DNA of 64,000 nucleotides from a bacterium. Lineage in GTDB: Bacteria > UBA10199 > 2-02-FULL-50-16 > JAJFLM01. The translations under genes and the position numbers were made by a program. The notes beneath the pieces are model-generated. The model worked only from the letters and a program-made list of their open reading frames with translations. It was not told the origin of the DNA and ran no database searches. The DNA is taken from positions 1,248,001-1,312,000 of the forward strand of contig CBDCFN010000016.1 of assembly GCA_965216315.1 (NCBI GenBank), given 5' to 3'. This document shows, in pieces, positions 1 through 64,000 of this stretch (positions are counted from its first letter, which is position 1; the number at the start of each line of letters is the position of its first letter).

Positions 1-1884
1 TATGATGCCGCGCTTAAAGGGACCATGGAGGTCTTTAAGCCGGTCTTGGCCACGATTATGACCACGGCACTTGCCTTTGCGCCTCTCCTCGTCATGACAG
101 GAGTAATGGGCCGCTTTATTTTTGTCATTCCTGTCGTCGTTATCGCGGCACTCTTTGGATCATTCATCGATTGCTTCTTTATTCTACCCAATCATTTATA
201 TCATTCGACGGCGAACTTGGGTGCGAGCGAACAGGGATGGCGCGGTCGTTTATTTGAAACGATTGTTAAGCCCTATAAGGTGATCTTGGCGCAGGTATTG
301 CGCTGGCGCTATGCTTTTATTGCAATGAGTCTGCTTATGTTGGTTTTTTCACTATGGTGGGGAAAGACACAAGTTGGCATGAATCTATTTCCGCCTGATG
401 GAGCGAATAAATTTTTTGTCTATCTCGAGCTCGATAAATCGGTCACCTTTGACAAAACGGATGAGGCGGTACATCAAATTGAGACGGCTTTGAGTGAGCT
501 GCCGAAACATGAAGTGGACTACTATACTGCACGTATTGGCACGGATCAGTCCGATCCCTTAATGGTGCAAACGGGTGGTGAGGAAAACCTAGCCTATCTC
601 GAAGTAACTTTATCTCAGATATCAGAGCGGGATCGGGAAGCCGATGAGATTATGGCTGAAGTACGCAATAAAGTGGAGAAAGTGGTTCAGGCCAAAGAGC
701 TGCGTTTTGAAGTGGAAAAGCCCGGGCCGCCGGCCGGGACACCGATTGAATTTCACGTTCACGCCGATAATGACAAAGAGCGCATGTTTTTTGTCAATCG
801 GATGGTAGAAGATTTGAAAGTGATGAAGGGAGTCAGTGATATCTCGACGACACATAAGATCGGGCGGGAAGAGTACAAGCTTGATATCGACTATGATCTG
901 CTGGCGGCAGCGGCACTGACGGTCAACGACGTTGCCTCGACCTTACGAATTGCCTTTGATGGAATCGATGCAACCTCGATTGTTAGGGATAATGAGGAGA
1001 TAAAAATACGCGTTCGTTTTCCAGAGCAATACCGGCGTAATGTCCGCAATGTCCTGGAACTGAATATTCGCAATGCAAATGGCAAGCTGATTCCGGTCAA
1101 GAGTTTTGCAAGTCTGGTTACGACGCGCGCGGAATCATCCATCCACCATACCGATGGGGATGTGACGACGACAATACGTGCCCAAACAGATGGTGTTTCT
1201 ATTCTTCCACAAACCGCAATCAATCGCCTGGTTAAAAAGTATACGCCGGAACTTGAAAAATATTCTGACGTGAGCTTTTCTTATGGAGGGGAGGCCGAAA
1301 AGACTCAAGAGTCGATGCAATCATTGATGATTGCCTTCATTGGCGGTTTTATCGCGATCTATCTGATTCTGACGCTCCTGTTTAATTCTCTGAGTCAGCC
1401 GGTTCTCATCTTGAGTGCGATTCCCTTTGGGCTAATCGGGGTTGTTTGGACCTTCTACTTTCATGGCCGGCCCTTTTCATTTTTAGCTCTTATTGGAGTG
1501 GTGGGCCTGAGCGGTGTTGTTGTTAATGATTCGCTTGTTATGGTGGATTTTATTAACAATGTCGTCAGGCCCAAGATCAAAGAAGTGGTCAAACCCTGTC
1601 GTGAGCTGATTCCTTTGGTCGTAAAGGGGGCGGGACGACGTTTACGGCCGGTTATCATCACGACGGTCACTACTGTTGTGGCGCTGTTCCCTACGGCTTA
1701 CGGAATAGGCGGATCAGATCCTTTTATTGAGCCGATGGTACTTGCAGTCGCTTGGGGGCTGGTATTTGCAACGGTGTTGACATTATTCTTAATTCCTTGT
1801 CTTTACTTGGTGAATGTAGATGTAGCAAATGCTTACAAGGCATGTATTAAGCGCATCGTCAGAAGGGGAACTGCTGAGAAATGA
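1..1884 (+). CDS. RND efflux permease, AcrB/AcrD/AcrF family (5' partial)
   Basis: Frame open from base 1. RND motifs PVLATIMTT, GVVVNDSLVMVD and RLRPVIITTVTT; multiple TM segments. Confidence 0.9.
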   Translation, partial: YDAALKGTMEVFKPVLATIMTTALAFAPLLVMTGVMGRFIFVIPVVVIAALFGSFIDCFFILPNHLYHSTANLGASEQGWRGRLFETIVKPYKVILAQVLRWRYAFIAMSLLMLVFSLWWGKTQVGMNLFPPDGANKFFVYLELDKSVTFDKTDEAVHQIETALSELPKHEVDYYTARIGTDQSDPLMVQTGGEENLAYLEVTLSQISERDREADEIMAEVRNKVEKVVQAKELRFEVEKPGPPAGTPIEFHVHADNDKERMFFVNRMVEDLKVMKGVSDISTTHKIGREEYKLDIDYDLLAAAALTVNDVASTLRIAFDGIDATSIVRDNEEIKIRVRFPEQYRRNVRNVLELNIRNANGKLIPVKSFASLVTTRAESSIHHTDGDVTTTIRAQTDGVSILPQTAINRLVKKYTPELEKYSDVSFSYGGEAEKTQESMQSLMIAFIGGFIAIYLILTLLFNSLSQPVLILSAIPFGLIGVVWTFYFHGRPFSFLALIGVVGLSGVVVNDSLVMVDFINNVVRPKIKEVVKPCRELIPLVVKGAGRRLRPVIITTVTTVVALFPTAYGIGGSDPFIEPMVLAVAWGLVFATVLTLFLIPCLYLVNVDVANAYKACIKRIVRRGTAEK

Positions 1885-2381
1885 ATAAGCTGAAAATTAA
1901 TCGCGAAACACGGCGACTTCGCTCTGCTTTATACAATCCGTTTGTCGCTTATCTTATTGTTGTTGGGAATATCATCTTGATCGGAACGACAGTGGCTTTC
2001 TATTATATAGAGAAAGGTGTTAACCCGCATGTTACCAACTATTTTGATAGTTTTTGGTGGGGCGTGACGACAATCACGACAGTGGGTTACGGAGACATTA
2101 TTCCTATGACAACGGGAGGGCGCATTGTTGGCACGGTGTTGATGTATTCCGGGACGGTTCTATTTGTTTCTATTATCGGGGTGATTGTCTCCATCTGGAT
2201 GCGTGAAGAGGTCGAGCGCGAAGTGTATCCGCTCAAGCAGGATGTCGAAGAAGTCAGTCAAGAGATAGCTCCGATGGAACGAGAGCTGGAGATTCAGGAA
2301 GCGGGCCAGGAGCGCATTATTAGAATGCTTGAAAAGGTGGATAGGCGTTTGGAGAAATTAGAAAAAAAAGATAATGCCTAA
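1881..2381 (+). CDS. Two-TM potassium channel protein (KcsA-like)
   Basis: Selectivity filter TTVGYGD flanked by two TM helices; C-terminal coiled coil. Confidence 0.9.
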   Translation: MNKLKINRETRRLRSALYNPFVAYLIVVGNIILIGTTVAFYYIEKGVNPHVTNYFDSFWWGVTTITTVGYGDIIPMTTGGRIVGTVLMYSGTVLFVSIIGVIVSIWMREEVEREVYPLKQDVEEVSQEIAPMERELEIQEAGQERIIRMLEKVDRRLEKLEKKDNA

Positions 2382-3546
2382 GTTGCGCTATAAAGGTGTT
2401 CTATTTTTCCTATTCTTTCTCGCCGGATTTCTTTGCTCCGGAACCCTTTGGGCAGAAGCGAGTCTTTCAATCCAAAAAGGGCCTTATCTGCTATTAAAAT
2501 CTAATGAGTTGCTCGTGCGCGTTGAAGAAAAAAATCTCAAAGCCCCCCGTCTGGAGTGGAAATTGAGAAGTGAATCTCGCAGCCTGCCGATGTTGCCGGT
2601 TCGAGGTGATCTCTGGGAAGGACGTATCACCGCAACGCATTCTCTGAAAAGCTATCAGGTTGTCGAAGGCGATGCATCGACCGGTTGGATACCGATCGCC
2701 GGTTTGAATCCGAAGGCAAAGTCACTACGTTTTGTTGCTTATGGAGACAATCGTTCGGGATACGGTAAAGGCGAGACGCATGAGCAAATTCTTCAGCAGG
2801 TCAGGCTGGAACAACCTTCATTTATCCTTAATACGGGAGATGTTGTATTTAGGGGAAATAACGAGCTTCATTGGAATAGCTATTTCAAAGAGGGCCGAGG
2901 TGTTTTCGATCGCGTTCTCCAGTTTCCTGCTATGGGAAATCATGATCGCTCGCGTAAGCATCGCTTTGCAGAATTGTTTCCCTTGGGTCGCCAGGATGCC
3001 AATTATTATGCCTTTCGTTACGGGCCGGCTTATTTCATTGTACTCGACAGCACGGAATCATACCGTCGCGGGTCCAAGCAGTATAATTTTTTAAAACAAG
3101 AGCTTGAAGCCTGGCATAAAAAGTTGCCCATCATCATCAGTTTGCATCACCCGCCCTTTAGCACCGGAAAACATGGGTCGACCCGTCAGGTCATTAAGTA
3201 TCTCGTCCCTTTATTCGAAAATTACGGGGTAGCCGTCGTGTTGGCCGGCCATGACCATAATTATCAGCGTATCGGACCCATTAATGGCGTCCTTTATATA
3301 GTGACGGGGGGCGGAGGTGGTCCGCTCTACAAGTTTGCGCCTCATCCCTTCGTCAAGAATGCTCAGCGAGAGTTCCACTATCTGCTCTTCGAGATTAAGG
3401 GGGATCACCTCCTTGGTTGGATGAAAAATAAAGTCGGTGTTGTCGTCGATGAATTTGATCTTAAATTGACTTTAACGGCGGTTCCACGTGAGAAGCGCGA
3501 GCAGTTGCCGAAGCTACCAAATTCTCGGTTTCGTTTCTTTCATTAA
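2374..3546 (+). CDS. Secreted metallophosphoesterase (purple acid phosphatase-like)
   Basis: Signal peptide; YGD, TGDV, GNHD, HHPP and GHDHNY motifs. Confidence 0.85.
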   Translation: MPKLRYKGVLFFLFFLAGFLCSGTLWAEASLSIQKGPYLLLKSNELLVRVEEKNLKAPRLEWKLRSESRSLPMLPVRGDLWEGRITATHSLKSYQVVEGDASTGWIPIAGLNPKAKSLRFVAYGDNRSGYGKGETHEQILQQVRLEQPSFILNTGDVVFRGNNELHWNSYFKEGRGVFDRVLQFPAMGNHDRSRKHRFAELFPLGRQDANYYAFRYGPAYFIVLDSTESYRRGSKQYNFLKQELEAWHKKLPIIISLHHPPFSTGKHGSTRQVIKYLVPLFENYGVAVVLAGHDHNYQRIGPINGVLYIVTGGGGGPLYKFAPHPFVKNAQREFHYLLFEIKGDHLLGWMKNKVGVVVDEFDLKLTLTAVPREKREQLPKLPNSRFRFFH

Positions 3547-3681
3547 AGAAACGCTTTGTTCAACCGCCCCAATGTGGGGACTGCACACCCCAGATTTTGC
3601 TTCCGTCGAAGCGTTAAGCAAAACGGATAAATAATAATCATTTAAAAACAAATAGTTACGGACTCCATTCTCTATGGCTAA

Positions 3682-3697
3682 TGGCATTGTTATTGCA
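3682..3697 (+). promoter_or_regulatory. Sigma54 -24/-12 promoter
   Basis: TGGCATTGTTATTGCA fits GG-N10-GC, just upstream of ORF 3711. Confidence 0.65.
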
Positions 3698-3710
3698 GAG
3701 TTAAGAAGGT

Positions 3711-3959
3711 ATGAAACGCTTACTCACCGGACTTGCTTTATTCGCCTTGCTGCTGACGGGGATGAGTTCGGCCTTTGCCGCAACCGACAAACTGTCTGAG
3801 TTGCCGGAAACGAAAAAAAATTCCGTCTATGCAGAAGGAACCCTCATTCATGGTCTGATCAAGGCTCCGGATGCTCTCTCCGTTCGTTTCAGTCCAAACG
3901 TCCGTTTCGGTGTCGCACCTAGCAAGAAACAACAGGTCGCGATGAAGATTTCCTTCTAA
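3711..3959 (+). CDS. Small secreted hypothetical protein
   Basis: RBS-like AAGAAGG; Sec signal peptide ending AFA. Confidence 0.65.
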   Translation: MKRLLTGLALFALLLTGMSSAFAATDKLSELPETKKNSVYAEGTLIHGLIKAPDALSVRFSPNVRFGVAPSKKQQVAMKISF

Positions 3960-3997
3960 TTTGCGCAGAGGCGTGATTTGATAGGCTTAGGTAGCCT

Positions 3998-6900
3998 ATG
4001 GAATCGATTCAGCCCTACGAACCCAAACACAAAATCCGCGTCGTTACCGCCGCGTCGCTTTTTGATGGTCATGATGCCTCGATTAATATCATGCGCCGTA
4101 TTGTCCAGGCGACAGGGGCGGAGGTTATCCATCTAGGACACAATCGCGCGGCCCAGGAAGTCGTCGAGTGTGCGATTCAGGAAGATGCCAACGCCATCGC
4201 CCTGACATCCTATCAAGGCGGCCACACCGAATATTTTAAGTACATGTATGATCTCTTGAATGAACGGCAATGTGGTCATATCCGCATCTTTGGCGGCGGT
4301 GGCGGCGTTATCCTGCCTGAAGAAATCAAGGAACTTCATCAATATGGGATCACGAGGGTCTATTCGCCGGATGACGGTCGCGCACTCGGTCTGCAAGGGA
4401 TGATCAACGACATGTTGGAGAAGTCGGATTTTCCGACAGGGCGAGACGTGGCGGATGAGGTTGACTTGCTCGATAAACGAAATGCACGCGCGATCGCACG
4501 TTTGATCTCCGCCGCCGAAAATTATCCGGAAGAAAATCGCGATCTATTTGGCAAGATCCGGAAGCTGGCCGCAATAAAATCGGTTCCGGTGCTAGGCATA
4601 ACCGGAACGGGCGGTGCCGGCAAATCATCATTGATTGACGAATTTGTGCGCCGCTTTCTCCATGAATTTTCGGACAAGAATATTGCTATTTTATCGGTTG
4701 ATCCCTCACGCCGCAAGACAGGCGGTGCTTTATTAGGGGATCGTATCCGCATGAATGCGATCCACGATTCACGTGTTTACATGCGTTCGCTGGCAACGCG
4801 TCAGGCCAACTTGGCACTCTCCGCGCATATTGGCGATGCGATTCATATTCTTAAGGCCGCTCATTATGATCTGATTGTATTGGAAACATCGGGCATCGGT
4901 CAGTCGGATACGGAAATTACGGAACATGCGGATATCTCGTTGTACGTGATGACACCGGACTATGGCGCTGCAACTCAACTCGAAAAAATTGATATGCTCG
5001 ATTTTGCTGACGTCATTGCCCTCAATAAGTTTGATAAACGCGGCGCGGCGGATGCCCTACGGGATGTTCGTAAGCAATATAAGCGGAATAAAAAGCTCTG
5101 GGAAGGTGCGGATGAAGATATCCCCGTGTTCGCAACGATTGCCTCACAGTTTAACGATCCGGGGATGAATCGACTCTATAAGGCCCTGATGGATCATTTA
5201 GTGACCAAGACCAAGGTCGACCTTAGATCGTCTTTCGAAATAGGCACGGAGGAGTCGGAGAAGGTCTATATTATCCCGCCGGAACGCACTCGCTATCTTG
5301 CGGACATTAGTGAGACGGTAAGGCAATACAATCAACGCGTGGAAAGTCAGGCACGCATTGCCCAACAGCTCTATGGCGTGCGCCAAGCAATGGAAGTTGC
5401 GGAAGGGGACACGGATGAAACGGCTGCTGAGGGTCAAGCGTATCTGGAGAAAAAAGCCAGCCAACTTGAACAGCAGCTTGCTGACAAAAATAAGCTGATA
5501 CTTGAGCAATGGGAGGAGAAGAAAGCGGCTTATCGCGAGCCAGTGCATACTTTTCGCGTTCGCGCTAAGGATATCCAAATCACGACGCATACGGAAAGTT
5601 TATCTCATCTAGATATCCCTAAGATCGCGATGCCGACCTATAAAGCCTGGGGCGACCTTCTTAAATGGTCGCTACAGGAAAATGTTCCCGGCGAATTCCC
5701 TTATACGGCGGGTGTTTTTCCTTTTAAGCGGGAGGAAGAAGACCCGACCCGTATGTTTGCGGGTGAAGGAGGGCCGGAACGAACCAATAAGCGTTTCCAC
5801 TATGTGTCGCTAGAGATGCCGGCTAAAAGGCTTTCCACAGCCTTTGATTCCGTAACGCTTTACGGCGAGGATCCTGATTTTCGTCCCGATATTTACGGAA
5901 AAATAGGTAACGCGGGGGTTTCGATTTGTTGTTTGGATGATGCCAAAAAGCTGTATTCAGGATTTCATCTGATCGATCCCAAAACGTCGGTTTCCATGAC
6001 AATTAATGGCCCCGCTCCGATGATTGCGGCCTTCTTTATGAATGCGGCGACGGATCAGCAGTGTGAAGTCTACATTAGAGAGCAGGGGCTGGTTAAAGAG
6101 GTTGAGGCGAAAATCACAGCGCTCTATGAAAAGGATCCTAAGTTGCGCCCTCAGTATCGAGGTGAACTCCCGAAGGGAAATGACGGTCTCGGACTGTTAC
6201 TGCTGGGCGTGACGGGAGATCAGGTTCTGGAGCGCGAGGTTTACGAAAAAATCAAAGCCGATACGCTCCACAAAGTTCGCGGAACCGTGCAGGCCGACAT
6301 CCTCAAAGAAGATCAGGCCCAAAACACATGTATCTTCGGAACCGAGTTTGCCCTCAAAATGATGGGGGACATGCAAGAATATTTTATTCATAATAATGTC
6401 CGGAATTTTTACTCGGTTTCCATTTCGGGGTACCACATTGCCGAAGCCGGCGCCAATCCGATTACACAATTGGCCTTTACGCTCGCCAACGGTTTTACCT
6501 TTGTTGAGTATTACCTTTCGCGTGGGATGAATATTGATGATTTTGCTCCGAATCTTTCTTTCTTTTTTTCGAATGGGATTGATGCCGAATATGCGGTGAT
6601 TGGCCGGGTGGCCCGGCGCATTTGGGCCAAGGCGATGCGGGATAAATATGGAGCCAACGAGCGCTCCCAAAAACTCAAATACCATATTCAGACCTCCGGA
6701 CGCTCACTTCATGCCCAGGAGATCAGCTTTAATGACATCCGTACAACTCTGCAGGCCCTTTATGCGATCTTCGACAACTGTAATTCACTCCATACGAATG
6801 CCTACGATGAGGCGATCACGACCCCGACAGAAGAATCCGTGCGGCGTGCCATGGCGATACAGCTGATTATCAATAAAGAGCTGGGCTTAAGTAAGAATCA

Positions 6901-7378
6901 AAATCCTTTTCAGGGTTCTTTTGTGATTGAGGAGCTTACCGACCTGGTCGAGGAGGCTGTCATGGCGGAGTTCGATCGTATTACGGAGCGAGGCGGGGTG
7001 CTCGGTGCAATGGAGACGATGTATCAACGGAATCAGATCCAAGAAGAATCATTGTACTATGAGAACCTCAAGCTGTCGGGTGAGTATCCCATCGTGGGGG
7101 TGAACACGTTTCTTTCGAAAGAAGGCTCACCGACCGTGATTCCGAAGGAAGTGATTCGTTCGACCGATGAGGAGAAAAAAGGGCAGATTGCGACCTTGCA
7201 GGCCTTGCATCAACATCATGGCGAGAGATCCACGGTTGAATTAAAGCAGCTCCAAGAAGTCGCGGTTCACAATGGCAATATTTTTGAACAGTTGATGCAA
7301 ACCGTTAAATACGCTTCTTTAGGCCAAATTACCCATGCCCTTTACGAGGTCGGCGGGCAGTATCGTCGGAATATGTAA
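3998..7378 (+). CDS. icmF: Fused isobutyryl-CoA mutase / MeaB-like GTPase
   Basis: B12-binding DGHD motif, GTPase GTGGAGKS, mutase TIM-barrel motifs ([28 protein letters not shown]). Confidence 0.93.
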
Positions 7379-7384
7379 AGGGAT

Positions 7385-8479
7385 TCAATAGGTGGCTAAG
7401 CTGATCGGCAAACGCCTCGGTCCCCAATCACCGGGAGGGCCTTGAAAGACACCGGCGCAGCGGGTGCCGCACTTGCGACAGTGGCCGTCATCACTGAGCT
7501 TCCATTCCCCGAGTTGATACCAGTCTCTTGAGATAAGTTTTTCACCGCATTCATGACAGTAGGTGCTGTCGCCGGCCTCGTTATGGACGTTGCCGACGTA
7601 GGCGTAATGAAGCCCGGTCTTAAGGGCGATATCACGAGCGCGTAACAAGGTAGAGGACGGCGTCGATTTTTTATCCCGCATTTTATAATCCGGGTGAAAG
7701 GCCGTGAAATGAATTGGAACGTCGGGGCCTAACTTTGTAATGATCCACTCGCACATGGCAGTGATTTCTTCCGATGAATCGTTTTCATCCGGTATGAGTA
7801 GCGTGGTGAGCTCAAACCAGACGTCGGTTTGATGTTTGAGGTATTCGAGTGTCTCGAGCACAGGTTGCAATTCTGATTTGCAGACGCGTTGATAAAAGGA
7901 CTCGGTGAAGGCCTTGAGGTCTATATTGGCCGCATCCATGTGTTGGTAGAACTCCCGGCGGGGCGCGGCGTTGATATAGCCGGCGGTAACGGCAACGGCC
8001 TTGATATCGCGCTCACGGCAGGCATCGGCGACGTCGATTGCATATTCCATAAAAATCACCGGATCATTATAAGTGAACGCGACGCTGCGACAATTCAACT
8101 CCGCTGCAACGCGGGCAATTTTTTCCGGGGAGGCCTGGTCGGCCAGGGTATCAAATTCACGCGATTTGCTGATATCCCAATTCTGGCAGAACGAGCAGGC
8201 CAGATTACAGCCGGCGGTGCCAAATGAGAGTACCGGAGTACCGGGGAGAAAATGATTGAGCGGCTTTTTTTCGATCGGATCGATGCAAAAGCCGCTGGAG
8301 CGCCCATAAGTCGTCAGCACCACTTGATCTTGATCGGCGGCGCGCACGAAGCACATACCGCGCTGGCCATTTTTCATCTTGCAGGCGCGCGGACAGACAT
8401 CACACTGGACGCGGCCGTCCGGGAGTCGGTGCCAATAATGCGTTGGCGTCGTATTCGTGATCAGGCCCACATTCTTCAT
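7385..8479 (-). CDS. amrS: AmmeMemoRadiSam system radical SAM enzyme
   Basis: CxxCPxxC N-terminus, DPIEKKPL, CNLACSFC radical SAM motif; divergent from amrB/amrA. Start uncertain (8479 ATG chosen). Confidence 0.88.
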   Translation of the reverse strand: MKNVGLITNTTPTHYWHRLPDGRVQCDVCPRACKMKNGQRGMCFVRAADQDQVVLTTYGRSSGFCIDPIEKKPLNHFLPGTPVLSFGTAGCNLACSFCQNWDISKSREFDTLADQASPEKIARVAAELNCRSVAFTYNDPVIFMEYAIDVADACRERDIKAVAVTAGYINAAPRREFYQHMDAANIDLKAFTESFYQRVCKSELQPVLETLEYLKHQTDVWFELTTLLIPDENDSSEEITAMCEWIITKLGPDVPIHFTAFHPDYKMRDKKSTPSSTLLRARDIALKTGLHYAYVGNVHNEAGDSTYCHECGEKLISRDWYQLGEWKLSDDGHCRKCGTRCAGVFQGPPGDWGPRRLPISLATY

Positions 8480-8556
8480 ATTTATATATGATAAACGGAT
8501 AAGGTATTGGGTCAATAGCCCTTTGCAAAGCGGCGGAAGAGGATTATTCTACGTCT

Positions 8557-9342
8557 ATGGGACGAAGAGCTGCCGCCGTAGCGGGTCAATTCTATCCAGG
8601 CGATGCTCAAGCGCTGAAACGCCAAGTCGACGGCTTTCTGGCTCGGGCCGAAGATCGCGGGTTGAGGCCGAAGGCCATCATTGGGCCTCATGCCGGGACG
8701 ATCTATTCGGGCCCTATTGCCGCCTCAGCCTATATCAACCTCCGATCGCTCCGCGGAACTATCAAGCGGGTCGTCTTGCTCGGGCCGGCTCATTACGTCC
8801 CGCTCGAGGGGTTGGCGGCAAGCACGGCGGAAGCCTTTACGACGCCGCTGGGCGAGATTCCATTGGATCAGGAGACGCTGCGGAATCTCGAAGCGTTTAA
8901 ACAAGTGAATTTTGTCGATAAGGCCCATCGACCGGAACATAGTCTGGAATTGCATCTGCCCTTTTTGCAAGAGACCCTGGGGGACTTTCAATTAGTGCCA
9001 TTGGTCGTCGGCGCGTGCGAACCTGAGGATGTTGCGGAGGTGCTTGAACAAGTCTGGGGCGGGGAGGAGACACTTATCGTGATCAGCTCGGATCTCAGTC
9101 ATTACCTTCCTTATGAAATGGCACGTCAACTCGATGGGCAGACCACACGGGCAATCGAGGAGCTCCATTGGGAGGAACTGGCGCATGATCAGGCCTGTGG
9201 TTATTATGCGGTCCGGGGGCTCTTGCAGGCCGCACGCGACCATAAAATGAAGGTGACAACCGTGGATCTAAGGAACTCCGGTGATACGGCGGGGACTAAA
9301 GAAGGCGTGGTGGGGTATGGGGCCTATCTTTTCACGGAATAA
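8557..9342 (+). CDS. amrB: AmmeMemoRadiSam system protein B (MEMO1 family)
   Basis: AVAGQFYP, PHAG, EHSLE, SSDLSHY, VVGYG motifs. Confidence 0.9.
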   Translation: MGRRAAAVAGQFYPGDAQALKRQVDGFLARAEDRGLRPKAIIGPHAGTIYSGPIAASAYINLRSLRGTIKRVVLLGPAHYVPLEGLAASTAEAFTTPLGEIPLDQETLRNLEAFKQVNFVDKAHRPEHSLELHLPFLQETLGDFQLVPLVVGACEPEDVAEVLEQVWGGEETLIVISSDLSHYLPYEMARQLDGQTTRAIEELHWEELAHDQACGYYAVRGLLQAARDHKMKVTTVDLRNSGDTAGTKEGVVGYGAYLFTE

Positions 9343-9919
9343 TCCGCCAAGCTCGCATGAGGAACTCGCTGACGAGGATAAGCAAGCACTTATTCACGTC
9401 GCACGTCGTTCCATTGAGCATGGATTGGAGACGGGTCATCCCTTTGTTCCGGATCCCGCAGACTATGCCCCGCCGTTGCAGGCGAAACGGGCCTGTTTTG
9501 TCACCCTGATGTCAGGAGATACGTTGCGGGGCTGTATTGGCACTTTGGAGCAAGAGATGCCATTGATTATAGCCGTGGCCCAGACGGCCTATTCAGCGGC
9601 ATTTCGAGATCCTCGCATGCCGAGTGTCCAATGCGATGAGCTTGATACGATTACAATTTCTATTTCCATTCTATCCGATCTTTATCCGTTGGTATTTGAA
9701 AGTGAAAAAGAGCTGTTAGCGAAGATTCGTCCCGGGATTGACGGACTCTTGCTCAAGGAAGGGAACCGCACGGGGACACTCTTGCCATCGGTGTGGGAGA
9801 ATATCAGCGATCCGGTCGAATTTCTGCAATCACTTAAAATGAAGGCGGGGCTCAATCCGTTCTATTGGTCCGATAGCCTTACCGTCGATTACTATACAAC
9901 GGAATCATTTTCAGGCTGA
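9317..9919 (+). CDS. amrA: AmmeMemoRadiSam system protein A (AMMECR1 domain)
   Basis: FVTL, LRGCIG, AAFRDPR motifs. Start uncertain. Confidence 0.88.
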   Translation: MGPIFSRNNPPSSHEELADEDKQALIHVARRSIEHGLETGHPFVPDPADYAPPLQAKRACFVTLMSGDTLRGCIGTLEQEMPLIIAVAQTAYSAAFRDPRMPSVQCDELDTITISISILSDLYPLVFESEKELLAKIRPGIDGLLLKEGNRTGTLLPSVWENISDPVEFLQSLKMKAGLNPFYWSDSLTVDYYTTESFSG

Positions 9920-10417
9920 AGACGCGGAGCGAATCGCTTTGATAAAGCGATAAGGGAGTTCACTTGAGGTTGAAAGCTTCAGCTCACTCTCCTCGATGAT
10001 TTTAAAATCATTGTGTAAGTCGATTTCCGGAAAATGAGTATCACCGGCAAAGTCTCGATCAATCAGGGTGAGATAAAGAGTTTCCGTATGGGGAAGGGCT
10101 TTTGTATAGAGTTGCGCCCCGCCGATGATAAATATTTCCTCATTCTCGGCAATATCCTTTGCATGCAAAATCTCATTCAAATTATGGATAATGGACACCC
10201 CCTGTGCCTGAAATTCCTGGTTGCGGGTCAGTACGATATTGTTCCGTCCAGGGAGCGGACGCCCGATTGATTCATAGGTTTTCCGGCCCATGACAATCGT
10301 GTGGCCCATGGTTGTCTGCTTGAAATGTTTTAGATCTTCAGGGAGATGCCAAGGCAGTTGATTCTTGTTTCCGATCACCCGATTACGGGCCATGGCGACG
10401 ATGATCGCTAGTTTCAT
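9911..10417 (-). CDS. folA: Dihydrofolate reductase
   Basis: [30 protein letters not shown]; downstream of thyA. Confidence 0.95.
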
Positions 10418-11196
10418 ACTGAAATAGGGGCTTTAATGCCCGGATGAGGATCATAGTTTTCCAGCGTGAAATCTTCGAAACTGAATTCAAAAATACTACT
10501 GACCTGAGGATTGAGGGTCATCGTTGGCAGTGGACGCGGCTCTCGAGATAATTGCAACTTTGTCTGTTCGATATGATTCAGATACAGATGGGCATCTCCC
10601 AAGGTGTGAACGAAGTGACCGGGCTTAAGCCGACAAACCTGGGCCATCATCAGCGTCAGCAGGGCATAGCTCGCAATGTTAAATGGGACGCCCAAAAAGC
10701 TATCCGCACTGCGTTGATAAAGCTGGCACGAGAGGCGGTCGTCGTTGTGAACATAGAATTGAAAAAAAGCATGACAGGGTGGCAGTGCCATTTTATCAAG
10801 CTCGGACACGTTCCAGGCACTCACAATATGGCGGCGCGATTGCGGATTTTCCTGAATGTCACGGACAACTTGAGCGATTTGGTCGACGCCACCCCAGTTG
10901 CGCCACTGAGAACCATACACCGGGCCCAGGTTGCCATTCTCATCTGCCCATTCATCCCAGATGGTAACCTGGTTGTCGTTTAAATACTTGATATTGGTCT
11001 CGCCCTTGAGGAACCAGAGCAACTCGTGAATGATCGATCGAAGATGGCATTTTTTTGTGGTGACGAGAGGGAATCCAGCGGCGAGATCGTAGCGGGCTTG
11101 ATAGCCAAATAGGCTTAGCGTGCCGGTACCGGTACGATCCTGACGTTCTTCGCCATGTTCCAGGATGTCGCTGAGTAATTGCAGGTACTGCTTCAT
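10414..11196 (-). CDS. thyA: Thymidylate synthase
   Basis: MKQYL start, DRTGTG, ALPPCH, YQRSAD.FLGVPFN. The ORF-track N-terminal extension is spurious. Confidence 0.95.
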
Positions 11197-11281
11197 AAGG
11201 AGGCCCTCCCGATCTCCCATAGTACGGTGCTTAGCCGGGATCAAGGGGATTTCGCGCAACGTTTTGACCCTTATCGCGAGA

Positions 11282-12109
11282 ATGCCGGTCGTAATGATTT
11301 CCGCCACTTTGGCCCCATGGCTGCCTTCCACGCTGCTGGCCTCTACCGAGGCACGCTTTGTCGCCAATTTATTTACCTTTGTCGAGACAGGCGGGCATCT
11401 CGAAGCCGGCCTGTCGGCCGGCGAGGCCCTGGAAGCGTTACGAGCCGATCCCGCCATTCTATTCAGGAGCCAACGACGCGGATTGGAAGCCTCGCTTCAA
11501 GGTCTGCATCGATTCCATCAGCAGCAGACTCAAGCGTTGTTTCCGGATGATGCCAAGTGGCAACGCGGAATCACGCAGCGTCATGGCGTTGAAATGGGTG
11601 CGTATAGGGTGAGTCATTCGTTTGCTGCCGAGCAGTATCTTCACTTGTGGATGTCTGTTTTAGAGCGGGGCGTCAGTGAGTTTGTAGGCCGGCCTTCATC
11701 CTGGCAAGAAGCGAGTCGTGTTATCGAACGCTATTACACGCGTGAAAGTCCTCAATCAGCTGCAGAAATAATTGCGATGAATAGTATACACGCACGTGAA
11801 TTAGCCTGGGTGGGGCTCGAATCTATGGCTAGTGAAATTTTCAGTTCCGCCATCGCAATGATTGAAGAAATGCCCTTGCGACATCGCGTGACGTCGCTTC
11901 GTTTAGTGATTGTTAATATTGGCGCCGTCTCCTGGAGTGTCTTGCCCAGTGGTCTGGTGCAAGGACTTTTTAAGCTGTGTTCAGGTCTGGGTAGAAACCC
12001 CATCCGCCCGCAGATTCAACGTGAAATTGTTAAGGCGATCGAGACGGCCGGCTACAAAAAATTTGCCGAAATATTTTTACGTTATTTGCCGGGAGAAAGC
12101 GAAAAGTAG
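11282..12109 (+). CDS. Hypothetical protein
   Basis: Long ORF divergent from thyA filling the gap; no recognisable motif; start uncertain. Confidence 0.55.
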
Positions 12110-12133
12110 GGGCGCAGCATGCTGCGCCCCTAC
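12106..12133. repeat. GTAG-type REP-like perfect palindrome
   Basis: GTAGGGGCGCAGCATGCTGCGCCCCTAC is a perfect 28-bp palindrome between convergent genes. Confidence 0.75.
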
Positions 12134-12145
12134 TGGAGATAAGAA

Positions 12146-12775
12146 TTAATCTGCATTTTCAAAGAAGAGCTCGTACTTTTCTTCAGGTTTTTTTTCTGCC
12201 TGAATAATAGGCTTTTTCTTTGGCTTAATGGGAACATCTTCTTCAATCAGCGAACGTGATTCAAAACTCGGTTCTGGGGTTGCGGCTTCCGGGGATTGAT
12301 GCATTTCTGCATAAATATCAGGCTCAATCTTGAGCTTGCCAAAAGAGAACCCTAAGTCCCAGCCTTTGCCGGTCCCGCTCAAGGTCAGGCCTACTTTGCC
12401 GTTCCATAGGGCTTGTGCACCAGCCGATTTGGAGGCACCGGCATGGGCTTCGGTTTGTGCGTAACCGCCGAGTACTTCGGAGATATCTCGGACGCGCGTG
12501 AAGCTGGCATGGCCGTTTTCAATCGCGCTCTTCCCGAAGCTTACTCCGCCTCCGTGAGTACGGAGCTTGACTCCCATACTTTGGCCGTTATCGCAGGTGA
12601 TTGTTCCCTGTCCTTTGCCGGATTTATAGAAGACCGACCAGCTCTTGAGATTAAAGGTCATGCGGCATTTGGTCTTGGTCGTGTTGTCGACCGCTGCGCT
12701 GGCGGGCTGCGGGATAAGCGAAAACGTTAAGCTGGCAACGAGTGCCAGGGTTCCCAGAAAATATTTAATTGTCAT
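12146..12775 (-). CDS. Secreted hypothetical beta-rich protein
   Basis: GGAGG RBS, signal peptide, paired Cys, Gly-rich beta strands. Confidence 0.7.
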   Translation of the reverse strand: MTIKYFLGTLALVASLTFSLIPQPASAAVDNTTKTKCRMTFNLKSWSVFYKSGKGQGTITCDNGQSMGVKLRTHGGGVSFGKSAIENGHASFTRVRDISEVLGGYAQTEAHAGASKSAGAQALWNGKVGLTLSGTGKGWDLGFSFGKLKIEPDIYAEMHQSPEAATPEPSFESRSLIEEDVPIKPKKKPIIQAEKKPEEKYELFFENAD

Positions 12776-13040
12776 GAGTACCTCCCTAAGTCGCGCTAAG
12801 ATACCGTTTTTCCTGAATAGTGTCAAATTTACCGCTCTCTAGCGCAGCGGCTTTATTGGGCGAAAACGGCGCTAATTGGGCTGAATATTCTGTTTTGAGC
12901 GCAGGGATCGGAGTGTCCTGTCGCGGCGGCGAGATTTTTCCTTGAAATTTGACGATTTCAATTGTAAAAACGCGGGCCTATCTAAGATTTTTTTATATTA
13001 GCGAATCACGCATCATATCTAACGAAAGGGAATTACCGTT

Positions 13041-13586
13041 ATGACAGCACTCAAAAAATTAGGTCTTGTTGGGGGAATGGCCGCGCTCTTGCTGAGCTCC
13101 GTCGCTATTGCCGGAGTTGGTGAGAACATTGTCTGGCTGGACAAGTATACTTTCCAGGTCAGTCCTTACCAAGGAACGAAGCCGGGCAAGCAGTGGGATA
13201 CCCAAAAGACGAACGACACGAATTCAAAGTATAAATTTGTCCTGCATCGCGCTGGTGCCAACCCTAAGTGTTGGTTGCACTTTGATGTGGACCCTGCAGG
13301 CAAGACCGCGCATTCTTATGCGACTCGCACGCTCAAAAGACGCTACCGGGATCGCGGCCTAACCGGGATCAGCATCCGCAAGGAAGTCATTGCCGGACGC
13401 AATACGTCTATCTTGACGGGACATGATCCACATAAAAATCATCGTTACATGGTTGGAGCATGGCGTAACCGCGAGGTTGGTATCAATCTCGAATGTGATG
13501 CCCATGTGAATGATTTTGCGGTGTATGAGCCTCAATTCCGCAACTTCATCAACTCAAGTCGTATTATCAGCGAAACGTCATACTAA
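13041..13586 (+). CDS. Secreted hypothetical protein
   Basis: RBS, signal peptide ending AIA, followed by a terminator. Confidence 0.7.
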   Translation: MTALKKLGLVGGMAALLLSSVAIAGVGENIVWLDKYTFQVSPYQGTKPGKQWDTQKTNDTNSKYKFVLHRAGANPKCWLHFDVDPAGKTAHSYATRTLKRRYRDRGLTGISIRKEVIAGRNTSILTGHDPHKNHRYMVGAWRNREVGINLECDAHVNDFAVYEPQFRNFINSSRIISETSY

Positions 13587-13607
13587 GCGACGTCGACTGA
13601 AACTTTT

Positions 13608-13660
13608 AATAGGCCACCCTGCGGCATGCTTCAATGCAAAGCGGGGTGGCCTATTTTTTT
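13608..13660 (+). terminator. Intrinsic terminator
   Basis: AATAGGCCACCC...GGGTGGCCTATT stem followed by a T-run. Confidence 0.75.
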
Positions 13661-13670
13661 AGGGGAAGCC

Positions 13671-14447
13671 ATGTATTCAAAAATTTGTTTAATCGTGACA
13701 TTCTTTTTTTGTGTCTCATCTTGTGGCGCCTTTAATCTTTTTACCCTTGAAGATGATAAGGCGTTGGGGGCTCAGTTAGAAGCGCAGATTGCTTCCGACC
13801 CGGACAACTACCCGGTGCTTTCAGAGACAGCTTATCCGCAAGCCTATGCTTATTTGCGTGGAATAAGAGATAAGCTCTTGGCCTCAGGGGCTGTCGAGCA
13901 CGTGGATGACTTCGTATGGAAGGTTTACATCATCGAAGATGATGAAACGCTGAATGCCTTTGCGGCTCCCGGAGGCTACCTCTATTTTTATACGGGTCTC
14001 ATTAAGTTTTTAGATACGGAAGATGATTTTGCAGGGGTCATGGGGCATGAGATTGCGCATGCGGACAAGAGGCATTCCACGGACGCGCTCACCCGTCAAT
14101 TTGGCATCGGCTTGCTACTCGATATTGTCTTGGGAGGGAGCAGTTTTGGCATCATTGCCGATGTGGCGAATTCCCTCGGAGAGTTGGCCTTTAGCCGCGA
14201 TGCCGAATCGGAGGCCGATACGACGTCGGTAGCCTATTTAGCACCGACAGAGTATGCGTGCGACGGTGCGGCAGGCTTTTTTGAAAAACTGTCCGCAGAG
14301 GGGGGGAGTCGGCCTCCCGAGTTTCTAAGTACGCATCCAGATCCCGGTAGTCGAGTGGAGACAATCGGCAATAAAGCGACCGAACTCGGGTGTGACACGA
14401 CGCCGTCAGGAAATGATTACCAAGCCTTCAAAGATATGTTGCCCTAG
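13671..14447 (+). CDS. M48 family metallopeptidase lipoprotein
   Basis: Lipobox VSSC, NAFAAPGG, HEIAH, FSRDAESEAD, FLSTHP. Confidence 0.9.
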   Translation: MYSKICLIVTFFFCVSSCGAFNLFTLEDDKALGAQLEAQIASDPDNYPVLSETAYPQAYAYLRGIRDKLLASGAVEHVDDFVWKVYIIEDDETLNAFAAPGGYLYFYTGLIKFLDTEDDFAGVMGHEIAHADKRHSTDALTRQFGIGLLLDIVLGGSSFGIIADVANSLGELAFSRDAESEADTTSVAYLAPTEYACDGAAGFFEKLSAEGGSRPPEFLSTHPDPGSRVETIGNKATELGCDTTPSGNDYQAFKDMLP

Positions 14448-14458
14448 GGGACTACTGA

Positions 14459-16331
14459 ATGAAGTTTGTTAAAATTGGCGGCATTATCTGTGGTGTCCTC
14501 ATCATTCTCTTATTGATTACGCCTTTCGTAATTCCGAAAAAACTGTATCTGAACTGGGCGATACAAACAATAGAGAGTAATCACCCCGTTAGTGTGACTA
14601 TACAAGATGCCGGACTGACATTGTTGCCGCAGCCACGCCTTTTACTTTACAATATTGAAATAAAGGCGCGCAGTAAGCAGAGCCATGCAAAATTCCTTAA
14701 GGCGGAAAGTCTTAACGCCAGAGCGACTTGGGCGGCTATTTTTTCACGTCGTTGGAACTTAGCGGTGAGTCTTGATACGGCAGAAATTCATTTAACTCAA
14801 TTGGGGCCGGATTATTACAATTATACGCCGCTGTTGAGTACCCGCATCGAGGCACCGGAACCCTTTTCATTGATTCCTTCCGTGCTGGCCGAAGAAGTGG
14901 GCTTATCTCAGCCCCTCGCGCTCAGGCGTCTAGAGGCAAGGCAAACAGTTGTCTATCACAAGAGCTTGCGACAGGACCCTAAAGAGTATCGTTTTGAAAA
15001 ATTGATTGTAAGAAATATCAGGCGTCAGGGACAGGTCTACAGTTTTGAAAGTTCGGTGATTGGAAAACTTGATGATGTAAGTCTTGCGGGTGATATCAAG
15101 ACGAAGGTGGGAGCTGGTAAGATTCAAATCAGCTCAAAATCTCTGAGCCTTGCAGTTCCTAAAAAAGTGGCACTCGATAAGCAAGTTGTTTCTTTAGAGG
15201 GACAGTGGTTGCGTGAGCCTGATTCATTTCGCTTAAAAGAGGGGATTTTACAATTAGGGTCTCAAACCCTGGCTGTATCGGGACTTCAGCGTGAGAAATC
15301 CCTGGAGTTTGAGCTGGCCGCCGAACGGGTGCAATTGGAATCTCTGCAGAAGTTTTTTCCAGAATTGGCTGCATTGCCCCCTATAGAGGATGCGAGTATA
15401 AAGGTTTTCTTTAAGAAAGGCCCGAAGACCTCTGGTAAACCACGTATAAGTGGGAGCATCAAGGCGAAGAAAGTAACGCTGCCTGAGCAGGTTTTTGAGG
15501 ACGTGAGTGGGAGTTTTCTCTTTGTAGCGCCGAGTCTTAAGGTCCAAGACTTTAAAGGGCGCTTATGGGGAGGTCACTTCGAAGGGATTGCCGACCTCAA
15601 GTTAGGTGAGAGCTCACCGCGCTACGACTTTGATATCAACTTGAAAGACGTCAAGGTGGAGCAAATTGATGCCATCAAGGGCTTAGTGTTGGGGACTGGG
15701 GATCTGGCCCTAAAAGCGGCAGGACAAGGGTTTGAGAAGGCCTGGGCACAAACTTTGAACGGAAAGGGGCAAGTCAATCTGAAACAGGTTCAGTTGCAGG
15801 GGCTGGCACTCTTAAAACCGCTCTTTAACGTGCCTGCCTGGCAATTAATTGAACGAGTTCCGGGGGCGATTAATCGTGAAGTCTTGGAAAATTGCGAAAG
15901 GTGCTGATAAGGTGCAGGACCTAGCCAGCACCTTTGAGATCGTCAATGGAGTGATCCAATTGCCTTCACTCAGGCTGCAATTATCTCAAGCCGAGACGGT
16001 GCTTGGGGGCGGTATCGGCCTCGATAAGAGCTTGAAACTGGAGGGAACCCTCAGATTAACTCAGGAATTTGTGGAGGCCTTAATTATCGATAGGCGTCTC
16101 AAGAAAGCCTTGCTAGGGTTGGAAAAGGAACTCATCATACCATTGAAAATTGAAGGGACTATGGAGAAGCCGGTGATACTGCCGGATAACAACTATTTAA
16201 AGCAGCGTTTTCAGGCCTACTTAAAAGAGGATGTAGAACAAGATGCACGCCAATTGATTGATGATGCTGTTAAAACCAAGAAGCTACCAACTAAAAGTAA
16301 AGTTAGGCGAATACTTAAGGGGATAAACTAA
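14459..16331 (+). pseudogene. AsmA-family protein, split by a frameshift near 15890
   Basis: N-terminal TM anchor and beta-rich body; C-terminal AsmA-like segment (IPLKIEGTMEKP) in another frame. The shift is at a GAAAATT A-run and may be a sequencing error. Confidence 0.7.
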
Positions 16332-17335
16332 TGAGGCAAAGCTATCAAGATTGGATTAGGGCGCTTCCGAAAGCGGAGTTGCATATACACGTTGAGGGAT
16401 CACTAGAGCCCGACTTGATGTTTACGCTTGCCGAGCGCAACAACATCAAAATACCTTTTGAATCGGAGGCGGATGTAAAGAAGGCCTATCAATTCAGTGA
16501 TTTGAAATCCTTTCTAGATATTTATTATCAAGGTTGTGGCGTCTTACAGGAAGAAGAGGATTTTTATGACCTGATCTGGGCTTATTTATTAAGGGCGAGA
16601 GAACAAAATATACGTTATGCGGAAATATTTTTTGATCCCCAGGCCCATACGGAGCGAGGTGTCCCCTTTGAAAAAGTGATTAATGGCCTTCACCGCGGCA
16701 TGGTTCAGGCTAGCAGCGAGCTCGCCATGTCGTCTCAGTTGATCATGTGTTTCATGAGGAATTTGAGTGAGGATAAGGCGATGGAAACGCTGGAACAGGC
16801 ATTGCCTTACAAAAATTGGATTGTCGGTGTGGGGTTGGATTCAGGCGAAGAAGGAAATCCGCCTGAAAAATTTGTGAACGTGTTCAACAAGGCTCATGAT
16901 GAGGGTTTTTATGTAGTCGCTCATGCAGGTGAAGAGGGTCCTGTTGAGTATATCTGGCAGGCACTTGACGTTCTCAACGTCGACCGCATTGATCATGGTC
17001 TCCGCTGCCTTCAAGATGAAAAACTGGTTGATAGACTTATTAGCGAACAGATTCCTTTAACGCTATGTCCGTTATCCAATCTGAAGTTGCGAGTTGTTGA
17101 AGAGCTAAGGAGGCATCCCCTCAAGCGTATGCTAGACAGGGGGCTGTGTGTCACGATCAACTCGGATGATCCGGCTTATTTTGGTGGGTATCTGAATGAG
17201 AATATGTTGGCCTGCCAAAAGGCGCTCGGGTTGACACGTGCTGACTTTATTAAATTGGCTGAAAACGGGTTTAAGGCCACTTTTTTACCGGGCGCGCAGC
17301 GCAAGGAATATCTGAAATTATTGGCAGGAGTGTAA
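16331..17335 (+). CDS. Adenosine/adenine deaminase family protein
   Basis: LPKAELHIHVEG, HAGEEG, RIDHG, CPLSN, NSDDPAYF. Confidence 0.92.
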   Translation: MRQSYQDWIRALPKAELHIHVEGSLEPDLMFTLAERNNIKIPFESEADVKKAYQFSDLKSFLDIYYQGCGVLQEEEDFYDLIWAYLLRAREQNIRYAEIFFDPQAHTERGVPFEKVINGLHRGMVQASSELAMSSQLIMCFMRNLSEDKAMETLEQALPYKNWIVGVGLDSGEEGNPPEKFVNVFNKAHDEGFYVVAHAGEEGPVEYIWQALDVLNVDRIDHGLRCLQDEKLVDRLISEQIPLTLCPLSNLKLRVVEELRRHPLKRMLDRGLCVTINSDDPAYFGGYLNENMLACQKALGLTRADFIKLAENGFKATFLPGAQRKEYLKLLAGV

Positions 17336-17419
17336 GAAATTCCTCTTTAATTATCAGCTCTTTCAGAGGTTTTTTAGAGGGCTGACAAGGGGGAGATAAT
17401 GCGTTAGGCTTACCCAAGG

Positions 17420-17890
17420 ATGTCCAAATCATTGATAAGCATATTGGCGCTGGTCATGGCGCTGCCGACGATCACTTGGGCGGGCTTTTCGGTGGGGGTG
17501 CGGGCCCCGCGGCATCGCATCAATGTCGGGAGTGGTGGCGTCAGTGCAGGGCGCGGGCCCTATCGTCTTGGCGTTGGCACCGGCGGCAATGTGAATGTCG
17601 GCGCGGGACCCTATGATCTGGGGGTGGGGCCGAGTCACGTCAGTATGGGAGCCGGTGCCTACGGAATGAGCGTGCATGGCGGTAATAGTTTCAGTGTGAG
17701 CGCGGATGACTATTACCTGGGCGTTGGCAACAGTGTCACTGTCGGTGGCGAGATTGAAGACTATAACGTCGGCATCAATACGGGTGGTCAAGCTAATGTG
17801 TACAACGATAATTACCATTTCGAAGTCGATGACGGCATCAAGGCGAGCTCAACGGTAGAGGATTTGGAAATGGAAGTCGGCGTCGAATAA
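17420..17890 (+). CDS. Secreted Gly-rich beta-repeat protein
   Basis: Signal peptide; repeated G.GPY.LGVG-like units. Confidence 0.65.
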   Translation: MSKSLISILALVMALPTITWAGFSVGVRAPRHRINVGSGGVSAGRGPYRLGVGTGGNVNVGAGPYDLGVGPSHVSMGAGAYGMSVHGGNSFSVSADDYYLGVGNSVTVGGEIEDYNVGINTGGQANVYNDNYHFEVDDGIKASSTVEDLEMEVGVE

Positions 17891-17901
17891 GTCACGTCTT
17901 C

Positions 17902-18222
17902 ATGAGATTCTTGCTTCGTCCTATTAGCGCAATTATTTCCTACCTGGGTCATCTCATGGCCTTTGCGGGTCTTGGCACTCTAATGTATCAGGGGTTTCAG
18001 TGGTACACGAGTGGCCAGTGGCCTTCTATTTCGCTCAATGACTTTCTGTGGGAGTTGAATTGGTTTATTCCGGGGCAGTTCTATGACTGGTTGGCTCAGC
18101 CGACGAATATAAGTGGCATTAATAAGATTTCCGTCTATTTATTAGGGGCTGTTCCTGCAGCCGCTTTTCTATTGATATTGGGCGTCCTCATTGCTTGGGT
18201 GATTGCACCGCTCAGGAGATGA
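17902..18222 (+). CDS. Small membrane protein
   Basis: Two hydrophobic helices; directly upstream of the RND gene. Confidence 0.6.
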   Translation: MRFLLRPISAIISYLGHLMAFAGLGTLMYQGFQWYTSGQWPSISLNDFLWELNWFIPGQFYDWLAQPTNISGINKISVYLLGAVPAAAFLLILGVLIAWVIAPLRR

Positions 18223-18226
18223 ATTG

Positions 18227-21200
18227 ATGAAAAAAATAATTGAGTACTTCGCGTCGCGGCAGTTGATCGCCAATGTTTTCTTCTGTGGGACCATCATCGT
18301 TGCGGCGATCTGTTGGCAAACAATAGGCAAGGAAGAGTTACCCGAGTTTGCGCGCGACGTGCTCAATGTCATGACGATCTACCCCGGTGCCCCGGCTGAG
18401 GATGTCGAATTATTTGTTACCAAGCCCATCGAAGAGGAGTTGAAGGGCGTTTCAGGTATCTATGACATAAAAAGCACCTCCAGCCTGGGGAGCAGTTCTT
18501 TTAGTATATCCATTGACCCGAATTACCCGGACAAAGATAAGGTCATTCAGGAAATCAAAGATGCTGTTTTACGCACGGATTTTCCGTCCGAAGTGAGGGA
18601 CATTCCGACCTTTCGACAGTTTAAATCGAGTGAGAAAGCGATTATTGATATCGCATTGATCCATAAGCAACACAGCTACCTAGATCAGCAAGCTCGATCC
18701 GAGCTGCAAAAATATGCCCTTAGTTTCGAAAATCAAATGGTGGCACTGCCGGAGGTGAGTTCCATCGATAAGAGTGGATATCTGTTGCCGGAGATTCACG
18801 TAATGATGAACCCGGATAAATTAAAGATACTTGAGACATCCATCTCGGAGATTCACCGGCAGATACAGAAAAATCATATTCGCGCGCCGATCGGTTCTTT
18901 GATGGACCGGGGCGAATCTAAAGTTACGGCGCTCAATGAATTAGATAATCAAAAAGCGTTGGAAAATATGGTCGTGAGGGGGACTTATGAGGGGCCTGCG
19001 CTTAAGCTTGATCAGATAGCTGATGTTAAACTGAGCTTTGAGCGTTCCAATAGCATACTCAAGGTCAACGGTCACGAAGCAATTATCTTGAATGTCAAGA
19101 AGAGTGTCTCTGCAGACATATTGTCGGCAAAGGAGGCACTTATGAAGTTCATTGAGCAGCACCGGACGACGAACTCCGACTCGCCAGTGGAAATTATTCT
19201 AATGGATGATGAGTCGTATGATGTGACCAACCGACTTGCGATCATTCTCACTAACGGACTTTTAGGCTTTATCCTCGTGCTACTCGTCCTGTTCTTATTC
19301 TTGGAACCAAAATATGGATTTTGGGTAGCCATGGGGATTCCGTTTTCACTAGCCTTTACGACGATTTGCTTACTACTGGCCGGATACACGATCAATAATA
19401 TGACCCTGGCGGGGCTGATTATCGTGATGGGTGTCGTTGTGGATGATGCGATCGTTATTGCAGAGAATATTCTCCGGCATCGCCGCGAAGGGTGGGTCGC
19501 GATCGATGCGGCGATCGGAGGGACGTATGAAGTTTTTAAACCGGTTTTTGCCAGTATTATAACAACCTGTGTGGCATTTGTTCCCTTGTTCTTTTTTGAA
19601 GGATTTTGGGGCCAGATCGTCAGCTATATCCCGCTTGTTGTTATTTTAATGCTCGCTGGGAGCCTGATTGAGTCTGTCTTTATCTTGCCGTCTCACTTAG
19701 TCGGCAGAACACCTTTACTGAAGAATAAGGTGAGTTCACAGAAAGATTGGTTCATGAAGTTTGAAGCTCGATACGAACGTTTTTTAGTTAAAGTATTGAA
19801 TAAGAGAATATTCGTCTTTGGAGCTTTTCTGATATTTTCAGGAGTCAGTGGCTATATTTTTTCTTTGCATATGAATTTTGCCATGTTTCCGCGCGAGGAA
19901 GCCAAGGAAATATTCATTAAGGTGACTGCCGAAGAGACATCGACTCGATTTGAAACGGCGAAGTTGATCGAACCCCTAGAGCGGATATTCCTTGATGACG
20001 AGAGTGGAGTTGTGCAGGCGGTACGGACGAGTATAGGGCATAGCCGGCGCGGAGGAGCTGTTAAAGAAAATGAGGGCTGGTTGCGTGTGGAATTACTGCC
20101 AGCGAGTCAAAGAGATGTACCATTGAAACAACTAATGGAAGGATGGGAGGCTGCCGCTAACAAGGTAGAAGGTTTCAAAAAGATAAAATTCTTTCGATCG
20201 TGGTTTGGGAGTGGCAGTGGTAGTGCAATTGAGCTGCTCGTACAAGAAAACGACGATGAGAGGAGATTGGCAATCAGTGTTTCAATCAAGGCCTTTTTGG
20301 AAAAAATCCCTTCGTTAAGTAATGTTGAGATAGAGAAACCCTTAGAGAAGAAGGAGTATTTATTTCACATTGATCAGGAAAAACTGGTTCGTTTCGATAT
20401 AGATCCGATTGCGGTGACCACGGCGCTGCGATCATTCGTTGAAGGGACCATACTTTATACGATTAATAAGGGAGATGAAGAGACGGATGTTCGTTTAACC
20501 GTACCGGATAATTATAAGACCGATTTGCTGGCACTGCTTGAGCTCAAAGTTGAGAATAAGGAGGGGCAACTGAGCTATCTTAAGAATTTTGTAACTATTG
20601 TCGAGTCCATGCGGCCGACAAATATCAGCCGCATGAACTACAAACGAACGATGACGGTTTATGGTGACATGTCAACGGATCCGGACCTAACCCCGCTTGA
20701 AATAGCCGAGCTGATGGAATCCAAGCTGTTCCCGAAGATTTACAAGGAACATCCGGGAGCAATACTACGCTTTACAGGTGAAATCGAAGAAACACGGGAT
20801 TCGCAGAATGATTTTAGAAATTCAATCATACTCGCCCTTGTAATGATTTATGCGATCCTCATTATGATGTTTAACTCTGTGTTCAAGCCTTTGATCATAA
20901 TGGCCATTATTCCGTTTGGTGTCGGGGGCGCGGCTTTTGCACTTTTTATCCATGGGTATTCGGTTTACGGCTTTTTTGCGGTCGTGGGGGCGCTCGGGAT
21001 GATTGGTGTCGTGGTCAATGACGCGATCATCATGATTGATCGACTCGGCCAAAAGAGTATCCAGGCGAGCGATCGAGAGGACTATTATCGCAAGATCGCC
21101 GCAGTAACGGCTACACGCTTTCGACCCGTCTTGGTCACGACGATCACGACGGTGCTGGCCTTGTTACCGACGGCCTATGGATTACTGGGTTACGACTCAA

Positions 21201-21322
21201 TGCTTGCCGAGATGATGCTGACGATGGCCTGGGGTCTGGTCTTTGCGACATTCATTACACTCTTGCTGGTGCCGTCGCTCTATACGCTTCAGAAAGGTTC
21301 TTTGGCCGCTACACCCGATTGA
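18227..21322 (+). CDS. RND efflux permease, AcrB/AcrD/AcrF family
   Basis: YPGAPAEDVE, GVVVDDAIVIAEN, GVVVNDAII, RFRPVLVTTITT; ~1030 aa. Confidence 0.92.
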   Translation: MKKIIEYFASRQLIANVFFCGTIIVAAICWQTIGKEELPEFARDVLNVMTIYPGAPAEDVELFVTKPIEEELKGVSGIYDIKSTSSLGSSSFSISIDPNYPDKDKVIQEIKDAVLRTDFPSEVRDIPTFRQFKSSEKAIIDIALIHKQHSYLDQQARSELQKYALSFENQMVALPEVSSIDKSGYLLPEIHVMMNPDKLKILETSISEIHRQIQKNHIRAPIGSLMDRGESKVTALNELDNQKALENMVVRGTYEGPALKLDQIADVKLSFERSNSILKVNGHEAIILNVKKSVSADILSAKEALMKFIEQHRTTNSDSPVEIILMDDESYDVTNRLAIILTNGLLGFILVLLVLFLFLEPKYGFWVAMGIPFSLAFTTICLLLAGYTINNMTLAGLIIVMGVVVDDAIVIAENILRHRREGWVAIDAAIGGTYEVFKPVFASIITTCVAFVPLFFFEGFWGQIVSYIPLVVILMLAGSLIESVFILPSHLVGRTPLLKNKVSSQKDWFMKFEARYERFLVKVLNKRIFVFGAFLIFSGVSGYIFSLHMNFAMFPREEAKEIFIKVTAEETSTRFETAKLIEPLERIFLDDESGVVQAVRTSIGHSRRGGAVKENEGWLRVELLPASQRDVPLKQLMEGWEAAANKVEGFKKIKFFRSWFGSGSGSAIELLVQENDDERRLAISVSIKAFLEKIPSLSNVEIEKPLEKKEYLFHIDQEKLVRFDIDPIAVTTALRSFVEGTILYTINKGDEETDVRLTVPDNYKTDLLALLELKVENKEGQLSYLKNFVTIVESMRPTNISRMNYKRTMTVYGDMSTDPDLTPLEIAELMESKLFPKIYKEHPGAILRFTGEIEETRDSQNDFRNSIILALVMIYAILIMMFNSVFKPLIIMAIIPFGVGGAAFALFIHGYSVYGFFAVVGALGMIGVVVNDAIIMIDRLGQKSIQASDREDYYRKIAAVTATRFRPVLVTTITTVLALLPTAYGLLGYDSMLAEMMLTMAWGLVFATFITLLLVPSLYTLQKGSLAATPD

Positions 21323-21777
21323 TACCGTTCATAGACAACGATAGGAATATCCAATGGGTTCAAATGTTCTTCGATTAAGGGAGAAACCTCGCTCCAATCT
21401 AAACCGCCAACACCTGTCGCCAGGCGGGGCAAGGCCAAGCTCGAAATAGCTTCTTTTTCCGCAAAGGACGCCAGGGCCTTCAGGCAATGATTCACATAAC
21501 TTAATTTTGCCTTGCCAGGATGGCTCTTTGCATTTAGGGCCGGCTCTTGCGTCATGAGATTCACAATTTGTTTTTTGGTCCCGCTCCAGGTCCAGATTTC
21601 GCCTGGCTTCGGATTGACTTGGTGGCAATAATGCCTAAAGTCCTTTACCATAGCCGGCCAATTCTCACGGAGATGTAAGGCCAAACCACTATTGAAATGA
21701 TCGTGTGGCGCGACTCCGTGTGCTAACACAGCCGCTTTGCTTAACAGAATATCTCCACTCACGAACGTAATCATCAT
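21289..21777 (-). CDS. Macro domain protein (TARG1/DarG-like ADP-ribose-processing)
   Basis: GDIL..., LAHGV, NLMTQ, SLALPRLATGVGGLDW pattern. Confidence 0.85.
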   Translation of the reverse strand: MMITFVSGDILLSKAAVLAHGVAPHDHFNSGLALHLRENWPAMVKDFRHYCHQVNPKPGEIWTWSGTKKQIVNLMTQEPALNAKSHPGKAKLSYVNHCLKALASFAEKEAISSLALPRLATGVGGLDWSEVSPLIEEHLNPLDIPIVVYERYQSGVAAKEPF

Positions 21778-21893
21778 CCACCTCGATTTTAGTTTTTCTC
21801 AATCATATTATAACAATAAGCGTGCAGCCTATTCGAAAATAGAAGTATTGACAACATTATAATAAGATGGCTTTAAGCGCTTGGTAATATATA

Positions 21894-23093
21894 ATGTCAA
21901 CGCTGATGAAACAGAACTCATGGAAAGTGTCACCTGAGTTGCTTGATGAAATGCTTCAGCTGCGCCGTCATCTCCATAAATATCCTGAACTCAGTGGCGG
22001 TGAGGGTAAGACCGCTGAAGCCATTAAAGCACAACTCGATAAGCGACGGATAAATTATCGCGACGGGCTAGCCGGGCATGGTATTGTAGCTGAAATTCCC
22101 GGGAATAAATCAGGTCCAGCCATCGCGCTCCGAGCCGATATGGATGCGTTGCCGATTCATGAAGAAACGGGCCTATCGTTCGCTTCGGTACATAAAAATG
22201 TCATGCATGCCTGTGGCCATGATGGTCATAGTAGCATGCTGCTGGGAGCGGCGGCGCTGCTGCAGGAGGAGAAAGCGTCGCTGGAGTATCCGGTGCGCTT
22301 CATCTGGCAGCCTGCCGAAGAAAAGGCGACAGGCGCCCAGGAACTTATCAAAGCAGGTGTGCTCGATAATGTAGGATTGATTTTTTCCGGGCATATCGAT
22401 CCGCGTTATCCAAGCGGTAGTCTTGTCATTACAGAAGGCCCCGTTAATGCATCCAGCGACCAATTTGTTATCTCTATTCGTGGACAGCAGGGACATGGAG
22501 CGCGTCCGCACGAAGCGACGGATGCGATTGTTATAGGCAGCCTGCTGGTAACGGCTATTCAAACGATTATTTCCAGAGAAATTGATCCTGCCGAAGCCTC
22601 GGTGATTTCTGTCGGTGAATTTAACGCCGGCTCTGCACCCAATGTCATTGCAGGTGAGGCACAGCTAACGGGTACCGTACGTGCTCAGGAAACTACAGTG
22701 AGAAAAAAACTCGAACTGGCGCTCGAACGTGTTTGTAAAGCCGTCGCGAATCTGCACGGGTCTTCAATTGAATTTCGTCTCTACCCCCGAACGCCACCTC
22801 TTATTAATAGTCCTGAAATGACTGAATTAGCTAGAGCGGCGGCGCTTAAAGTGGTCGACAATGATAAAATCGTTCCATTACTTCAGGCCAATATGGGTGG
22901 GGAAGACTTTGCCTATTATCTTGAAAAAGTTCCCGGTGCTTATATTCGCTTTGGAGCTAGAATAGATGGCGGCGATTATTCTCCGGCACACTCCAACCGT
23001 TTTGATTTCGATGAAGCTGCATTGGAAGTAGGAGCTCTGTGGTTTGCCAGCGTGGCTTTTTTAGGAGCTCAGTATCTTGCCCAACAAAGCTAG
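21894..23093 (+). CDS. M20D amidohydrolase
   Basis: LRADMDALP, MHACGHD, QPAEE, GGEDF. Confidence 0.92.
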   Translation: MSTLMKQNSWKVSPELLDEMLQLRRHLHKYPELSGGEGKTAEAIKAQLDKRRINYRDGLAGHGIVAEIPGNKSGPAIALRADMDALPIHEETGLSFASVHKNVMHACGHDGHSSMLLGAAALLQEEKASLEYPVRFIWQPAEEKATGAQELIKAGVLDNVGLIFSGHIDPRYPSGSLVITEGPVNASSDQFVISIRGQQGHGARPHEATDAIVIGSLLVTAIQTIISREIDPAEASVISVGEFNAGSAPNVIAGEAQLTGTVRAQETTVRKKLELALERVCKAVANLHGSSIEFRLYPRTPPLINSPEMTELARAAALKVVDNDKIVPLLQANMGGEDFAYYLEKVPGAYIRFGARIDGGDYSPAHSNRFDFDEAALEVGALWFASVAFLGAQYLAQQS

Positions 23094-24270
23094 TCATAGC
23101 TGTACGGTACGTACCGCTAACGAACTCGATATTCCAGGCATTCAGAAGATGTTCCATGACAGCTATGGAGATGACTATCCTTATCACGGTTTCTATGAGG
23201 CAGCTTGGATCAAGCATGCCCTCTATAACGATAACATTGCGATGTTTGTGGCGGAAGACCCAGCGACCCATGAACTGCTTGGTTCGGCGTCTTTGGACTT
23301 TAGTGTGGGTGCCTTTACAGACCTGTTAGCAGAATTTGGGCGCTTGGTTGTTACCCCGGAAGCTCGTTGTCGCGGGGTTGGGCATGCTTTGATGAAAAAG
23401 CGTGTAGAGTATGTGGAGGACAAAATCCATATCGGAATCGTTGAGAACAGAGTCGTTCATCCCTATTCGCAAATGATTTCTCACGCTCATGGCTTTACGC
23501 CGGTGGGATTTCTTCCCCTGAAACACCTTTTCCACGCGCGTGAGAGTTTGAGCCTATTTGTGCGCTATTTTCAAGACGCCCTGAATTATCGAAAACCCGT
23601 TCCTCGGGTCATACCTGAAGTTCAACAATTGGCACAACTTGCGCTGGCAAGTCTGGGAATTGATAACGACCTTGAGGTTATGAGCGGCGCGCAACCCTAT
23701 ACACATCGAGTCCAGTTTGATTTAGAAGAACTTAAAAATAGTGTCTTGCCGGCGCTACTGCATATTGAGCGGGGAAGGCTGAGCCATCGGGAAGTCTTTG
23801 GGCCGGCGCGGCTTCATTATGGTTTTTTTCGCCTTCATGCCCGTCATGCCCAATATTTTATTGCGAGAGATCAGGCCCCTAAAGGTGAAATTGCGGGGGC
23901 CATTGGCTTTATTCGCGATAAACTGGAGAAAAGCCTTCGCATCTTCGAGCTGATAACCCCAAACGATGATGCCATTTATTTTCTACTCAAATCCTTATTG
24001 GATAAATGCCAGCAGCAGTGGGGACTGGAATATATCGAGGTTGATGTCAGCGCTTACGCGCCAAGGCTGCAACAGACCTTAATCGAGCTCGGTTTTGTCC
24101 CCGCCGCCTATCTTCCGGCCATGGCCTTCCATCAAATCGAACGGGTGGATGTAATCAAGATGTGTCGATTGCTCGTCCCGCTCGATGTTGGTGGGATTCA
24201 GCTAGCAAAGGACAATCAACGACAAATTGCAGACCTGGTAATTCAATCTATTCATGAAAAAATCCGCTAA
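23077..24270 (+). CDS. GNAT family N-acetyltransferase (tandem GNAT-like)
   Basis: GRLVVTPEARCRGVG acetyl-CoA-binding motif A. Start uncertain (TTG overlapping the upstream stop). Confidence 0.75.
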   Translation: MPNKASHSCTVRTANELDIPGIQKMFHDSYGDDYPYHGFYEAAWIKHALYNDNIAMFVAEDPATHELLGSASLDFSVGAFTDLLAEFGRLVVTPEARCRGVGHALMKKRVEYVEDKIHIGIVENRVVHPYSQMISHAHGFTPVGFLPLKHLFHARESLSLFVRYFQDALNYRKPVPRVIPEVQQLAQLALASLGIDNDLEVMSGAQPYTHRVQFDLEELKNSVLPALLHIERGRLSHREVFGPARLHYGFFRLHARHAQYFIARDQAPKGEIAGAIGFIRDKLEKSLRIFELITPNDDAIYFLLKSLLDKCQQQWGLEYIEVDVSAYAPRLQQTLIELGFVPAAYLPAMAFHQIERVDVIKMCRLLVPLDVGGIQLAKDNQRQIADLVIQSIHEKIR

Positions 24271-24317
24271 CTCCATTGAATTAAGGGTTAGCGGACTTTA
24301 TTGAGTCATTATATATG

Positions 24318-24390
<73 letters not shown>

Positions 24391-24394
24391 GTAA

Positions 24395-24470
24395 TAGGGG
24401 CTAGCGTCGCCCCCTCCGGTCGGCAAAGCCGCCGGAGCCTCCCCCTCTCGTTCGCATTACTCACTAGGGG
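24395..24470 (+). repeat. ~76-bp structured interspersed repeat, copy 1
   Basis: Near-identical to the reverse complement of 26900-26975; internal CTCCGGTCGGC-AAA-GCCGCCGGAG hairpin. Confidence 0.85.
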
Positions 24471-24537
24471 GATTTCCTCAAAGGAGACAGCTACTTAAGG
24501 GATTAGGGTGGGGTTTGGCAAGGGCTTTTTGTTGGAC

Positions 24538-24647
24538 TTATCCACAGCTCGTGCCCAGGAAAAAATCGGCAAAGAATCAAATCAAGTAAAATCAACTTTC
24601 TGCTGCCTGTGATTATGTTGAAAAAGTTATCCACAGCTTGTGGATAA
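24538..24647. promoter_or_regulatory. Three consensus DnaA boxes followed by an AT-rich tract
   Basis: TTATCCACA at 24538 and 24627, TGTGGATAA at 24639; AT-rich sequence at 24648-24730. Confidence 0.75.
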
Positions 24648-24800
24648 AAAAAGTAGCAATTTTTTTATAAGTAATTTCAGTGGATTAAAAAAATGTGAAT
24701 TTTGGCTATTGTCGATTTTGCTTTTTCGTAGTTTAACCCTGTTCATCAAGACGACATAGACATATAATCCTTGATAAAGCTTTTAGCAGGATCTTTGAAA

Positions 24801-25378
24801 TTCAATCTATCGTTTAGGGAAGAACCTGAACTGCCACTTGTTGGCGTCAGTAAGTGACTTCGAATCAATTCGAATCTGCAGCCAAGAGCTTTTCGTGAGT
24901 TAAGCTCTCTGTGGAGGGTCCGGAACCAGGGTTGACGATGTCGCTGAACAGCAAGTCGTAAGCAGGCACAAAGGTCATAATGGAGGAAGCAGCCGAAAGG
25001 TGACTTCACATCCGTTATCTCGATAAACTCTAAAGACCAGCGAGCGAGTATTCTTCGGGAGACTCAGGAGCAAGGTCATAAGAGTGGGGATCTGGAAGCA
25101 GAGACTAAGAGATGATGGAAAAAGCCATAGAGGCCCCTGGAAACCCCATAAGAGGACAGACAAGCAAAGTTTCCGGATCCAAGGAGGCAGAACTTGTCGG
25201 CGCCCATGGACGGCAAAAATCCCTGAAGCTGAGGCGGCCGGGTTAGAACTTGGGTATCCGCTCAAGCCGCTCGGAGAAACCCAACAGCAAGAGGGAATGG
25301 GAGCCTGAAAGGGCCACCGCCAACCATGAGTGTTACGCCACTCTAGAGGGGAGTAAGTTCTCTGAACGATAGATTGAA
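24801..25378 (+). ncRNA. Large structured non-coding RNA candidate (~580 nt, family unassigned)
   Basis: 21-bp terminal stem with two G-U pairs, many internal helices, UUCG/GAAA tetraloops, no credible ORF, downstream terminator. Confidence 0.75.
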
Positions 25379-25380
25379 CG

Positions 25381-25412
25381 CAAAAGCCCGAATCGAAAGG
25401 TTCGGGCTTTTG
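25381..25412 (+). terminator. Intrinsic terminator after the ncRNA candidate
   Basis: CAAAAGCCCGAATC-GAAA-GGTTCGGGCTTTTG hairpin. Confidence 0.8.
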
Positions 25413-25437
25413 TGCGTTTATCAAAGGAGCTTTCCAA

Positions 25438-25531
25438 TTAAATCCCTCCTAGCCTCCCTTTACAAAGGGAGGGACATCAAGTGGCAACCGTTATCTCCCC
25501 CTTTTGTAAAGGGGGACTAAGGGGGATTTAA
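25438..25531. repeat. REP-like inverted repeat (AATCCC...CCCTTT..AAAGGG type)
   Basis: TAAATCCCTCCTAGCCTCCCTTTACAAAGGGAG ... CTCCCCCTTTTGTAAAGGGGGACTAAGGGGGATTTA; two hairpin units in inverted orientation. Confidence 0.7.
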
Positions 25532-25947
25532 GCTGAGAGCGCCTTCGCCCTACGATACCAGGTAAAGGCGATGCCGAGTATTCCCATCAGGAGAGCATAG
25601 ACGAGAATACCGAGGAAGAGGACGCCGGATTGGGCGCCCTTGACGAGCTCGGAGTTCGGATCCTTAAAACAGACGGCGCAGGCCCATACAGAGCGACTCA
25701 GTAGCGGTGAAAACATGACGCTCAGGACAGTCAGGGCGAGGACCGCCTCGGGGAGCCGACGCATCTTTTGGCGGAACCAATAGCCGTAGAATGCCAATAC
25801 GACGATCATGACGACAGCGATGACACCGAGCCAAAGATGATTCGCGTCGCCGCTGCTCCGGTAACCCTGGAGACCCCACAGTGCGAGGATAATCGCGACG
25901 GTCAAGGAGCAACAGATAAAGAAGATGTGAAAGGCTTTAAGATTCAT
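25528..25947 (-). CDS. Membrane protein at the end of the cox operon
   Basis: Several TM helices, ACAVCF motif; co-oriented and adjacent to subunit IV. Confidence 0.7.
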   Translation of the reverse strand: MNLKAFHIFFICCSLTVAIILALWGLQGYRSSGDANHLWLGVIAVVMIVVLAFYGYWFRQKMRRLPEAVLALTVLSVMFSPLLSRSVWACAVCFKDPNSELVKGAQSGVLFLGILVYALLMGILGIAFTWYRRAKALSA

Positions 25948-25952
25948 AACCC

Positions 25953-26252
25953 TTATAATGCCAAATCGGAGTCATTAAGCACAGGAATTGCGAGGCAGAC
26001 CGCAAAGAAAAAGATCGTGAAGCCCAGAACCCAAAAGACCAGGCCACGTTCGGAGATGAGGTGCATAAAGTAGGTTGCCACGAGTCCGGCCTTAATGCAG
26101 GCGACGAAGAGGGCGACGATAATGGCCATGGTCATATTAAGGTCCAGATAACTGACAGCCACGGTTACAACCGTCAAACCGGCCAGGGCTGCAAAGACCG
26201 CCATATAGATCTTAATGTGCTTGTTTATCTCTTCTGCGGTATGTCCCGCCAT
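25953..26252 (-). CDS. Cytochrome c oxidase subunit IV family
   Basis: LAGLTVVTV..., KAGLVATYFMHL motif; position in operon. Confidence 0.85.
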   Translation of the reverse strand: MAGHTAEEINKHIKIYMAVFAALAGLTVVTVAVSYLDLNMTMAIIVALFVACIKAGLVATYFMHLISERGLVFWVLGFTIFFFAVCLAIPVLNDSDLAL

Positions 26253-26267
26253 CGAAACCTCCGTGTG

Positions 26268-26867
26268 TTACAATAAATATAAAGACGGAAATAGAAAAAT
26301 CCAGACGATATCGACAAAATGCCAATATAATCCTGATGACTCCACTCGTCCCAAATACATTTCAGGATTTGATTTCCAGAGCTTAAAACCAGGCAGCAGC
26401 AAATAGGCATTGATGATAATGCCGCCAATGACGTGGAGCCCGTGGAGTCCCGTGATAGTGAAGTATATCCCGTAAAAATTATGGGTCGACGGCAGCAGGC
26501 CATGATGAAATTTCGCTGAATATTCAAAGTATTTAATGACCAAGAAAGCGAAAGAAAGCAGCAGGGTCAGGGTCATAAACATTTTGTATCGACCCACTTT
26601 TTTCAACGCTAAAGACGCCCATGCCATCACGATAGTCACACTGGAGCCGATGAGTACCATCGTGTTCAGGGTGGCGAGCGGAACATTGAGACCGGTTTCA
26701 TGGTGAGAGGGCCACGAGGGATCGCCGGTTCTTAACAGGATATAGGCCGAGAAGAGGCCCCCAAATAGCATGACTTCAGAGGCCAAAAAGAGCCAGGTGC
26801 CTAGCTTCGCGTTGGTCATGCCCGTTAAGGGGTGGGGATGATCTATGTACTTAATTAGCGCTGACAT
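26268..26867 (-). CDS. ctaE: Cytochrome c oxidase subunit III
   Basis: WLFLASEVMLF, TGLHGLHV, LYWHFVDIVW. Confidence 0.93.
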   Translation of the reverse strand: MSALIKYIDHPHPLTGMTNAKLGTWLFLASEVMLFGGLFSAYILLRTGDPSWPSHHETGLNVPLATLNTMVLIGSSVTIVMAWASLALKKVGRYKMFMTLTLLLSFAFLVIKYFEYSAKFHHGLLPSTHNFYGIYFTITGLHGLHVIGGIIINAYLLLPGFKLWKSNPEMYLGRVESSGLYWHFVDIVWIFLFPSLYLL

Positions 26868-26899
26868 ACCTTCAAACTCCTTCTACTTTCGTTATCCTA

Positions 26900-26975
26900 C
26901 CCCTAGTGAGCAAAGCGAGCGAGAGGGGGAGGCTCCAGCGGCTTTGCCGACTGGAGGGGGCGACGCCAGCCCCTA
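26900..26975 (-). repeat. ~76-bp structured interspersed repeat, copy 2
   Basis: Inverted copy of 24395-24470 between subunits I and III; overlaps the subunit I stop codon. Confidence 0.85.
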
Positions 26976-28694
26976 CGGATGATACTGGGGCCAGTAATCG
27001 GCTTCATGACCCGGTACGCTGTATTCATACGGACCTCTAAAGACCTTGGGAGATCCGATAAAGTTGCCATGGGGCGGTGGGGTCGGCGTGTTCCATTCCA
27101 AGGTCGTGGCTTGCCATGGGTTGTCCGACTCGACCTGTTTCCCTTTCTTAATGCTTATGAAGAAATTGATGATAAAGAAGATCTGGGCGAGCCCTAACAA
27201 CCACGCACTGTAGGACATAAAGACGTTGGTGCCCTGAACCGCTTTAGCGGTCTCATAAAGGGTCGGGTCATAAAGGCGCCGGTTAACTCCGGCAAATCCT
27301 TGAATAAACATCGGCATGAAGATGCCGTTCATTGCAATAAAGGAGAGCCAGAAGTGTATTTTGCCCAGGGTACTGCTCATGAATCGCCCCGTCACTTTGG
27401 GGAACCAGTAATAGATTCCGGCAAAGAGGGCAAAAATGGTTCCCGGGGCGACGACGTAGTGAAAGTGGCCAATGACATAATAGGTGTCATGAAAATGAAT
27501 GTCGGAGGCGGCAAGACCTAAAGGAAGACCTGTCAGGCCGCCGATAGCGAACATGGGTAAAAAGGCCAGGGCAAAGAGCATTGGGACGTTATAGCGGATC
27601 GAGCCTCCCCAGAGGGTAATCAAGAGGACCGTTAAAATGATAACCGAGGGAACGGAGATAATCATCGTCGTCGCCTGGAAGAAGTTACTCATCGTTGTCC
27701 CCATACCCGTGATAAACATGTGATGAGCCCAGACAACGAAGGACATGAAGCCGAGGAAAAAAACGGAATAGACGAGTGTTTTGTAGCCGTAGAGTGGTTT
27801 CCGCGTATTGTTTGCGATGATTTCCGAGATGATACCCATGGCCGGAAGAATCAAGACGTAAACCTCCGGATGCGCTAAAAACCAAAAAAGGTGCTGCCAT
27901 AGCAGCGGGCTGCCGCCACCGGCCGCCTCGATCGGCGCCCCTCCGACGACGAGTCCGCTGGGCATAAAGAAGCTCGTGCCCGCGAGTCGGTCCATGAGCT
28001 GAAAGATGCCGGCGGCTTCGAGCGGTGGGAAGGCCAACAGGAGTAGAAACGAGGTGACAAATTGCGCCCAGACTAAGAACGGTAAGCGCATAAAGCTCAA
28101 ACCTTCAGCCCGGAGATGGATAATGGTTGCGAGTATGTTAACTGAGCCCAAGAGTGACGATGTAATCAGGAAGACCATGCCAATCAGCCAAACGGTTTGC
28201 CCGGTCGTCGCTATATTGGAGAGCGGGGGATAGGAGGTCCAGCCTGAGTTGGCGGCACCACCCGGAACAAAAAATCCAATGAGCATGACGACGCCGCCGA
28301 CGAAATAGACCCAATAACTCATCATGTTAAGTTTGGGATAGGCCATGTCCGGAGCACCGATTTGCAGCGGAACGAGATAGTTCCCAAAGGCCCCGACGGC
28401 CAATGGCACGACCCCTAAAAAGATCATAATCGTGCCGTGCATCGCGCCGAGTGAATTATAGAACTCCGGCAACATGACGCCGCCCGGCATAGAGGTCTCG
28501 CTAAAGAGCCCGCCGATAAGTGGAATCGGTTGGTAAGGATAAGCCAATTGCCACCGCATCAACATCATGAGGCAGAAGCCAAAAAAGAGGAAGCAGAGCG
28601 CCGTGATCCCGTACTGAATGCCGATGACCTTGTGATCGGTAGAGAAGATGTATTTTTGAATAAAATTCAATTCGTGATGATCGTGCTCACTCAT
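26973..28694 (-). CDS. ctaD: Cytochrome c oxidase subunit I (A-type heme-copper)
   Basis: STDHK, GWTSYPPL, HPEVY, WAHHMF, HFHY. Confidence 0.96.
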   Translation of the reverse strand: MSEHDHHELNFIQKYIFSTDHKVIGIQYGITALCFLFFGFCLMMLMRWQLAYPYQPIPLIGGLFSETSMPGGVMLPEFYNSLGAMHGTIMIFLGVVPLAVGAFGNYLVPLQIGAPDMAYPKLNMMSYWVYFVGGVVMLIGFFVPGGAANSGWTSYPPLSNIATTGQTVWLIGMVFLITSSLLGSVNILATIIHLRAEGLSFMRLPFLVWAQFVTSFLLLLAFPPLEAAGIFQLMDRLAGTSFFMPSGLVVGGAPIEAAGGGSPLLWQHLFWFLAHPEVYVLILPAMGIISEIIANNTRKPLYGYKTLVYSVFFLGFMSFVVWAHHMFITGMGTTMSNFFQATTMIISVPSVIILTVLLITLWGGSIRYNVPMLFALAFLPMFAIGGLTGLPLGLAASDIHFHDTYYVIGHFHYVVAPGTIFALFAGIYYWFPKVTGRFMSSTLGKIHFWLSFIAMNGIFMPMFIQGFAGVNRRLYDPTLYETAKAVQGTNVFMSYSAWLLGLAQIFFIINFFISIKKGKQVESDNPWQATTLEWNTPTPPPHGNFIGSPKVFRGPYEYSVPGHEADYWPQYHP

Positions 28695-28700
28695 CTTGTA

Positions 28701-29519
28701 TTAACCTTTCTTAGCTGCCTCGGGTGAGCCCTCTGGCTCGCTGGGAGCTTCCGTTTTGGCTGGCTCCTCTAAATTCAGGTAGCTCGTTTCTTCTTTGAGC
28801 CAGGCTTGATATTTTTCATCTTCTTCAATGACGACAAATCCTCGCATGCGCGAATGCCCCAAGCCGCATAATTGAGCGCATTGGATGTCAAACTGTCCGG
28901 TCTGGGTCGCTTCAAACCACATAGGAATATCCAGGCCCGGAATCGCATCCTGTTTGACCCGCAAGACGGGGACCGAAAAGCTGTGAATGACGTCAATTGT
29001 CGATAAATGCACGATAACGGGTTTATTGACCGGAAAATGGAACTGATTGACGGAAATAATATCGTCGCGTCCGGCGGGATCCTTACGATCGACGCCAATC
29101 GGGTTATCACCGGTGATCAGTTCGACCTTCGTGGGTCCGAATTTGCCGTCCAGCCCCGGATAATGGATGTTCCACGCAAATTGCTGAGCGACGACGCGAA
29201 CGACCGTGGCCTTGTTTTCCTCCGGAAAGTCCGTTTTCAATTTAGACCAGACGGGAAATGAGAGTCCGACCAACAAAAAAACCTCGAAGAGAACAACGCC
29301 CACTTCGAGGTACTTTGGAAACTTACTGTGCGCCGATTCATAGCTGGCTTTATGTCCTTGGCGCTGTCGAAACCGAACCAAACAGTATAGAAGGTAGATT
29401 CCCCAGCCAACGAACAGGGCGACCATAAAGACGTGAAGGACGATAATCAGGTTGTCAATTGCAGCGCCGTGCGTCGAGATGTCAGGTGGTAAGCCCCAGC
29501 CATATTTCGCTTCTGTCAT
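28701..29519 (-). CDS. ctaC: Cytochrome c oxidase subunit II
   Basis: DVIHSF and CuA motif CAQLCGLGHSRM. Confidence 0.94.
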   Translation of the reverse strand: MTEAKYGWGLPPDISTHGAAIDNLIIVLHVFMVALFVGWGIYLLYCLVRFRQRQGHKASYESAHSKFPKYLEVGVVLFEVFLLVGLSFPVWSKLKTDFPEENKATVVRVVAQQFAWNIHYPGLDGKFGPTKVELITGDNPIGVDRKDPAGRDDIISVNQFHFPVNKPVIVHLSTIDVIHSFSVPVLRVKQDAIPGLDIPMWFEATQTGQFDIQCAQLCGLGHSRMRGFVVIEEDEKYQAWLKEETSYLNLEEPAKTEAPSEPEGSPEAAKKG

Positions 29520-29739
29520 AGGAAATGCATCCTTAAAAAAAGTGATGAAAAGCTAAATAAACCCTTTAATTTCATGAAGGTGCCTCCACGTAGCATAGAC
29601 ATTTGCGAGGCGTCAAGAAGAGATCTGAGCTAGATCATATTGATCCAGCTCATGGCGGCACCTGATCTGCGTGGGTGCAAGTTGACAGGGTTGTTGCGGC
29701 GGTGCTAGACCGGCGAGACACGAAACTCTAGAAAATTCT

Positions 29740-30630
29740 ATGCAATCCACCGACTTATTATCGATTTCCCATCCGCGACATCAAGTTGTTACGCACTTGA
29801 TAGAACTCACCAAGCCGCGCCTGACATTTCTCGTTATTTTTACGACTTCCATTGGCATGTGGCTCGCGCCGCAGAGTCTCTCCTTGGGGCGTATCATTAT
29901 AACCTTGGTCGGCATGTTGGCTGCGGTTGGGGGAGTCAATGCCCTTAACATGTATCTTGAACGCGATGTGGATGCCTTGATGGAACGAACTCGGACGCGG
30001 CCGCTGCCTGCGGGCCGAATGGCACCTCGAACCGCACTGGCTTTTGGACTCATTGTTGCCGCGGCAGGCGTCGTTCTCTTGGCCTGGGGTGTCAACCTGA
30101 TCTCAGGACTCATTACCTTAATAGCCGTCGTGAGTTATGTGATGCTTTATACACCGCTCAAACAATTTACCCCGTCGGCGCTCTATGTCGGTGCCGTGCC
30201 GGGGGCCTTGCCGCCGCTGATTGGGTGGGTCGCGGCAACGGGACGGGTCGATTTGCCGGCTTTAGCGCTCTTTGCCACGATGTTTTGGTGGCAAATCCCT
30301 CACTTTCTGGCCATTGCCTTGTTTCGACACCGTGATTATGAACGCGCCGGCATCTTGACCTTGCCGGTCGCCAAGGGTATTGCGCGGACGAAGTGGCATA
30401 TTCTGTGGGGTGTCCTCTGTCTTATTCCAACGAGTGTGGCCTTGGTTCCACTCCAGGCGGCCGGTACCTTATATTTAGTAACGGCGTTGTTAATGGGCGG
30501 GTTGTTTCTAGTTGTGAGTCTGCAGGGTTTTAGCGTCACCTCGATGGAGCGTTGGGCTCGCCGGCTTTTTATCGTGTCATTGTTGTACTTGACGGTTGTT
30601 TTTACGGTTCTCTTTATCCCCACCGCCTAA
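29740..30630 (+). CDS. ctaB: Protoheme IX farnesyltransferase (heme O synthase)
   Basis: LTKPR, NMYLERDVD..MERT..RP, YTPLK, WQIPHF, DY.RAG. Confidence 0.93.
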   Translation: MQSTDLLSISHPRHQVVTHLIELTKPRLTFLVIFTTSIGMWLAPQSLSLGRIIITLVGMLAAVGGVNALNMYLERDVDALMERTRTRPLPAGRMAPRTALAFGLIVAAAGVVLLAWGVNLISGLITLIAVVSYVMLYTPLKQFTPSALYVGAVPGALPPLIGWVAATGRVDLPALALFATMFWWQIPHFLAIALFRHRDYERAGILTLPVAKGIARTKWHILWGVLCLIPTSVALVPLQAAGTLYLVTALLMGGLFLVVSLQGFSVTSMERWARRLFIVSLLYLTVVFTVLFIPTA

Positions 30631-31055
30631 TGGCTGAATGGCTCCCTCATCTCAATGCAACACTGAACGGCGGGAGTGCCCTCTGTCTCATCGGTGGCTG
30701 GTGGGCCATCCGTCGCCGCGCGATTACGCAGCATCGTCTATTGATGATGACGGCATTGTTTTTCTCTATTGTATTTCTCATCAGTTATTTGATTCGTTTT
30801 TATCTGACGGGAACGCATCGTTATCAAAGCGATGGTTGGGATCGAATCGTTTATTTGGTGATACTTGGGACGCATACGCCTTTGGCCGCTTTCGTTCCTT
30901 TCTTGGCGGCGCGAAGTATTTATCTGGCGATTAAAGAGCGCTTCGAGGCGCATCGCAAATGGGCTCGCATTACCTTGCCGATCTGGCTCTATGTTTCACT
31001 TACCGGGGTTACTATCTATTACATGCTCTATCACTACTCAGGGAGTGCGTCATGA
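30630..31055 (+). CDS. DUF420 family membrane protein
   Basis: LPHLNATLN, HRKWARITLPIWLYVS.TG; typical cox-linked gene. Confidence 0.85.
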   Translation: MAEWLPHLNATLNGGSALCLIGGWWAIRRRAITQHRLLMMTALFFSIVFLISYLIRFYLTGTHRYQSDGWDRIVYLVILGTHTPLAAFVPFLAARSIYLAIKERFEAHRKWARITLPIWLYVSLTGVTIYYMLYHYSGSAS

Positions 31056-31918
31056 TTAAAAGTCTGGCCTGGGTGACACTTTCACTGACTTTTTGTCTGA
31101 TGCTGTTGGGGGGCGTCGTGCATAGCACCGGATCAAGCCTGGCCTGTCCTGATTGGCCGCTATGTTACGGTCAAGTGATGCCGGAGATGAAGGGTGGGGT
31201 GGCGATTGAGCATAGCCATCGTCTCTTAGGGGCCAGCGTCGGCTTGTGTACACTTCTGCTGATGATTGCCGCGTGCCGGAAATCGAATCCAGATCGAGTC
31301 GTCAAACGTTTAAGTATGCTCGCCCTGGGTTTAGTGATCTTCCAAGGGGTGCTCGGGGGGCTGACGGTCATTTATCGTTTGCCCACTGCCATTTCAACCG
31401 CCCATCTTTCTACGGCGATGATCTTTTTTTCTATAATTCTTTGGATTGCCCTGCGCGCCACATTTAATACACATCGAAGAACCCAGCCTTACGCGAAATG
31501 GGTGATGCTGGCGACCGTAAGCGTTTATGCGCAAATCGTATTGGGTGCCTTAGTGCGACATACCGGCGCGGGTATTGTCTGTCCGGATATCCCGTTTTGT
31601 TTCGGTCAGGCCTGGCCGCTCGAGCTGCATCCGACAACGCGATTGCATATGTTGCATCGCTATCTGGGGATTGCCGTGGCGGCAGTTGTCTGTGTGTCGG
31701 CATTTCAGACGCTTCGACAGGTTGTCGATTCATTGGCGATTCGCAATCTCGCGGTAACGGCAATTGTCCTCGTCTGTTTTCAAATTGTCTTAGGTATCAT
31801 GAGCGTGCAAACGAGTTTAGCGACTCCGATGATTACGGCGCACCTGGGAACCGGTGCGCTCATCTTAGCGTCTTTATTAGCCCTTATCTATTTTAAGTCC
31901 CACCCGGGCGTTGAATGA
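31052..31918 (+). CDS. ctaA: Heme A synthase (COX15/CtaA)
   Basis: GSSLACPDWPLC, EHSHR, second-half CPDIPFC and HMLHR. Confidence 0.9.
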   Translation: MIKSLAWVTLSLTFCLMLLGGVVHSTGSSLACPDWPLCYGQVMPEMKGGVAIEHSHRLLGASVGLCTLLLMIAACRKSNPDRVVKRLSMLALGLVIFQGVLGGLTVIYRLPTAISTAHLSTAMIFFSIILWIALRATFNTHRRTQPYAKWVMLATVSVYAQIVLGALVRHTGAGIVCPDIPFCFGQAWPLELHPTTRLHMLHRYLGIAVAAVVCVSAFQTLRQVVDSLAIRNLAVTAIVLVCFQIVLGIMSVQTSLATPMITAHLGTGALILASLLALIYFKSHPGVE

Positions 31919-32526
31919 CACGCCGCGACCGCATTATTAAGAATATCCGTTTCTTCTGGATTACAACGTATTATTTAGGGGTCTATTACCTGATTAATCT
32001 CTTTACCGCGACACGTTCACAGCATCATCAACTGGAATTTTTCCAGGAATCGGCGATTCCGTTTTATCCGGTTTTTTTACTCGGTTATGTGATGATCTTT
32101 GTGATCATTGGCTACACCTATGTCGGGATCAATGATGGTGAATTTTTCAAGAAAGTTGTCCGTACCTTTGCCGTTTGTTTAACCATTCATTTTATCTGTT
32201 TTCTAGTCTTTCCGGTTGAATACGTACTCAGGCCCGAAATTGATCCGAGTCAGGGATGGATGTATCAGGCCGTACACTTCTACTATTGGTACGACCTTCC
32301 GTATAATTGTTTCCCCTCACTACATGTTTCCAATGCCTTTTTGTGTGCCTTTATGCTGGGGCGTTACCAAAAGCGACTTGGCTGGATTTTTATTCCAATG
32401 GCCGTCCTCGTCGCTCTTTCCGTCGTGTTAGTTCGTCAGCATTACATTATTGATGTCATTGCGGGTTTTCTTGTAGCGGCCGGCCTTTATTGGTTCATGT
32501 GGTGTCGACGGGTCAAAGCCGTTTAA
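31915..32526 (+). CDS. PAP2 superfamily membrane phosphatase/phosphotransferase
   Basis: NCFPSLHV and QHYIIDV motifs, several TM helices. Confidence 0.8.
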   Translation: MTRRDRIIKNIRFFWITTYYLGVYYLINLFTATRSQHHQLEFFQESAIPFYPVFLLGYVMIFVIIGYTYVGINDGEFFKKVVRTFAVCLTIHFICFLVFPVEYVLRPEIDPSQGWMYQAVHFYYWYDLPYNCFPSLHVSNAFLCAFMLGRYQKRLGWIFIPMAVLVALSVVLVRQHYIIDVIAGFLVAAGLYWFMWCRRVKAV

Positions 32527-33716
32527 ATTTGCGTTCCATCCGATTCCATCGACATTTCGGCTTCCGCTAGACTGACTTGGTGCGAAGAGGGAATGGCAAT
32601 TGTCAATGAGATGAGGGTAACAGTGACCATGAGAAGTGAGGCGATAACAAAAGGTAAGGGGATGTAATAAACGTAGAATAGCCCTGCGAGTGTGGGGCCG
32701 ATGACCCGGCCCAGTGATGCCGCCGATTGAAAGGTTCCCATGATGGCGCCGCGCGTCTGCGGGCGGGTGACTTTAGAGACGAGACTCAACATAGAAGGTT
32801 GGGAGATGCCGCGACCCAGTGCCGCTATTCCAAGCGGCAGTAAGAGGACGGCAACGCGTGATATCCAGGGAATGCTAACAAAGGCAATCATCAAAAGAAT
32901 AGCGCCGCTCGTGAGCAGCTTCCTCTCGCCAAAACGACTCGCGAGGCTCCGAATGGCGCCGCCTTGGACCCCGGCCATGATAAGGGCCATGCCCACGAGG
33001 ATATAGGCGACCTCGCGCGCGTCATACTGAAAACGGTCCATCATGAAGTAGGCGAATACCGCTTCGAGCTGCGTGACGGCGACGGTAAAAACGAAATTAA
33101 GCAGACACATTTTTCGTATCGAGCTATCACGTAAAAAATGCCACCGCTTGGTCGGCTCTTCCATGGTGCGGTGTCGCTCGGGTTCACGGAGGGTTAGGCT
33201 GGCGTAGATAAAATTGATCAAGGCCAGGGCGGCGGCTGTGAGCATCGGGACTCCATAACCATAGGGGGCGAGCAGGCCCCCAATCGCCGGTCCAAGGATG
33301 AAACCAATCCCGAAGGAGGCCCCTATCATCCCCATCCACTTCGTGCGGTTCTTTTCATCGGTGACATCCGTCACGTAGGCCGTGGCAACGCTAATATTGG
33401 CGGCGAAGATGCCGCCCAGGATGCGGGCAATAAAGAGCCACAGTAAAGAATTGGCCAAGCCAAGCAACAAGAGGGCGACACTCGATCCCAAGATGGTCAT
33501 CAGCATGACCGGGCGCCGACCAATCCGGTCGGATAGACGGCCCCACAAGGGGGCGAAGATAAATTGCATGGCTGCATAAGAGGTGAGGAGCCCCCCCAAA
33601 ACGGCGGCACTCGCCCCGTAGGACTCGGCATAAAAGGGCAGGACGGGGATGACAATGCCGAATCCGATCAGGTCGATGACGACAATGCTAAATAATACAA
33701 AAAGAGTTGATTTCAT
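32523..33716 (-). CDS. MFS transporter (TetA-like drug:H+ antiporter family)
   Basis: DLIGFGIVIPVLP, GRLSDRIGRRP motif A, GFILGPAIGG motif C. Confidence 0.9.
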   Translation of the reverse strand: MKSTLFVLFSIVVIDLIGFGIVIPVLPFYAESYGASAAVLGGLLTSYAAMQFIFAPLWGRLSDRIGRRPVMLMTILGSSVALLLLGLANSLLWLFIARILGGIFAANISVATAYVTDVTDEKNRTKWMGMIGASFGIGFILGPAIGGLLAPYGYGVPMLTAAALALINFIYASLTLREPERHRTMEEPTKRWHFLRDSSIRKMCLLNFVFTVAVTQLEAVFAYFMMDRFQYDAREVAYILVGMALIMAGVQGGAIRSLASRFGERKLLTSGAILLMIAFVSIPWISRVAVLLLPLGIAALGRGISQPSMLSLVSKVTRPQTRGAIMGTFQSAASLGRVIGPTLAGLFYVYYIPLPFVIASLLMVTVTLISLTIAIPSSHQVSLAEAEMSMESDGTQI

Positions 33717-33817
33717 TAGGAATCCCGCTTTCTGGCATCTTTAACCGGGCGGGGCAAGGAAATCCCGTCCTTAGGGCCCATATAGGCGAAAATCCGCAAG
33801 ATCTTTGCGAAAAACCG

Positions 33818-33844
33818 GCAACTTCTGAAAATGGCGGCCGATAA
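33818..33844 (+). promoter_or_regulatory. Sigma28-like promoter GCAAC-N14-GCCGATAA
   Basis: GCCGATAA is the FliA -10 consensus; the same architecture recurs at five sites in this window. Confidence 0.65.
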
Positions 33845-35037
33845 TGAGTATGGAGTTGGCCCGCCTGTGGCCGTTAGCGTTGTGTGCTAGTGTTATGTAC
33901 TGTGAATATATAAATGCCGTTGCCCGGTATTTCGGCTTTGGTCCCATTGTTGACTGCACGGATAGCAGTCAAAACGATGATGCGACCAATGGCTCTGTGC
34001 CGACAAGCCAGCAAAGCAATTATTGTCCTGCTGATCCTTCCATTGACGATAGTCTTGCGCCGATGTGCGTCGATCCTACGGCGGCACTGTGGGCGGAGCC
34101 AAACTACACTCCTGCAGCGTCTCCAGTTTCCGATGATGACTCCGACGATAGCTCACCGAGTGCCGCGATGGCGCTCCCGCTTATTGTCGGCGGATTGCGG
34201 GTGGTTGCCGATGAAGCAGCCAATGGTCCTGACTATATGAGTGAGCGCGGCTCAAGAGAAGTTCAGCAGGCGGCGGATATTGTACGTGAAGCGCAGCGAC
34301 GACTACTAATGGAACATGGAATTGAGATGTCAGCGACAGAGCTGCGCAATACCTTTCATTATGAAATCGCTCAGGACTTTAAGACAGGTCGTGACGGACG
34401 CCGAAACCACGGGAGCTTGGAACACTACAGTGAGCAGGTAGATGCCCTTGTTTCATTTTACGCCTATCGAGCAGAGCCCAATAGCTGTACCGCACCGACG
34501 GCCGTGACTGAGGGCCTTATTACAGAGCTACGGAATACGATGTTGATCGAATCGCTTCCGGAAGCGGTTAAAACGGCGTTTATCAATGACCAGCGAAATG
34601 AGTTGAATCGTGAATTGAATCGTCTGATTGGGGAGCATAATGCCACTTCTTATGAGACCCTGCCCAATGATGTGCGCATGGAATTCGAGCGGCGTTGGCA
34701 CGAGAATTATTCTACCTATATCAACAATTACTGGTCGGAACCGAATCAGGCATTTCCGCGGTTTAGTTCGGCCCGAACGGAAGTGACCCCGACCAGCGTC
34801 GATACACCAACCATCGATCCCAGCCTACCGCTGGAGACACGCTTGCAAATGGCGGAAGAGGCGCGGCGCACTGAGAGCTCCCATGATCGATCTGATTTGC
34901 CGCTGGAAGCACGCCTCTCTGACCATGAACGGGAGCAACGTCCTTGGGAAAGTCGGGAAACGGATCGGCGTGCCGGGTTTGAGGGGGAAGAGCGCAGAGG
35001 GTGGGAGCGGCGCAGCGAGCGCCGGCGTCGGCGTTAA
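33844..35037 (+). CDS. Orphan hypothetical protein, Arg/Glu-rich C-terminus
   Basis: 397-aa ORF with no recognisable domain; start may be 33850 or later. Confidence 0.6.
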   Translation: MSMELARLWPLALCASVMYCEYINAVARYFGFGPIVDCTDSSQNDDATNGSVPTSQQSNYCPADPSIDDSLAPMCVDPTAALWAEPNYTPAASPVSDDDSDDSSPSAAMALPLIVGGLRVVADEAANGPDYMSERGSREVQQAADIVREAQRRLLMEHGIEMSATELRNTFHYEIAQDFKTGRDGRRNHGSLEHYSEQVDALVSFYAYRAEPNSCTAPTAVTEGLITELRNTMLIESLPEAVKTAFINDQRNELNRELNRLIGEHNATSYETLPNDVRMEFERRWHENYSTYINNYWSEPNQAFPRFSSARTEVTPTSVDTPTIDPSLPLETRLQMAEEARRTESSHDRSDLPLEARLSDHEREQRPWESRETDRRAGFEGEERRGWERRSERRRRR

Positions 35038-36035
35038 GAAACTTTCAGGCCACCTCGGCCGACTTCGAGAAATTCAATTAAGGACAATCCATGTTGCGTG
35101 GTTGGCAGCTCCGGGCGAGCTGCGCTGACCAGGGACCAGACTAACTCTCGTTGCTCAAGTGTTGTGGCAACCAGAGAACTTATAATCTCTGCGCACTGTT
35201 GAATGCGAGCGTCGTGCGGATGCTCGTGCGTAAGTTGTGCCATCCGTTGAGCGAGTTTCTGAAAGGAGGCTTCACAGGCGATCGCAATAATTTCTTCCAA
35301 GGCGACGTCGACGGTAGGATTGAAGCGATAGGCCATGTCGAGATAGTCAAAACTATAGCTGAACAGGACCGCGGATCTTAAACTTGTTGTCGGCAAATTG
35401 GGATAGTGAAGGTGAAGGGCCTCTTGGATGGCCGGAAATTCAAGCTCTTCGCTATCCCAGCTTTTAGCGGCACGTGCCATGGCGATGCGCCTGAGTACCT
35501 CGGAGTTGGCGTTGCGCTGGTTTTCATTCATCACGCTCGCATCGGACTTTGTGCCCCAATGAATGAGGGTTAAGGCCAAGTCGCGGTCGATGTGAAAAAG
35601 CTCATCGCCTAAATGGGTGGCATCCGTTCCGGTACGGTTGGCGGCGAGGTTGCCGGCGGTTTGCAAAATGATGGCCGCCGAGGGTGCCAAATTGGGATCT
35701 TTCCAGTTGAGGTCTGAAAGGAGATAAAGGGCGGAGGCCAACATCACCCGGTCACGCATGGGCATGGCCTGTTCCACCGTAGAGGTCTTGTGAAGTCGAG
35801 CGACGGCTGTATCGAGAGTTTGCTGCGTTTCTGTAATACTCGCATCGCCGGCAAGTTGAGAGCGAAAGCTGAGTAAGGCATCAATGGGACGATGCATGTA
35901 AGAATCGCTCGCGTGCCGGTGATAATGTTCCAGCTCTTCAAAGCGGGTGCGGATCGCCGTGTTATTGAGAATACTGGAACCCGCACCACTGGCCAAGAGT
36001 GGAAACATGGAGAATGAAGTTACCCCGATCGTCAT
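35034..36035 (-). CDS. Orphan helical hypothetical protein coupled to rtcB
   Basis: ATGA overlap with the rtcB stop; 333 aa. Confidence 0.65.
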   Translation of the reverse strand: MTIGVTSFSMFPLLASGAGSSILNNTAIRTRFEELEHYHRHASDSYMHRPIDALLSFRSQLAGDASITETQQTLDTAVARLHKTSTVEQAMPMRDRVMLASALYLLSDLNWKDPNLAPSAAIILQTAGNLAANRTGTDATHLGDELFHIDRDLALTLIHWGTKSDASVMNENQRNANSEVLRRIAMARAAKSWDSEELEFPAIQEALHLHYPNLPTTSLRSAVLFSYSFDYLDMAYRFNPTVDVALEEIIAIACEASFQKLAQRMAQLTHEHPHDARIQQCAEIISSLVATTLEQRELVWSLVSAARPELPTTQHGLSLIEFLEVGRGGLKVS

Positions 36036-37486
36036 TCCTTGATCACTCCGATCGGACGCATCCGGGCGACGGGAGCGGCCATGCCCTCGCGATCGACGAC
36101 GCCGATCACGCCATCGATATCCTTGTAGGCCTGTGGCGCCTCACCAATGATGGTCCTATTGTCGTGGTTCACGAGGGTTACGCCACGCATGGCGCGTTTA
36201 AATTCCTTTTTACTGATGCGCTTACGGCTGACTTCCAAACGTCCGGATCCGTCACCGCGACGCACGTCATCGTGAACCTCGAAACCAAGTGCTTGACTGC
36301 GTGAGAGCACGCGTCCGGCCCCATGATTGACGCTGTGCAATGCGGCTTCACTCCCTTCAACGCCGACGAGCAGATAACTCGCGGTTCCCATCGAGCCGGG
36401 GATAATGACCGGTTGCCCCCAGGCCGCCTGTTCGGTGCCGATCATTTTAGAGGGGGGCAGGGCGCGAGCGGCCCCTTTGCGGTGCACAAATAAACTTTCA
36501 CCACCGTGTTCTTCGGGTTTAACCATGTTATGAGAGATGTCATAAACGACACGCGCCTCGGCATCATTATAATGAGTACGCATCGTATGCAGAGCGAGGG
36601 CCCCCAGCATCATGCGATTGGCATAGCCCCAGTTGGAAGCGGCCGCAGCCGCTCCTAGATAGTCCTGACCGAGTTCGCTATCCACCGGTATTGGATGGAC
36701 GTCTTTGAGTTTGGCATTGATCGGACCATTCCCCAGGTTACGGGCCTTTTGACCGTACTGATTCGCAATATTATGGCCCATGCCGCGGGAACCACTGTGG
36801 AGCATCATGACCACAGCGCCCCGCATAATCCCGAGAGCGGACGCGATTTCAGTATTCAATACATCATCAATAACTTGAAATTCCAGAAAGTGATTGCCAC
36901 TGCCAAGCGTCCCCAATTGTCTCATCCCACCTTGTTTGATGTGAGCGCGCGCGACCTTGCTGGGGTCGCCCGTTAAAGAACCTCTTTCTTCGACGTGAGC
37001 AAGCTCCCACTGAAGATAAGCGGCGTCGATCATCTCCCAGACGGCATGTTGGGAACGCGTTTCCATGGAGATATCAGCGAGGGTGGCAAGGCCGCCTTGC
37101 ATGATCATATGGGTGTCCGCCTCGCTCAGCTTTACATGGCTCCAGCGTTCGCCAATGTTGATCGCGGCATAAATATCGGCGAGCAAATCGCGCGTGACGT
37201 CCTGACGGGTGAGATTGGTTGTCATCAACCGCATGCCACAGTTGATGTCTTTGCCAACCGCTGCCGGAATGACCGACGAGCGGGTCGAAAGCACGAAGCC
37301 ATTCGGCACGGAAACGCCGGCATGGAGATCGGGCATCGCCAAGGCGTGCACGACGTCCGGCAGTTGGGTCATGGCACGGGCCTGCGTGAGGGCCTGTTGG
37401 CTAAAGTGGACGGAACCCATCCCAAAAACGCTTAGGGAGGGTGCAGCCGCTTGAAGTGTCAGGTTGGCAGCCGTGGCCAGTGTCAT
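36032..37486 (-). CDS. rtcB: RtcB family RNA ligase (3'-phosphate/5'-OH)
   Basis: MPDLHAG, GKDINCG, GTLGSGNHFLE, HSGSRG, HNM, HRKGA, IPGSMG, HGAGR, EAP.AYK. Confidence 0.93.
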   Translation of the reverse strand: MTLATAANLTLQAAAPSLSVFGMGSVHFSQQALTQARAMTQLPDVVHALAMPDLHAGVSVPNGFVLSTRSSVIPAAVGKDINCGMRLMTTNLTRQDVTRDLLADIYAAINIGERWSHVKLSEADTHMIMQGGLATLADISMETRSQHAVWEMIDAAYLQWELAHVEERGSLTGDPSKVARAHIKQGGMRQLGTLGSGNHFLEFQVIDDVLNTEIASALGIMRGAVVMMLHSGSRGMGHNIANQYGQKARNLGNGPINAKLKDVHPIPVDSELGQDYLGAAAAASNWGYANRMMLGALALHTMRTHYNDAEARVVYDISHNMVKPEEHGGESLFVHRKGAARALPPSKMIGTEQAAWGQPVIIPGSMGTASYLLVGVEGSEAALHSVNHGAGRVLSRSQALGFEVHDDVRRGDGSGRLEVSRKRISKKEFKRAMRGVTLVNHDNRTIIGEAPQAYKDIDGVIGVVDREGMAAPVARMRPIGVIKE

Positions 37487-37579
37487 CAATTTCCTCTCTC
37501 CTCAGTGGGACCCATGTCCGATGACCCGACCAAAAACCTAGTAATTACAGCAGAATACAACCGGCTGCGATTGGGGCCC

Positions 37580-37606
37580 TTATCGACGCCCGCTGCTGAA
37601 TGTTGC
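37580..37606 (-). promoter_or_regulatory. Sigma28-like promoter GCAAC-N14-GTCGATAA upstream of rtcB
   Basis: Minus strand GCAACATTCAGCAGCGGGCGTCGATAA. Confidence 0.6.
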
Positions 37607-37615
37607 GTCCAAAGT

Positions 37616-37677
37616 GTGTTCAGATGTCCACTGAAAGCCCTTCCGGCGCCTCACTCGAAAATCAACCCCGCCGATAA
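37616..37677 (+). promoter_or_regulatory. Conserved upstream box plus GCCGATAA promoter, copy 1
   Basis: GTGTTCAGATGTCCACTGAAAGC then GCCGATAA starting 54 bp after the box start; same layout at 44916. Confidence 0.7.
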
Positions 37678-37744
37678 CTAGAGACGTAGGCAATTGAAGT
37701 ATTCAGCCTAAGCAATTGATTTGAAAGGTGTAATGGGTGTGTTG

Positions 37745-40447
37745 ATGGTGCTAGAGAATATTGCGACTTTTATTGCGGGTGGGCCGTTTCAAGGCGGTTC
37801 GGCGGGCCATGACCCGGTGGTTCATGGGCCCAAACAGCTGGCAGATGGACCGGACAAGCCTGATCACTCTATTGTCATTAAGACGACCGGACTGAAGCTG
37901 GCACAGGGACGAAGTGCTAAGGGAACGACCGTCTGGAAGCAGGTTACGCCGGGCAAGCAAGTCAAAGTAACCCCCCACAGCGAAAAACCCATCTACAAAT
38001 TCGCCTTTAATGGTTCTTCGGCGCAACGCAAAGTCGTGGATGCCGCACTTCGCCAACTTAAAGTGGATCCCAACAGTGTCAGTGCTCAGTTTAACCTGGC
38101 CAAGCTCTATGCCAAACAAGGCAATAAAGCGGCGGGGCAATATTATTACCGGCGGGCCTTCTTAGCGATCGTTGCGACGAAGCAAAAGCCGAGTCAACTG
38201 GAGGAAATTGCCCGGGGTTTGATCGCCACCGGCGATGCATACACGGCGGCTCGCGTTTATCAGTATCTGCTGACGAAAGCCGATAAGGTTAAAGATATTG
38301 AGACGGATGGGATCGGATCCTTTCGCTGGCGCAAACGTCGTTATCTTTCGACCAATCGTCATCACGCCTTTATCAACATTGATACGGCCCTGAGTGCGGA
38401 AAAACGCGTGCAGTTTGCGCGCGCGATGTACGCGCAGGCTCAAGCCGGCAAGGACATTATCGGTGAGTATGAGGCCCTAGGGATACTCAAAGACCTCAAG
38501 GTCATTAACCCGGAGGAGCTGTCACGTCTCCATCAGCTGAGTGGAATGGACGGTGGCGATCCTCAAAAGGTCGACGTGCAGCAGGTTATTGATGCCGCGT
38601 GGAATTATGTAAAGAACGGTCACTTTGACCGGGCCAAACAGACGTACCATTACATTCTTTCGCTGGGTTGGGCTCAGAAACAGCCGCTCAATAAGGATGC
38701 ACGTCTTCTGAAGCTGGAAAAGGCCGTGAGGGCACCGGATCAACACGCCAAGAGTCTCGTTAATAAAAAGATTGATGAGCTGACGAAAAAACTGGCGACT
38801 TGTCCTCGCAAGGACGTGCCGGAGCTGAATAAGAAAATTGCCGTATTGCGCGGGGCTTTGGCGATAGCCAATAAAGTTCCGGCCGGCGATTTTAGTTTTG
38901 GCGATGCCTCTCGAATTGCGACCATAGCCAAAGCTCAAATACTCTTGGGCGCCTTGAAAAAAGATAAGAATCTGCTGGAATCGGGGTTTAAAACGGGTGT
39001 CCTTCTTGACAATATAGCCCGTTATGACAAGCGCGCAAAGATTGCCAAGACGGCTTATCTGCAATTGTTTCCGAAGAGCATGCGGTCTTTTATTGCCTGG
39101 GGTTCGTTGCCGGTCATAGCAGGACGTTATTCCGAAAACACCAAGGGTTGGAGAGCCTATTTCCCCCGACCGGATGTCGTGAATAATTCGGCCGCGATCA
39201 AGGCATTCAATTCACATGATAAAAAAACCGGACAGGGAGCCCAATTAGCGCGTGAGCTTGCGACTTTAATCCAATCGAGCCCAAATGTCTCCGCTCGATT
39301 TGATAATTTAAATGGACTTAAGACCTTTTTTGCCAGCTATAAAACGAAAGTTGATGCGGTCGACTGGAAGAATGTTCAGGCCTATTTTGACGAGGTAAAC
39401 ACGCTTAACGGACAGACGGATGCGTCCAAAAAGCAGCGGCGCATCCAGGAGAGTGTCACCAACCTCCGCCAACTGCACGCTGTGATCAATCGACTTAACG
39501 GCGGCAAAGTCAGCGGCACAGAACTTGATAGTCTCATCAAGGGTCTTAGCGCGATGCCTGGCGCAAAAGAAGTGGCCGGCAAAAACAAGCTCGAGACAGC
39601 CAAGGCGCTGGCCCATGCGATTTATAATTATAATCACGGTCGGCTTGCGGCAGATCTCAACTCAGCTATTAAAGAAGTCGCCAAGCTTCCCGGTACCAAG
39701 GGAGAGTCCTTAAAAGCCCAGGCCAAGCAGATTTTGCGCAGTTTCGGTGGTGATAAGACCGTCGCGCTGAAGAAATTGTTTCATAATATTGAAGTCGAGC
39801 GTATCCGCGGCACGTGTACGGCCTTGATCAAGCAGTTCAAAGCTGCGCGTAAAGCGGACAAGCGGATGGACACCGGGGATTATCCCATTATTCGTCAATT
39901 ACTGTGGCTCTGTGAGAAAGTCACGGGCGATAAATATAAGCATACCGACTTGTTTTTTGGCCGCATGATCAAGGATCTGCAACAGATCAAGTCCGACCTC
40001 AACGACCCGAAGAAACTCGCCTCAGCGCGTGAGAATTTTACAGGTCTCATGCAGGGGAGCCATCTCCAGTTTGTTTTGGCAGACGCGAAGTCAACCATTA
40101 AGCACGACAGCTACATCAATCTCGGTGCGAATATCACGCTCATCGTACTGGGTGGCCTGCTTGCCGCCCCGGTCGGTGTGCTCGCCCAAGCGCGCACCGT
40201 TGCCCTGCTCGGGCGCACGGCCTTGACCGTGAATCAAATCAAATTCGCCGGGGCCGGCGCCAGCATATTAGCGAATGCCGCGGTCTTTACTCAGGTCGAG
40301 GCGGGCGTCGGCGAGGGCAACTGGTTCGGATACAATACGCGCACTGGAAAGTGGGATTTCGCGAGTTTAGGAAAGCGGATGGCGCACAATACGGCGATGT
40401 TCGGGTTTATGCACGGTGCCTTCGGGTTGTATAGTAAAGTACGCTAA
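37745..40447 (+). CDS. Giant orphan carrier protein, N-terminal part (TPR-like repeats, hydrophobic region); frameshifted
   Basis: TPR-like DPNSVSAQFNLAKLYAKQG; Gly/Ala-rich hydrophobic C-terminus similar to ORF 55799; reading continues in the -1 frame from 40438. Confidence 0.7.
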   Translation: MVLENIATFIAGGPFQGGSAGHDPVVHGPKQLADGPDKPDHSIVIKTTGLKLAQGRSAKGTTVWKQVTPGKQVKVTPHSEKPIYKFAFNGSSAQRKVVDAALRQLKVDPNSVSAQFNLAKLYAKQGNKAAGQYYYRRAFLAIVATKQKPSQLEEIARGLIATGDAYTAARVYQYLLTKADKVKDIETDGIGSFRWRKRRYLSTNRHHAFINIDTALSAEKRVQFARAMYAQAQAGKDIIGEYEALGILKDLKVINPEELSRLHQLSGMDGGDPQKVDVQQVIDAAWNYVKNGHFDRAKQTYHYILSLGWAQKQPLNKDARLLKLEKAVRAPDQHAKSLVNKKIDELTKKLATCPRKDVPELNKKIAVLRGALAIANKVPAGDFSFGDASRIATIAKAQILLGALKKDKNLLESGFKTGVLLDNIARYDKRAKIAKTAYLQLFPKSMRSFIAWGSLPVIAGRYSENTKGWRAYFPRPDVVNNSAAIKAFNSHDKKTGQGAQLARELATLIQSSPNVSARFDNLNGLKTFFASYKTKVDAVDWKNVQAYFDEVNTLNGQTDASKKQRRIQESVTNLRQLHAVINRLNGGKVSGTELDSLIKGLSAMPGAKEVAGKNKLETAKALAHAIYNYNHGRLAADLNSAIKEVAKLPGTKGESLKAQAKQILRSFGGDKTVALKKLFHNIEVERIRGTCTALIKQFKAARKADKRMDTGDYPIIRQLLWLCEKVTGDKYKHTDLFFGRMIKDLQQIKSDLNDPKKLASARENFTGLMQGSHLQFVLADAKSTIKHDSYINLGANITLIVLGGLLAAPVGVLAQARTVALLGRTALTVNQIKFAGAGASILANAAVFTQVEAGVGEGNWFGYNTRTGKWDFASLGKRMAHNTAMFGFMHGAFGLYSKVR

Positions 40448-43400
40448 GCTCCATCGGTATTAACGTCGCCAAGCTGGGCTGGGCGGGTACTGCTGCTTAC
40501 AAAGCCGGCGCCTTTGCAACGGAGTTTGTGGGCTTCTCTGTATTTGAAGGCTTGAGTCATGCCTATAATAAAATTTCCAAGGATGGGCTGAGCCTTGACG
40601 CCTTAGCCAACTTCGGAAAGGCGTTTACGCCCAAGGCCATGTTGGATCGTGCCGCCTTCATCTTCTTTTTAAAGGTCGGAAACTTCTTGGCGAAGCCGCT
40701 GAGCGAGGCCGTGCAGGGCAAGGTTATGAAGTTTGTCAATGCGCGTTATGCCAAGGAATTTGCGGCGATACGATCCGAGCTCGATTTAGCAACTAAGGAC
40801 ATGGATGCCCTGATGAAGGGGCGGGATAATGCCGCGGCGCTCAAAATAGTGGCCCGTTACGAAAAGGCTTTGTCCCAATTCGGCAAGTTTCTCGAATTAT
40901 CGGGTCAGACAAACGGTTCAGAGGCCAAGAGTCTCAAGTCTTATCTGGAAGGGATTAGTCAGTTGAAGGCGGAACTGAAGGCCCATGAAAAGATATTCGG
41001 CACGGAAAGCATCGCGGACGTCAAAGTATGCCGGGATGGCTTTAGCTATGACATAAGCAAACAAAGTGACTTGGTCTCCGTATTAAAGAGTCTGCCGGGG
41101 TTAAAGATTGAAATCGGCTCCGAAGGGCGCGTTGTGACCCGAAGTCCGGAAGGCAGTGTGTGGGTCTTTCATCCGTCGAGTGTTAAAGGATCGACTCACC
41201 TTACGGTTGCGGCGAAGCGTAATCTTAAGCCGGTAGATCACTCAACCACGAAAACGAAGACGGATCCGATATTTGTTAAGCTCAGCGACCTCCATATGGC
41301 TGGCATCAAATCGCAACATCCGTTGGTCGTTAACGTCATCACCCCGAACCGAAATCACAACCTGGATTATTCCGAGTCATTTAGAGCGAATGTGCTGACT
41401 GGAAAACACGGTACCGATGCCTCGATAGCGCCCGAAATGGCGACTCATGTCTGGGTCGTGGTGCGTGACGCCGTGGCGGCGCGAGAAGTATTGAAACGCG
41501 TGACCGGCAGTGAAACCGGGCAGCTCCCGGAGCGGTTTAAACTGATTGCTCAGGCGGAGTTTGATGCGAATAAGCGAGTAACGGACGCCATCTACGATAC
41601 AATGTACGATGCGCACACCAAGCGACTCAAAGGGACTCCTTGTTCGGGTACCGAACTCGCTTTGATTCGTAACTTTGCCCGACGCTATGAAGCCTGGTTG
41701 GCCGGCAAAACGGCTCACCAACCCAAAACGAGTGCGCTCATTGAGAATCATCCTATTGTCAAGGCCCTGCGAAAGCTTTCGCGTCCTCACGGTCCGCATT
41801 ACTATCGGGATGCGGCTTTTTATGATGCGCTGCCGGCAGGTGGTAAGGTGATCGACGGGGTACCGTACTTTCCACTCATCAAGAATATTAAGGGCCATAA
41901 GTTTCAGCTCGGTTCCGGTCAGACGGTTGAATTCACCGGCCGGGTCTTTGGTCAAGGCAGCGCCTCGACGGTTTATGAGGCGAAGCTGACCAATAGTAAG
42001 GGAGAGGTAACTACCGTCGCCGTTAAAATCCGCGATCATGCAATGGGTGCCGATCCTCTGCACATTGCTAAAGAAATCCGCAATGTTCAGCTGGCAGCAC
42101 GTGAAAAGCTCGGTGGGGTGCAATTTTTTGGTGCTGCCAAAGTGGACGGCCGCTTGGCTATCGTGACGAACGTGACGCCGGGTGTGGATTTCGGACGGGC
42201 GAATCCGCATTGGATTAATGGGACGACAGTCAAGGAGATGAATATCCTGTTTGATAAAATCGAAAGGATCGGGCTTAAGCCTGGTGATTTTCAAGTTACG
42301 ATTGACCGCGACGGTCGGGTTCATCTGATGGACCTTGAAGGCTTGCATGTGACCGGTCTTAAACAGGGGTTCTCGCGCTGGGAGGCGATGGAAGCCCTGT
42401 TGTTGCGCCGTCAAAAGGCGGGCCTCAACACGGATGTTATTATCAGTCATTTAAGTACGGCCCAAAAAATCGCCTTCGCGACGCATTTGGTTCAGAATCG
42501 CGGCTGGAAATCGCCCCAGGTCGCCAAAGTATTCGGCCCGAACATTTTCGATAGTCATTACCGCGGCAAGGTCGATAAAGGATCTGTCGCTGTTCTCTCG
42601 AATAAGGCAAAGGGCGAGATTAAAAGCCCGGAACCGGAACCCGCCTGGATGCGTTCGGCGATTGATTTTCAGTCTTTTGTCGTCAGGACGGGCGCTGATG
42701 TCCGTGGCTTTGTGAAATTCTTCAGACCTGAGAATGATGGCCATTACGAATTCAATAAGACGGTGGATTATATCGCTAAAACGGACCTGAATACACTTAT
42801 GACGGAATTTGGGTGGACGCGGGAGCAGGCAACTCGCATTAAAGAGGATGCATCTACCTTTCGCCCTAACTTGAATCTCGTAACGAAGTGGAACGATCAA
42901 TTTCATAGCAAAAAACAGGATGCAGCAGCCATAAAACGGGACATTTTATCAAGGCTTTCGGAAGCTGACTGCGCACGTCTTAATCGTAAAATGAAGGCGA
43001 TTGTTACACAAGGCAGGCAGGGTAACTCGAAGGTGACAATTCCCATGTTGATTGAAGCCTATATTTCGGCACACCTGAGAGGCTCGTGGTTCAATAAAGC
43101 CGTACTTTCCTATATGGACATCTTAAAGAAGGCCGAGAACACCTTTCTGTCACTACAAGCCGACCTTACAAGCAATGTTGTGGCAGATCGTTCGGTTTCA
43201 TTTGAGCTCAGTTATCCAACTATGAAGCAGGTACTGCAGAAACGTTACATTGATCCGGCAAATCCTGATCAGAGTTTTTCGAATGGATCACCTGAGTCAT
43301 GGGCCGGTCAATTGATTGCGGTAGAATTTTATAGCCCGCATCCGGATAAAAGTAGTGTTTTGTTGCTGGCTAAATTTAAGCAAAATAAAGGCTGGTCCGT

Positions 43401-43587
43401 CCAAGGAATGTCAACCGTTAACGGGCAACGACTTGTGGTTACAATACCACCGAAGCAAGCGCCGGCGGCTATGGCTATGGGCTTCTTCTCGCCGGTCGAT
43501 ATGCAGCCGGGTCAAGCGGTGACAATAACGATTAACATAAGTAAAGTTCCAAGCAAACCAGCCTTGAAAACAGCGCAGGGAGAGTAG
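40438..43587 (+). CDS. Giant orphan carrier protein, C-terminal part with protein-kinase-like domain
   Basis: Frame open from 40438; GRVFGQGSASTVYEA, VAVK, KEIRN, GDFQ...LMDLEG; WKS module. Confidence 0.72.
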   Translation, partial: STLSSIGINVAKLGWAGTAAYKAGAFATEFVGFSVFEGLSHAYNKISKDGLSLDALANFGKAFTPKAMLDRAAFIFFLKVGNFLAKPLSEAVQGKVMKFVNARYAKEFAAIRSELDLATKDMDALMKGRDNAAALKIVARYEKALSQFGKFLELSGQTNGSEAKSLKSYLEGISQLKAELKAHEKIFGTESIADVKVCRDGFSYDISKQSDLVSVLKSLPGLKIEIGSEGRVVTRSPEGSVWVFHPSSVKGSTHLTVAAKRNLKPVDHSTTKTKTDPIFVKLSDLHMAGIKSQHPLVVNVITPNRNHNLDYSESFRANVLTGKHGTDASIAPEMATHVWVVVRDAVAAREVLKRVTGSETGQLPERFKLIAQAEFDANKRVTDAIYDTMYDAHTKRLKGTPCSGTELALIRNFARRYEAWLAGKTAHQPKTSALIENHPIVKALRKLSRPHGPHYYRDAAFYDALPAGGKVIDGVPYFPLIKNIKGHKFQLGSGQTVEFTGRVFGQGSASTVYEAKLTNSKGEVTTVAVKIRDHAMGADPLHIAKEIRNVQLAAREKLGGVQFFGAAKVDGRLAIVTNVTPGVDFGRANPHWINGTTVKEMNILFDKIERIGLKPGDFQVTIDRDGRVHLMDLEGLHVTGLKQGFSRWEAMEALLLRRQKAGLNTDVIISHLSTAQKIAFATHLVQNRGWKSPQVAKVFGPNIFDSHYRGKVDKGSVAVLSNKAKGEIKSPEPEPAWMRSAIDFQSFVVRTGADVRGFVKFFRPENDGHYEFNKTVDYIAKTDLNTLMTEFGWTREQATRIKEDASTFRPNLNLVTKWNDQFHSKKQDAAAIKRDILSRLSEADCARLNRKMKAIVTQGRQGNSKVTIPMLIEAYISAHLRGSWFNKAVLSYMDILKKAENTFLSLQADLTSNVVADRSVSFELSYPTMKQVLQKRYIDPANPDQSFSNGSPESWAGQLIAVEFYSPHPDKSSVLLLAKFKQNKGWSVQGMSTVNGQRLVVTIPPKQAPAAMAMGFFSPVDMQPGQAVTITINISKVPSKPALKTAQGE

Positions 43588-43637
43588 TTTGAGAATTTTC
43601 ACGGCATGGCGATATTGCCGCGTATTGTCATAAAAGA

Positions 43638-43664
43638 GCAACAATTGGCCTTCTAAGTCGATAG
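43638..43664 (+). promoter_or_regulatory. Sigma28-like promoter GCAAC-N14-GTCGATAG
   Basis: GCAACAATTGGCCTTCTAAGTCGATAG, 10 nt before ATG 43675. Confidence 0.6.
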
Positions 43665-43674
43665 GAGACCTGGT

Positions 43675-44913
43675 ATGTCATTAGGTGCGACATCATTCGT
43701 AAATGGCCTGCTGTGTCCCATGCTGCTGGCTGCCGGGTCGAAAGGTCCGCCGACCAAGCCACCGGATATTGCGCGCTCGGATACCTTGGAGGCCCCGCTC
43801 TCTACCGAACAACGTCGACGGGCCCATTCGCTCGTACAAAAAGACGCGCACAAGGCAACGCAGGAACTCTCTCCCGTGATTATCCTCATGGTTCAACATC
43901 TGGACCGCGACCGGCTGTACCGCGTTCAAATGCTCTTATTTGCGTTGGCCGCCTTACTGGAAGATCCGTTAAACGACGTCATACCGTGGATTGACGAGTG
44001 CGAGCGGATGGAGACCATCCAGAACAAGCAATTAAATCGGTTGAGTCGGGAATTAAATAGCGAAGTGCGGGCCAAACAGCTTTCACTCGAAGAACAGCAA
44101 ACCATCACGAATAATGTACAAGGGGATCAACGGCGTCTCTACCGGGCGTCCCGGGTGATCAGAAGCCTGGATCGCTGGATGAAAGATGCACAGAACAGCG
44201 AACAAAACGTGCGTATCCGGAAAGCGCTCACCTTTTTATGCTCCATTCCGGAGTTCGGTTCCAAGATATCCTTACCGGAACGGGATGCGAGACCCGTTAC
44301 TGATTTTGAATTGTTGCAGGAGTTAAATCCCTATTTTACCGATGAGGATAGACGGATCTTTCAGCGCGCCGGTTGGGGGCGGATCCGCAACCGCACCATT
44401 GCGTTCGATATCGATGCGACGCTCGCGGATGCACGTTTCAGGCCAGTTGCCATGGACGAGCTGGCCAAGGCACCGGACAAATACGAAGTTGCCAAACAAG
44501 ATCTTATTTATCAATTCCGCACGATTCGTCTGCCGTATCGCGGGATACAGGCCCTCTTGTTAGGGCTCGCCGCCGCGGGCAATCGTCTCGCGTTGCTCAC
44601 CGTTGCCAAGAATCTCCCCGGCAACCTCGAAAGTTTTCTCAACGATTTTCCCTTGCTCAAGTTGGCGCTTGATCTCGTACCCCGCGATGATCCGTTCCGC
44701 CTGTTGACGGTCGAGGAACTGGATGCTTCTCCGCGGATTCATAGCGGGCTGTCACGAAAATATCCGACCAAAGAGTGCTTCTTTCATGTCCTGGTCGACG
44801 ACGAAGAACAATACGCGGACGACATGGAAAGAATGGGCCTGGGACGCCGCTGGGTCGCGCCCGGTCCGACGGCCATGGAGACCCTGCAGCGCCTCGAAGA
44901 CTACTTTGCCTGA
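43675..44913 (+). CDS. Orphan protein with C-terminal HAD-superfamily hydrolase domain
   Basis: IAFDIDATL (motif I), LALLT (II), K (III), VLVDD (IV); helical N-terminus. Confidence 0.7.
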   Translation: MSLGATSFVNGLLCPMLLAAGSKGPPTKPPDIARSDTLEAPLSTEQRRRAHSLVQKDAHKATQELSPVIILMVQHLDRDRLYRVQMLLFALAALLEDPLNDVIPWIDECERMETIQNKQLNRLSRELNSEVRAKQLSLEEQQTITNNVQGDQRRLYRASRVIRSLDRWMKDAQNSEQNVRIRKALTFLCSIPEFGSKISLPERDARPVTDFELLQELNPYFTDEDRRIFQRAGWGRIRNRTIAFDIDATLADARFRPVAMDELAKAPDKYEVAKQDLIYQFRTIRLPYRGIQALLLGLAAAGNRLALLTVAKNLPGNLESFLNDFPLLKLALDLVPRDDPFRLLTVEELDASPRIHSGLSRKYPTKECFFHVLVDDEEQYADDMERMGLGRRWVAPGPTAMETLQRLEDYFA

Positions 44914-44915
44914 CC

Positions 44916-44977
44916 GTGTTCAACTGTCCACTGAAAGCGCGGTTTTCGCCCAACTGAGTTCTATCAATTGCCGATAA
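44916..44977 (+). promoter_or_regulatory. Conserved upstream box plus GCCGATAA promoter, copy 2
   Basis: GTGTTCAACTGTCCACTGAAAGC then GCCGATAA with spacing identical to copy 1. Confidence 0.7.
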
Positions 44978-45058
44978 TTAAGATAACGCAGCAATAGTGC
45001 GAATTGGGTGTAACTTTTTGAAAATATTGACTTAACCAGAGAGTCCTGGAGGTGTGTC

Positions 45059-45874
45059 ATGGCAGTGCAAGGTGTAGATCGAGTCGAGTCTGGGGTTAAA
45101 TCACAATTAGAGCATAGGCCTTTGGTGATGCCGGCGGAAACTTCCCATATCGGAAAATCTGTGGCCGCTGATAAATTCAGTGCACGTGCGACCAATAGAC
45201 AAATGTTGGCGAATCTCAATGGGGGTGGTTCTACGGCCCTTCGTCGGACGCCACCGAGCACCATTGAATTTCGCCGCGTTAAAACACCGAGTGGCAAGCA
45301 AACCGTTAGTGGCTTGGCCGTTAGAACGCAGATCAATGGGATCAGCTATGAGATAGAAGGCTATAACGTCTTTCACGCCTTCCGTTACCGTCGTGTCGGT
45401 ACGATGCGATGGACGAATGTCACCAAGGGACGTAGGGATCCCCTACAAGCCGAGATAAAAAAGGCGTGGTATAATACGGTACGCGGGGAGACGCGCTTCG
45501 AATCCAAACTCTACGCCGATATTTGGTATAGTTCAAGGTCGGGAAGGGGAGTGGCACGGCGTCATATTGGCCGTAACGGCAATGCAAGCCGTGCATTTTA
45601 TCGCTATGGTTCCTATCAAGGACCGGTGTTCAAGCGAGGTAACGATTATGTCCTATTCCATAGGAGTGGCAATAGCCCTTTTCCAAAATATCACATGATT
45701 GTCGGTACGGGGATCAATGAGCAGACCGGGCAGTTGACGGGAGTGCGTCTAGTGACCCCTTTACGTATCCGTGGTATAACCTCAATGCAACACTGGTTGA
45801 GTCTTTCCTCGCATGTTGCGAGTTGGCCCAAAGCTCGAGTCCCTTCACCGACGGGTTACGCCGGCTCTCACTAA
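45059..45874 (+). CDS. Orphan basic hypothetical protein
   Basis: GGAGG RBS; Arg/aromatic-rich beta region; no signal peptide. Confidence 0.65.
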   Translation: MAVQGVDRVESGVKSQLEHRPLVMPAETSHIGKSVAADKFSARATNRQMLANLNGGGSTALRRTPPSTIEFRRVKTPSGKQTVSGLAVRTQINGISYEIEGYNVFHAFRYRRVGTMRWTNVTKGRRDPLQAEIKKAWYNTVRGETRFESKLYADIWYSSRSGRGVARRHIGRNGNASRAFYRYGSYQGPVFKRGNDYVLFHRSGNSPFPKYHMIVGTGINEQTGQLTGVRLVTPLRIRGITSMQHWLSLSSHVASWPKARVPSPTGYAGSH

Positions 45875-45875
45875 C

Positions 45876-46883
45876 TCAGAGCTGATGCGCTAGGAGTTGC
45901 GCCGCTGTGAAATGCGGTCGTAGTTCTAGGGCCGCTTTGTTAAGACGTCGAGCTGCTGAGGACTTAGCTCCCATCACATGATAGAGGCGGGCGAGGTTGA
46001 AATAGCTATCGGCAAACTTGGGAGCATAGGCGAGGGCCTGACGGTAATGCATTTCCATCAGTCCTGCGACAACACAACTGCCGAGAGCGGCCAGCCCATT
46101 CAATATCCCATCATCATGGCGCGAATAGTTTAAGAGTCCCTCTAAGAGTCCATTCAAATGAAAGGCCTGGGTGTTTTCATAGACCGCTAACATCGCTGTC
46201 GCTGAAATTCGTTCCGTACCGGGATGCGCCTTGCCGAGAAAACCACGATGGTAGAGATCGATTTGCGTCAAATGTTCAGGTCTCTGCGGATCGAGGGCGA
46301 CACCGACACAGATATGATAGGTGATACTCGAGTCAAGGGCATGCTGCGTCACTCGTAGAAATTGTGGTTGGAAGCCGGCGAGGCGGAGCACTGCATAGGC
46401 AAAACGAGACAGTTCGGTACAATCTCCCGGAGCGCCGTTGAGCAGGGCAAGGTTGTCACTTTCATAAGGGACGTAATTGCGCTTTTGAACACGCTGTTCC
46501 ATCCACGTGACGATGCGGCGGAGATAATCGCGCTCAAAAGTTAAAGTATTACCTGAGGGGTGGGGAATTTCACTTTTAATCTGATCGAGTTGCTTCTTTA
46601 AGTTCAAGAGAGCTCTATCATCTTCGCGTGTCTGTGGATCAAAGTCATTAAAGAGCCAGGGCAGCCGGAAGGAGTTTTGGACTGAAACCAGATCGGTGAA
46701 GGGTCGTGGAACCCGACCATTGCCGTGGGCAAAGCGATCTTCCTCGCTTTCGAGCCTTTTAATCGCTTGGGCATAAACAGCTGGAACATCGCCGCGTAAT
46801 TTTCTCCCGCTGCTGTGCCGTAAGAGCTGGCACAATCCGGAAGCCTCATTATTCTGTAATCGCTCGCACCCGATTTTTCGCAT
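45876..46883 (-). CDS. Transglutaminase-like (Cys-His-Asp) protein with C-terminal TPR
   Basis: GDCTELS..., HICVGV, QID; TPR YRQALAYAPKFADSYFNLA. Confidence 0.75.
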   Translation of the reverse strand: MRKIGCERLQNNEASGLCQLLRHSSGRKLRGDVPAVYAQAIKRLESEEDRFAHGNGRVPRPFTDLVSVQNSFRLPWLFNDFDPQTREDDRALLNLKKQLDQIKSEIPHPSGNTLTFERDYLRRIVTWMEQRVQKRNYVPYESDNLALLNGAPGDCTELSRFAYAVLRLAGFQPQFLRVTQHALDSSITYHICVGVALDPQRPEHLTQIDLYHRGFLGKAHPGTERISATAMLAVYENTQAFHLNGLLEGLLNYSRHDDGILNGLAALGSCVVAGLMEMHYRQALAYAPKFADSYFNLARLYHVMGAKSSAARRLNKAALELRPHFTAAQLLAHQL

Positions 46884-46909
46884 CGCACCCGTGTCCCTTT
46901 GCAGTTCAT

Positions 46910-46936
46910 TTATCTCCGCTTTATCCGGAAAGTTGC
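46910..46936 (-). promoter_or_regulatory. Sigma28-like promoter GCAAC-N14-GGAGATAA
   Basis: Minus strand GCAACTTTCCGGATAAAGCGGAGATAA. Confidence 0.55.
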
Positions 46937-46948
46937 GTCCTCATTAAC

Positions 46949-47042
46949 TGTATCGTTTCGATACAGCCTGGGGACTCCTCCCACCTCAAGATATCCCTAA
47001 CTAACCAATATTACTTAAGAATAGTTTGGCACTCTCCTTGCT
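46949..47042 (+). promoter_or_regulatory. Sigma54 promoter with palindromic enhancer, copy 1
   Basis: TGTATCGTTTCGATACA (46949) and TGGCACTCTCCTTGCT (47027). Confidence 0.8.
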
Positions 47043-47084
47043 CTATAGAGGGGCAGAATTACTGTTCACGCATGGAGGTTTCCA

Positions 47085-47522
47085 ATGAGTTTTTTAACCG
47101 TCGCCGCACCTATCCTACACGCCGTTGCAAATGGCTTATCAGGAGTCGCTCAAGCTACTGCAGCAACCGCTCCTGCACAGCCGGCGAACAATGCAAATGG
47201 CAATGCCAGGTTTATTGCGGATGCGAAGCCAAATGATGCGCTACGCGTTGTGGAGCAACGCAATACTGATAATCAAGCGGGTGGTTTGCTCATCCAACCC
47301 AATCGCGGCACCGGTGGCTTCAATGTCTATTACAAGAAGGGGATGAAGGGCAAAGAAATCGTCATTCATAAACACAAACGCAATGCGACTGCGGCGGACA
47401 AGCCCAGTCTCATCTACCGCGGTGCCAAGATCACCGAAAATGAGAATGGGTATCACAATCTGAAATTACCGACCCCTGAAGAAGGCTACTATTACACGGC
47501 GCAGATCGTCGAAGCGAGTTAA
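47085..47522 (+). CDS. Orphan hypothetical protein
   Basis: GGAGG RBS; Ala/Asn-rich N-terminus and a small beta domain. Confidence 0.65.
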   Translation: MSFLTVAAPILHAVANGLSGVAQATAATAPAQPANNANGNARFIADAKPNDALRVVEQRNTDNQAGGLLIQPNRGTGGFNVYYKKGMKGKEIVIHKHKRNATAADKPSLIYRGAKITENENGYHNLKLPTPEEGYYYTAQIVEAS

Positions 47523-47559
47523 CAGCTGAACTACTATCAAATCAGAAAAGGATAAGATC

Positions 47560-49467
47560 ATGAATTTTCAATCACAACTTCGATATATCATTGCAATCGC
47601 TGTTTTCGCTTTAGCGACGGCCCTTGTTCATCACACGGCCTTTGCCGGTCCGGCCGATCTTGATACGGAATTTGCTGACAACGGGGTGATGACGTTGGAT
47701 TTTGGGCTTGAAGAGCAAGCCAGTGTTTTACTTATTGAGGAAGATTTGAACGGCCTGCGTTTTGTCGTGGCCGGTCGTCAGTGCAAGCTCGGTGATTTCG
47801 GGGACTGCGACTTTCTCGTCGCGCGCATCCAACATGATTTCCAAATGGATCAGAGTTTTGCGTCCGATGGCTGGACGACAGCCTCCATGGGCATGTCTAG
47901 TTACGTCAGCGCGGCGGCCTTTACGCCTTCCGGTGAAGTTTTAGTCGTCGGTGACAGAAAGGAAGATGAATTGATCGGGGTGGACCATGACTTCGCGTTG
48001 GCTCAATTCAATGAAACAGGCGAACTCGATACGTCATTCCACAGTGACGGTAAGGTCATGACCGGTTTCGGTGATTATGAAACGCCCTGGGATGTTGCCA
48101 TACAACCTGATGGCAAAATTATTACCATCGGTCGTCAATATCAGACTCCGACGTTTGGCGATACGGATTACGACTTCGCTATAGCGCGATATCATGCGGA
48201 TGGATCCTTAGATAAGAGCTTTGACGATAACGGGAAGCTGGTTAAAGGTTTCGGAAAGGACGATCATGCCTACGCCGTCGCGCTGCAAGTCGACGGGAAA
48301 ATTGTCGTTGCCGGACAAACCGGACGCAACTTTATCGTGGTACGCTTCAATCAAGATGGGCGTTTAGACAAAGGCTTTGGCGATGACGGCAAGGTCGTTG
48401 CCCAATGGGGATCCGGTGAGATCTACGAAGAGGCCAATGATATCGTAATTACTGCGAATGGTCAGATCCTGGTCTCAGGGGTCGCAACGATCGGCGGCAA
48501 CAATGATTTTTTGGTAGCGAGACTCAATGCCGATGGGTCTTTTGATAGTTCGTTTGGCTCAGGCGGTTGGATTGCCGCTGATTTTGACGGCCGGAATGAT
48601 CGCGCGGATACGCTGATGATCGATGATGAAGGGCGTATTCTCTTAACCGGCTGTTCTCAGCAAAAGTTTGCCGTGGCCCGTTTTTTTCAAAATGGCATGC
48701 CGGATAAATCTTTTGGCGACGGTGGCCAAGCCTTGAATGAGGACCAAGACTGTGGCGCAGCCGCCCTGGGACCCGGTGGCCGTATCTTTGTCGCGCACTC
48801 TGTAGACAATGGAAATAACTCAGATGTGCAACTCGTCGCCTTTAAAGGCAGCTCAGAGGAGAATGGCTTTTCCTTGGATTTGACTGATTTAGCCGTTGAT
48901 GCCCAGGAGCTCGTCCCGGTCTACAAGGCGGACCTGCGGCTTGAAATAAGCGATGCGCAGGATCCGGTCGAAAGTGGCTCCGAGCTGGGTTATGCGATTC
49001 GTATCAGCAATCTGGGGCCCAATCGTGCGGACAATATCGTCTTGTCAAATGAATTGCCGGCCGGTGTCAGCCTGAAAGAGATCGATTTCCCTATAGGTTC
49101 TTGTACAACGACAAATCCCATCGTCTGCAATTTTAGTGAATTAGCTGCTGGAGTAACGATGACGGGAACGATGCTCATCGAAGTAGGGGGAGCCGGTTTT
49201 ATCGAAACGACGATGACAATCACGAGTGATGTCATCGATCCTGAGCTGAACAACAATCAGGCTACCGAAATGACGGCGATAACACTGCCACCGTTGTCAC
49301 CTGAATCCACACCGCCGGAAACGACTGTCCCCACGGAACCGACGGTCACGACCCCGGAAGCCCCTGCGAATAGTGACGCGGCCGGTAATGTGGACGGACC
49401 GAGCTTCGCGGGCGAGAATACCAGTGCCCAACGTGCCGGCGGAGGATGCTCGCTAGTCCGGAGATAG
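47560..49467 (+). CDS. Secreted delta-60-repeat beta-propeller protein with DUF11 domain and GGGCSL C-terminal tag
   Basis: Signal peptide; repeats of QPDGKI..G / RYN.DG.LD.SF..DG; ADLRLEISD..DP..SG..L.Y.I..SNLGP; Pro/Thr linker. Confidence 0.85.
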   Translation: MNFQSQLRYIIAIAVFALATALVHHTAFAGPADLDTEFADNGVMTLDFGLEEQASVLLIEEDLNGLRFVVAGRQCKLGDFGDCDFLVARIQHDFQMDQSFASDGWTTASMGMSSYVSAAAFTPSGEVLVVGDRKEDELIGVDHDFALAQFNETGELDTSFHSDGKVMTGFGDYETPWDVAIQPDGKIITIGRQYQTPTFGDTDYDFAIARYHADGSLDKSFDDNGKLVKGFGKDDHAYAVALQVDGKIVVAGQTGRNFIVVRFNQDGRLDKGFGDDGKVVAQWGSGEIYEEANDIVITANGQILVSGVATIGGNNDFLVARLNADGSFDSSFGSGGWIAADFDGRNDRADTLMIDDEGRILLTGCSQQKFAVARFFQNGMPDKSFGDGGQALNEDQDCGAAALGPGGRIFVAHSVDNGNNSDVQLVAFKGSSEENGFSLDLTDLAVDAQELVPVYKADLRLEISDAQDPVESGSELGYAIRISNLGPNRADNIVLSNELPAGVSLKEIDFPIGSCTTTNPIVCNFSELAAGVTMTGTMLIEVGGAGFIETTMTITSDVIDPELNNNQATEMTAITLPPLSPESTPPETTVPTEPTVTTPEAPANSDAAGNVDGPSFAGENTSAQRAGGGCSLVRR

Positions 49468-49686
49468 CAAGTGTCAGTCACAACCTAAACTTGCCGGCAA
49501 GGTGCGTTTCTACATCTAACGGGCAAGTCATTTTTCATTAAGGAAGATTGAAGGATGAAACACACAAGTGAATTTCACATAGATAAGCATATTCTAGTTG
49601 ATGAAAAGGATGCCAGATCTGAGGACGATCAAGCAAATCCTGTCCCGCCGGCAGAGGTTCCAGCGATAAAGTCGGCCAGCAAAAAA

Positions 49687-49781
49687 TGTATCGAAATGGT
49701 ACATATTGGGGTCTCGTTTCTGACGGATTAGCAATATAACTTATTGATATTATTTAATTATTACTTGGCACGGCACTTGCT
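49687..49781 (+). promoter_or_regulatory. Sigma54 promoter with palindromic enhancer and IHF site, copy 2
   Basis: TGTATCGAAATGGTACA (49687); IHF match TATCAATAAGTTA on the minus strand at 49737-49749; TGGCACGGCACTTGCT (49766). Confidence 0.82.
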
Positions 49782-49823
49782 CTCTAAGTAAGCAGGAACC
49801 TGTAGTGCAAAGGAGATTTTGTC

Positions 49824-52800
49824 ATGGGCAAAGGTAGAAAAGTTGAAGTCAGAACGACTGGTCGCGGAACGTATGGAACCAGCGGTTCGGGCAAGGCACC
49901 TGCCAAGAAGTATAAGGGCGGGTCGAAAATCAAGGTGGGTGGAACTGCTGGAAAAGTCTCAACCGAATCGACTGGTAATAAGAAAGACACGAGTTCCACA
50001 ACAGAGACAACGACGTCCAGAGAGACGGAAGTCAAGATTGAAGACGTCGATAATTATTCAGTCGCAACGGCCTCAACGACTGAGTACACAAACCCCCATA
50101 CGCCAACGGCTAAGAGAAAATCTACCAAGAAACCTGTTACTGTCTATGACAAAAAACCACCAGTAGAGAGTAAAGAGACGAAAAAAGATGAAACAAAAGA
50201 AGATAAGGGTGAAGTCAAAATTGCTGATGCGGTTATATCCGCAGGAGTAAAGGTTTACGATGCCCCGGATATCGCAGCATCCTATAAGAAAGGGAAAGAG
50301 GCCTTTGGTAATATTCCGATTCTTAGTCAGCTTGCCGGACTCGGCTATGGACTCGTTACCCTGGTTAAAAATTACGGCATGGTCGGTAATCGTATTCACA
50401 AAATAGAAGCGCCCAAAATTCCCGAATACAAAGGCGAAGTCAAAGACTGGATGAAGGAAAGCTTCTCCGCCGGTGATGTCATCATCGTTGAAGGTAAGTG
50501 GGCTGAAGTTATCAAAATCGATTCAGTAAAGCTCGAGTATCGCTTCGTCAATGAGACTCAGACACGTACCACTGACGTCACGGATGCCTTGATCCGGCAA
50601 AATGCGGCCGAATTGCCATTGGATGCAATCCGGCCGACAGTAAACGGACTCTCCGGACCACGTCTTGATAAATCGATGCACCGCATCGATCAATACATCA
50701 CAGTCGCGGTCGTCGACGGGAAATATTACTGCGTCGACGGTCATCATCGCCTGCTCTATATGTCAGCCGCCAAGATGCCCAAGGTACGTGTTCGTTACGT
50801 CCATATGACCAAGGCCGAATTAAAGAAGCGCTTAAAGAAGGGCCATGGCACGCGCTACGAAGTTCCTGAAAACCTCGGTGGACTCAAGGTTGATCCGAGT
50901 CGAACCGATGTACCGACCCGAGTGGAGAGAACACGATCCGAACCCACCCCAGATACACGATCCGTTGAAGGCCACGCCGATTATCATGGCGTGGAGAAAA
51001 CACGCAATGAGCGCGAACTCAATAGCTTTGTCGAATATTATACCGGCAATGAAATGAAAAGCCTGACGGATCTTGCTAAGAGTTCTAATCCGGTCATTAG
51101 CAAGGCCGCCACCCAGTTCAGAGGCCGTGTCCTCTTAATCCAACAATGGGTTCGTGCCTACCGGAAACTCGAAGGTATGAATCCCTCGGACCGTCACAAG
51201 GCCGAGCAGGCCCTTATCACGGAAATAAGAAATAGTATGAGCGTACTGGAGAAAGTCGATCCTGTTTTTTGTCAAAATCTATCCATCGCGCTCAAGTTAG
51301 ATCATCAAGTGAGTGCGACTGGTTCTCATCAAAAGGGGGAGCGTGAGCTAATAGATAATTTCTATACCACGATGAATGGAGTCGTTAAAAACGAGCTCAA
51401 AAACTCGCCCTATAATATGATGGAACAACGCTACGGCGAAGTGATGTCGGCGGAGAAGACCCGCCTGAATTCCGTGCGACAGATCCTGAATGTCTTGGTG
51501 TTACATTCGGGCAGTTCGATTCATTACAAAGACCGCGAGGGCAACTTTACGGACATGGCGCCGTATATGAAGAGAAAGAGCGAGGCGGATGCCTCCACAG
51601 CCCAGGTTAATTCCAGTTCCAATAGTACAGGGGTGAAAACAAAAGTGGACCCTGATGCGACCCATGTCGAGCCGTCACGTCAACAGGGAACGCCCTCAGG
51701 TCCCGTCGTGATTGATTACAACCTTGTCCCGCGTGGCAAGGTTTACGGTCTTGATATAACGACTCCGCAGACGGTGTTGGGGTGGACGCGGGTCCAGGTT
51801 GCCGTGCGCAATGAACTGAGCCTCGGCCAACAACTGGAGCTCTATCGTTATCTCTCCGTCGAGGCAGGGTGGAAGAGCGATCAGCTCTCCAAGATGTTCG
51901 GTGCAAAGTGGATGCAGATGCATACAGCAAAGTCATCCGGTTCAAAAGATTCAACGACGAATCCAGTCACATCGACCAAGGCAGATAAGGAATTGGTCGA
52001 TAAGTTCATCGACAGCACCCATCAACCCTACTATCTTGACGTTGTTGATCGTTACTTTACTCCCGACAAAGAACCGGTGACTAAGTTAGCAAGCGAAATG
52101 GGGATACCTAAATTCGCGTTGATCTTGAAATCTACGACTAATAATCCCGCAGCCCGTGAGAACTTTGATGTGCTGCTCCAAAAAGCGACAAGTACTAAGG
52201 CCGAGGCGGCTCATGTAAGAGATTTCCTCAAAACGGCCTCTGTAGACCAGATTTTACTCCTTGTAACCAATACTTCACGTACCGCTGGACGAAGTGGCGT
52301 TGTTTCCTATCTCAGTAATCATGGTTATCTCGACATCTTGAGCGGCGATCCAGCCTCACATGTGTCACGCATTGAAGGGATTAAAGATGTGCCGACACGC
52401 GATCTCTTATTGGCACTTTGCGCCCATCGTGAGTTTCAGCTTCGCAAGGATCATCCCTATAGACAGAACGCCGAAGGCCTCGATCTGTTGCATCGCTTTG
52501 GTATCGATCCCCATGAACATGCGACTTTTCCTTGGAACAGTAAGGATACGATGAATCGTGCCTCCCTTTATTTCCGCGTCAAGGCAGAGAAACGTAACAT
52601 CAATACCATTTTTGCCAAGGCGGCACCGGGCAAAGAAGGCGCCGCCAAGGCACTTGTCGACAAGATGTGGAATCTGATCATGACCCAGGATGTTAAGGAT
52701 ACAAAACTGCCTTTTACGCCGCACGGCTGGCAGCACACCCTCGACGTCGTCAAGCTCCAGCGTGACATCTACAATAGCTCACCGGCCTTGAGAGATGCGC

Positions 52801-53663
52801 TCATCAAGCAATTCGGCTCGGAGGCCAAGGCACTTGCTGTCATGGACGCCGTCGCACTGATGCATGACGTCGGCTACGGTATGCTCAAACCCGGTGAATC
52901 GAAAGGGAAGCACGCCATCCACAGCGGTGAGGCCTTCAAGAGCCAGCTAGCGAAAGATTTCAAAGAGCTCTACGACCTGACAGATAAACAGGTTGAGGAC
53001 ATATTCCTGGCGATCCAGCGCCATGGCGCCGACAAATATGGGAAGCCAGGCTATATGGCGGCCAGTGTCCAAAATAATCCACTCCTCATGATTATTCGTT
53101 TAGCTGATAATCTTGATTCCAGTATCAAAAGACTCCGTTCAGCACAGACGCATCCGCTCTTTCTTGAGGCAATCAAGACAATGTACGCACTTAAGGCGAA
53201 TGGCCAATTTACGAGTGGAGATAAGGCGACTCAGAAGAGCATGTTAGACAAAATCCGCAGAGATTATGCCTTGAAATTCGGTAGTGAGATGGCGCCCAAT
53301 GACGCGAAGTTAGCCAACGAGCTGCTGCGGGAAATGAATCAAGAGAGTTGGCCTCATTTTAAAGGCGCGGAGAGAGTCACTGATGTCAAATTGTCCGTAG
53401 AAAATGGCCAACTCGTCGTGGAATTCCGCATCTTAGGGAGCCATAAAGAAGGAACCGTAACGGAAAAAGACAATTTGCAAGTGGAAGGATCCCAATATCA
53501 ACTCTGGCGTGCCTACGAATCAGCTAAATCGCTCGACTATAACGGCAAACCCATCATCTTTCGCTACAAGGAGATGTCGGAAGCGGATCACCATAATCTC
53601 GAGCCGGCGGCCGTCATTGGTGACAATAAGGTATATCATCCGGACAAGAAGCAGGCTAATTAA
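49824..53663 (+). CDS. Modular orphan protein: shared leader + ParB/Srx-like domain + WKS module + HD domain
   Basis: YYCVDGHHRL; HGWQHT...LMHDVGY...HAIHS...RHG...RLADNLD. Confidence 0.8.
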   Translation: MGKGRKVEVRTTGRGTYGTSGSGKAPAKKYKGGSKIKVGGTAGKVSTESTGNKKDTSSTTETTTSRETEVKIEDVDNYSVATASTTEYTNPHTPTAKRKSTKKPVTVYDKKPPVESKETKKDETKEDKGEVKIADAVISAGVKVYDAPDIAASYKKGKEAFGNIPILSQLAGLGYGLVTLVKNYGMVGNRIHKIEAPKIPEYKGEVKDWMKESFSAGDVIIVEGKWAEVIKIDSVKLEYRFVNETQTRTTDVTDALIRQNAAELPLDAIRPTVNGLSGPRLDKSMHRIDQYITVAVVDGKYYCVDGHHRLLYMSAAKMPKVRVRYVHMTKAELKKRLKKGHGTRYEVPENLGGLKVDPSRTDVPTRVERTRSEPTPDTRSVEGHADYHGVEKTRNERELNSFVEYYTGNEMKSLTDLAKSSNPVISKAATQFRGRVLLIQQWVRAYRKLEGMNPSDRHKAEQALITEIRNSMSVLEKVDPVFCQNLSIALKLDHQVSATGSHQKGERELIDNFYTTMNGVVKNELKNSPYNMMEQRYGEVMSAEKTRLNSVRQILNVLVLHSGSSIHYKDREGNFTDMAPYMKRKSEADASTAQVNSSSNSTGVKTKVDPDATHVEPSRQQGTPSGPVVIDYNLVPRGKVYGLDITTPQTVLGWTRVQVAVRNELSLGQQLELYRYLSVEAGWKSDQLSKMFGAKWMQMHTAKSSGSKDSTTNPVTSTKADKELVDKFIDSTHQPYYLDVVDRYFTPDKEPVTKLASEMGIPKFALILKSTTNNPAARENFDVLLQKATSTKAEAAHVRDFLKTASVDQILLLVTNTSRTAGRSGVVSYLSNHGYLDILSGDPASHVSRIEGIKDVPTRDLLLALCAHREFQLRKDHPYRQNAEGLDLLHRFGIDPHEHATFPWNSKDTMNRASLYFRVKAEKRNINTIFAKAAPGKEGAAKALVDKMWNLIMTQDVKDTKLPFTPHGWQHTLDVVKLQRDIYNSSPALRDALIKQFGSEAKALAVMDAVALMHDVGYGMLKPGESKGKHAIHSGEAFKSQLAKDFKELYDLTDKQVEDIFLAIQRHGADKYGKPGYMAASVQNNPLLMIIRLADNLDSSIKRLRSAQTHPLFLEAIKTMYALKANGQFTSGDKATQKSMLDKIRRDYALKFGSEMAPNDAKLANELLREMNQESWPHFKGAERVTDVKLSVENGQLVVEFRILGSHKEGTVTEKDNLQVEGSQYQLWRAYESAKSLDYNGKPIIFRYKEMSEADHHNLEPAAVIGDNKVYHPDKKQAN

Positions 53664-55682
53664 ATGGGCAAGCACGTCAAGAGAACGAGGCGCACTGGTG
53701 GTGCCCATCAAACTACCACAACGAAAGCACCTGCGAAGAAGTTTAAGGGGGCAAGTGGAGGCGTTTCGAGTAGCTCATCCGTTGGGAAAACGACTAAGTC
53801 GATGCAGAGTTCAGCAGCACGCAAAAGTGAAGACAAGATTGTTGAGCACAAGATCGATGATATCGACGTCTACACGGTAGCTACCCGCCCAGATGAGTCG
53901 GTTTCGAAATCCAGTTCAATTAGGACAGAGAAAAAATCAGTCCAAAAAGGAGTGACTGTCTATCAAAAAAAGGCTCCAGCTCAAATTAATAGCCCAGGCA
54001 ACAACATTAAAAGATCGATGAAGAAAGTTAGAGAGCTTGTCGCCTCTATCCTGGGGTTTTCCATCTTCTTTACCCCCGATGTATCCGAAGCGACAGTACG
54101 TGGAAGTGAAATAGCCTCTCAGACACCTATGATCGGTTATCTTTTCGGGGTGATCTTGGCGACGGCCACGATGTTGTATAAACCACGAACAACAAATCAA
54201 CCAAAGCGTCAACCCAAAGACTTTGTCGTCATAGACATCAGCAACATCACTGAAAAGGCGCAGGCAAAAACAAAATTGAATGAGGGATTAATCGGTAGAA
54301 AAAATATCCGGCTTGTCGAGAACTCTATTGAGACTCAGGCGAAGGATCGCTTCATGGCAGTTCTAAAGGCCGTCATGACACATAATTACAAAGGGGATAT
54401 TGAGGTCATTGATTCAGCCGGCAAGCTGCTGTGGAAAAAAAATGGAAATACGATTAGCGGACAGCTGACCGGTCGTTGGTTGAAGGAATATTATCTGAAT
54501 AACTCAGGTTTCAAGGCCGGCAATCGCTTCTTTAGCGTGCGCAACGATCTTGCCGCCATGAAGACGAGCCGCAAAATTGAGTTTGAGGAGGCCCCTAATC
54601 TGCTGAGTGAGATCGCTGTCATGGATCTCGCCACGGCAACGACCCCCCGCGGGAGCAAGAATCCCGTAATTCCGACTCAGAACTTGGTTAATTGGATCAC
54701 TCAAGGAACAGGACTCGCTAGGACGACACATGGCAATGCACGAAGACGCAAATACCAGAATGTAATGAAAGAACACGGTCCCTACGCAGAGGGCTTTAAG
54801 GTCGATGGGAGTGATCATTGGACCAAAGCCTTCCAGGCCATGCAGACATGGCTCAATCGCGATAGTGCGAATATTAAGAAACTGAAACAGACGTTTGAGT
54901 ATCTACAGCGTGACTCAGTCGGATCGTTGAGCTATGAACATAATGCCTTTCATCTCGCCAAATTGTTCGCGGATGGCAATACAAAGGATATCGATGCCGG
55001 CTTGAATCGTCTCAATCAATTTTATGCCAAGACGAACGGCCAATTTCAAATCAGCGGTGCGACCTTTAATGTTTTCTTCGAGAGTAAGGAGGGCTCAGCG
55101 GCCGAGCGACGTAGCCTCGATTCGATTCGGCTTGCGGCCCAGGACTATATAGCGGAGGGCTATCATTTTAAGATTGAAGTGATTCCGACATCAAAGAATT
55201 TTTCGGCACCAACGCCTGACTATCGCGTTGAAGCCTCGAAAAACGGAACCAGGCAGACTTTCATCATTGAGGTGAAGAGTTTTGCCAATCTGCTGGGATC
55301 AGGTGAAAAAGCCGCTGATTATCTAACATTCCTGCGCAGTGGCTACAATGTCGGAAAGATTAAAAACGGGGCACCGCCCATCGCTCAGCAGATCGGGCAT
55401 GGTCTCCATCAACTCCATGATTATAGCGGGAAAAATTCAAATGACATGCGCATCTTAGAGATCCATGTCGGTAAGAAGCCCAATACTGAAGTCCTTGGAC
55501 ACCTTCAGACCTTCATTAATGAGAACCCTCACTCGATCATCAGAATCGTCTATCCGGAAACAAAAAAAGCTAATGGCATCATCAAGACAGTCCGTACCAG
55601 GATCAATCTCATTCCAGCGAAGAACTCTAAATACGATGATTACGGCAAAAAATCCGACCCGTTTGCCGCCTTGGATTACTAG
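53664..55682 (+). CDS. Modular orphan protein: shared leader + hydrophobic segment + C-terminal PD-(D/E)xK nuclease-like domain
   Basis: AAERRS...PTPDYRV...IIEVKS; starts immediately after the upstream stop. Confidence 0.72.
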   Translation: MGKHVKRTRRTGGAHQTTTTKAPAKKFKGASGGVSSSSSVGKTTKSMQSSAARKSEDKIVEHKIDDIDVYTVATRPDESVSKSSSIRTEKKSVQKGVTVYQKKAPAQINSPGNNIKRSMKKVRELVASILGFSIFFTPDVSEATVRGSEIASQTPMIGYLFGVILATATMLYKPRTTNQPKRQPKDFVVIDISNITEKAQAKTKLNEGLIGRKNIRLVENSIETQAKDRFMAVLKAVMTHNYKGDIEVIDSAGKLLWKKNGNTISGQLTGRWLKEYYLNNSGFKAGNRFFSVRNDLAAMKTSRKIEFEEAPNLLSEIAVMDLATATTPRGSKNPVIPTQNLVNWITQGTGLARTTHGNARRRKYQNVMKEHGPYAEGFKVDGSDHWTKAFQAMQTWLNRDSANIKKLKQTFEYLQRDSVGSLSYEHNAFHLAKLFADGNTKDIDAGLNRLNQFYAKTNGQFQISGATFNVFFESKEGSAAERRSLDSIRLAAQDYIAEGYHFKIEVIPTSKNFSAPTPDYRVEASKNGTRQTFIIEVKSFANLLGSGEKAADYLTFLRSGYNVGKIKNGAPPIAQQIGHGLHQLHDYSGKNSNDMRILEIHVGKKPNTEVLGHLQTFINENPHSIIRIVYPETKKANGIIKTVRTRINLIPAKNSKYDDYGKKSDPFAALDY

Positions 55683-55688
55683 AATAAC

Positions 55689-55783
55689 TGTATCGAAACG
55701 ATACATATTGGGGGCTCTTCGTGGTCAGAATATCTTATAACTAGTTGTAATTATTAGATTTAGATCGTGGCACAGGGCTTGCA
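55689..55783 (+). promoter_or_regulatory. Sigma54 promoter with palindromic enhancer, copy 3
   Basis: TGTATCGAAACGATACA (55689) and TGGCACAGGGCTTGCA (55768). Confidence 0.82.
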
Positions 55784-55798
55784 ATGTAGTTTACTGTC

Positions 55799-58700
55799 AT
55801 GGGAGAAACAGCCAAAGTTACAGGCTCTTCAGCTGCGGTCGATCAGCAACAAGGCGTTGACACTGAAAAGGGCTCGGATAGCGACAAGACGAATAAGTCT
55901 CAAGTTAAGATAAACGGTCCGGTTATCGATGCCTTTACGCAGGCCGGTACCACTGCGATGTCATTGGTCCATGGTGGTTTCATGCTGCCCTTTGCTGTCA
56001 GTCAGTACCATGGCAAGGTTTATCAAGGTCAAATAGCCGAAGCGGAGAAGGAAGAGAAGTCTATTGAAGATTATGCCAAGAAGGCAGAGGCCGCAACCGA
56101 TCCCAAGACTAAAAATGACCTCTATTCGCGTGTCCTCTATTTCGGACGGCGACGCCTGACCAAACCTTTTTCCAGCGATGATGCCAAACTGAAATGGCGA
56201 TTAAAAGTTGCCAACTGGGCGATAGAGAACCAGGACTACCATATAGCCTACGATCTCTTAGTAACGACACACGCCGGTGTTGCGGGATCGATGAGCGGAT
56301 CACCAATTCTTTATAATATCAAGGATCCTGCACATGAGCAGGCCGTCATCAAACTCTTTTCCATTACCACCGACCAATGGATTACTGCAGCCGATGCCAA
56401 GCATCAATTAGGAGACCTGGATGCGTCCGGTTCCATTATTCAAAAGGCCTTTAAGGTAAATGTCTGGAAGACGAAGCGCATCAAAGCTGGCGTAAACAAT
56501 GGTCGACTTGGTGTTTACTTTCAGTTTGGGAAAGAGGAACAGGATAACAGAGCTCTGTTGATGAAGAAAAAAGACGCATATAAACAATCAACGGATCAGA
56601 TTTTGGCAAAATATAATAAAATCGATCAGGAAAAATTGGTCGGCTTACTGATAGAATCGGGAGCCGCAATGCTGGGATTTCTCGACATTGGAAACGTAAT
56701 TAGTGGAAAAGCAATGTCTGATGTCAGTAAGAATGTCGATGGCATTAAAGAATTATTTAAAGATCACGGTTTAAATAAGGCGTTAGTCGAAGACATTAAG
56801 AAACGCGAAGCTGAATTGGCGACAATCAAGCCAACGACGGATGCGAATCGCAGAAGAATTGCCGCGCTCAGTAAGCAAATAGAGCACAATAGACAGGCTA
56901 TTGAGAAGATCAAAATCCTCGATCAACTCCGCAAAGAGATCAAGCATTTAGATATAGATGATATGATCGATAAGACGCAGGTAAAGATTGTCACATCAGC
57001 GCTTAACTCCTTACCCTTAGCTTATTTCGAGGGTAATGATGAGTATAATGCAATCATCAACTATGCGTATGCGGAAAAGCAGCAAGGGAAGGTAATCGAC
57101 TGGATCCTCAGTAAGCATCCTCAGGGTTTTCGCCAGGCCCTTCACTACAATATCGAAACCGATGACGTCTGTTATGACCGCAAATTAGGCAAAGAGCTTG
57201 ATTCATGTGTTGATTACTATGAGATGGATCCTAAGGATGCTCCCGATCTTCCATTTAGCAAGGTTTTTCGAAAGAGCAATGATGCCGATATCGTACGTCT
57301 TATGAAGTATATCGACAAGGTAAAAACCTATGATCTCATACCCGGCGGAAAGATTGGGATGCAGGGAAACTTTGATAATAGTCGTCATATTTATGTCCAC
57401 ACGATAAGTGATCTAAGAGCCCTAACAAAGTCTATTAATAAAACCTTTGGTGTCGATGAACTTCCCACAGGGATACAGAAAGGCATTCTGGAGGTTGAAA
57501 AGCTGGAAAATGACGAAAACAAGGAAGACGACAGCCATCAGCGCGTTCTCGCTCTGAATGAGAGCCTGGGGCGGATTGACGATTATGCTAAGCGCATGAA
57601 GGGGCTCGAGAATCTGTTGGCGACAACGAAAAACGCCGCGACGCCGAACGATATTCCTTCATCGGCTGATCTGCGGGCCTTTGTCGATGAGTCCTTAAAG
57701 GATACCGATGCCTTGATCAAAAGCCTCGAGGCAAGAAAGACCTACTTAGAAAATATCATCATCACTAAAGATAATCGTTGGCTCGGTCAGCCACCGGATG
57801 CGGAATGGAAGGCGATCAAGTGGCGCAAAAAAGAATTTAAAGAAGTTAAGGAAGATCTGCAGAAACTCTACTCGGCACGAACGGGACTCAAGACCTTTCA
57901 AGCTAATTACGTCCATGACAATAAACATATGAAGGTCAATGCCGATACGATCGAGACCTTTAAATTGATGCACTTTGACGGCATCCTGCTAGCCGAAGCC
58001 CGTCACGCCCGGCGTCTCATGGAAGGGGAATGCGTAATGGTTGACGGGATTCCTATCTTGAAGAAAAAAGGCGATCCCGCCGGAGCGCGCGATGTCAGCC
58101 CAATTCATAGTGAGATGACCTTGGATATGAATCCTTACGAATATTTTATTAACTCGAAACGTGACCTGACGGGTCAATCGAAGACACCGAAGCCGGTAAC
58201 GATTACTTCTGAGCACATTGCGGCCTATCATAAGCGCTTCAGTGAACTGCGGCAGCGCTTGAGTAAGGTCGCACTGGCCCGGAGCGTCGATGCCAAGATC
58301 ATCGTATTGAAGAAGCAGGCCGAGACTGTTAACGATAACGATTGGTTTTCATTGAAAACGGTTGAAAACTTCGGACGCTTTCTGGCCGATTCGACGTTTT
58401 GGGACGTCGACCCGAAGGCGTATGACGACAAAGACCCTTTCAATTTCATGGCGGCACGCTACATGCAGGTCCGAAACGAAATCAACCAGGCCCATAATAA
58501 TAACGATGCGGATAAGTTCTTCTCGGCCCAGGTCCATTTTCTCCAGTTGGAGCACGCCAGCGATCACAGTTTCCTTGATAAAGTCTTTAAAGAAGCGGAG
58601 TTCGCATACAATCTCAAAGTCGGTGTCACTGTTGTAACCCTCAGTGCCTTTACGGCGGGCATCGCGGATAAGTTGATGGCGCCGATGCTCGTCCGTCTCG

Positions 58701-60001
58701 CAATGACAGGACGCTACGGGATGGCCGCAGCGCGCATCGCTCAGCCCTTGATCTGGAACGGGACCTTTGTCGCCGGCAATCGCATCTATGGCGGAGCCTT
58801 TCAAGACGGCTGGAGCGGGGCCTGGAAGGGGGCCAAGAGCATCGTCCAAGATCCGCTCGGCTTCGGCATCGAGACGATCAAGATGGCCCTGATGATGAAA
58901 TTTATTGGCGGAACCGGCCGCGCCTCGCACAAACTGTTTAATAAGCTCGTCGGCAATAAGGCCCAAGCCTATTTACAAAAGATGAAGATCCCCATCGTCG
59001 AGAATGGCGTTGTTCGCATGCCGACCGGCTGGCAAATCGCGAAAGAAATGTTCGCCTACGGGACCGTGCGCATCGCGCGGCCCACCTGGATGTTTGGCGC
59101 CGAGGTTGGGGGCTTCCAGCTCTGGGAGGCCCTCGATAAGACCGGGCTCCAGCTCTGGCATACCGGCTCCATAGATCCCGTCGGCAATTTGCAGCACGCC
59201 TTCGAATGGAAGCAAATTAAGCACGGTGGCCAATTCATAATCGGGCTTCGTTTAGGTCACGTCCTCTCTCTACCGGTTACCAAGCCGATCAATAACGCGA
59301 CGGAAAAATGGATCTATAAAAAATTTGAAACGGAATTTGCGGAGTATAACAAGTTTACCGAAGAGACCATAGCCGCTATTCGTCGCTTTGATCCGGAGAA
59401 AGGCGATCACGAGGCCTTTGTAAAAGATATGCGCAGCCGCCTCAAAAAACATCGTAAGTTTCTCGACCGTTTCCCTAAGGATATCACTTATGTCAATGAA
59501 CATAAGTTCTTTAATGAGCAGTTGGGCAAGCAACTCGACTATTTTGAGACAACTTATAAGGCAACGGCTCCCATCTTTGCTAAGGGAAATTCCTATGGGG
59601 TCAGTGCGATGGTCGTCAGTGATAAATACAAGACGAAGATGGACTTAGAACTCGAAGTGGCCACCGGAATTAACTACACGTTCTCTAATCATCGTGGCCC
59701 TGAGCTCGTGACCGCCTTGCATGAGTCACCCTCCGTGAATTCCCTCCGTGTCTTCGATAACGGGGTCATTCAGGCAGAAATCACGCATCCGCTGACCCAA
59801 CAAACGCATTCCGTCGTGTTCATACCTAAAGGTGCCGTAAATGGGAGTCACGTGACCAAGATGCAGGCGACGGCTGCGAGCCCGAAACCGAAGCCCAAAC
59901 CCGATCTCAAGGTGATTCAAGGCGGCGGCGAGACGACCACGACACAGACGAAACCAACGCCAAAGACGACGACGGCACAGCCGAAAAAAATCGCCAAGTA
60001 A
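55799..60001 (+). CDS. Giant orphan helical carrier protein with hydrophobic region (paralog of 37745-43587)
   Basis: 1400 aa; coiled coils; shares three ordered similarity blocks with the 37745/40438 product. Confidence 0.75.
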   Translation: MGETAKVTGSSAAVDQQQGVDTEKGSDSDKTNKSQVKINGPVIDAFTQAGTTAMSLVHGGFMLPFAVSQYHGKVYQGQIAEAEKEEKSIEDYAKKAEAATDPKTKNDLYSRVLYFGRRRLTKPFSSDDAKLKWRLKVANWAIENQDYHIAYDLLVTTHAGVAGSMSGSPILYNIKDPAHEQAVIKLFSITTDQWITAADAKHQLGDLDASGSIIQKAFKVNVWKTKRIKAGVNNGRLGVYFQFGKEEQDNRALLMKKKDAYKQSTDQILAKYNKIDQEKLVGLLIESGAAMLGFLDIGNVISGKAMSDVSKNVDGIKELFKDHGLNKALVEDIKKREAELATIKPTTDANRRRIAALSKQIEHNRQAIEKIKILDQLRKEIKHLDIDDMIDKTQVKIVTSALNSLPLAYFEGNDEYNAIINYAYAEKQQGKVIDWILSKHPQGFRQALHYNIETDDVCYDRKLGKELDSCVDYYEMDPKDAPDLPFSKVFRKSNDADIVRLMKYIDKVKTYDLIPGGKIGMQGNFDNSRHIYVHTISDLRALTKSINKTFGVDELPTGIQKGILEVEKLENDENKEDDSHQRVLALNESLGRIDDYAKRMKGLENLLATTKNAATPNDIPSSADLRAFVDESLKDTDALIKSLEARKTYLENIIITKDNRWLGQPPDAEWKAIKWRKKEFKEVKEDLQKLYSARTGLKTFQANYVHDNKHMKVNADTIETFKLMHFDGILLAEARHARRLMEGECVMVDGIPILKKKGDPAGARDVSPIHSEMTLDMNPYEYFINSKRDLTGQSKTPKPVTITSEHIAAYHKRFSELRQRLSKVALARSVDAKIIVLKKQAETVNDNDWFSLKTVENFGRFLADSTFWDVDPKAYDDKDPFNFMAARYMQVRNEINQAHNNNDADKFFSAQVHFLQLEHASDHSFLDKVFKEAEFAYNLKVGVTVVTLSAFTAGIADKLMAPMLVRLAMTGRYGMAAARIAQPLIWNGTFVAGNRIYGGAFQDGWSGAWKGAKSIVQDPLGFGIETIKMALMMKFIGGTGRASHKLFNKLVGNKAQAYLQKMKIPIVENGVVRMPTGWQIAKEMFAYGTVRIARPTWMFGAEVGGFQLWEALDKTGLQLWHTGSIDPVGNLQHAFEWKQIKHGGQFIIGLRLGHVLSLPVTKPINNATEKWIYKKFETEFAEYNKFTEETIAAIRRFDPEKGDHEAFVKDMRSRLKKHRKFLDRFPKDITYVNEHKFFNEQLGKQLDYFETTYKATAPIFAKGNSYGVSAMVVSDKYKTKMDLELEVATGINYTFSNHRGPELVTALHESPSVNSLRVFDNGVIQAEITHPLTQQTHSVVFIPKGAVNGSHVTKMQATAASPKPKPKPDLKVIQGGGETTTTQTKPTPKTTTAQPKKIAK

Positions 60002-60017
60002 AAACGGATCAATCGAT

Positions 60018-62066
60018 ATGGGTGGAAATGCCGCAGTAAAAGGAAACCGCAAAGGCTATGGAGCCAGGCCTACTCGTGCAAACAGTACGACCTCGGCTAA
60101 AAAATTTAAAGGGAGTCCTGTAAAGGTTAAAATCAATACGACAACAACAACCAGCACAAGTGCCCACACAAAGCAGACACCGAATAAAACGTCCGCTTCA
60201 ACGACTGAAGTGAAGATTACGGATCTTGATGTGTACTCAATTGCAACGGAAAGCACACCGGCTACATATCAACGTACGGTCGCGCCAGCGCCCAAACCTA
60301 AGCCTCAACAAGTATCAGCACCGGTAACGGTCCGCCTCGATATGTCAGTTCGGGCACTGAACTTGATTCAAAACGCCAGTCAAATAAATCCGTTTTTTTC
60401 AACTTTGGCTGACTTCGTACGCAAATCTCCTGGGAAATCCCTCGCTAACATGACAAAGTCCGAACGCACAGCAATCCCCGGGAGCGCCTGGAAACAGTTT
60501 TCTATCAACATTAACAAGCTCTATGCGCTTGGTGTACATCATAATGACGTCAAAAGATCTAATATCACTTGGGATGGCCATACACTCCGCTTGATAAATT
60601 TCCAGAAGGCCGAATTAGGGGTTCGTTCTATCGACGATTTACGACGCGCCCAGAAAATCCAGCACTATGATATAGAAAACCCTAAAGCCAACCCGCTGGA
60701 AAGCAAGATGGCCATCAAGGATCGTCCGACAGCTCCTGTCTTTGGATTGGAGCAGGGTAAGATCTATCTGGAATTTCCTAGCGATACGGCCAAGCTAATC
60801 CTTAATGCGAAAGGCGGCATGGTTCCAATAACTCAAAATGGAAATAACTATAAAATCGAGAATAAAAGTAGCGAAGACATCTATCTTTTTCGCGGCGGTG
60901 ATTCCAAGCAATTTGTCATCATTGGCAAAGGACAAAGTCGTGTTGCAACCCATAATGACGTACTCCAAATCGGCCAGGGGAGCTATACCCTGAGAAAAAC
61001 GACCGATCACGCTGGAGCAGTTACGGGCCAAATAGGAAAACGAACGGTCACGATTGATTATTTACCCTTGCCGCCTAAACAGCAGGCCCCGGGCAATCAT
61101 CAGGCTCCCATCTCGGGTCAGGTAAGCGCCAAACCTCGCCAAGGACCCACAGTACCGAAAACAGGCGACGCTAAGGTCATCGTGGCAAATCAAACAACAC
61201 CTTATCAACGTCATCGATTGTCTCCGCAGCAGCAAACAGTTGTTGATCAGTGGCTCCGACAACATAGCTTAAAACTTGCACAACTGACGCGTGAGCAGCA
61301 AATTAAGCTCGTCCAGCATTTAGTCCTGTACCATAATTGGAAAAGTACGGATATCGCAGCGCTGACCGGTCACGCTGAGCTACAAGTTCTTTACAATAAC
61401 TATGTCATTCAACCTGCCAGCATTGTGCGGCGAATACTTGGATGGCTGTTAGGGACCAGTTCCGGTGGTAATGCAGGGGCTCACTTGTCGGGAACGCGAA
61501 AAGTCGAACCATGGATGTACTACAATATCATCGATGCGCCCCGTAATGCCAGGCTGTGGATCGATGGCAAGTGGGTCGACGTTCAAGCTGTTTACGGCAA
61601 TCAGGTGACTTATTCCTATATTGATAGGAGTGTCGTTCCCAAGCGACGGCTTACCCGCACAACCCCGCTGACCAAAAAGATGTTGCTCGCGACATTTGCC
61701 GAGTTGCCTATCAGCCAGATTCATCCGACTGAAAATGGGCTCTCTCCGATACGATATGCTGCGGCTCATAAATATACGGATATTCCGATATTGGTTTATC
61801 GACATTTCAAGTCAGATGGCTCGGTTGAGTATTACGCTCTGGATGGACACCATCGCCTTGCAGTACTGGCAAAATTGGGGCGAAAGAGTGTTCGCGTGCG
61901 CTTTGCGCCTTCAGATATTTCACGTATACAGGATTTTCTGAATAAACCCCGCAATCCGGCAATGCCGGTTCCGCGTCATGCCAAGGACTTAGAAATCTGG
62001 CAGGCACGCTATGATGATTACCGAGGGGGTCCCGGCGGAGAACCGATGACATCAGTCAATCCCTAA
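60018..62066 (+). CDS. Modular orphan protein: shared leader + degenerate kinase C-lobe + FHA-like + WKS module + ParB/Srx-like domain
   Basis: HNDVKRSN...INFQKA; YKIENKSS...NDVLQIG; YYALDGHHRL. Confidence 0.75.
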   Translation: MGGNAAVKGNRKGYGARPTRANSTTSAKKFKGSPVKVKINTTTTTSTSAHTKQTPNKTSASTTEVKITDLDVYSIATESTPATYQRTVAPAPKPKPQQVSAPVTVRLDMSVRALNLIQNASQINPFFSTLADFVRKSPGKSLANMTKSERTAIPGSAWKQFSININKLYALGVHHNDVKRSNITWDGHTLRLINFQKAELGVRSIDDLRRAQKIQHYDIENPKANPLESKMAIKDRPTAPVFGLEQGKIYLEFPSDTAKLILNAKGGMVPITQNGNNYKIENKSSEDIYLFRGGDSKQFVIIGKGQSRVATHNDVLQIGQGSYTLRKTTDHAGAVTGQIGKRTVTIDYLPLPPKQQAPGNHQAPISGQVSAKPRQGPTVPKTGDAKVIVANQTTPYQRHRLSPQQQTVVDQWLRQHSLKLAQLTREQQIKLVQHLVLYHNWKSTDIAALTGHAELQVLYNNYVIQPASIVRRILGWLLGTSSGGNAGAHLSGTRKVEPWMYYNIIDAPRNARLWIDGKWVDVQAVYGNQVTYSYIDRSVVPKRRLTRTTPLTKKMLLATFAELPISQIHPTENGLSPIRYAAAHKYTDIPILVYRHFKSDGSVEYYALDGHHRLAVLAKLGRKSVRVRFAPSDISRIQDFLNKPRNPAMPVPRHAKDLEIWQARYDDYRGGPGGEPMTSVNP

Positions 62067-63451
62067 TAACCGCGCATCCCCCATGCCCCTAAGATGTGTG
62101 CAAACGCTTCAATGCCTTGCTGAGTCATATCGTCGACGGTTTCTTTATCAAATGTGAGCCCGGTTAGCAGCTGTTGATAGCCGGTTTGAACGGCATTCAG
62201 TTCGTCGATGGATTCGAGAAAGGTCGGGTAAGGATTTCGTTCCGCTGCCAAGAGGAATCCGGCAACATGGTCAAGCACATCGTTGACGGCCAGTCCGGCC
62301 CGGATCACGAGAGTATCTTGTGGCCCGTATGTTTGTTCCAGTTGCGCTGCGATCTCATCGATATAGGTCCGACGTTCATCGTGCAAGATTTGCTGAATCC
62401 TACCGGCCTTGTCGGTGTTGCTCGTAACGCTGCGGAGGACCTCGTGAGTATTCGCATCACGGACGCTAGCCCTAAGCTCTTCGCTGTGTGGGTTGAAAAA
62501 GATATCTCCGTATTCGCGGTCGATATCCGCAACTGGCAGTATCTTTGTCTTATGGTGCCGGAGAAAGTTGGCGTCAGCGTTAAAGCTGACAAAGGCGACG
62601 CGGGGCTGTACCTGATCCAGGAGCGTGTGCAGTGGCTCAAATGAATGAACATCCATCCGGCCACTGACGACGAGCACATCGACGAGTCTGGCAGCCTGCT
62701 TTTGATCGATATGGTCGGGAATGTCCGTCGCCGAAATCCCCATAACGCTGAGTCCGCCGAAGCGCATGACGGTATCGGCATCAAAGGGAAAGCGGTTTTC
62801 GTGAGAATTGAGGTGGGCTAAGCGTGCTCCCGGTAAAGTCCATTGCGCCATGCGATGGGTCGGTGGTTGCAGCAACTGGGGATGCAAGGAGCGTATCGAT
62901 GCAACGGAATCAATATCTCCGCTGATACGTTCCGGTTCGCGCCCCGGGTAAAAAACTTGATAGGGACGTTCTCGTTCTCCAGCAGGTTTGCCAAAGGAGA
63001 GCGCCCGCCACCAGCCTTGCCCGCGAAAACGCGCAGTATAAAAGTTCTCATTAATTTGGATATCATCGCCGTCAAGTACAGCCAAGCGTACCGGCCGGGC
63101 CACCCCGATCGATTCATTGATCGCGTTGGTCTCGTTGCGGATCTGAATATACATTTCCGGAGAGACGCTATCGGCGACTTCCGAGAAGAGGAGTTGTCTA
63201 TCCTCGGCCGGCAACCTCAATAGACCGTTCGTTGAATCGGCTTCGAGGCGTTGGGTGATATAGTCGATATCGCGGTCATAGGCGAGCGCGGCTAACTCCG
63301 CGGTAATGGCCCGTCCATCATCTAAGGTGCGGTCGATGCCTAGATGATCGAGAGCACTCGACCACCGGGTCAACGAATCAATAATCCGCGGCGTCGGATG
63401 GGCTAGAGCGGCTGCCGCACAGACCGGAGCTGATGACGTGAAGGCAAGCAT
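62063..63451 (-). CDS. Orphan hypothetical protein
   Basis: 462-aa ORF convergent on 60018; sigma28-like promoter immediately upstream. Confidence 0.65.
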   Translation of the reverse strand: MLAFTSSAPVCAAAALAHPTPRIIDSLTRWSSALDHLGIDRTLDDGRAITAELAALAYDRDIDYITQRLEADSTNGLLRLPAEDRQLLFSEVADSVSPEMYIQIRNETNAINESIGVARPVRLAVLDGDDIQINENFYTARFRGQGWWRALSFGKPAGERERPYQVFYPGREPERISGDIDSVASIRSLHPQLLQPPTHRMAQWTLPGARLAHLNSHENRFPFDADTVMRFGGLSVMGISATDIPDHIDQKQAARLVDVLVVSGRMDVHSFEPLHTLLDQVQPRVAFVSFNADANFLRHHKTKILPVADIDREYGDIFFNPHSEELRASVRDANTHEVLRSVTSNTDKAGRIQQILHDERRTYIDEIAAQLEQTYGPQDTLVIRAGLAVNDVLDHVAGFLLAAERNPYPTFLESIDELNAVQTGYQQLLTGLTFDKETVDDMTQQGIEAFAHILGAWGMRGY

Positions 63452-63459
63452 GCTCTCCC

Positions 63460-63486
63460 TTATCTACAAAATCTCGCAAAAGTTGC
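63460..63486 (-). promoter_or_regulatory. Sigma28-like promoter GCAAC-N14-GTAGATAA
   Basis: Minus strand GCAACTTTTGCGAGATTTTGTAGATAA, 8 nt before the ATG. Confidence 0.6.
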
Positions 63487-63688
63487 TCATTGAAGCCACA
63501 AACAGTCTCATTAAGTATTCAAGTGAATATCTATATATAATCGATAGATAGCGCAATCTCTTTAAGTTCCATGCTATCCATTCGCAGCTTTTCGAATTGC
63601 GCATTTCAATGGACCTAAAAGGCCATAGCTATTTCAGCAGCTACTGAGGTCCCGATCCCCCAATTAAGCGCCTCTTCACTCCAGGATA

Positions 63689-63790
63689 TGTATACATATT
63701 CATTTGTATACAGAATTAATAAATATAAGATCTATTGAATTCAATAAGTTATATATAATTATTTTAACATTTTTTGGCACATTAGTTGCA
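63689..63790 (+). promoter_or_regulatory. Sigma54 promoter with a different upstream palindrome
   Basis: TGTATACA-N8-TGTATACA (63689-63712), AT-rich spacer, TGGCACATTAGTTGCA (63775). Confidence 0.75.
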
Positions 63791-63815
63791 TATATCTCAG
63801 GTCAGGAGACATGAG

Positions 63816-64000
63816 ATGCTATCCATTGCTTTACAACTTAGCAGCCTGGCGAAGAACTTAATCGATAAACAGGCCACAACGGCAAAAAAGTCCGAAGCTG
63901 CCAAAGCGGCCCCTGTTGCAGGGACATCTTTATATGGTCCCGCGCAAGTTCCAGTCGTAGCGGCTAATGGCACCGTAAAGCATTCTCTTTTTGGGGCGAG
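63816..64000 (+). CDS. Hypothetical protein (3' partial)
   Basis: AGGAG RBS, ATG, open to the window end (MLSIALQLSSLAKNLIDKQATTAKKSEAAK...). Confidence 0.6.
   Translation, partial: MLSIALQLSSLAKNLIDKQATTAKKSEAAKAAPVAGTSLYGPAQVPVVAANGTVKHSLFGA

Follow-up and report, generated by a model that had tools for sequence, protein, structure and literature searches.

The window, a stretch of 64,000 nucleotides (64 kb) from an uncultivated bacterial phylum, contains at 24801-25378 on the + strand a conserved structured non-coding RNA of ~580 nt. The RNA is present in a single copy in the window's genome, and dispersed repeats flank its locus. Neighbouring genes in the window, as identified with Pfam, encode an M20 peptidase, a GNAT acetyltransferase and cytochrome oxidase subunits, and a tRNA-Glu gene lies on the - strand at 24317-24390. 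The locus is composed of the following parts:

24538-24546, + strand: distal perfect DnaA box (TTATCCACA), one of only three perfect boxes in the 64-kb window
24627-24647, no strand assigned: inverted pair of perfect DnaA boxes (TTATCCACA, 3 nt, TGTGGATAA), found by sequence scan
24648-24708, + strand: A+T-rich spacer with a conserved AAT(C/G/A)ATTTCA-like motif at 24660-24669, from the upstream alignment
24709-24737, + strand: putative promoter-like block, TTGTCG (24709-24714), 17 nt, TTTAAC (24732-24737)
24745-24800, + strand: presumed 5' leader, ending in a conserved (C)UCUUUGAAA(A) block (24791-24800)
24801-25378, + strand: structured RNA, bounded by the two strands of P1
24801-24819, + strand: P1 5' strand, pairing with 25360-25378 (19 pairs, 92.2% paired, 19/19 changed on both sides)
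24824-24967, + strand: 5' domain, a multi-helix junction (helices 2-8, 82-97% paired), with helices 24824-24834/24958-24967, 24835-24843/24949-24957, 24853-24856/24942-24945, 24857-24871/24929-24941 and 24875-24881/24909-24915 and the hairpin 24886-24907
24916-24927, + strand: hairpin GG[GUCCGGAA]CC (helix 9), 8-nt loop 24918-24925 with palindromic core
24973-25135, + strand: central domain (helices 10-20), with helices 24973-24976/25132-25135, 24980-24983/25125-25128, 25011-25018/25112-25119, 25028-25031/25081-25084 and 25035-25038/25074-25077, a GAAA-capped hairpin (24985-25009), a UUCG-capped hairpin (25051-25060) and the hairpin 25087-25106
25138-25141, + strand: UGGA, proposed pseudoknot strand, partner of the hairpin loop UCCA (25178-25181)
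25144-25351, + strand: 3' domain, the most conserved part (helices 22-33), with helices 25144-25147/25348-25351, 25151-25154/25341-25344, 25159-25164/25193-25198, 25170-25173/25184-25187, 25199-25209/25324-25334, 25212-25214/25319-25321, 25220-25224/25292-25296, 25228-25234/25281-25288, 25238-25243/25269-25274, 25250-25254/25262-25266 and 25300-25306/25311-25318
25360-25378, + strand: P1 3' strand, helix 1 partner of 24801-24819
25376-25419, + strand: intrinsic terminator, a hairpin (-27.9 kcal/mol, z -7.55) with a U-rich tail behind it

There is very little doubt that this RNA represents a genuine new class. With covariance model R2 full-length relatives of 577-636 nt were found in 36 of the 93 species genomes of the window's phylum (25 of the 63 high-quality genomes), with model R1 in 31/93 and with BLAST in 19/93. 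Both models, used to search the phylum genomes, were built on the 3' core (R1 on 25197-25337, R2 on 25197-25335), and nhmmer matches to homologs span the full length. Pattern searches in metagenomes yielded 27 loci, 22 of which were confirmed as family members; L118, L120, L121, L130 and L136 gave no nhmmer or model match and were discarded as chance pattern matches. Model R2 detected no copy in 57/93 genomes, including all 13 of family f8, and the RNA is thus no housekeeping RNA common to the whole phylum.

The RNA has no catalogue entry. At gathering score Rfam 15 matches only the tRNA at the window locus; a search of 24500-25700 with 4227 families at E<=10 returned nothing relevant and no large-RNA family, and among 19 related loci eight had no match and the other 11 only a tRNA. 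The Rfam scan thus leaves intact the claim of novelty in the initial annotation, which had proposed a large structured RNA that is either new or highly diverged and had seen no hallmarks of RNase P or tmRNA. RNase P (224.6 bits), tmRNA (170.4) and 6S RNA (81.3) score above their cut-offs elsewhere in the genome, no such match occurs at the candidate, and these identities were rejected. A phage or plasmid origin was likewise rejected, since viral contigs, phage records and plasmid collections contain no match. The accessible portions of the literature on the lineage name and on new large or ornate RNA classes hold no description of this RNA. Very few bacterial non-coding RNAs exceed 500 nt and have dozens of conserved helices, and every such class known to us either performs fundamental chemistry or, as OLE, ROOL and GOLLD, forms unexpected RNA-only assemblies. 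The present RNA adds a well-supported class from an uncultivated phylum, with an alignment of 53 copies.

The fold was evaluated on that alignment of 53 non-redundant copies (A3), whose consensus comprises 182 pairs in 33 helices arranged as three multi-helix domains closed by a P1 of 19-21 bp. In A3, 89.3% of the cells are paired, compared with 72.3% after shuffling (0/500 as high) and 37-48% for slid partners. Compensatory changes on both sides occur at 161 of the 182 pairs, and the covariation score is 0.526 vs 0.220 in the control. An RNAalifold consensus of alignment A1 gave a similar picture (compensatory changes in 113/140 pairs), and in the 5' domain both-side changes are found at all pairs of helices 2-8 except one. 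Long single-stranded tracts are nearly invariant, e.g. GGAAUGGG, AAGAGGACAG and UGGAAAU. The + strand folds at -214.4 kcal/mol (z -5.65; 0/100 shuffles as good), the - strand with a z of only -2.73. Conserved G-U pairs are numerous on the + strand, e.g. pair 548/690 (GU in 46 copies) and pair 140/186 (UG in 38). These G-U pairs, the fold z-scores and the + strand terminator identify the + strand as the coding strand.

The helices read from the single sequence by the initial annotation fared unevenly on A3: five of the 12 hold and seven do not. The 21-bp end stem is sound, as at the DNA level its arms (24801-24821 and 25358-25378) show 90% complementarity, both mismatches are G-U in + strand RNA, and the stem is 88.9% paired over 53 homologs with both-side changes at 21/21 pairs. 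AGAGCTT/AAGCTCT (87% paired), GACC/GGTC (98%) and GACAAG/CTTGTC (93%) also stand, as do four of the five pairs of ACTCT/AGAGT (CTCT/AGAG, each 98-100% paired). By contrast, GTTGGCG/CGCCAAC (63%), CCAGGG/CCCTGG (66-68%) and ATAATGGA/TCCGTTAT (43%) are not supported. GCGGC/GCCGC is 82% paired but has a single pair with both-side changes; the register beside it (25238-25243/25269-25274) is 96.8% paired with 6/6 pairs changed on both sides. All three crossing pairings suggested as pseudoknots (24916/25171, 25085/25144 and 25250/25279) also fall, with 63%, 61% and 52% paired.

Our own scans for additional pseudoknots, by mutual information with average-product correction and by a stack scan, were noisy because tracts of conserved purines and pyrimidines find numerous pairing partners. 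The sole contact standing out is UGGA/UCCA (25138-25141/25178-25181), helix 21 of the consensus, which is 95.3% paired; its pair 456/529 is U-A in 41 copies, G-C in 4, A-U in 2, U-G in 1 and unpaired in 5. With moderate confidence we regard it as a candidate pseudoknot, which might form within one molecule or between two.

The 8-nt loop at 24918-24925 carries at the same site a palindrome of at least 4 nt in 52 of 53 copies (UCCGGA in 34, CCGG in 10, UCAUGA in 3, GCCAUGGC in 3, UGGCCA in 1 and ACCGGU in 1); copy L081 lacks the loop. Its core switches between CCGG, CAUG and GGCC and stays palindromic throughout, and it is the only 6-mer palindrome site among the 592 alignment columns. At least four independent switches of the core can be counted (CCGG to CAUG at least twice outside family f14 and once within f14; GGCC once), and the flanks change once from U..A to A..U. 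The number of independent switches is small, about four. Predicted self-duplex energies of the loop range from -6.6 to -17.8 kcal/mol. The closing GG/CC pairs are invariant, and hairpin helix 9 consequently has no covariation support of its own; these closing G and C runs could also pair with other conserved GG/CC tracts.

Palindrome-preserving covariation of this kind is the criterion used in PMC12286853, where switching of GGCC to GAUC or AGCU supports the intermolecular kissing loops seen by cryo-EM in OLE (L9.3) and GOLLD (L21a). The RNA also shows the feature set of the functional kind of large ornate homo-oligomeric RNAs, i.e. a length of at least about 500 nt and many covarying helices. 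We propose that the exposed 8-nt loops of the 5' domains of two molecules would pair with each other in a symmetric kissing-loop contact. The RNA would then function as a homodimer or a larger homo-oligomer, in the manner of OLE, ROOL and GOLLD. Such homo-oligomerisation through the loop is probable. The palindromic loop offers a specific contact that is open to experiment.

Upstream of the RNA a second conserved feature became apparent. The 600 nt upstream of 21 loci contain 29 perfect TTATCCACA DnaA boxes vs ~0.1 expected; one or more perfect boxes are present in 16 of the 21 loci, and a box with at most one mismatch in 20. Boxes of the latter quality number 103 in these loci, and 52 of them sit at recurring offsets in 4.5% of the sequence. 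Of all upstream blocks in alignment A4 the inverted pair, located about -125 to -140 relative to the RNA start, shows the strongest conservation, and the homolog loci again have a distal box around -225 to -235. No other cluster of at least three perfect boxes within 400 nt exists in the genome. Further downstream, the promoter-like arrangement (TTGNNN, 17 nt, then (G)TTTAA or GTCTAA) recurs in A4 in G085, G074, G010, G092, G090, G024, G006 and G035. A scan with the sigma-70 consensus did not call this block, and its -10-like element is without the usual A2 and T6.

According to the proposed scheme, + strand transcription would begin at this promoter, ~70 nt downstream of the conserved box cluster, with the transcript start placed by sequence pattern, and would stop at the intrinsic terminator. 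Synthesis would thereby be coupled to the state of DnaA, i.e. to replication initiation or growth state. We give DnaA control of transcription, through putative binding to these boxes, somewhat better than an even chance. Alternatively, the boxes might titrate DnaA and have no connection with the RNA. The conserved boxes are a regulatory handle not known from the other large RNA classes, and they provide a hypothesis on the timing of synthesis and thereby a route to function.

The RNA is represented in RNA libraries. Metatranscriptome contigs from three runs of three studies, 90-99% alike, tile 24825-25359; these contigs stem from close relatives, and DNA carry-over is possible in principle. 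The RNA runs give no coverage at 24402-24810 or from 25371 onwards, regions in which the flanks of these relatives may differ.

Taken together, we favour, at a probability of roughly 60%, a free-standing gene for an uncatalogued large ornate non-coding RNA of ~580 nt (~590-630 nt in relatives) that pairs with itself through a kissing loop and is synthesized in a DnaA-coupled manner. The most serious competitor, which we consider unlikely, is an RNA that mainly serves as scaffold or sponge for one or more proteins, be it an OLE-like RNP, a 6S-type partner of RNA polymerase or a CsrB-type RNA, with the loop being a protein site or a minor dimer contact. The invariant single-stranded tracts are typical of protein or tertiary contacts, and published abstracts and PMC12286853 describe OLE as a dimer that is at the same time an RNP. 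However, a protein site would be expected to keep its sequence rather than switch between CCGG, CAUG and GGCC, and no protein gene is conserved beside the RNA in 21 loci, where no ORF cluster occurs in more than three genomes. The few shared neighbour clusters are confined to one or two genera. A scaffold or sponge role is also compatible with the favoured reading of a self-pairing RNA. That the locus is instead a DnaA-binding element, either a second origin or a datA/DARS-like site for titration or reactivation of DnaA, to which the RNA is accessory (e.g. by opening the A+T-rich region or priming synthesis), is improbable. A conserved group of three to four boxes with an A+T-rich stretch behind it, at a constant distance from the RNA in 20/21 loci, and the genome's only cluster of at least three perfect boxes within 400 nt do fit this idea; yet a 580-nt RNA with 33 covarying helices goes far beyond the needs of transcriptional activation of an origin. 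The chromosomal position also argues against it. In G000 the minimum of the GC skew falls at dnaA, on contig C15 at ~320-330 kb, with perfect boxes at 329732 and 329743, whereas the skew at the RNA locus is 0.065 before and 0.049 after, without change of sign. An oriC at the RNA was therefore ruled out, as there is neither a skew switch nor linkage to dnaA. In G000, 30-70 kb separate the locus from the terminus zone. In two genomes with dnaA and the RNA on one contig the two are 505 kb (G038) and 185 kb (G017) apart, so that the chromosomal position of the RNA is not conserved; a terminus-linked position was rejected.

A large ribozyme, excising itself from a tandem precursor or acting on another substrate, is a still more improbable explanation. 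Size, invariant unpaired nucleotides and pseudoknot-like contacts are comparable to those of RNase P and of group I/II introns, and head-to-tail units closed by P1 recall self-processing repeats, but no Rfam ribozyme family matches, the single copy of most genomes needs no self-excision, and neither a conserved exon-like flank nor a target sequence was seen. A feature acting at the DNA level, i.e. a MITE-like element, a cis-regulatory leader or riboswitch, or a protein-coding gene, can be set aside almost entirely. It could draw on the 21-nt terminal inverted repeats, the dispersed repeats of the flanks and the long stop-free stretches of the - strand; against it stand the single genomic copy and a pairing that is kept via G-U on one strand only, with compensatory changes at 161/182 pairs. 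A leader is excluded because the terminator directly follows the RNA, as had been proposed from the sequence, and because the downstream genes vary between loci and often point the other way. The AAAGCCCG start of the terminator stem also ends many homologs. A protein-coding gene was rejected, in agreement with the initial annotation, which had found no credible ORF: indel runs relative to the window copy ignore codons (658, 152 and 95 with length 1, 2 and 0 mod 3, respectively), and Pfam detects no domain in the three ORFs overlapping the RNA. The - strand stop-free stretches (149 aa in the window, median 108 codons) may, as an impression, result from a purine-rich + strand.

Most genomes carry one copy of the RNA, but in some genomes 2-4 diverged copies are arranged head-to-tail in tandem arrays, which is unusual for a large RNA gene. 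A CTCTTTGAAAA block precedes P1 in nearly all copies, including the inner units of the arrays. Array copies are probably made as one precursor and cut out at the long P1 stems. All array copies examined share the CCGG core, which makes mixed paralog assemblies conceivable. A more far-reaching version of the self-pairing reading, which we put forward only tentatively, is that of a self-assembling RNA class gated by DnaA, in which the loop would build a homodimer or an RNA-only particle and, in array genomes, mixed assemblies of paralogs. If true, this would be the first large ornate RNA with synthesis wired to the initiator of chromosome replication.

Among the closest known RNAs is OLE (RF01071, 616 model positions), which shares the size of ~600 nt, covarying helices and invariant tracts and is likewise chromosomal and single-copy. 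OLE adjoins the gene of its partner, oapA, whereas an adjacent associated-protein gene of this type is absent here (no ORF cluster across families in 21 loci). We know of no report of upstream DnaA boxes or tandem arrays for OLE, and the OLE model (gathering score 50 bits) has no match in the genome or the region at E<=10. OLE also has a symmetric kissing loop in which an internal tetranucleotide changes from one palindrome to another (PMC12286853). OLE is described from extremophiles and anaerobes of the Bacillota (PMC12054373), a phylum different from that of the present RNA.

ROOL (RF03087, 574 model positions) has about the same length as the present RNA, and both of them, like GOLLD, are large, ornate and without a known protein partner. 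The ROOL model (gathering score 99.1 bits) has no match at E<=10 in the genome or in 24500-25700, control genomes being matchless as well, and GOLLD gave none at gathering score or E<=10 in the scan of 4227 families. According to PMC12286853, ROOL is an 8-mer and GOLLD a 14-mer, both being homo-oligomers held by kissing loops and A-minor contacts, and the genes of both reside in phages or prophages, in many cases close to tRNA islands. The present RNA differs in lacking this phage and tRNA-island context. Its linkage to a tRNA, to which the initial annotation had drawn attention, is incidental, as only 4 of 20 related loci hold any tRNA within ~7 kb on each side, the nearest ~2 kb away.

The dimerisation initiation site of HIV-1 is a palindromic kissing loop with a 6-nt self-complementary core and purine flanks, whose variants keep the palindrome. 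That site forms a small part of a viral genome, whereas the present loop belongs to a 580-nt cellular RNA, and the likeness concerns the contact mechanism only. Type A RNase P RNA (RF00010) is, like the present RNA, large and multi-domain with long-range contacts, but it is encoded on another contig (224.6 bits), and tandem copies and a spread over 36/93 genomes are unlike an essential enzyme. The tract GGAGGGUCCGG bears a loose resemblance to the P4 region of RNase P.

The RNA at 24801-25378 (plus strand) is a new class, described by no curated family or paper within our searches. It is conserved and covarying and matches no Rfam family, which upholds the main inference of the initial annotation, a new or highly diverged large structured RNA. 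The plus strand folds at -214.4 kcal/mol (z -5.65; 0 of 100 dinucleotide shuffles were as good), the minus strand with a z of only -2.73. RNAalifold on 27 copies gave 140 pairs, and compensatory changes occur at 113 of these. The consensus tested on A3, our alignment of 53 non-redundant copies, comprised 182 pairs in 33 helices (the RNAalifold structure plus one added pseudoknot). Standard pairs occupied 89.3% of cells, compared with 72.3% in column-wise shuffles (0 of 500 reached the observed value) and 37-48% when partners were slid by 1-3 columns. Changes on both sides were found at 161 of the 182 pairs (covariation score 0.526 versus 0.220). Because conserved G-U pairs are frequent on it, the plus strand must be the RNA strand. 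The following elements were recognized:

24801-24819/24821 with a partner strand to 25378, plus strand: closing stem P1, 19-21 bp
24824-24967, plus strand: 5' domain of the consensus fold
24916-24927, plus strand: GG[GUCCGGAA]CC in the 5' domain, 2-bp stem with 8-nt loop
24973-25135, plus strand: central domain
25138-25141 with 25178-25181, plus strand: possible long-range contact of UGGA with hairpin-loop UCCA, 95.3% paired
25144-25351, plus strand: 3' domain, very conserved
25376-25419, plus strand: terminator hairpin with U-rich tail immediately 3' of the RNA, -27.9 kcal/mol, z -7.55

Several helices proposed from the window copy recur in homologs. The 21-nt arms are present (90% complementary as DNA), their terminal stem being 88.9% paired with double changes at 21 of 21 pairs, and AGAGCTT/AAGCTCT (87% paired), GACC/GGTC (98%) and GACAAG/CTTGTC (93%) are retained. 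ACTCT/AGAGT survives as CTCT/AGAG, four of its five pairs, each 98-100% paired. GTTGGCG/CGCCAAC (63%), CCAGGG/CCCTGG (66-68%) and ATAATGGA/TCCGTTAT (43%) are not supported by our data, and GCGGC/GCCGC (82% paired, one double change) gives way to a shifted register at 25238-25243/25269-25274 (96.8% paired, six double changes). None of the three proposed pseudoknots holds up (63%, 61% and 52% paired), and only the window copy has the 10-bp pairing between GGGUCCGGAA and UUCCGGAUCC. One metagenome copy (L122) carries an insertion of ~28 nt at A3 columns 484-511, within the 3'-strand region of its counterpart to helix 25159-25164, a site that thus tolerates an extra hairpin. Just 5' of P1, at 24791-24800, a conserved (C)UCUUUGAAAA block is found in nearly every copy, inner tandem-array units included; its leading C is A in the window copy. 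The block has been assigned no pairing partner and may serve for processing or for protein binding.

The initial annotation had also seen no credible ORF and a terminator right after the RNA, and both observations hold: indel runs relative to the window copy ignore codons (658, 152 and 95 for lengths 1, 2 and 0 modulo 3), ORFs overlapping the unit have no Pfam match, and the hairpin at the 3' end is strong. Long stop-free stretches on the minus strand are put down to the presumed purine-rich RNA strand.

Known families were searched with the 4227 models of Rfam 15, which at gathering score returned tRNA only; novelty is therefore not removed by a family match. At E<=10, the region 24500-25700 gave 12 weak matches, all on the terminator or on flanking repeat hairpins bar one chance match of 14 bits on the minus strand, and 19 related loci yielded nothing apart from one tRNA. 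The ROOL and OLE models, run alone, found none in the genome at E<=10 (the 14 control genomes held no positive control), and GOLLD gave no match in the all-family scans. Ordinary copies of RNase P (type A), tmRNA and 6S RNA lie elsewhere in the genome, in agreement with the earlier remark that hallmarks of RNase P and tmRNA are not seen in the candidate. The abstracts searched, on the lineage and on new large or ornate RNA classes, do not describe the RNA. Two tmRNA matches lie above cut-off, at C2:1-347 and C16:1980965-1981321 (144.3 and 170.4 bits; C numbers are contigs of the window's genome), one filling the end of a 2.2-kb contig; they could reflect a second copy, perhaps carried by a mobile element, or a duplication in the assembly.

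With the window copy as BLAST query, ~70% identity over ~550 nt was found in 8 of 41 genomes (the window's own counted), and 19 of 93 species genomes of the class, here equal to the phylum, were matched; in nhmmer the weak matches, too, proved to be full-length units of 577-636 nt. With covariance models of the 3' core, 31 of 93 genomes were positive (R1, 25197-25337) and, once diverged copies were taken in, 36 of 93 (R2, 25197-25335), or 25 of 63 high-quality genomes. Since some families are wholly positive (f3 6/6, f14 4/4, f12 3/3) and others wholly negative (f8 0/13, f16 0/5, f13 0/4, f21 0/4), the RNA is widespread in the phylum yet not universal; the two remaining members of the family to which the window's genome belongs are negative. 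When 185,579 species genomes were scanned for an exact pattern, only 17 loci were hit; they lie on 10 contigs, every one from a MAG named "Deltaproteobacteria bacterium", "uncultured Nitrospirales bacterium" or "bacterium", one with an isolate name containing UBA10199. The same pattern gave 27 metagenome loci (22 confirmed family members and 5 chance matches) and none in viral contigs; phage and plasmid records had no BLAST match. The homolog search suggested at the outset has thus returned full-length relatives from 36 genomes and 22 metagenome loci.

The RNA is single-copy in the 2.96-Mb genome and lies between these genes:

21894-24270: M20 peptidase and GNAT acetyltransferase (397 aa, GNAT domain N-terminal)
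24317-24390, minus strand: tRNA-Glu gene, on one side of the RNA
25528-28694, minus strand: small membrane protein, then cytochrome oxidase subunits IV, III and I; the oxidase operon (COX4, COX3, COX1), from 25953, lies on the other side

None of these protein genes is kept beside the RNA in other genomes, and within ~7 kb on each side of 21 loci no ORF cluster is common to more than three genomes, the few shared clusters being restricted to one or two genera. The noted tRNA is real, but its linkage is not conserved: only 4 of 20 related loci hold a tRNA within that distance, none nearer than ~2 kb, so that the neighbour is incidental. At one further related locus a tRNA lies 774 nt downstream. 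Head-to-tail arrays occur in four genomes, all of family f15 (G018 and G088 with four copies, G039 with three, G087 with two; spacers of at most some tens of nucleotides), and on two metagenome contigs; G014 (f12) has two copies ~880 nt apart. In the tree, copies of G018, G039 and G087 group by genome, and each of the four G088 copies pairs with its own metagenome counterpart. DnaA boxes stand upstream of the first array unit, which suggests one precursor transcript that would then be cut into units.

The hairpin at 24916-24927 holds a palindrome of at least 4 nt in 52 of 53 copies (the remaining copy has a deletion): UCCGGA in 34, CCGG in 10, UCAUGA and GCCAUGGC in three each, UGGCCA and ACCGGU in one each. 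Among 592 well-filled columns scanned, it alone has 6-mers that are palindromes in 60% of copies or more, and these take four forms. On a tree built with the loop columns left out, CAUG replaced CCGG as the core at least twice outside f14 and once more within it, and GGCC arose once, beside a UCCGGA sister; the flanks changed once from U..A to A..U. Bases that stand side by side in a loop are unable to pair, and no other part of the RNA was found to change in step with this one. The most economical explanation is pairing of the loop with its counterpart in a second molecule. Self-duplex energies range from -6.6 to -17.8 kcal/mol in a simple duplex calculation, and loops differing in the 6-nt core fit each other poorly. 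Weak points of such pairing are the invariant closing GG/CC, the alternative partners of the loop's G and C runs, and the count of only ~4 independent core switches. The argument from palindrome switching is the one made, in section 8 of PMC12286853, for OLE L9.3 and GOLLD L21a, symmetric kissing loops observed by cryo-EM (GGCC/GAUC/AGCU switching). The putative contact of UGGA with UCCA (column pair 456/529: U-A 41, G-C 4, A-U 2, U-G 1, unpaired 5) covaries more than the competing CCA/UGG pairing and may be intra- or intermolecular.

Upstream of the RNA, the sequences aligned among relatives (A4) share a putative control region:

24538, 24627 and 24639: perfect TTATCCACA sites (DnaA boxes), the last two an inverted pair, the sole three in the 64-kb window
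downstream of the boxes, ahead of the RNA: A+T-rich sequence carrying a conserved AAT(C/G/A)ATTTCA-like motif
24709-24714 and 24732-24737, plus strand: promoter-like block, TTGNNN-17 nt-(G)TTTAA or GTCTAA

These boxes form the genome's only cluster of three perfect sites within 400 nt. In relatives the inverted pair lies ~125-140 nt before the RNA start, with a further box ~90-100 nt upstream and often another ~50 nt beyond. At least one perfect box occurs in the 600 nt upstream of 16 of 21 loci (20 of 21 at one mismatch or fewer), 29 perfect boxes being observed against ~0.1 expected; of 103 boxes with at most one mismatch in these loci, 52 fall within 4.5% of the sequence. The putative promoter, recognized by alignment, was not called by a sigma-70 consensus scan.

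The boxes could mark a replication origin, and this is rejected: the cumulative GC-skew minimum lies at ~320-330 kb on C15, with dnaA (328867-329352) and two perfect boxes, whereas on C16 the skew keeps its positive sign on passing the RNA (0.065 before, 0.049 after). It reaches zero only at ~1.30-1.345 Mb, the terminus zone, 30-70 kb from the RNA; over window ~58000-64000 (C16 ~1.306-1.345 Mb) it declines from ~+0.09 to ~0 and then becomes negative. Nor is the RNA's chromosomal position conserved, since on a shared contig dnaA lies 505 kb away in G038 and 185 kb in G017. The upstream boxes are most plausibly a regulatory site for the promoter of the RNA; a role in DnaA titration is less likely. 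The oriC itself was placed at C15 ~329.7 kb from skew, dnaA and two perfect boxes. Other pairs or triplets of perfect boxes, outside oriC and the RNA locus, occur on C16 at 1624541-1624647, 1918934-1919152, 1951081-1951511 and 2259085-2259239 and may be further DnaA-regulated promoters.

The RNA is alike in kind to OLE, ROOL and GOLLD, the common signature being a symmetric intermolecular kissing loop, and differs from them in its phylum, its tandem arrays, its conserved DnaA-box promoter and its lack of phage or tRNA association. We propose a self-pairing RNA particle whose synthesis would respond to DnaA. We put self-pairing at a probability of roughly 0.65; DnaA control is judged slightly more likely than not.

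That the RNA is made and abundant has moderate support. In public sequencing runs, 12 RNA libraries are indexed as containing part of the stretch. In the three of them that were aligned, metatranscriptomes from three different studies, contigs 90-99% alike tile 24825-25359, one of 417 nt covering 24953-25359 at word depth 77 and one of 383 nt covering 24864-25246; these stem from close relatives, indicate neither strand nor ends, and possibly include DNA carry-over. A DNA run covered the whole stretch at depth 4. Both flanks (24395-24500 and 25420-25550) hold copies of a dispersed ~75-nt hairpin-forming repeat, the downstream copy with 49-nt arms that are 78% complementary. It yielded spurious microRNA-family matches in Rfam and looks like a REP or MITE-like element, with ~39-40 genome matches per query and raised depth in the DNA run.

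Follow-up and report, generated by a model that had tools for sequence, protein, structure and literature searches.

Three neighboring genes in a genome of the phylum UBA10199 encode proteins (P1, P2, and P4) that share a leader of about 110 Lys/Ser/Thr-rich residues with three motifs. The leader is conserved at the protein level and is a locus-private tag: no relatives beyond these three proteins turned up in the sequence sets searched. The gene preceding P4 encodes P3, which lacks the long C-terminal tail borne by most proteins of its family. We tentatively propose, at somewhat less than an even chance, that the leader is a docking tag that binds P3 as a carrier, and that the probable enzyme cargoes would be exported via a type III apparatus towards a target cell. 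Positions (Table 1) are those of the window, which is the whole 64,000-nucleotide stretch of DNA analyzed.

Table 1. Coordinates of the genes and features of the P1–P4 locus.
Feature	Position	Strand	Remarks
IHF-like site (presumed)	49737..49749	+	upstream of P1 promoter
Sigma-54 −24/−12 consensus (TGGCAC-N5-TTGC)	49766..49780	+	58 bases before P1
P1, 1279 aa	49824..53663	+	leader, hydrophobic segment, SH3-like + ParB-like module, orphan middle, HD-hydrolase module
P1 leader, aa 1–115	49824..50168	+	motif A 49902–49919, B 50028–50069, C 50133–50147
P1 hydrophobic segment, aa 127–186	50202..50381	+	shared with P2 only
P1 SH3-like (by eye) + ParB/Srx-like module, DGHHR	50481..50909	+	Pfam ParBc_2 E 0.0034, below cut-off
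P1 module ending in HD domain, aa 725–1255	51996..53588	+	Pfam HD E 2.5e-4
P2, 672 aa	53664..55682	+	leader, hydrophobic segment, orphan middle, PD-(D/E)xK-like C-terminus
P2 leader, aa 1–108	53664..53987	+	motif A 53733–53750, B 53844–53885, C 53949–53963
P2 predicted restriction-endonuclease-like domain (PDY..IIEVKS)	55026..55643	+	Pfam REase_AHJR-like E 0.11 only, below cut-off
Sigma-54 consensus	55768..55782	+	31 bases before P3
P3, 1400 aa	55799..60001	+	tail-less trunk protein, proposed carrier, no leader
P3 helical TPR-like segment (by eye), aa 95–230	56081..56488	+	mostly in tail-less trunks
P3 trunk core, aa 800–1362	58196..59884	+	long helices, model pLDDT 84
P4, 682 aa	60018..62066	+	leader, kinase-like C-lobe, FHA-like region, helical stretch, SH3-like + ParB-like module
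P4 leader, aa 1–112	60018..60353	+	motif A 60096–60113, B 60207–60248, C 60321–60335
P4 kinase-like fragment (HNDVKRSN..INF)	60414..60740	+	Pkinase E 0.008, below cut-off
P4 SH3-like + ParB-like module, DGHHR	61554..62015	+	sequence similarity to P1 module

The P1 stop codon directly abuts the P2 start codon, P2 and P3 are separated by 116 bases that hold a promoter, and the P3–P4 gap is 16 bases; P1/P2 and P3/P4 have separate promoters. A convergent gene for a 462-aa protein lies 3′ of P4, and the P4 gene itself runs well past position 60340, where the earlier reading of the sequence had ended the region. No small immunity genes were found between or after the cargo genes. A public contig of 22.7 kb, possibly from the source sample itself, covers positions 44101 to 60950 with two letter differences and no gaps.

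The MG start and the motifs quoted in that sequence-only reading are present in all three ORFs. Motif A (AKK[YF]KG) lies at residues 27, 24, and 27 of P1, P2, and P4, respectively; motif B (E.KI.D.D.Y[ST][VI]AT) at residues 69, 61, and 64; and motif C (VTV) near residues 105, 97, and 103. Local alignment of residues 1 to 110 gave scores of 131 (P1/P2), 127 (P1/P4), and 92 (P2/P4), which were reached by none of 2000 full shuffles and none of 2000 shuffles in 10-residue windows, and the best score of any other protein against the leaders, among 2606, was at most 61. A degenerate leader in P3 was rejected, given that its scores were reached by 518, 356, and 1904 of 2000 shuffles and that P3 ranks only 128th with a motif B profile. 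The sole DNA match among the leaders is 26 bases long (P1 versus P2), and of the 19 invariant residues, not counting Met, 17 are encoded by a different codon in one copy or more. The near loss of DNA similarity, set against the survival of three spaced motifs in otherwise low-complexity sequence, points to selection on the peptide, and an RNA or DNA element was rejected on account of the codon variation. In Ser plus Thr content the leaders rank 1, 8, and 2 among the 1235 proteins of at least 300 aa, and their hydrophobic content is among the lowest five. Within residues 1 to 110 of P1, P2, and P4, no stretch of 19 residues exceeds a mean hydropathy of 1.3, so a Sec-type core is lacking, in line with the sequence-only reading.

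A regular-expression scan of the genome's 18,054 stop-to-stop ORFs matched both motifs in P1, P2, and P4 alone, and the leader occurs in 1 of 93 genomes of the phylum. A word search with P2 residues 1 to 120 against 5.8 billion proteins returned only P2 itself, and a leader profile run against 1.84 billion representative proteins returned the three source proteins with no genuine outside match; a repeat protein matched at E 2.7e-4 was rejected on inspection. None of the 140 pattern matches in genome contigs or the 388 in metagenome contigs was confirmed, the only match in 60 relatives (E 0.018) contained stops, and a search of the ESM Atlas came back blank. The leaders belong to no Pfam family (best E 1.4, mucin-like) and NCBIfam searches with the whole proteins gave no match within them, which agrees with the suggestion that the leader is not a known domain. 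As for the further suggestion of a signature of polymorphic effectors, the leader is confined to a single locus and is not a signature domain of wide occurrence, and the cargo lacks immunity genes.

Each of P1, P2, and P4 is pieced together from enzyme-like modules that also turn up in giant proteins, and their cargo portions are probably enzymes (ParB-like, HD, kinase-like, and nuclease-like, as predicted from sequence). That the domains downstream of the leader differ is true only in part. Homology between P1 and P2 continues to about residues 181 and 171, respectively, and includes the hydrophobic segment (E 2e-16), while P1 residues 222 to 362 and P4 residues 515 to 666 share the SH3-like plus ParB/Srx-like module (E 1.6e-14), and P1 and P4 also share a weak helical stretch. 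With these further shared modules, the proteins are paralogues in any case. The P1 module that ends in the HD domain is 53 to 57% identical to three leaderless giant proteins of the same genome, and its Pfam HD match scored 21.7 bits against a cut-off of 22. No relatives were found for P2 residues 110 to 672, and a single-sequence AlphaFold model of P2 (pLDDT 35.6, low confidence) is too poor to reveal disorder or fold. The kinase-like fragment of P4 has Asn where its relatives have Asp, and the FHA-like region was labeled by eye, with no database match. Searching the PDB by sequence with P1, P4, and the trunk yielded no useful match.

This architecture resembles polymorphic toxin systems, in which, according to PMC3482391, ParB domains with DGHHR, nuclease-like domains, and other enzyme modules are shuffled at C-termini. 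A conserved N-terminal region is likewise followed here by variable C-termini, with the P1 and P4 modules partly overlapping, and DGHHR is present, although all matches to known toxin folds (HD, ParBc_2, Pkinase, and REase) fall below cut-off. In contrast to those systems, no toxin-like gene at the locus is followed by a small immunity gene, several modules occur per protein rather than only at the C-terminus, and the trafficking domain, which the leader would represent, lies outside Pfam families.

P3, the product of the gene at 55799, belongs to an unnamed helical family, here called the trunk, which is undescribed in the libraries searched; a literature search on UBA10199 likewise returned no title on such a leader or trunk system. 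The trunk profile matches 32 of the 93 phylum genomes. Of the trunk ORFs whose 3′ end is complete (n = 53), 37 carry tails of 320 to 4057 residues and 16 stop within 54 residues past the trunk, with no intermediate lengths; unlike most of its relatives, P3 has no tail. Modules of P1 and P4 occur as tails behind a trunk in a single ORF at G001:C277 (ParB module), at G010:C4:40931, and in the next gene of the window at 63786 (kinase-like), but most giant proteins with an HD or ParB module give no trunk match. As a tail-less member of a module-tailed family, P3 would fit the proposed carrier role. Its segment at residues 95 to 230 was found in 6 of 10 intact tail-less trunks versus 1 of 37 tailed ones, counts made with a profile built from the same sequences, among which kin are not independent. 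The trunk core has two family-conserved hydrophobic stretches and a small alpha/beta C-terminal domain, with no clear fold match. Foldseek returned no matches at E 0.001, the best VIA match (Z 9.2 over 68 residues) is a generic helical bundle, and the best Atlas match (0.90) is unnamed, with PT-TG (0.85) as a lead only. A structure search for longer proteins returned P3 alone and was thus insensitive.

We surveyed 50 trunk regions, with genes called as the longest ORF, a procedure that errs in GC-rich genomes and cost 3 of the 50 regions their trunk. In this survey, shared-leader arrays occur beside tail-less trunks and at no tailed-only locus. The gene that follows an intact-looking tail-less trunk (n = 10) is co-oriented in all 9 cases with a neighbor in view, as against 13 of 32 for tailed trunks. 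At one locus (G010:C4), which adjoins sctU, a pair of tail-less trunks precedes four genes that have no trunk but share a different leader of about 75 residues (6 of 6 pairs, z 7–22; remainder of the proteins, z ≤ 2). This Gly/Glu/Arg-rich leader is unrelated to that of P1, P2, and P4 but is likewise private (1 of 93 genomes, four copies, one locus), and the C-termini behind it are a kinase plus AvrPphF-ORF-2, HEAT, and unknown. A third kind of array lies beside a tail-less trunk in genus g27 (G027; 3 pairs, z 5–13.5, remainder unrelated). Domains in array cargo include kinase, PP2C-like, and FHA-like ones. Such arrays are restricted to three independent families, namely the genome studied, G010, and g27; four or five further tail-less trunks have one unrelated neighbor only or a weak pair (G010:C3, z 2.5), and in G041 the majority of the significant pairs show relatedness past the leader as well. 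We excluded a G013 pair and two pairs of full-length paralogues, which were ATPases or duplicates of whole genes. The hydrophobic segment of P1 and P2 was not found by profile in neighbors of other trunks. No relatedness was detected among the three leader kinds (hhalign probability 0.2%; best cross z 3.5), so a common motif was rejected and no shared recognition chemistry is visible. Note that the genome studied has another N-terminus-only array (C15:337–350 kb) where the trunk profile finds no gene, and that such similarity occurs in 23 of 5930 neighboring pairs; therefore, these arrays can arise without a trunk.

A type III export apparatus of the non-flagellar kind is encoded in the genome, which has homologues of SctV, J, D-like, L, N, O, P, Q, R, S, T, and U. 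Because SctU is present in 90 of the 93 phylum genomes, co-occurrence of trunk and type III genes carries no weight. No secretin, needle, or translocon family matched among the 24 cluster proteins scanned, and one TPR protein lies within the cluster, where several small genes are without an assignment; the only strong secretin of the genome adjoins its only strong T2SSE-family ATPase, a pair that we read as GspE/GspD. Searches of this genome, which is 98% complete, found no flagellin, VgrG-type, VipB, VirB4, Phage_GPD, or sheath families, with positive controls detected, including for the T6SS markers (Phage_GPD and VipB) and for the eCIS sheath and GPD; the search for an eCIS tube had no detected control.

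Under the docking proposal, most trunk proteins would have their cargo fused to the C-terminus as a tail, whereas at this locus the cargo would have been split off onto separate genes and re-attached to P3 non-covalently through the leader, much as type VI cargo effectors bind adaptors. P3 would then take it out by way of the type III export apparatus, bound for a target cell. A wider version, which we regard as rather unlikely, holds that the trunk is an undescribed delivery protein of the whole uncultured phylum, working with a needle-less type III system in fused and split forms, and that each split locus evolves its own private leader–carrier lock-and-key.

A somewhat unlikely alternative to docking on P3 is that the leader is an ordinary type III signal with a chaperone-binding region, copied onto three effectors by terminal reassortment, with P3 as another effector. 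Type III effectors are described in PMC10025392 as having a signal followed by a chaperone-binding domain of 50 to 100 residues, a layout that suits the leader, which is of disordered type, is rich in Ser/Thr, and has its conserved block at residues 60 to 80; terminal reassortment is reported to be frequent among such effectors (PMC7406222). Both cases have in common an N-terminus that is low in complexity over about 100 residues, includes a conserved block, and is borne by otherwise different proteins (PMC10025392 and PMC7406222). The presence of the export apparatus and of a trunk-free array in the same genome also suits this account. However, export here is predicted, no secretin was found in the cluster, the neighbor is a tail-less giant, and no class I chaperone was found: a YbjN-type chaperone gave no match although its control was detected, and CesT gave no match, nor did its control. 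In addition, numerous further orphan genes bear a different, uncharged Ser/Thr/Leu/Ala N-terminus, which is the better candidate for a general export signal; 142 of 1826 pass a crude filter, one that Sec signals can get through as well. An ordinary signal also leaves unexplained why the arrays of the survey sit by tail-less trunks and at no tailed-only locus.

Improbable in our view is a leader without any targeting role, left over from tandem duplication of one promoter-proximal gene start and subsequent shuffling of C-terminal modules. The confinement of all three copies to 12 kb, the modules that make P1/P2 and P1/P4 paralogues, and the frequency of MG starts (87 of 1235 proteins) are what such a relic would leave, but the motifs have outlasted the DNA similarity, and P4 retains the leader despite having dropped the hydrophobic segment that follows it in P1 and P2. 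Quite improbable is a role in the target cell or producer cytoplasm instead of in export (as a basic membrane-, nucleic acid-, or organelle-targeting tail or a scaffold-binding motif), for although residues 1 to 35 contain 8 to 10 Lys/Arg and at most one acidic residue, the kinase, PP2C-like, and FHA-like array domains could equally be signaling parts, and immunity genes are missing, the G010 leader at the same genomic position is Gly/Glu/Arg-rich and unrelated, and P1 and P2, with Lys at position 6, are a poor fit to the N-myristoylation consensus.

Returning to docking on P3, a close parallel is the RIX cargo effectors of T6SS, which have a basic N-terminal domain ahead of diverse C-termini, together with T6SS carriers, which like trunks have either a fused toxic tail or no tail and neighboring cargo predicted to dock by its N-terminus. 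However, RIX is family-wide whereas the present leader is private, T6SS markers and immunity genes are absent here, and the carrier would be an unrelated helical protein of 1400 residues. As for RIX, MIX, and FIX markers, the leaders had no Pfam match at E 3 except the mucin-like one, in a library that may lack models for some of these markers. In PVC/Afp (eCIS), too, N-terminal leaders are reported to load diverse payloads (PMC9054023 and PMC11495950), but sheath and VgrG-type genes were not found here. The needleless T3SS* of Myxococcus xanthus, as portrayed in PMC12075869, similarly combines sorting platform and inner-membrane export genes with no secretin in the cluster, and the paper treats both the identity of its effectors and the way they are delivered as unresolved. 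That system works with Tad/Kil pili (PMC12075869), whereas the genome studied has the single strong T2SSE-family ATPase beside its secretin.

If the leader is a mere duplicated export signal, the locus would be a modest new case of terminal reassortment, beside a trunk family still undescribed in the libraries searched. The short leaders of the genome studied and of G010 can be fused to reporters and swapped between loci, which would give a direct test of specificity. The locus provides concrete effector and carrier candidates for an apparently needle-less type III system in a lineage other than Myxococcus. If true, the lock-and-key reading would amount to a loading code of a new kind and might account for the delivery of enzymes into a target cell by a type III system that has no needle.

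The three motifs that the sequence-only reading quoted for P1, P2, and P4 are present, all within the first ∼110 residues, and both main motifs occur together in 3 of the 18,054 stop-to-stop ORFs of this 2.96-Mb, 98%-complete genome, namely these three. The leader pair scores (131, 127, and 92) were attained by none of 2000 full and none of 2000 local shuffles; shuffle-tested similarity of the leader to P3 was at chance level. Because the codon varies in at least one copy for 17 of the 19 invariant leader residues, and DNA similarity is nearly gone (a single 26-base stretch), it is the leader peptide and not the DNA that is conserved. Among 1235 proteins, the leaders rank 1, 8, and 2 in Ser+Thr and fall within the five lowest in hydrophobic content. 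The absence of a Sec signal was borne out, with no Sec-type core in any leader.

The four ORFs occupy their interval in one orientation, with a sigma-54 consensus ahead of both P1 and P3. The P2 start abuts P1 and 16 bases separate P3 from P4, and therefore there is no space for immunity genes. A public contig spans 44101–60950 gap-free; its four holders represent one study, possibly the source sample, and it serves as a check on the assembly only. Genome-wide, 108 sigma-54 consensus sites were noted, many immediately 5′ of orphan or secreted-looking genes (including window position 47085).

The helical trunk family, defined by P3 residues 800–1362, occurs in 32 of 93 phylum genomes and gave no Pfam or PDB sequence match. 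An AlphaFold model based on 53 sequences (pLDDT 84, pTM 0.61) combines long helices with a small terminal domain of alpha/beta type, two stretches are hydrophobic family-wide, and fold searches returned nothing beyond generic helical bundles. Among 53 trunk ORFs with a complete 3′ end, 37 have tails of 320–4057 residues and 16 have 54 residues or fewer; removal of five broken- or split-looking cases and one contig-edge fragment left 10 tail-less trunks. With kin among trunks counted as if independent, a co-oriented next gene follows 9 of 9 tail-less trunks with a neighbor in view versus 13 of 32 tailed ones. A segment like P3 95–230 is found in 6 of 10 versus 1 of 37 (by a profile made from the same, nonindependent sequences). 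The ParB and kinase-like modules of P1 and P4 are located behind a trunk at G001:C277, at G010:C4:40931, and in the gene at window position 63786, and most other proteins holding them have no trunk match. The gene at 63786 encodes a 1787-aa trunk with a sigma-54 site in front and a fused tail including a kinase-like module akin to that of P4. A second trunk gene is split over two ORFs; the trunk profile matches the terminal part of the first and the initial part of the second, and the frame change near 40445 is either a real break or an assembly error.

Our leading, if tentative, reading is that the leader is a docking tag read by the tail-less trunk P3. Fused trunks would carry their own cargo as part of the protein, and tail-less trunks such as P3 would collect cargo via a locus-private leader. 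Among described systems, the RIX adaptor comes closest: its C-terminal platform is predicted to dock the N-terminal region of the effector encoded by the following gene (PMC10435454).

We fetched 50 trunk regions and called a trunk in 47, six of which hold neighbor pairs with significant N-terminal similarity. Three of these regions were excluded, their pairs being ATPases or whole-gene paralogues. At G010:C4, two tail-less trunks precede four genes with a common ∼75-residue leader (6/6 pairs, z 7–22) and nothing else in common. One has kinase and AvrPphF-ORF-2 matches and another HEAT repeats; the leader is restricted to this locus, which adjoins sctU. In genus g27 an array adjoins a tail-less trunk, with similarity that is N-terminus-only in G027 and mixed in G041. 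No sequence relationship was found among the three leader kinds (genome studied, G010, and g27). A strict trunk-leader link is weakened by a single neighbor at G001:C270, G082:C4, and G082:C65, by a weak pair at G010:C3, and by a second N-terminus-only array in the genome studied (G000) with no trunk match there. This array is among the 23 of 5930 neighboring pairs that share N-termini only.

The second array in G000 consists of tandem orphan genes on G000:C15 with only their N-termini in common (ALN.L..TLAASA...NP.D...MP) and no trunk match nearby. Tandem genes on G000:C16 start MGC.LYGAS.L.G..GLCRANPGTAYG, their N-termini being far more similar than the remainder. In g27 a conserved ∼155-aa helical protein, possibly an adaptor, lies between leader arrays and the tail-less trunk (two copies in G053).

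The main rival, which we rate as somewhat less likely, holds that the leader is a type III signal plus chaperone-binding region spread by terminal reassortment (PMC10025392 and PMC7406222). The genome has a type III cluster (SctV, D-like, J, L, N, O, P, Q, R, S, T, and a sigma factor), with SctU encoded elsewhere, and its sole strong secretin adjoins a T2SSE ATPase. Searches of the genome whose controls rang detected no flagellin, VgrG-type, VipB, VirB4, or sheath family. SctU is present in 90 of 93 genomes, and thus a type III apparatus is shown to be available, not in use. The export genes resemble the needleless T3SS* of Myxococcus, which is required for prey lysis and whose effectors are described as unresolved in PMC12075869.

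Genome-wide, many orphan and enzyme genes encode an uncharged N-terminal stretch, rich in Ser/Thr/Leu/Ala, that closes with a LAAS-like motif; 142 of 1826 passed a crude filter, which lets Sec signals through as well. This stretch differs from the leader and is a candidate for a general export signal. Following the type III cluster, two sigma-54-linked orphan genes encode proteins with a common C-terminal end (SDEGKEL.KSL.AELQQEE.LMRF) that gave no Pfam match. A secreted-looking DUF5122 beta-propeller and DUF11 protein ends in GGGCSLVRR, which we take to be a myxobacterial-type sorting tail.

The claim that the downstream domains differ stands in part. P1/P2 homology continues to residue 181/171, including a hydrophobic segment, and P4 515–666 matches P1 222–362, a module whose final domain is ParB/Srx-like and carries DGHHR (the motif listed for ParB toxin domains in PMC3482391). 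P1 725–1255, with a predicted HD domain at its end, is 53–57% identical to three leader-less giant proteins of the same genome, P4 134–241 is a kinase-like piece common to two other proteins, and the C-terminal end of P2 is a predicted PD-(D/E)xK-like region. Because Pfam gave zero matches on whole proteins and all module scores were under cut-off, these enzyme labels are predictions. A second giant mosaic family shares its HD module with P1, and its members have a different N-terminal body in common with one another. That the leader is a duplication relic appears improbable, and that it acts on the target side less probable still.

Coordinates of the features described
Feature	Location	Detail
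P1	ORF within 49824-62066	1279 aa
P2	ORF within 49824-62066	672 aa
P3	ORF within 49824-62066	1400 aa
P4	ORF within 49824-62066	682 aa
Trunk with fused tail	window 63786 onward (G000:C16:1311786-1317149)	1787 aa
Split trunk gene	37721-40447 and 40528-43587	+ strand
sctU	G010:C4:19589-20743	beside trunk locus
sctU	G051:C94:21685-22833	beside ParB-module giant
Tandem orphan genes	G000:C15:337289-360405	
Tandem MGC-start genes	G000:C16:2177434-2185613	
∼155-aa helical protein	G041:C115:29655-30122; G027:C1:20426-20890; G053:C174:8212 and 12406	
Ser/Thr/Leu/Ala-rich starts	window 35034, 36032 (RtcB), 43675, 62063	examples
Orphan pair	G000:C16:362938-366067	
DUF5122/DUF11 protein	window 47560-49467	+ strand
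Giant mosaic HD-module family	G000:C16:1804947-1821701, C9:1520-4993, C15:10075-12060, C15:476778-484268	

Beyond P1, P2, and P4, the leader was not found in a profile search of 1.84 billion protein representatives (a fourth match was rejected as a repeat protein), in the genome and metagenome contigs searched, in 92 other phylum genomes, by protein word search, or in Atlas. The genus is represented by this genome alone among those searched, and close relatives are therefore absent from these searches. That shuffled effectors can carry a common leader is known in principle; the libraries and open-access literature searched contained neither this leader nor the trunk family nor the split layout. 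Returning to docking on P3, its broader form, a carrier with a private loading code at each locus, is in our estimation unlikely.
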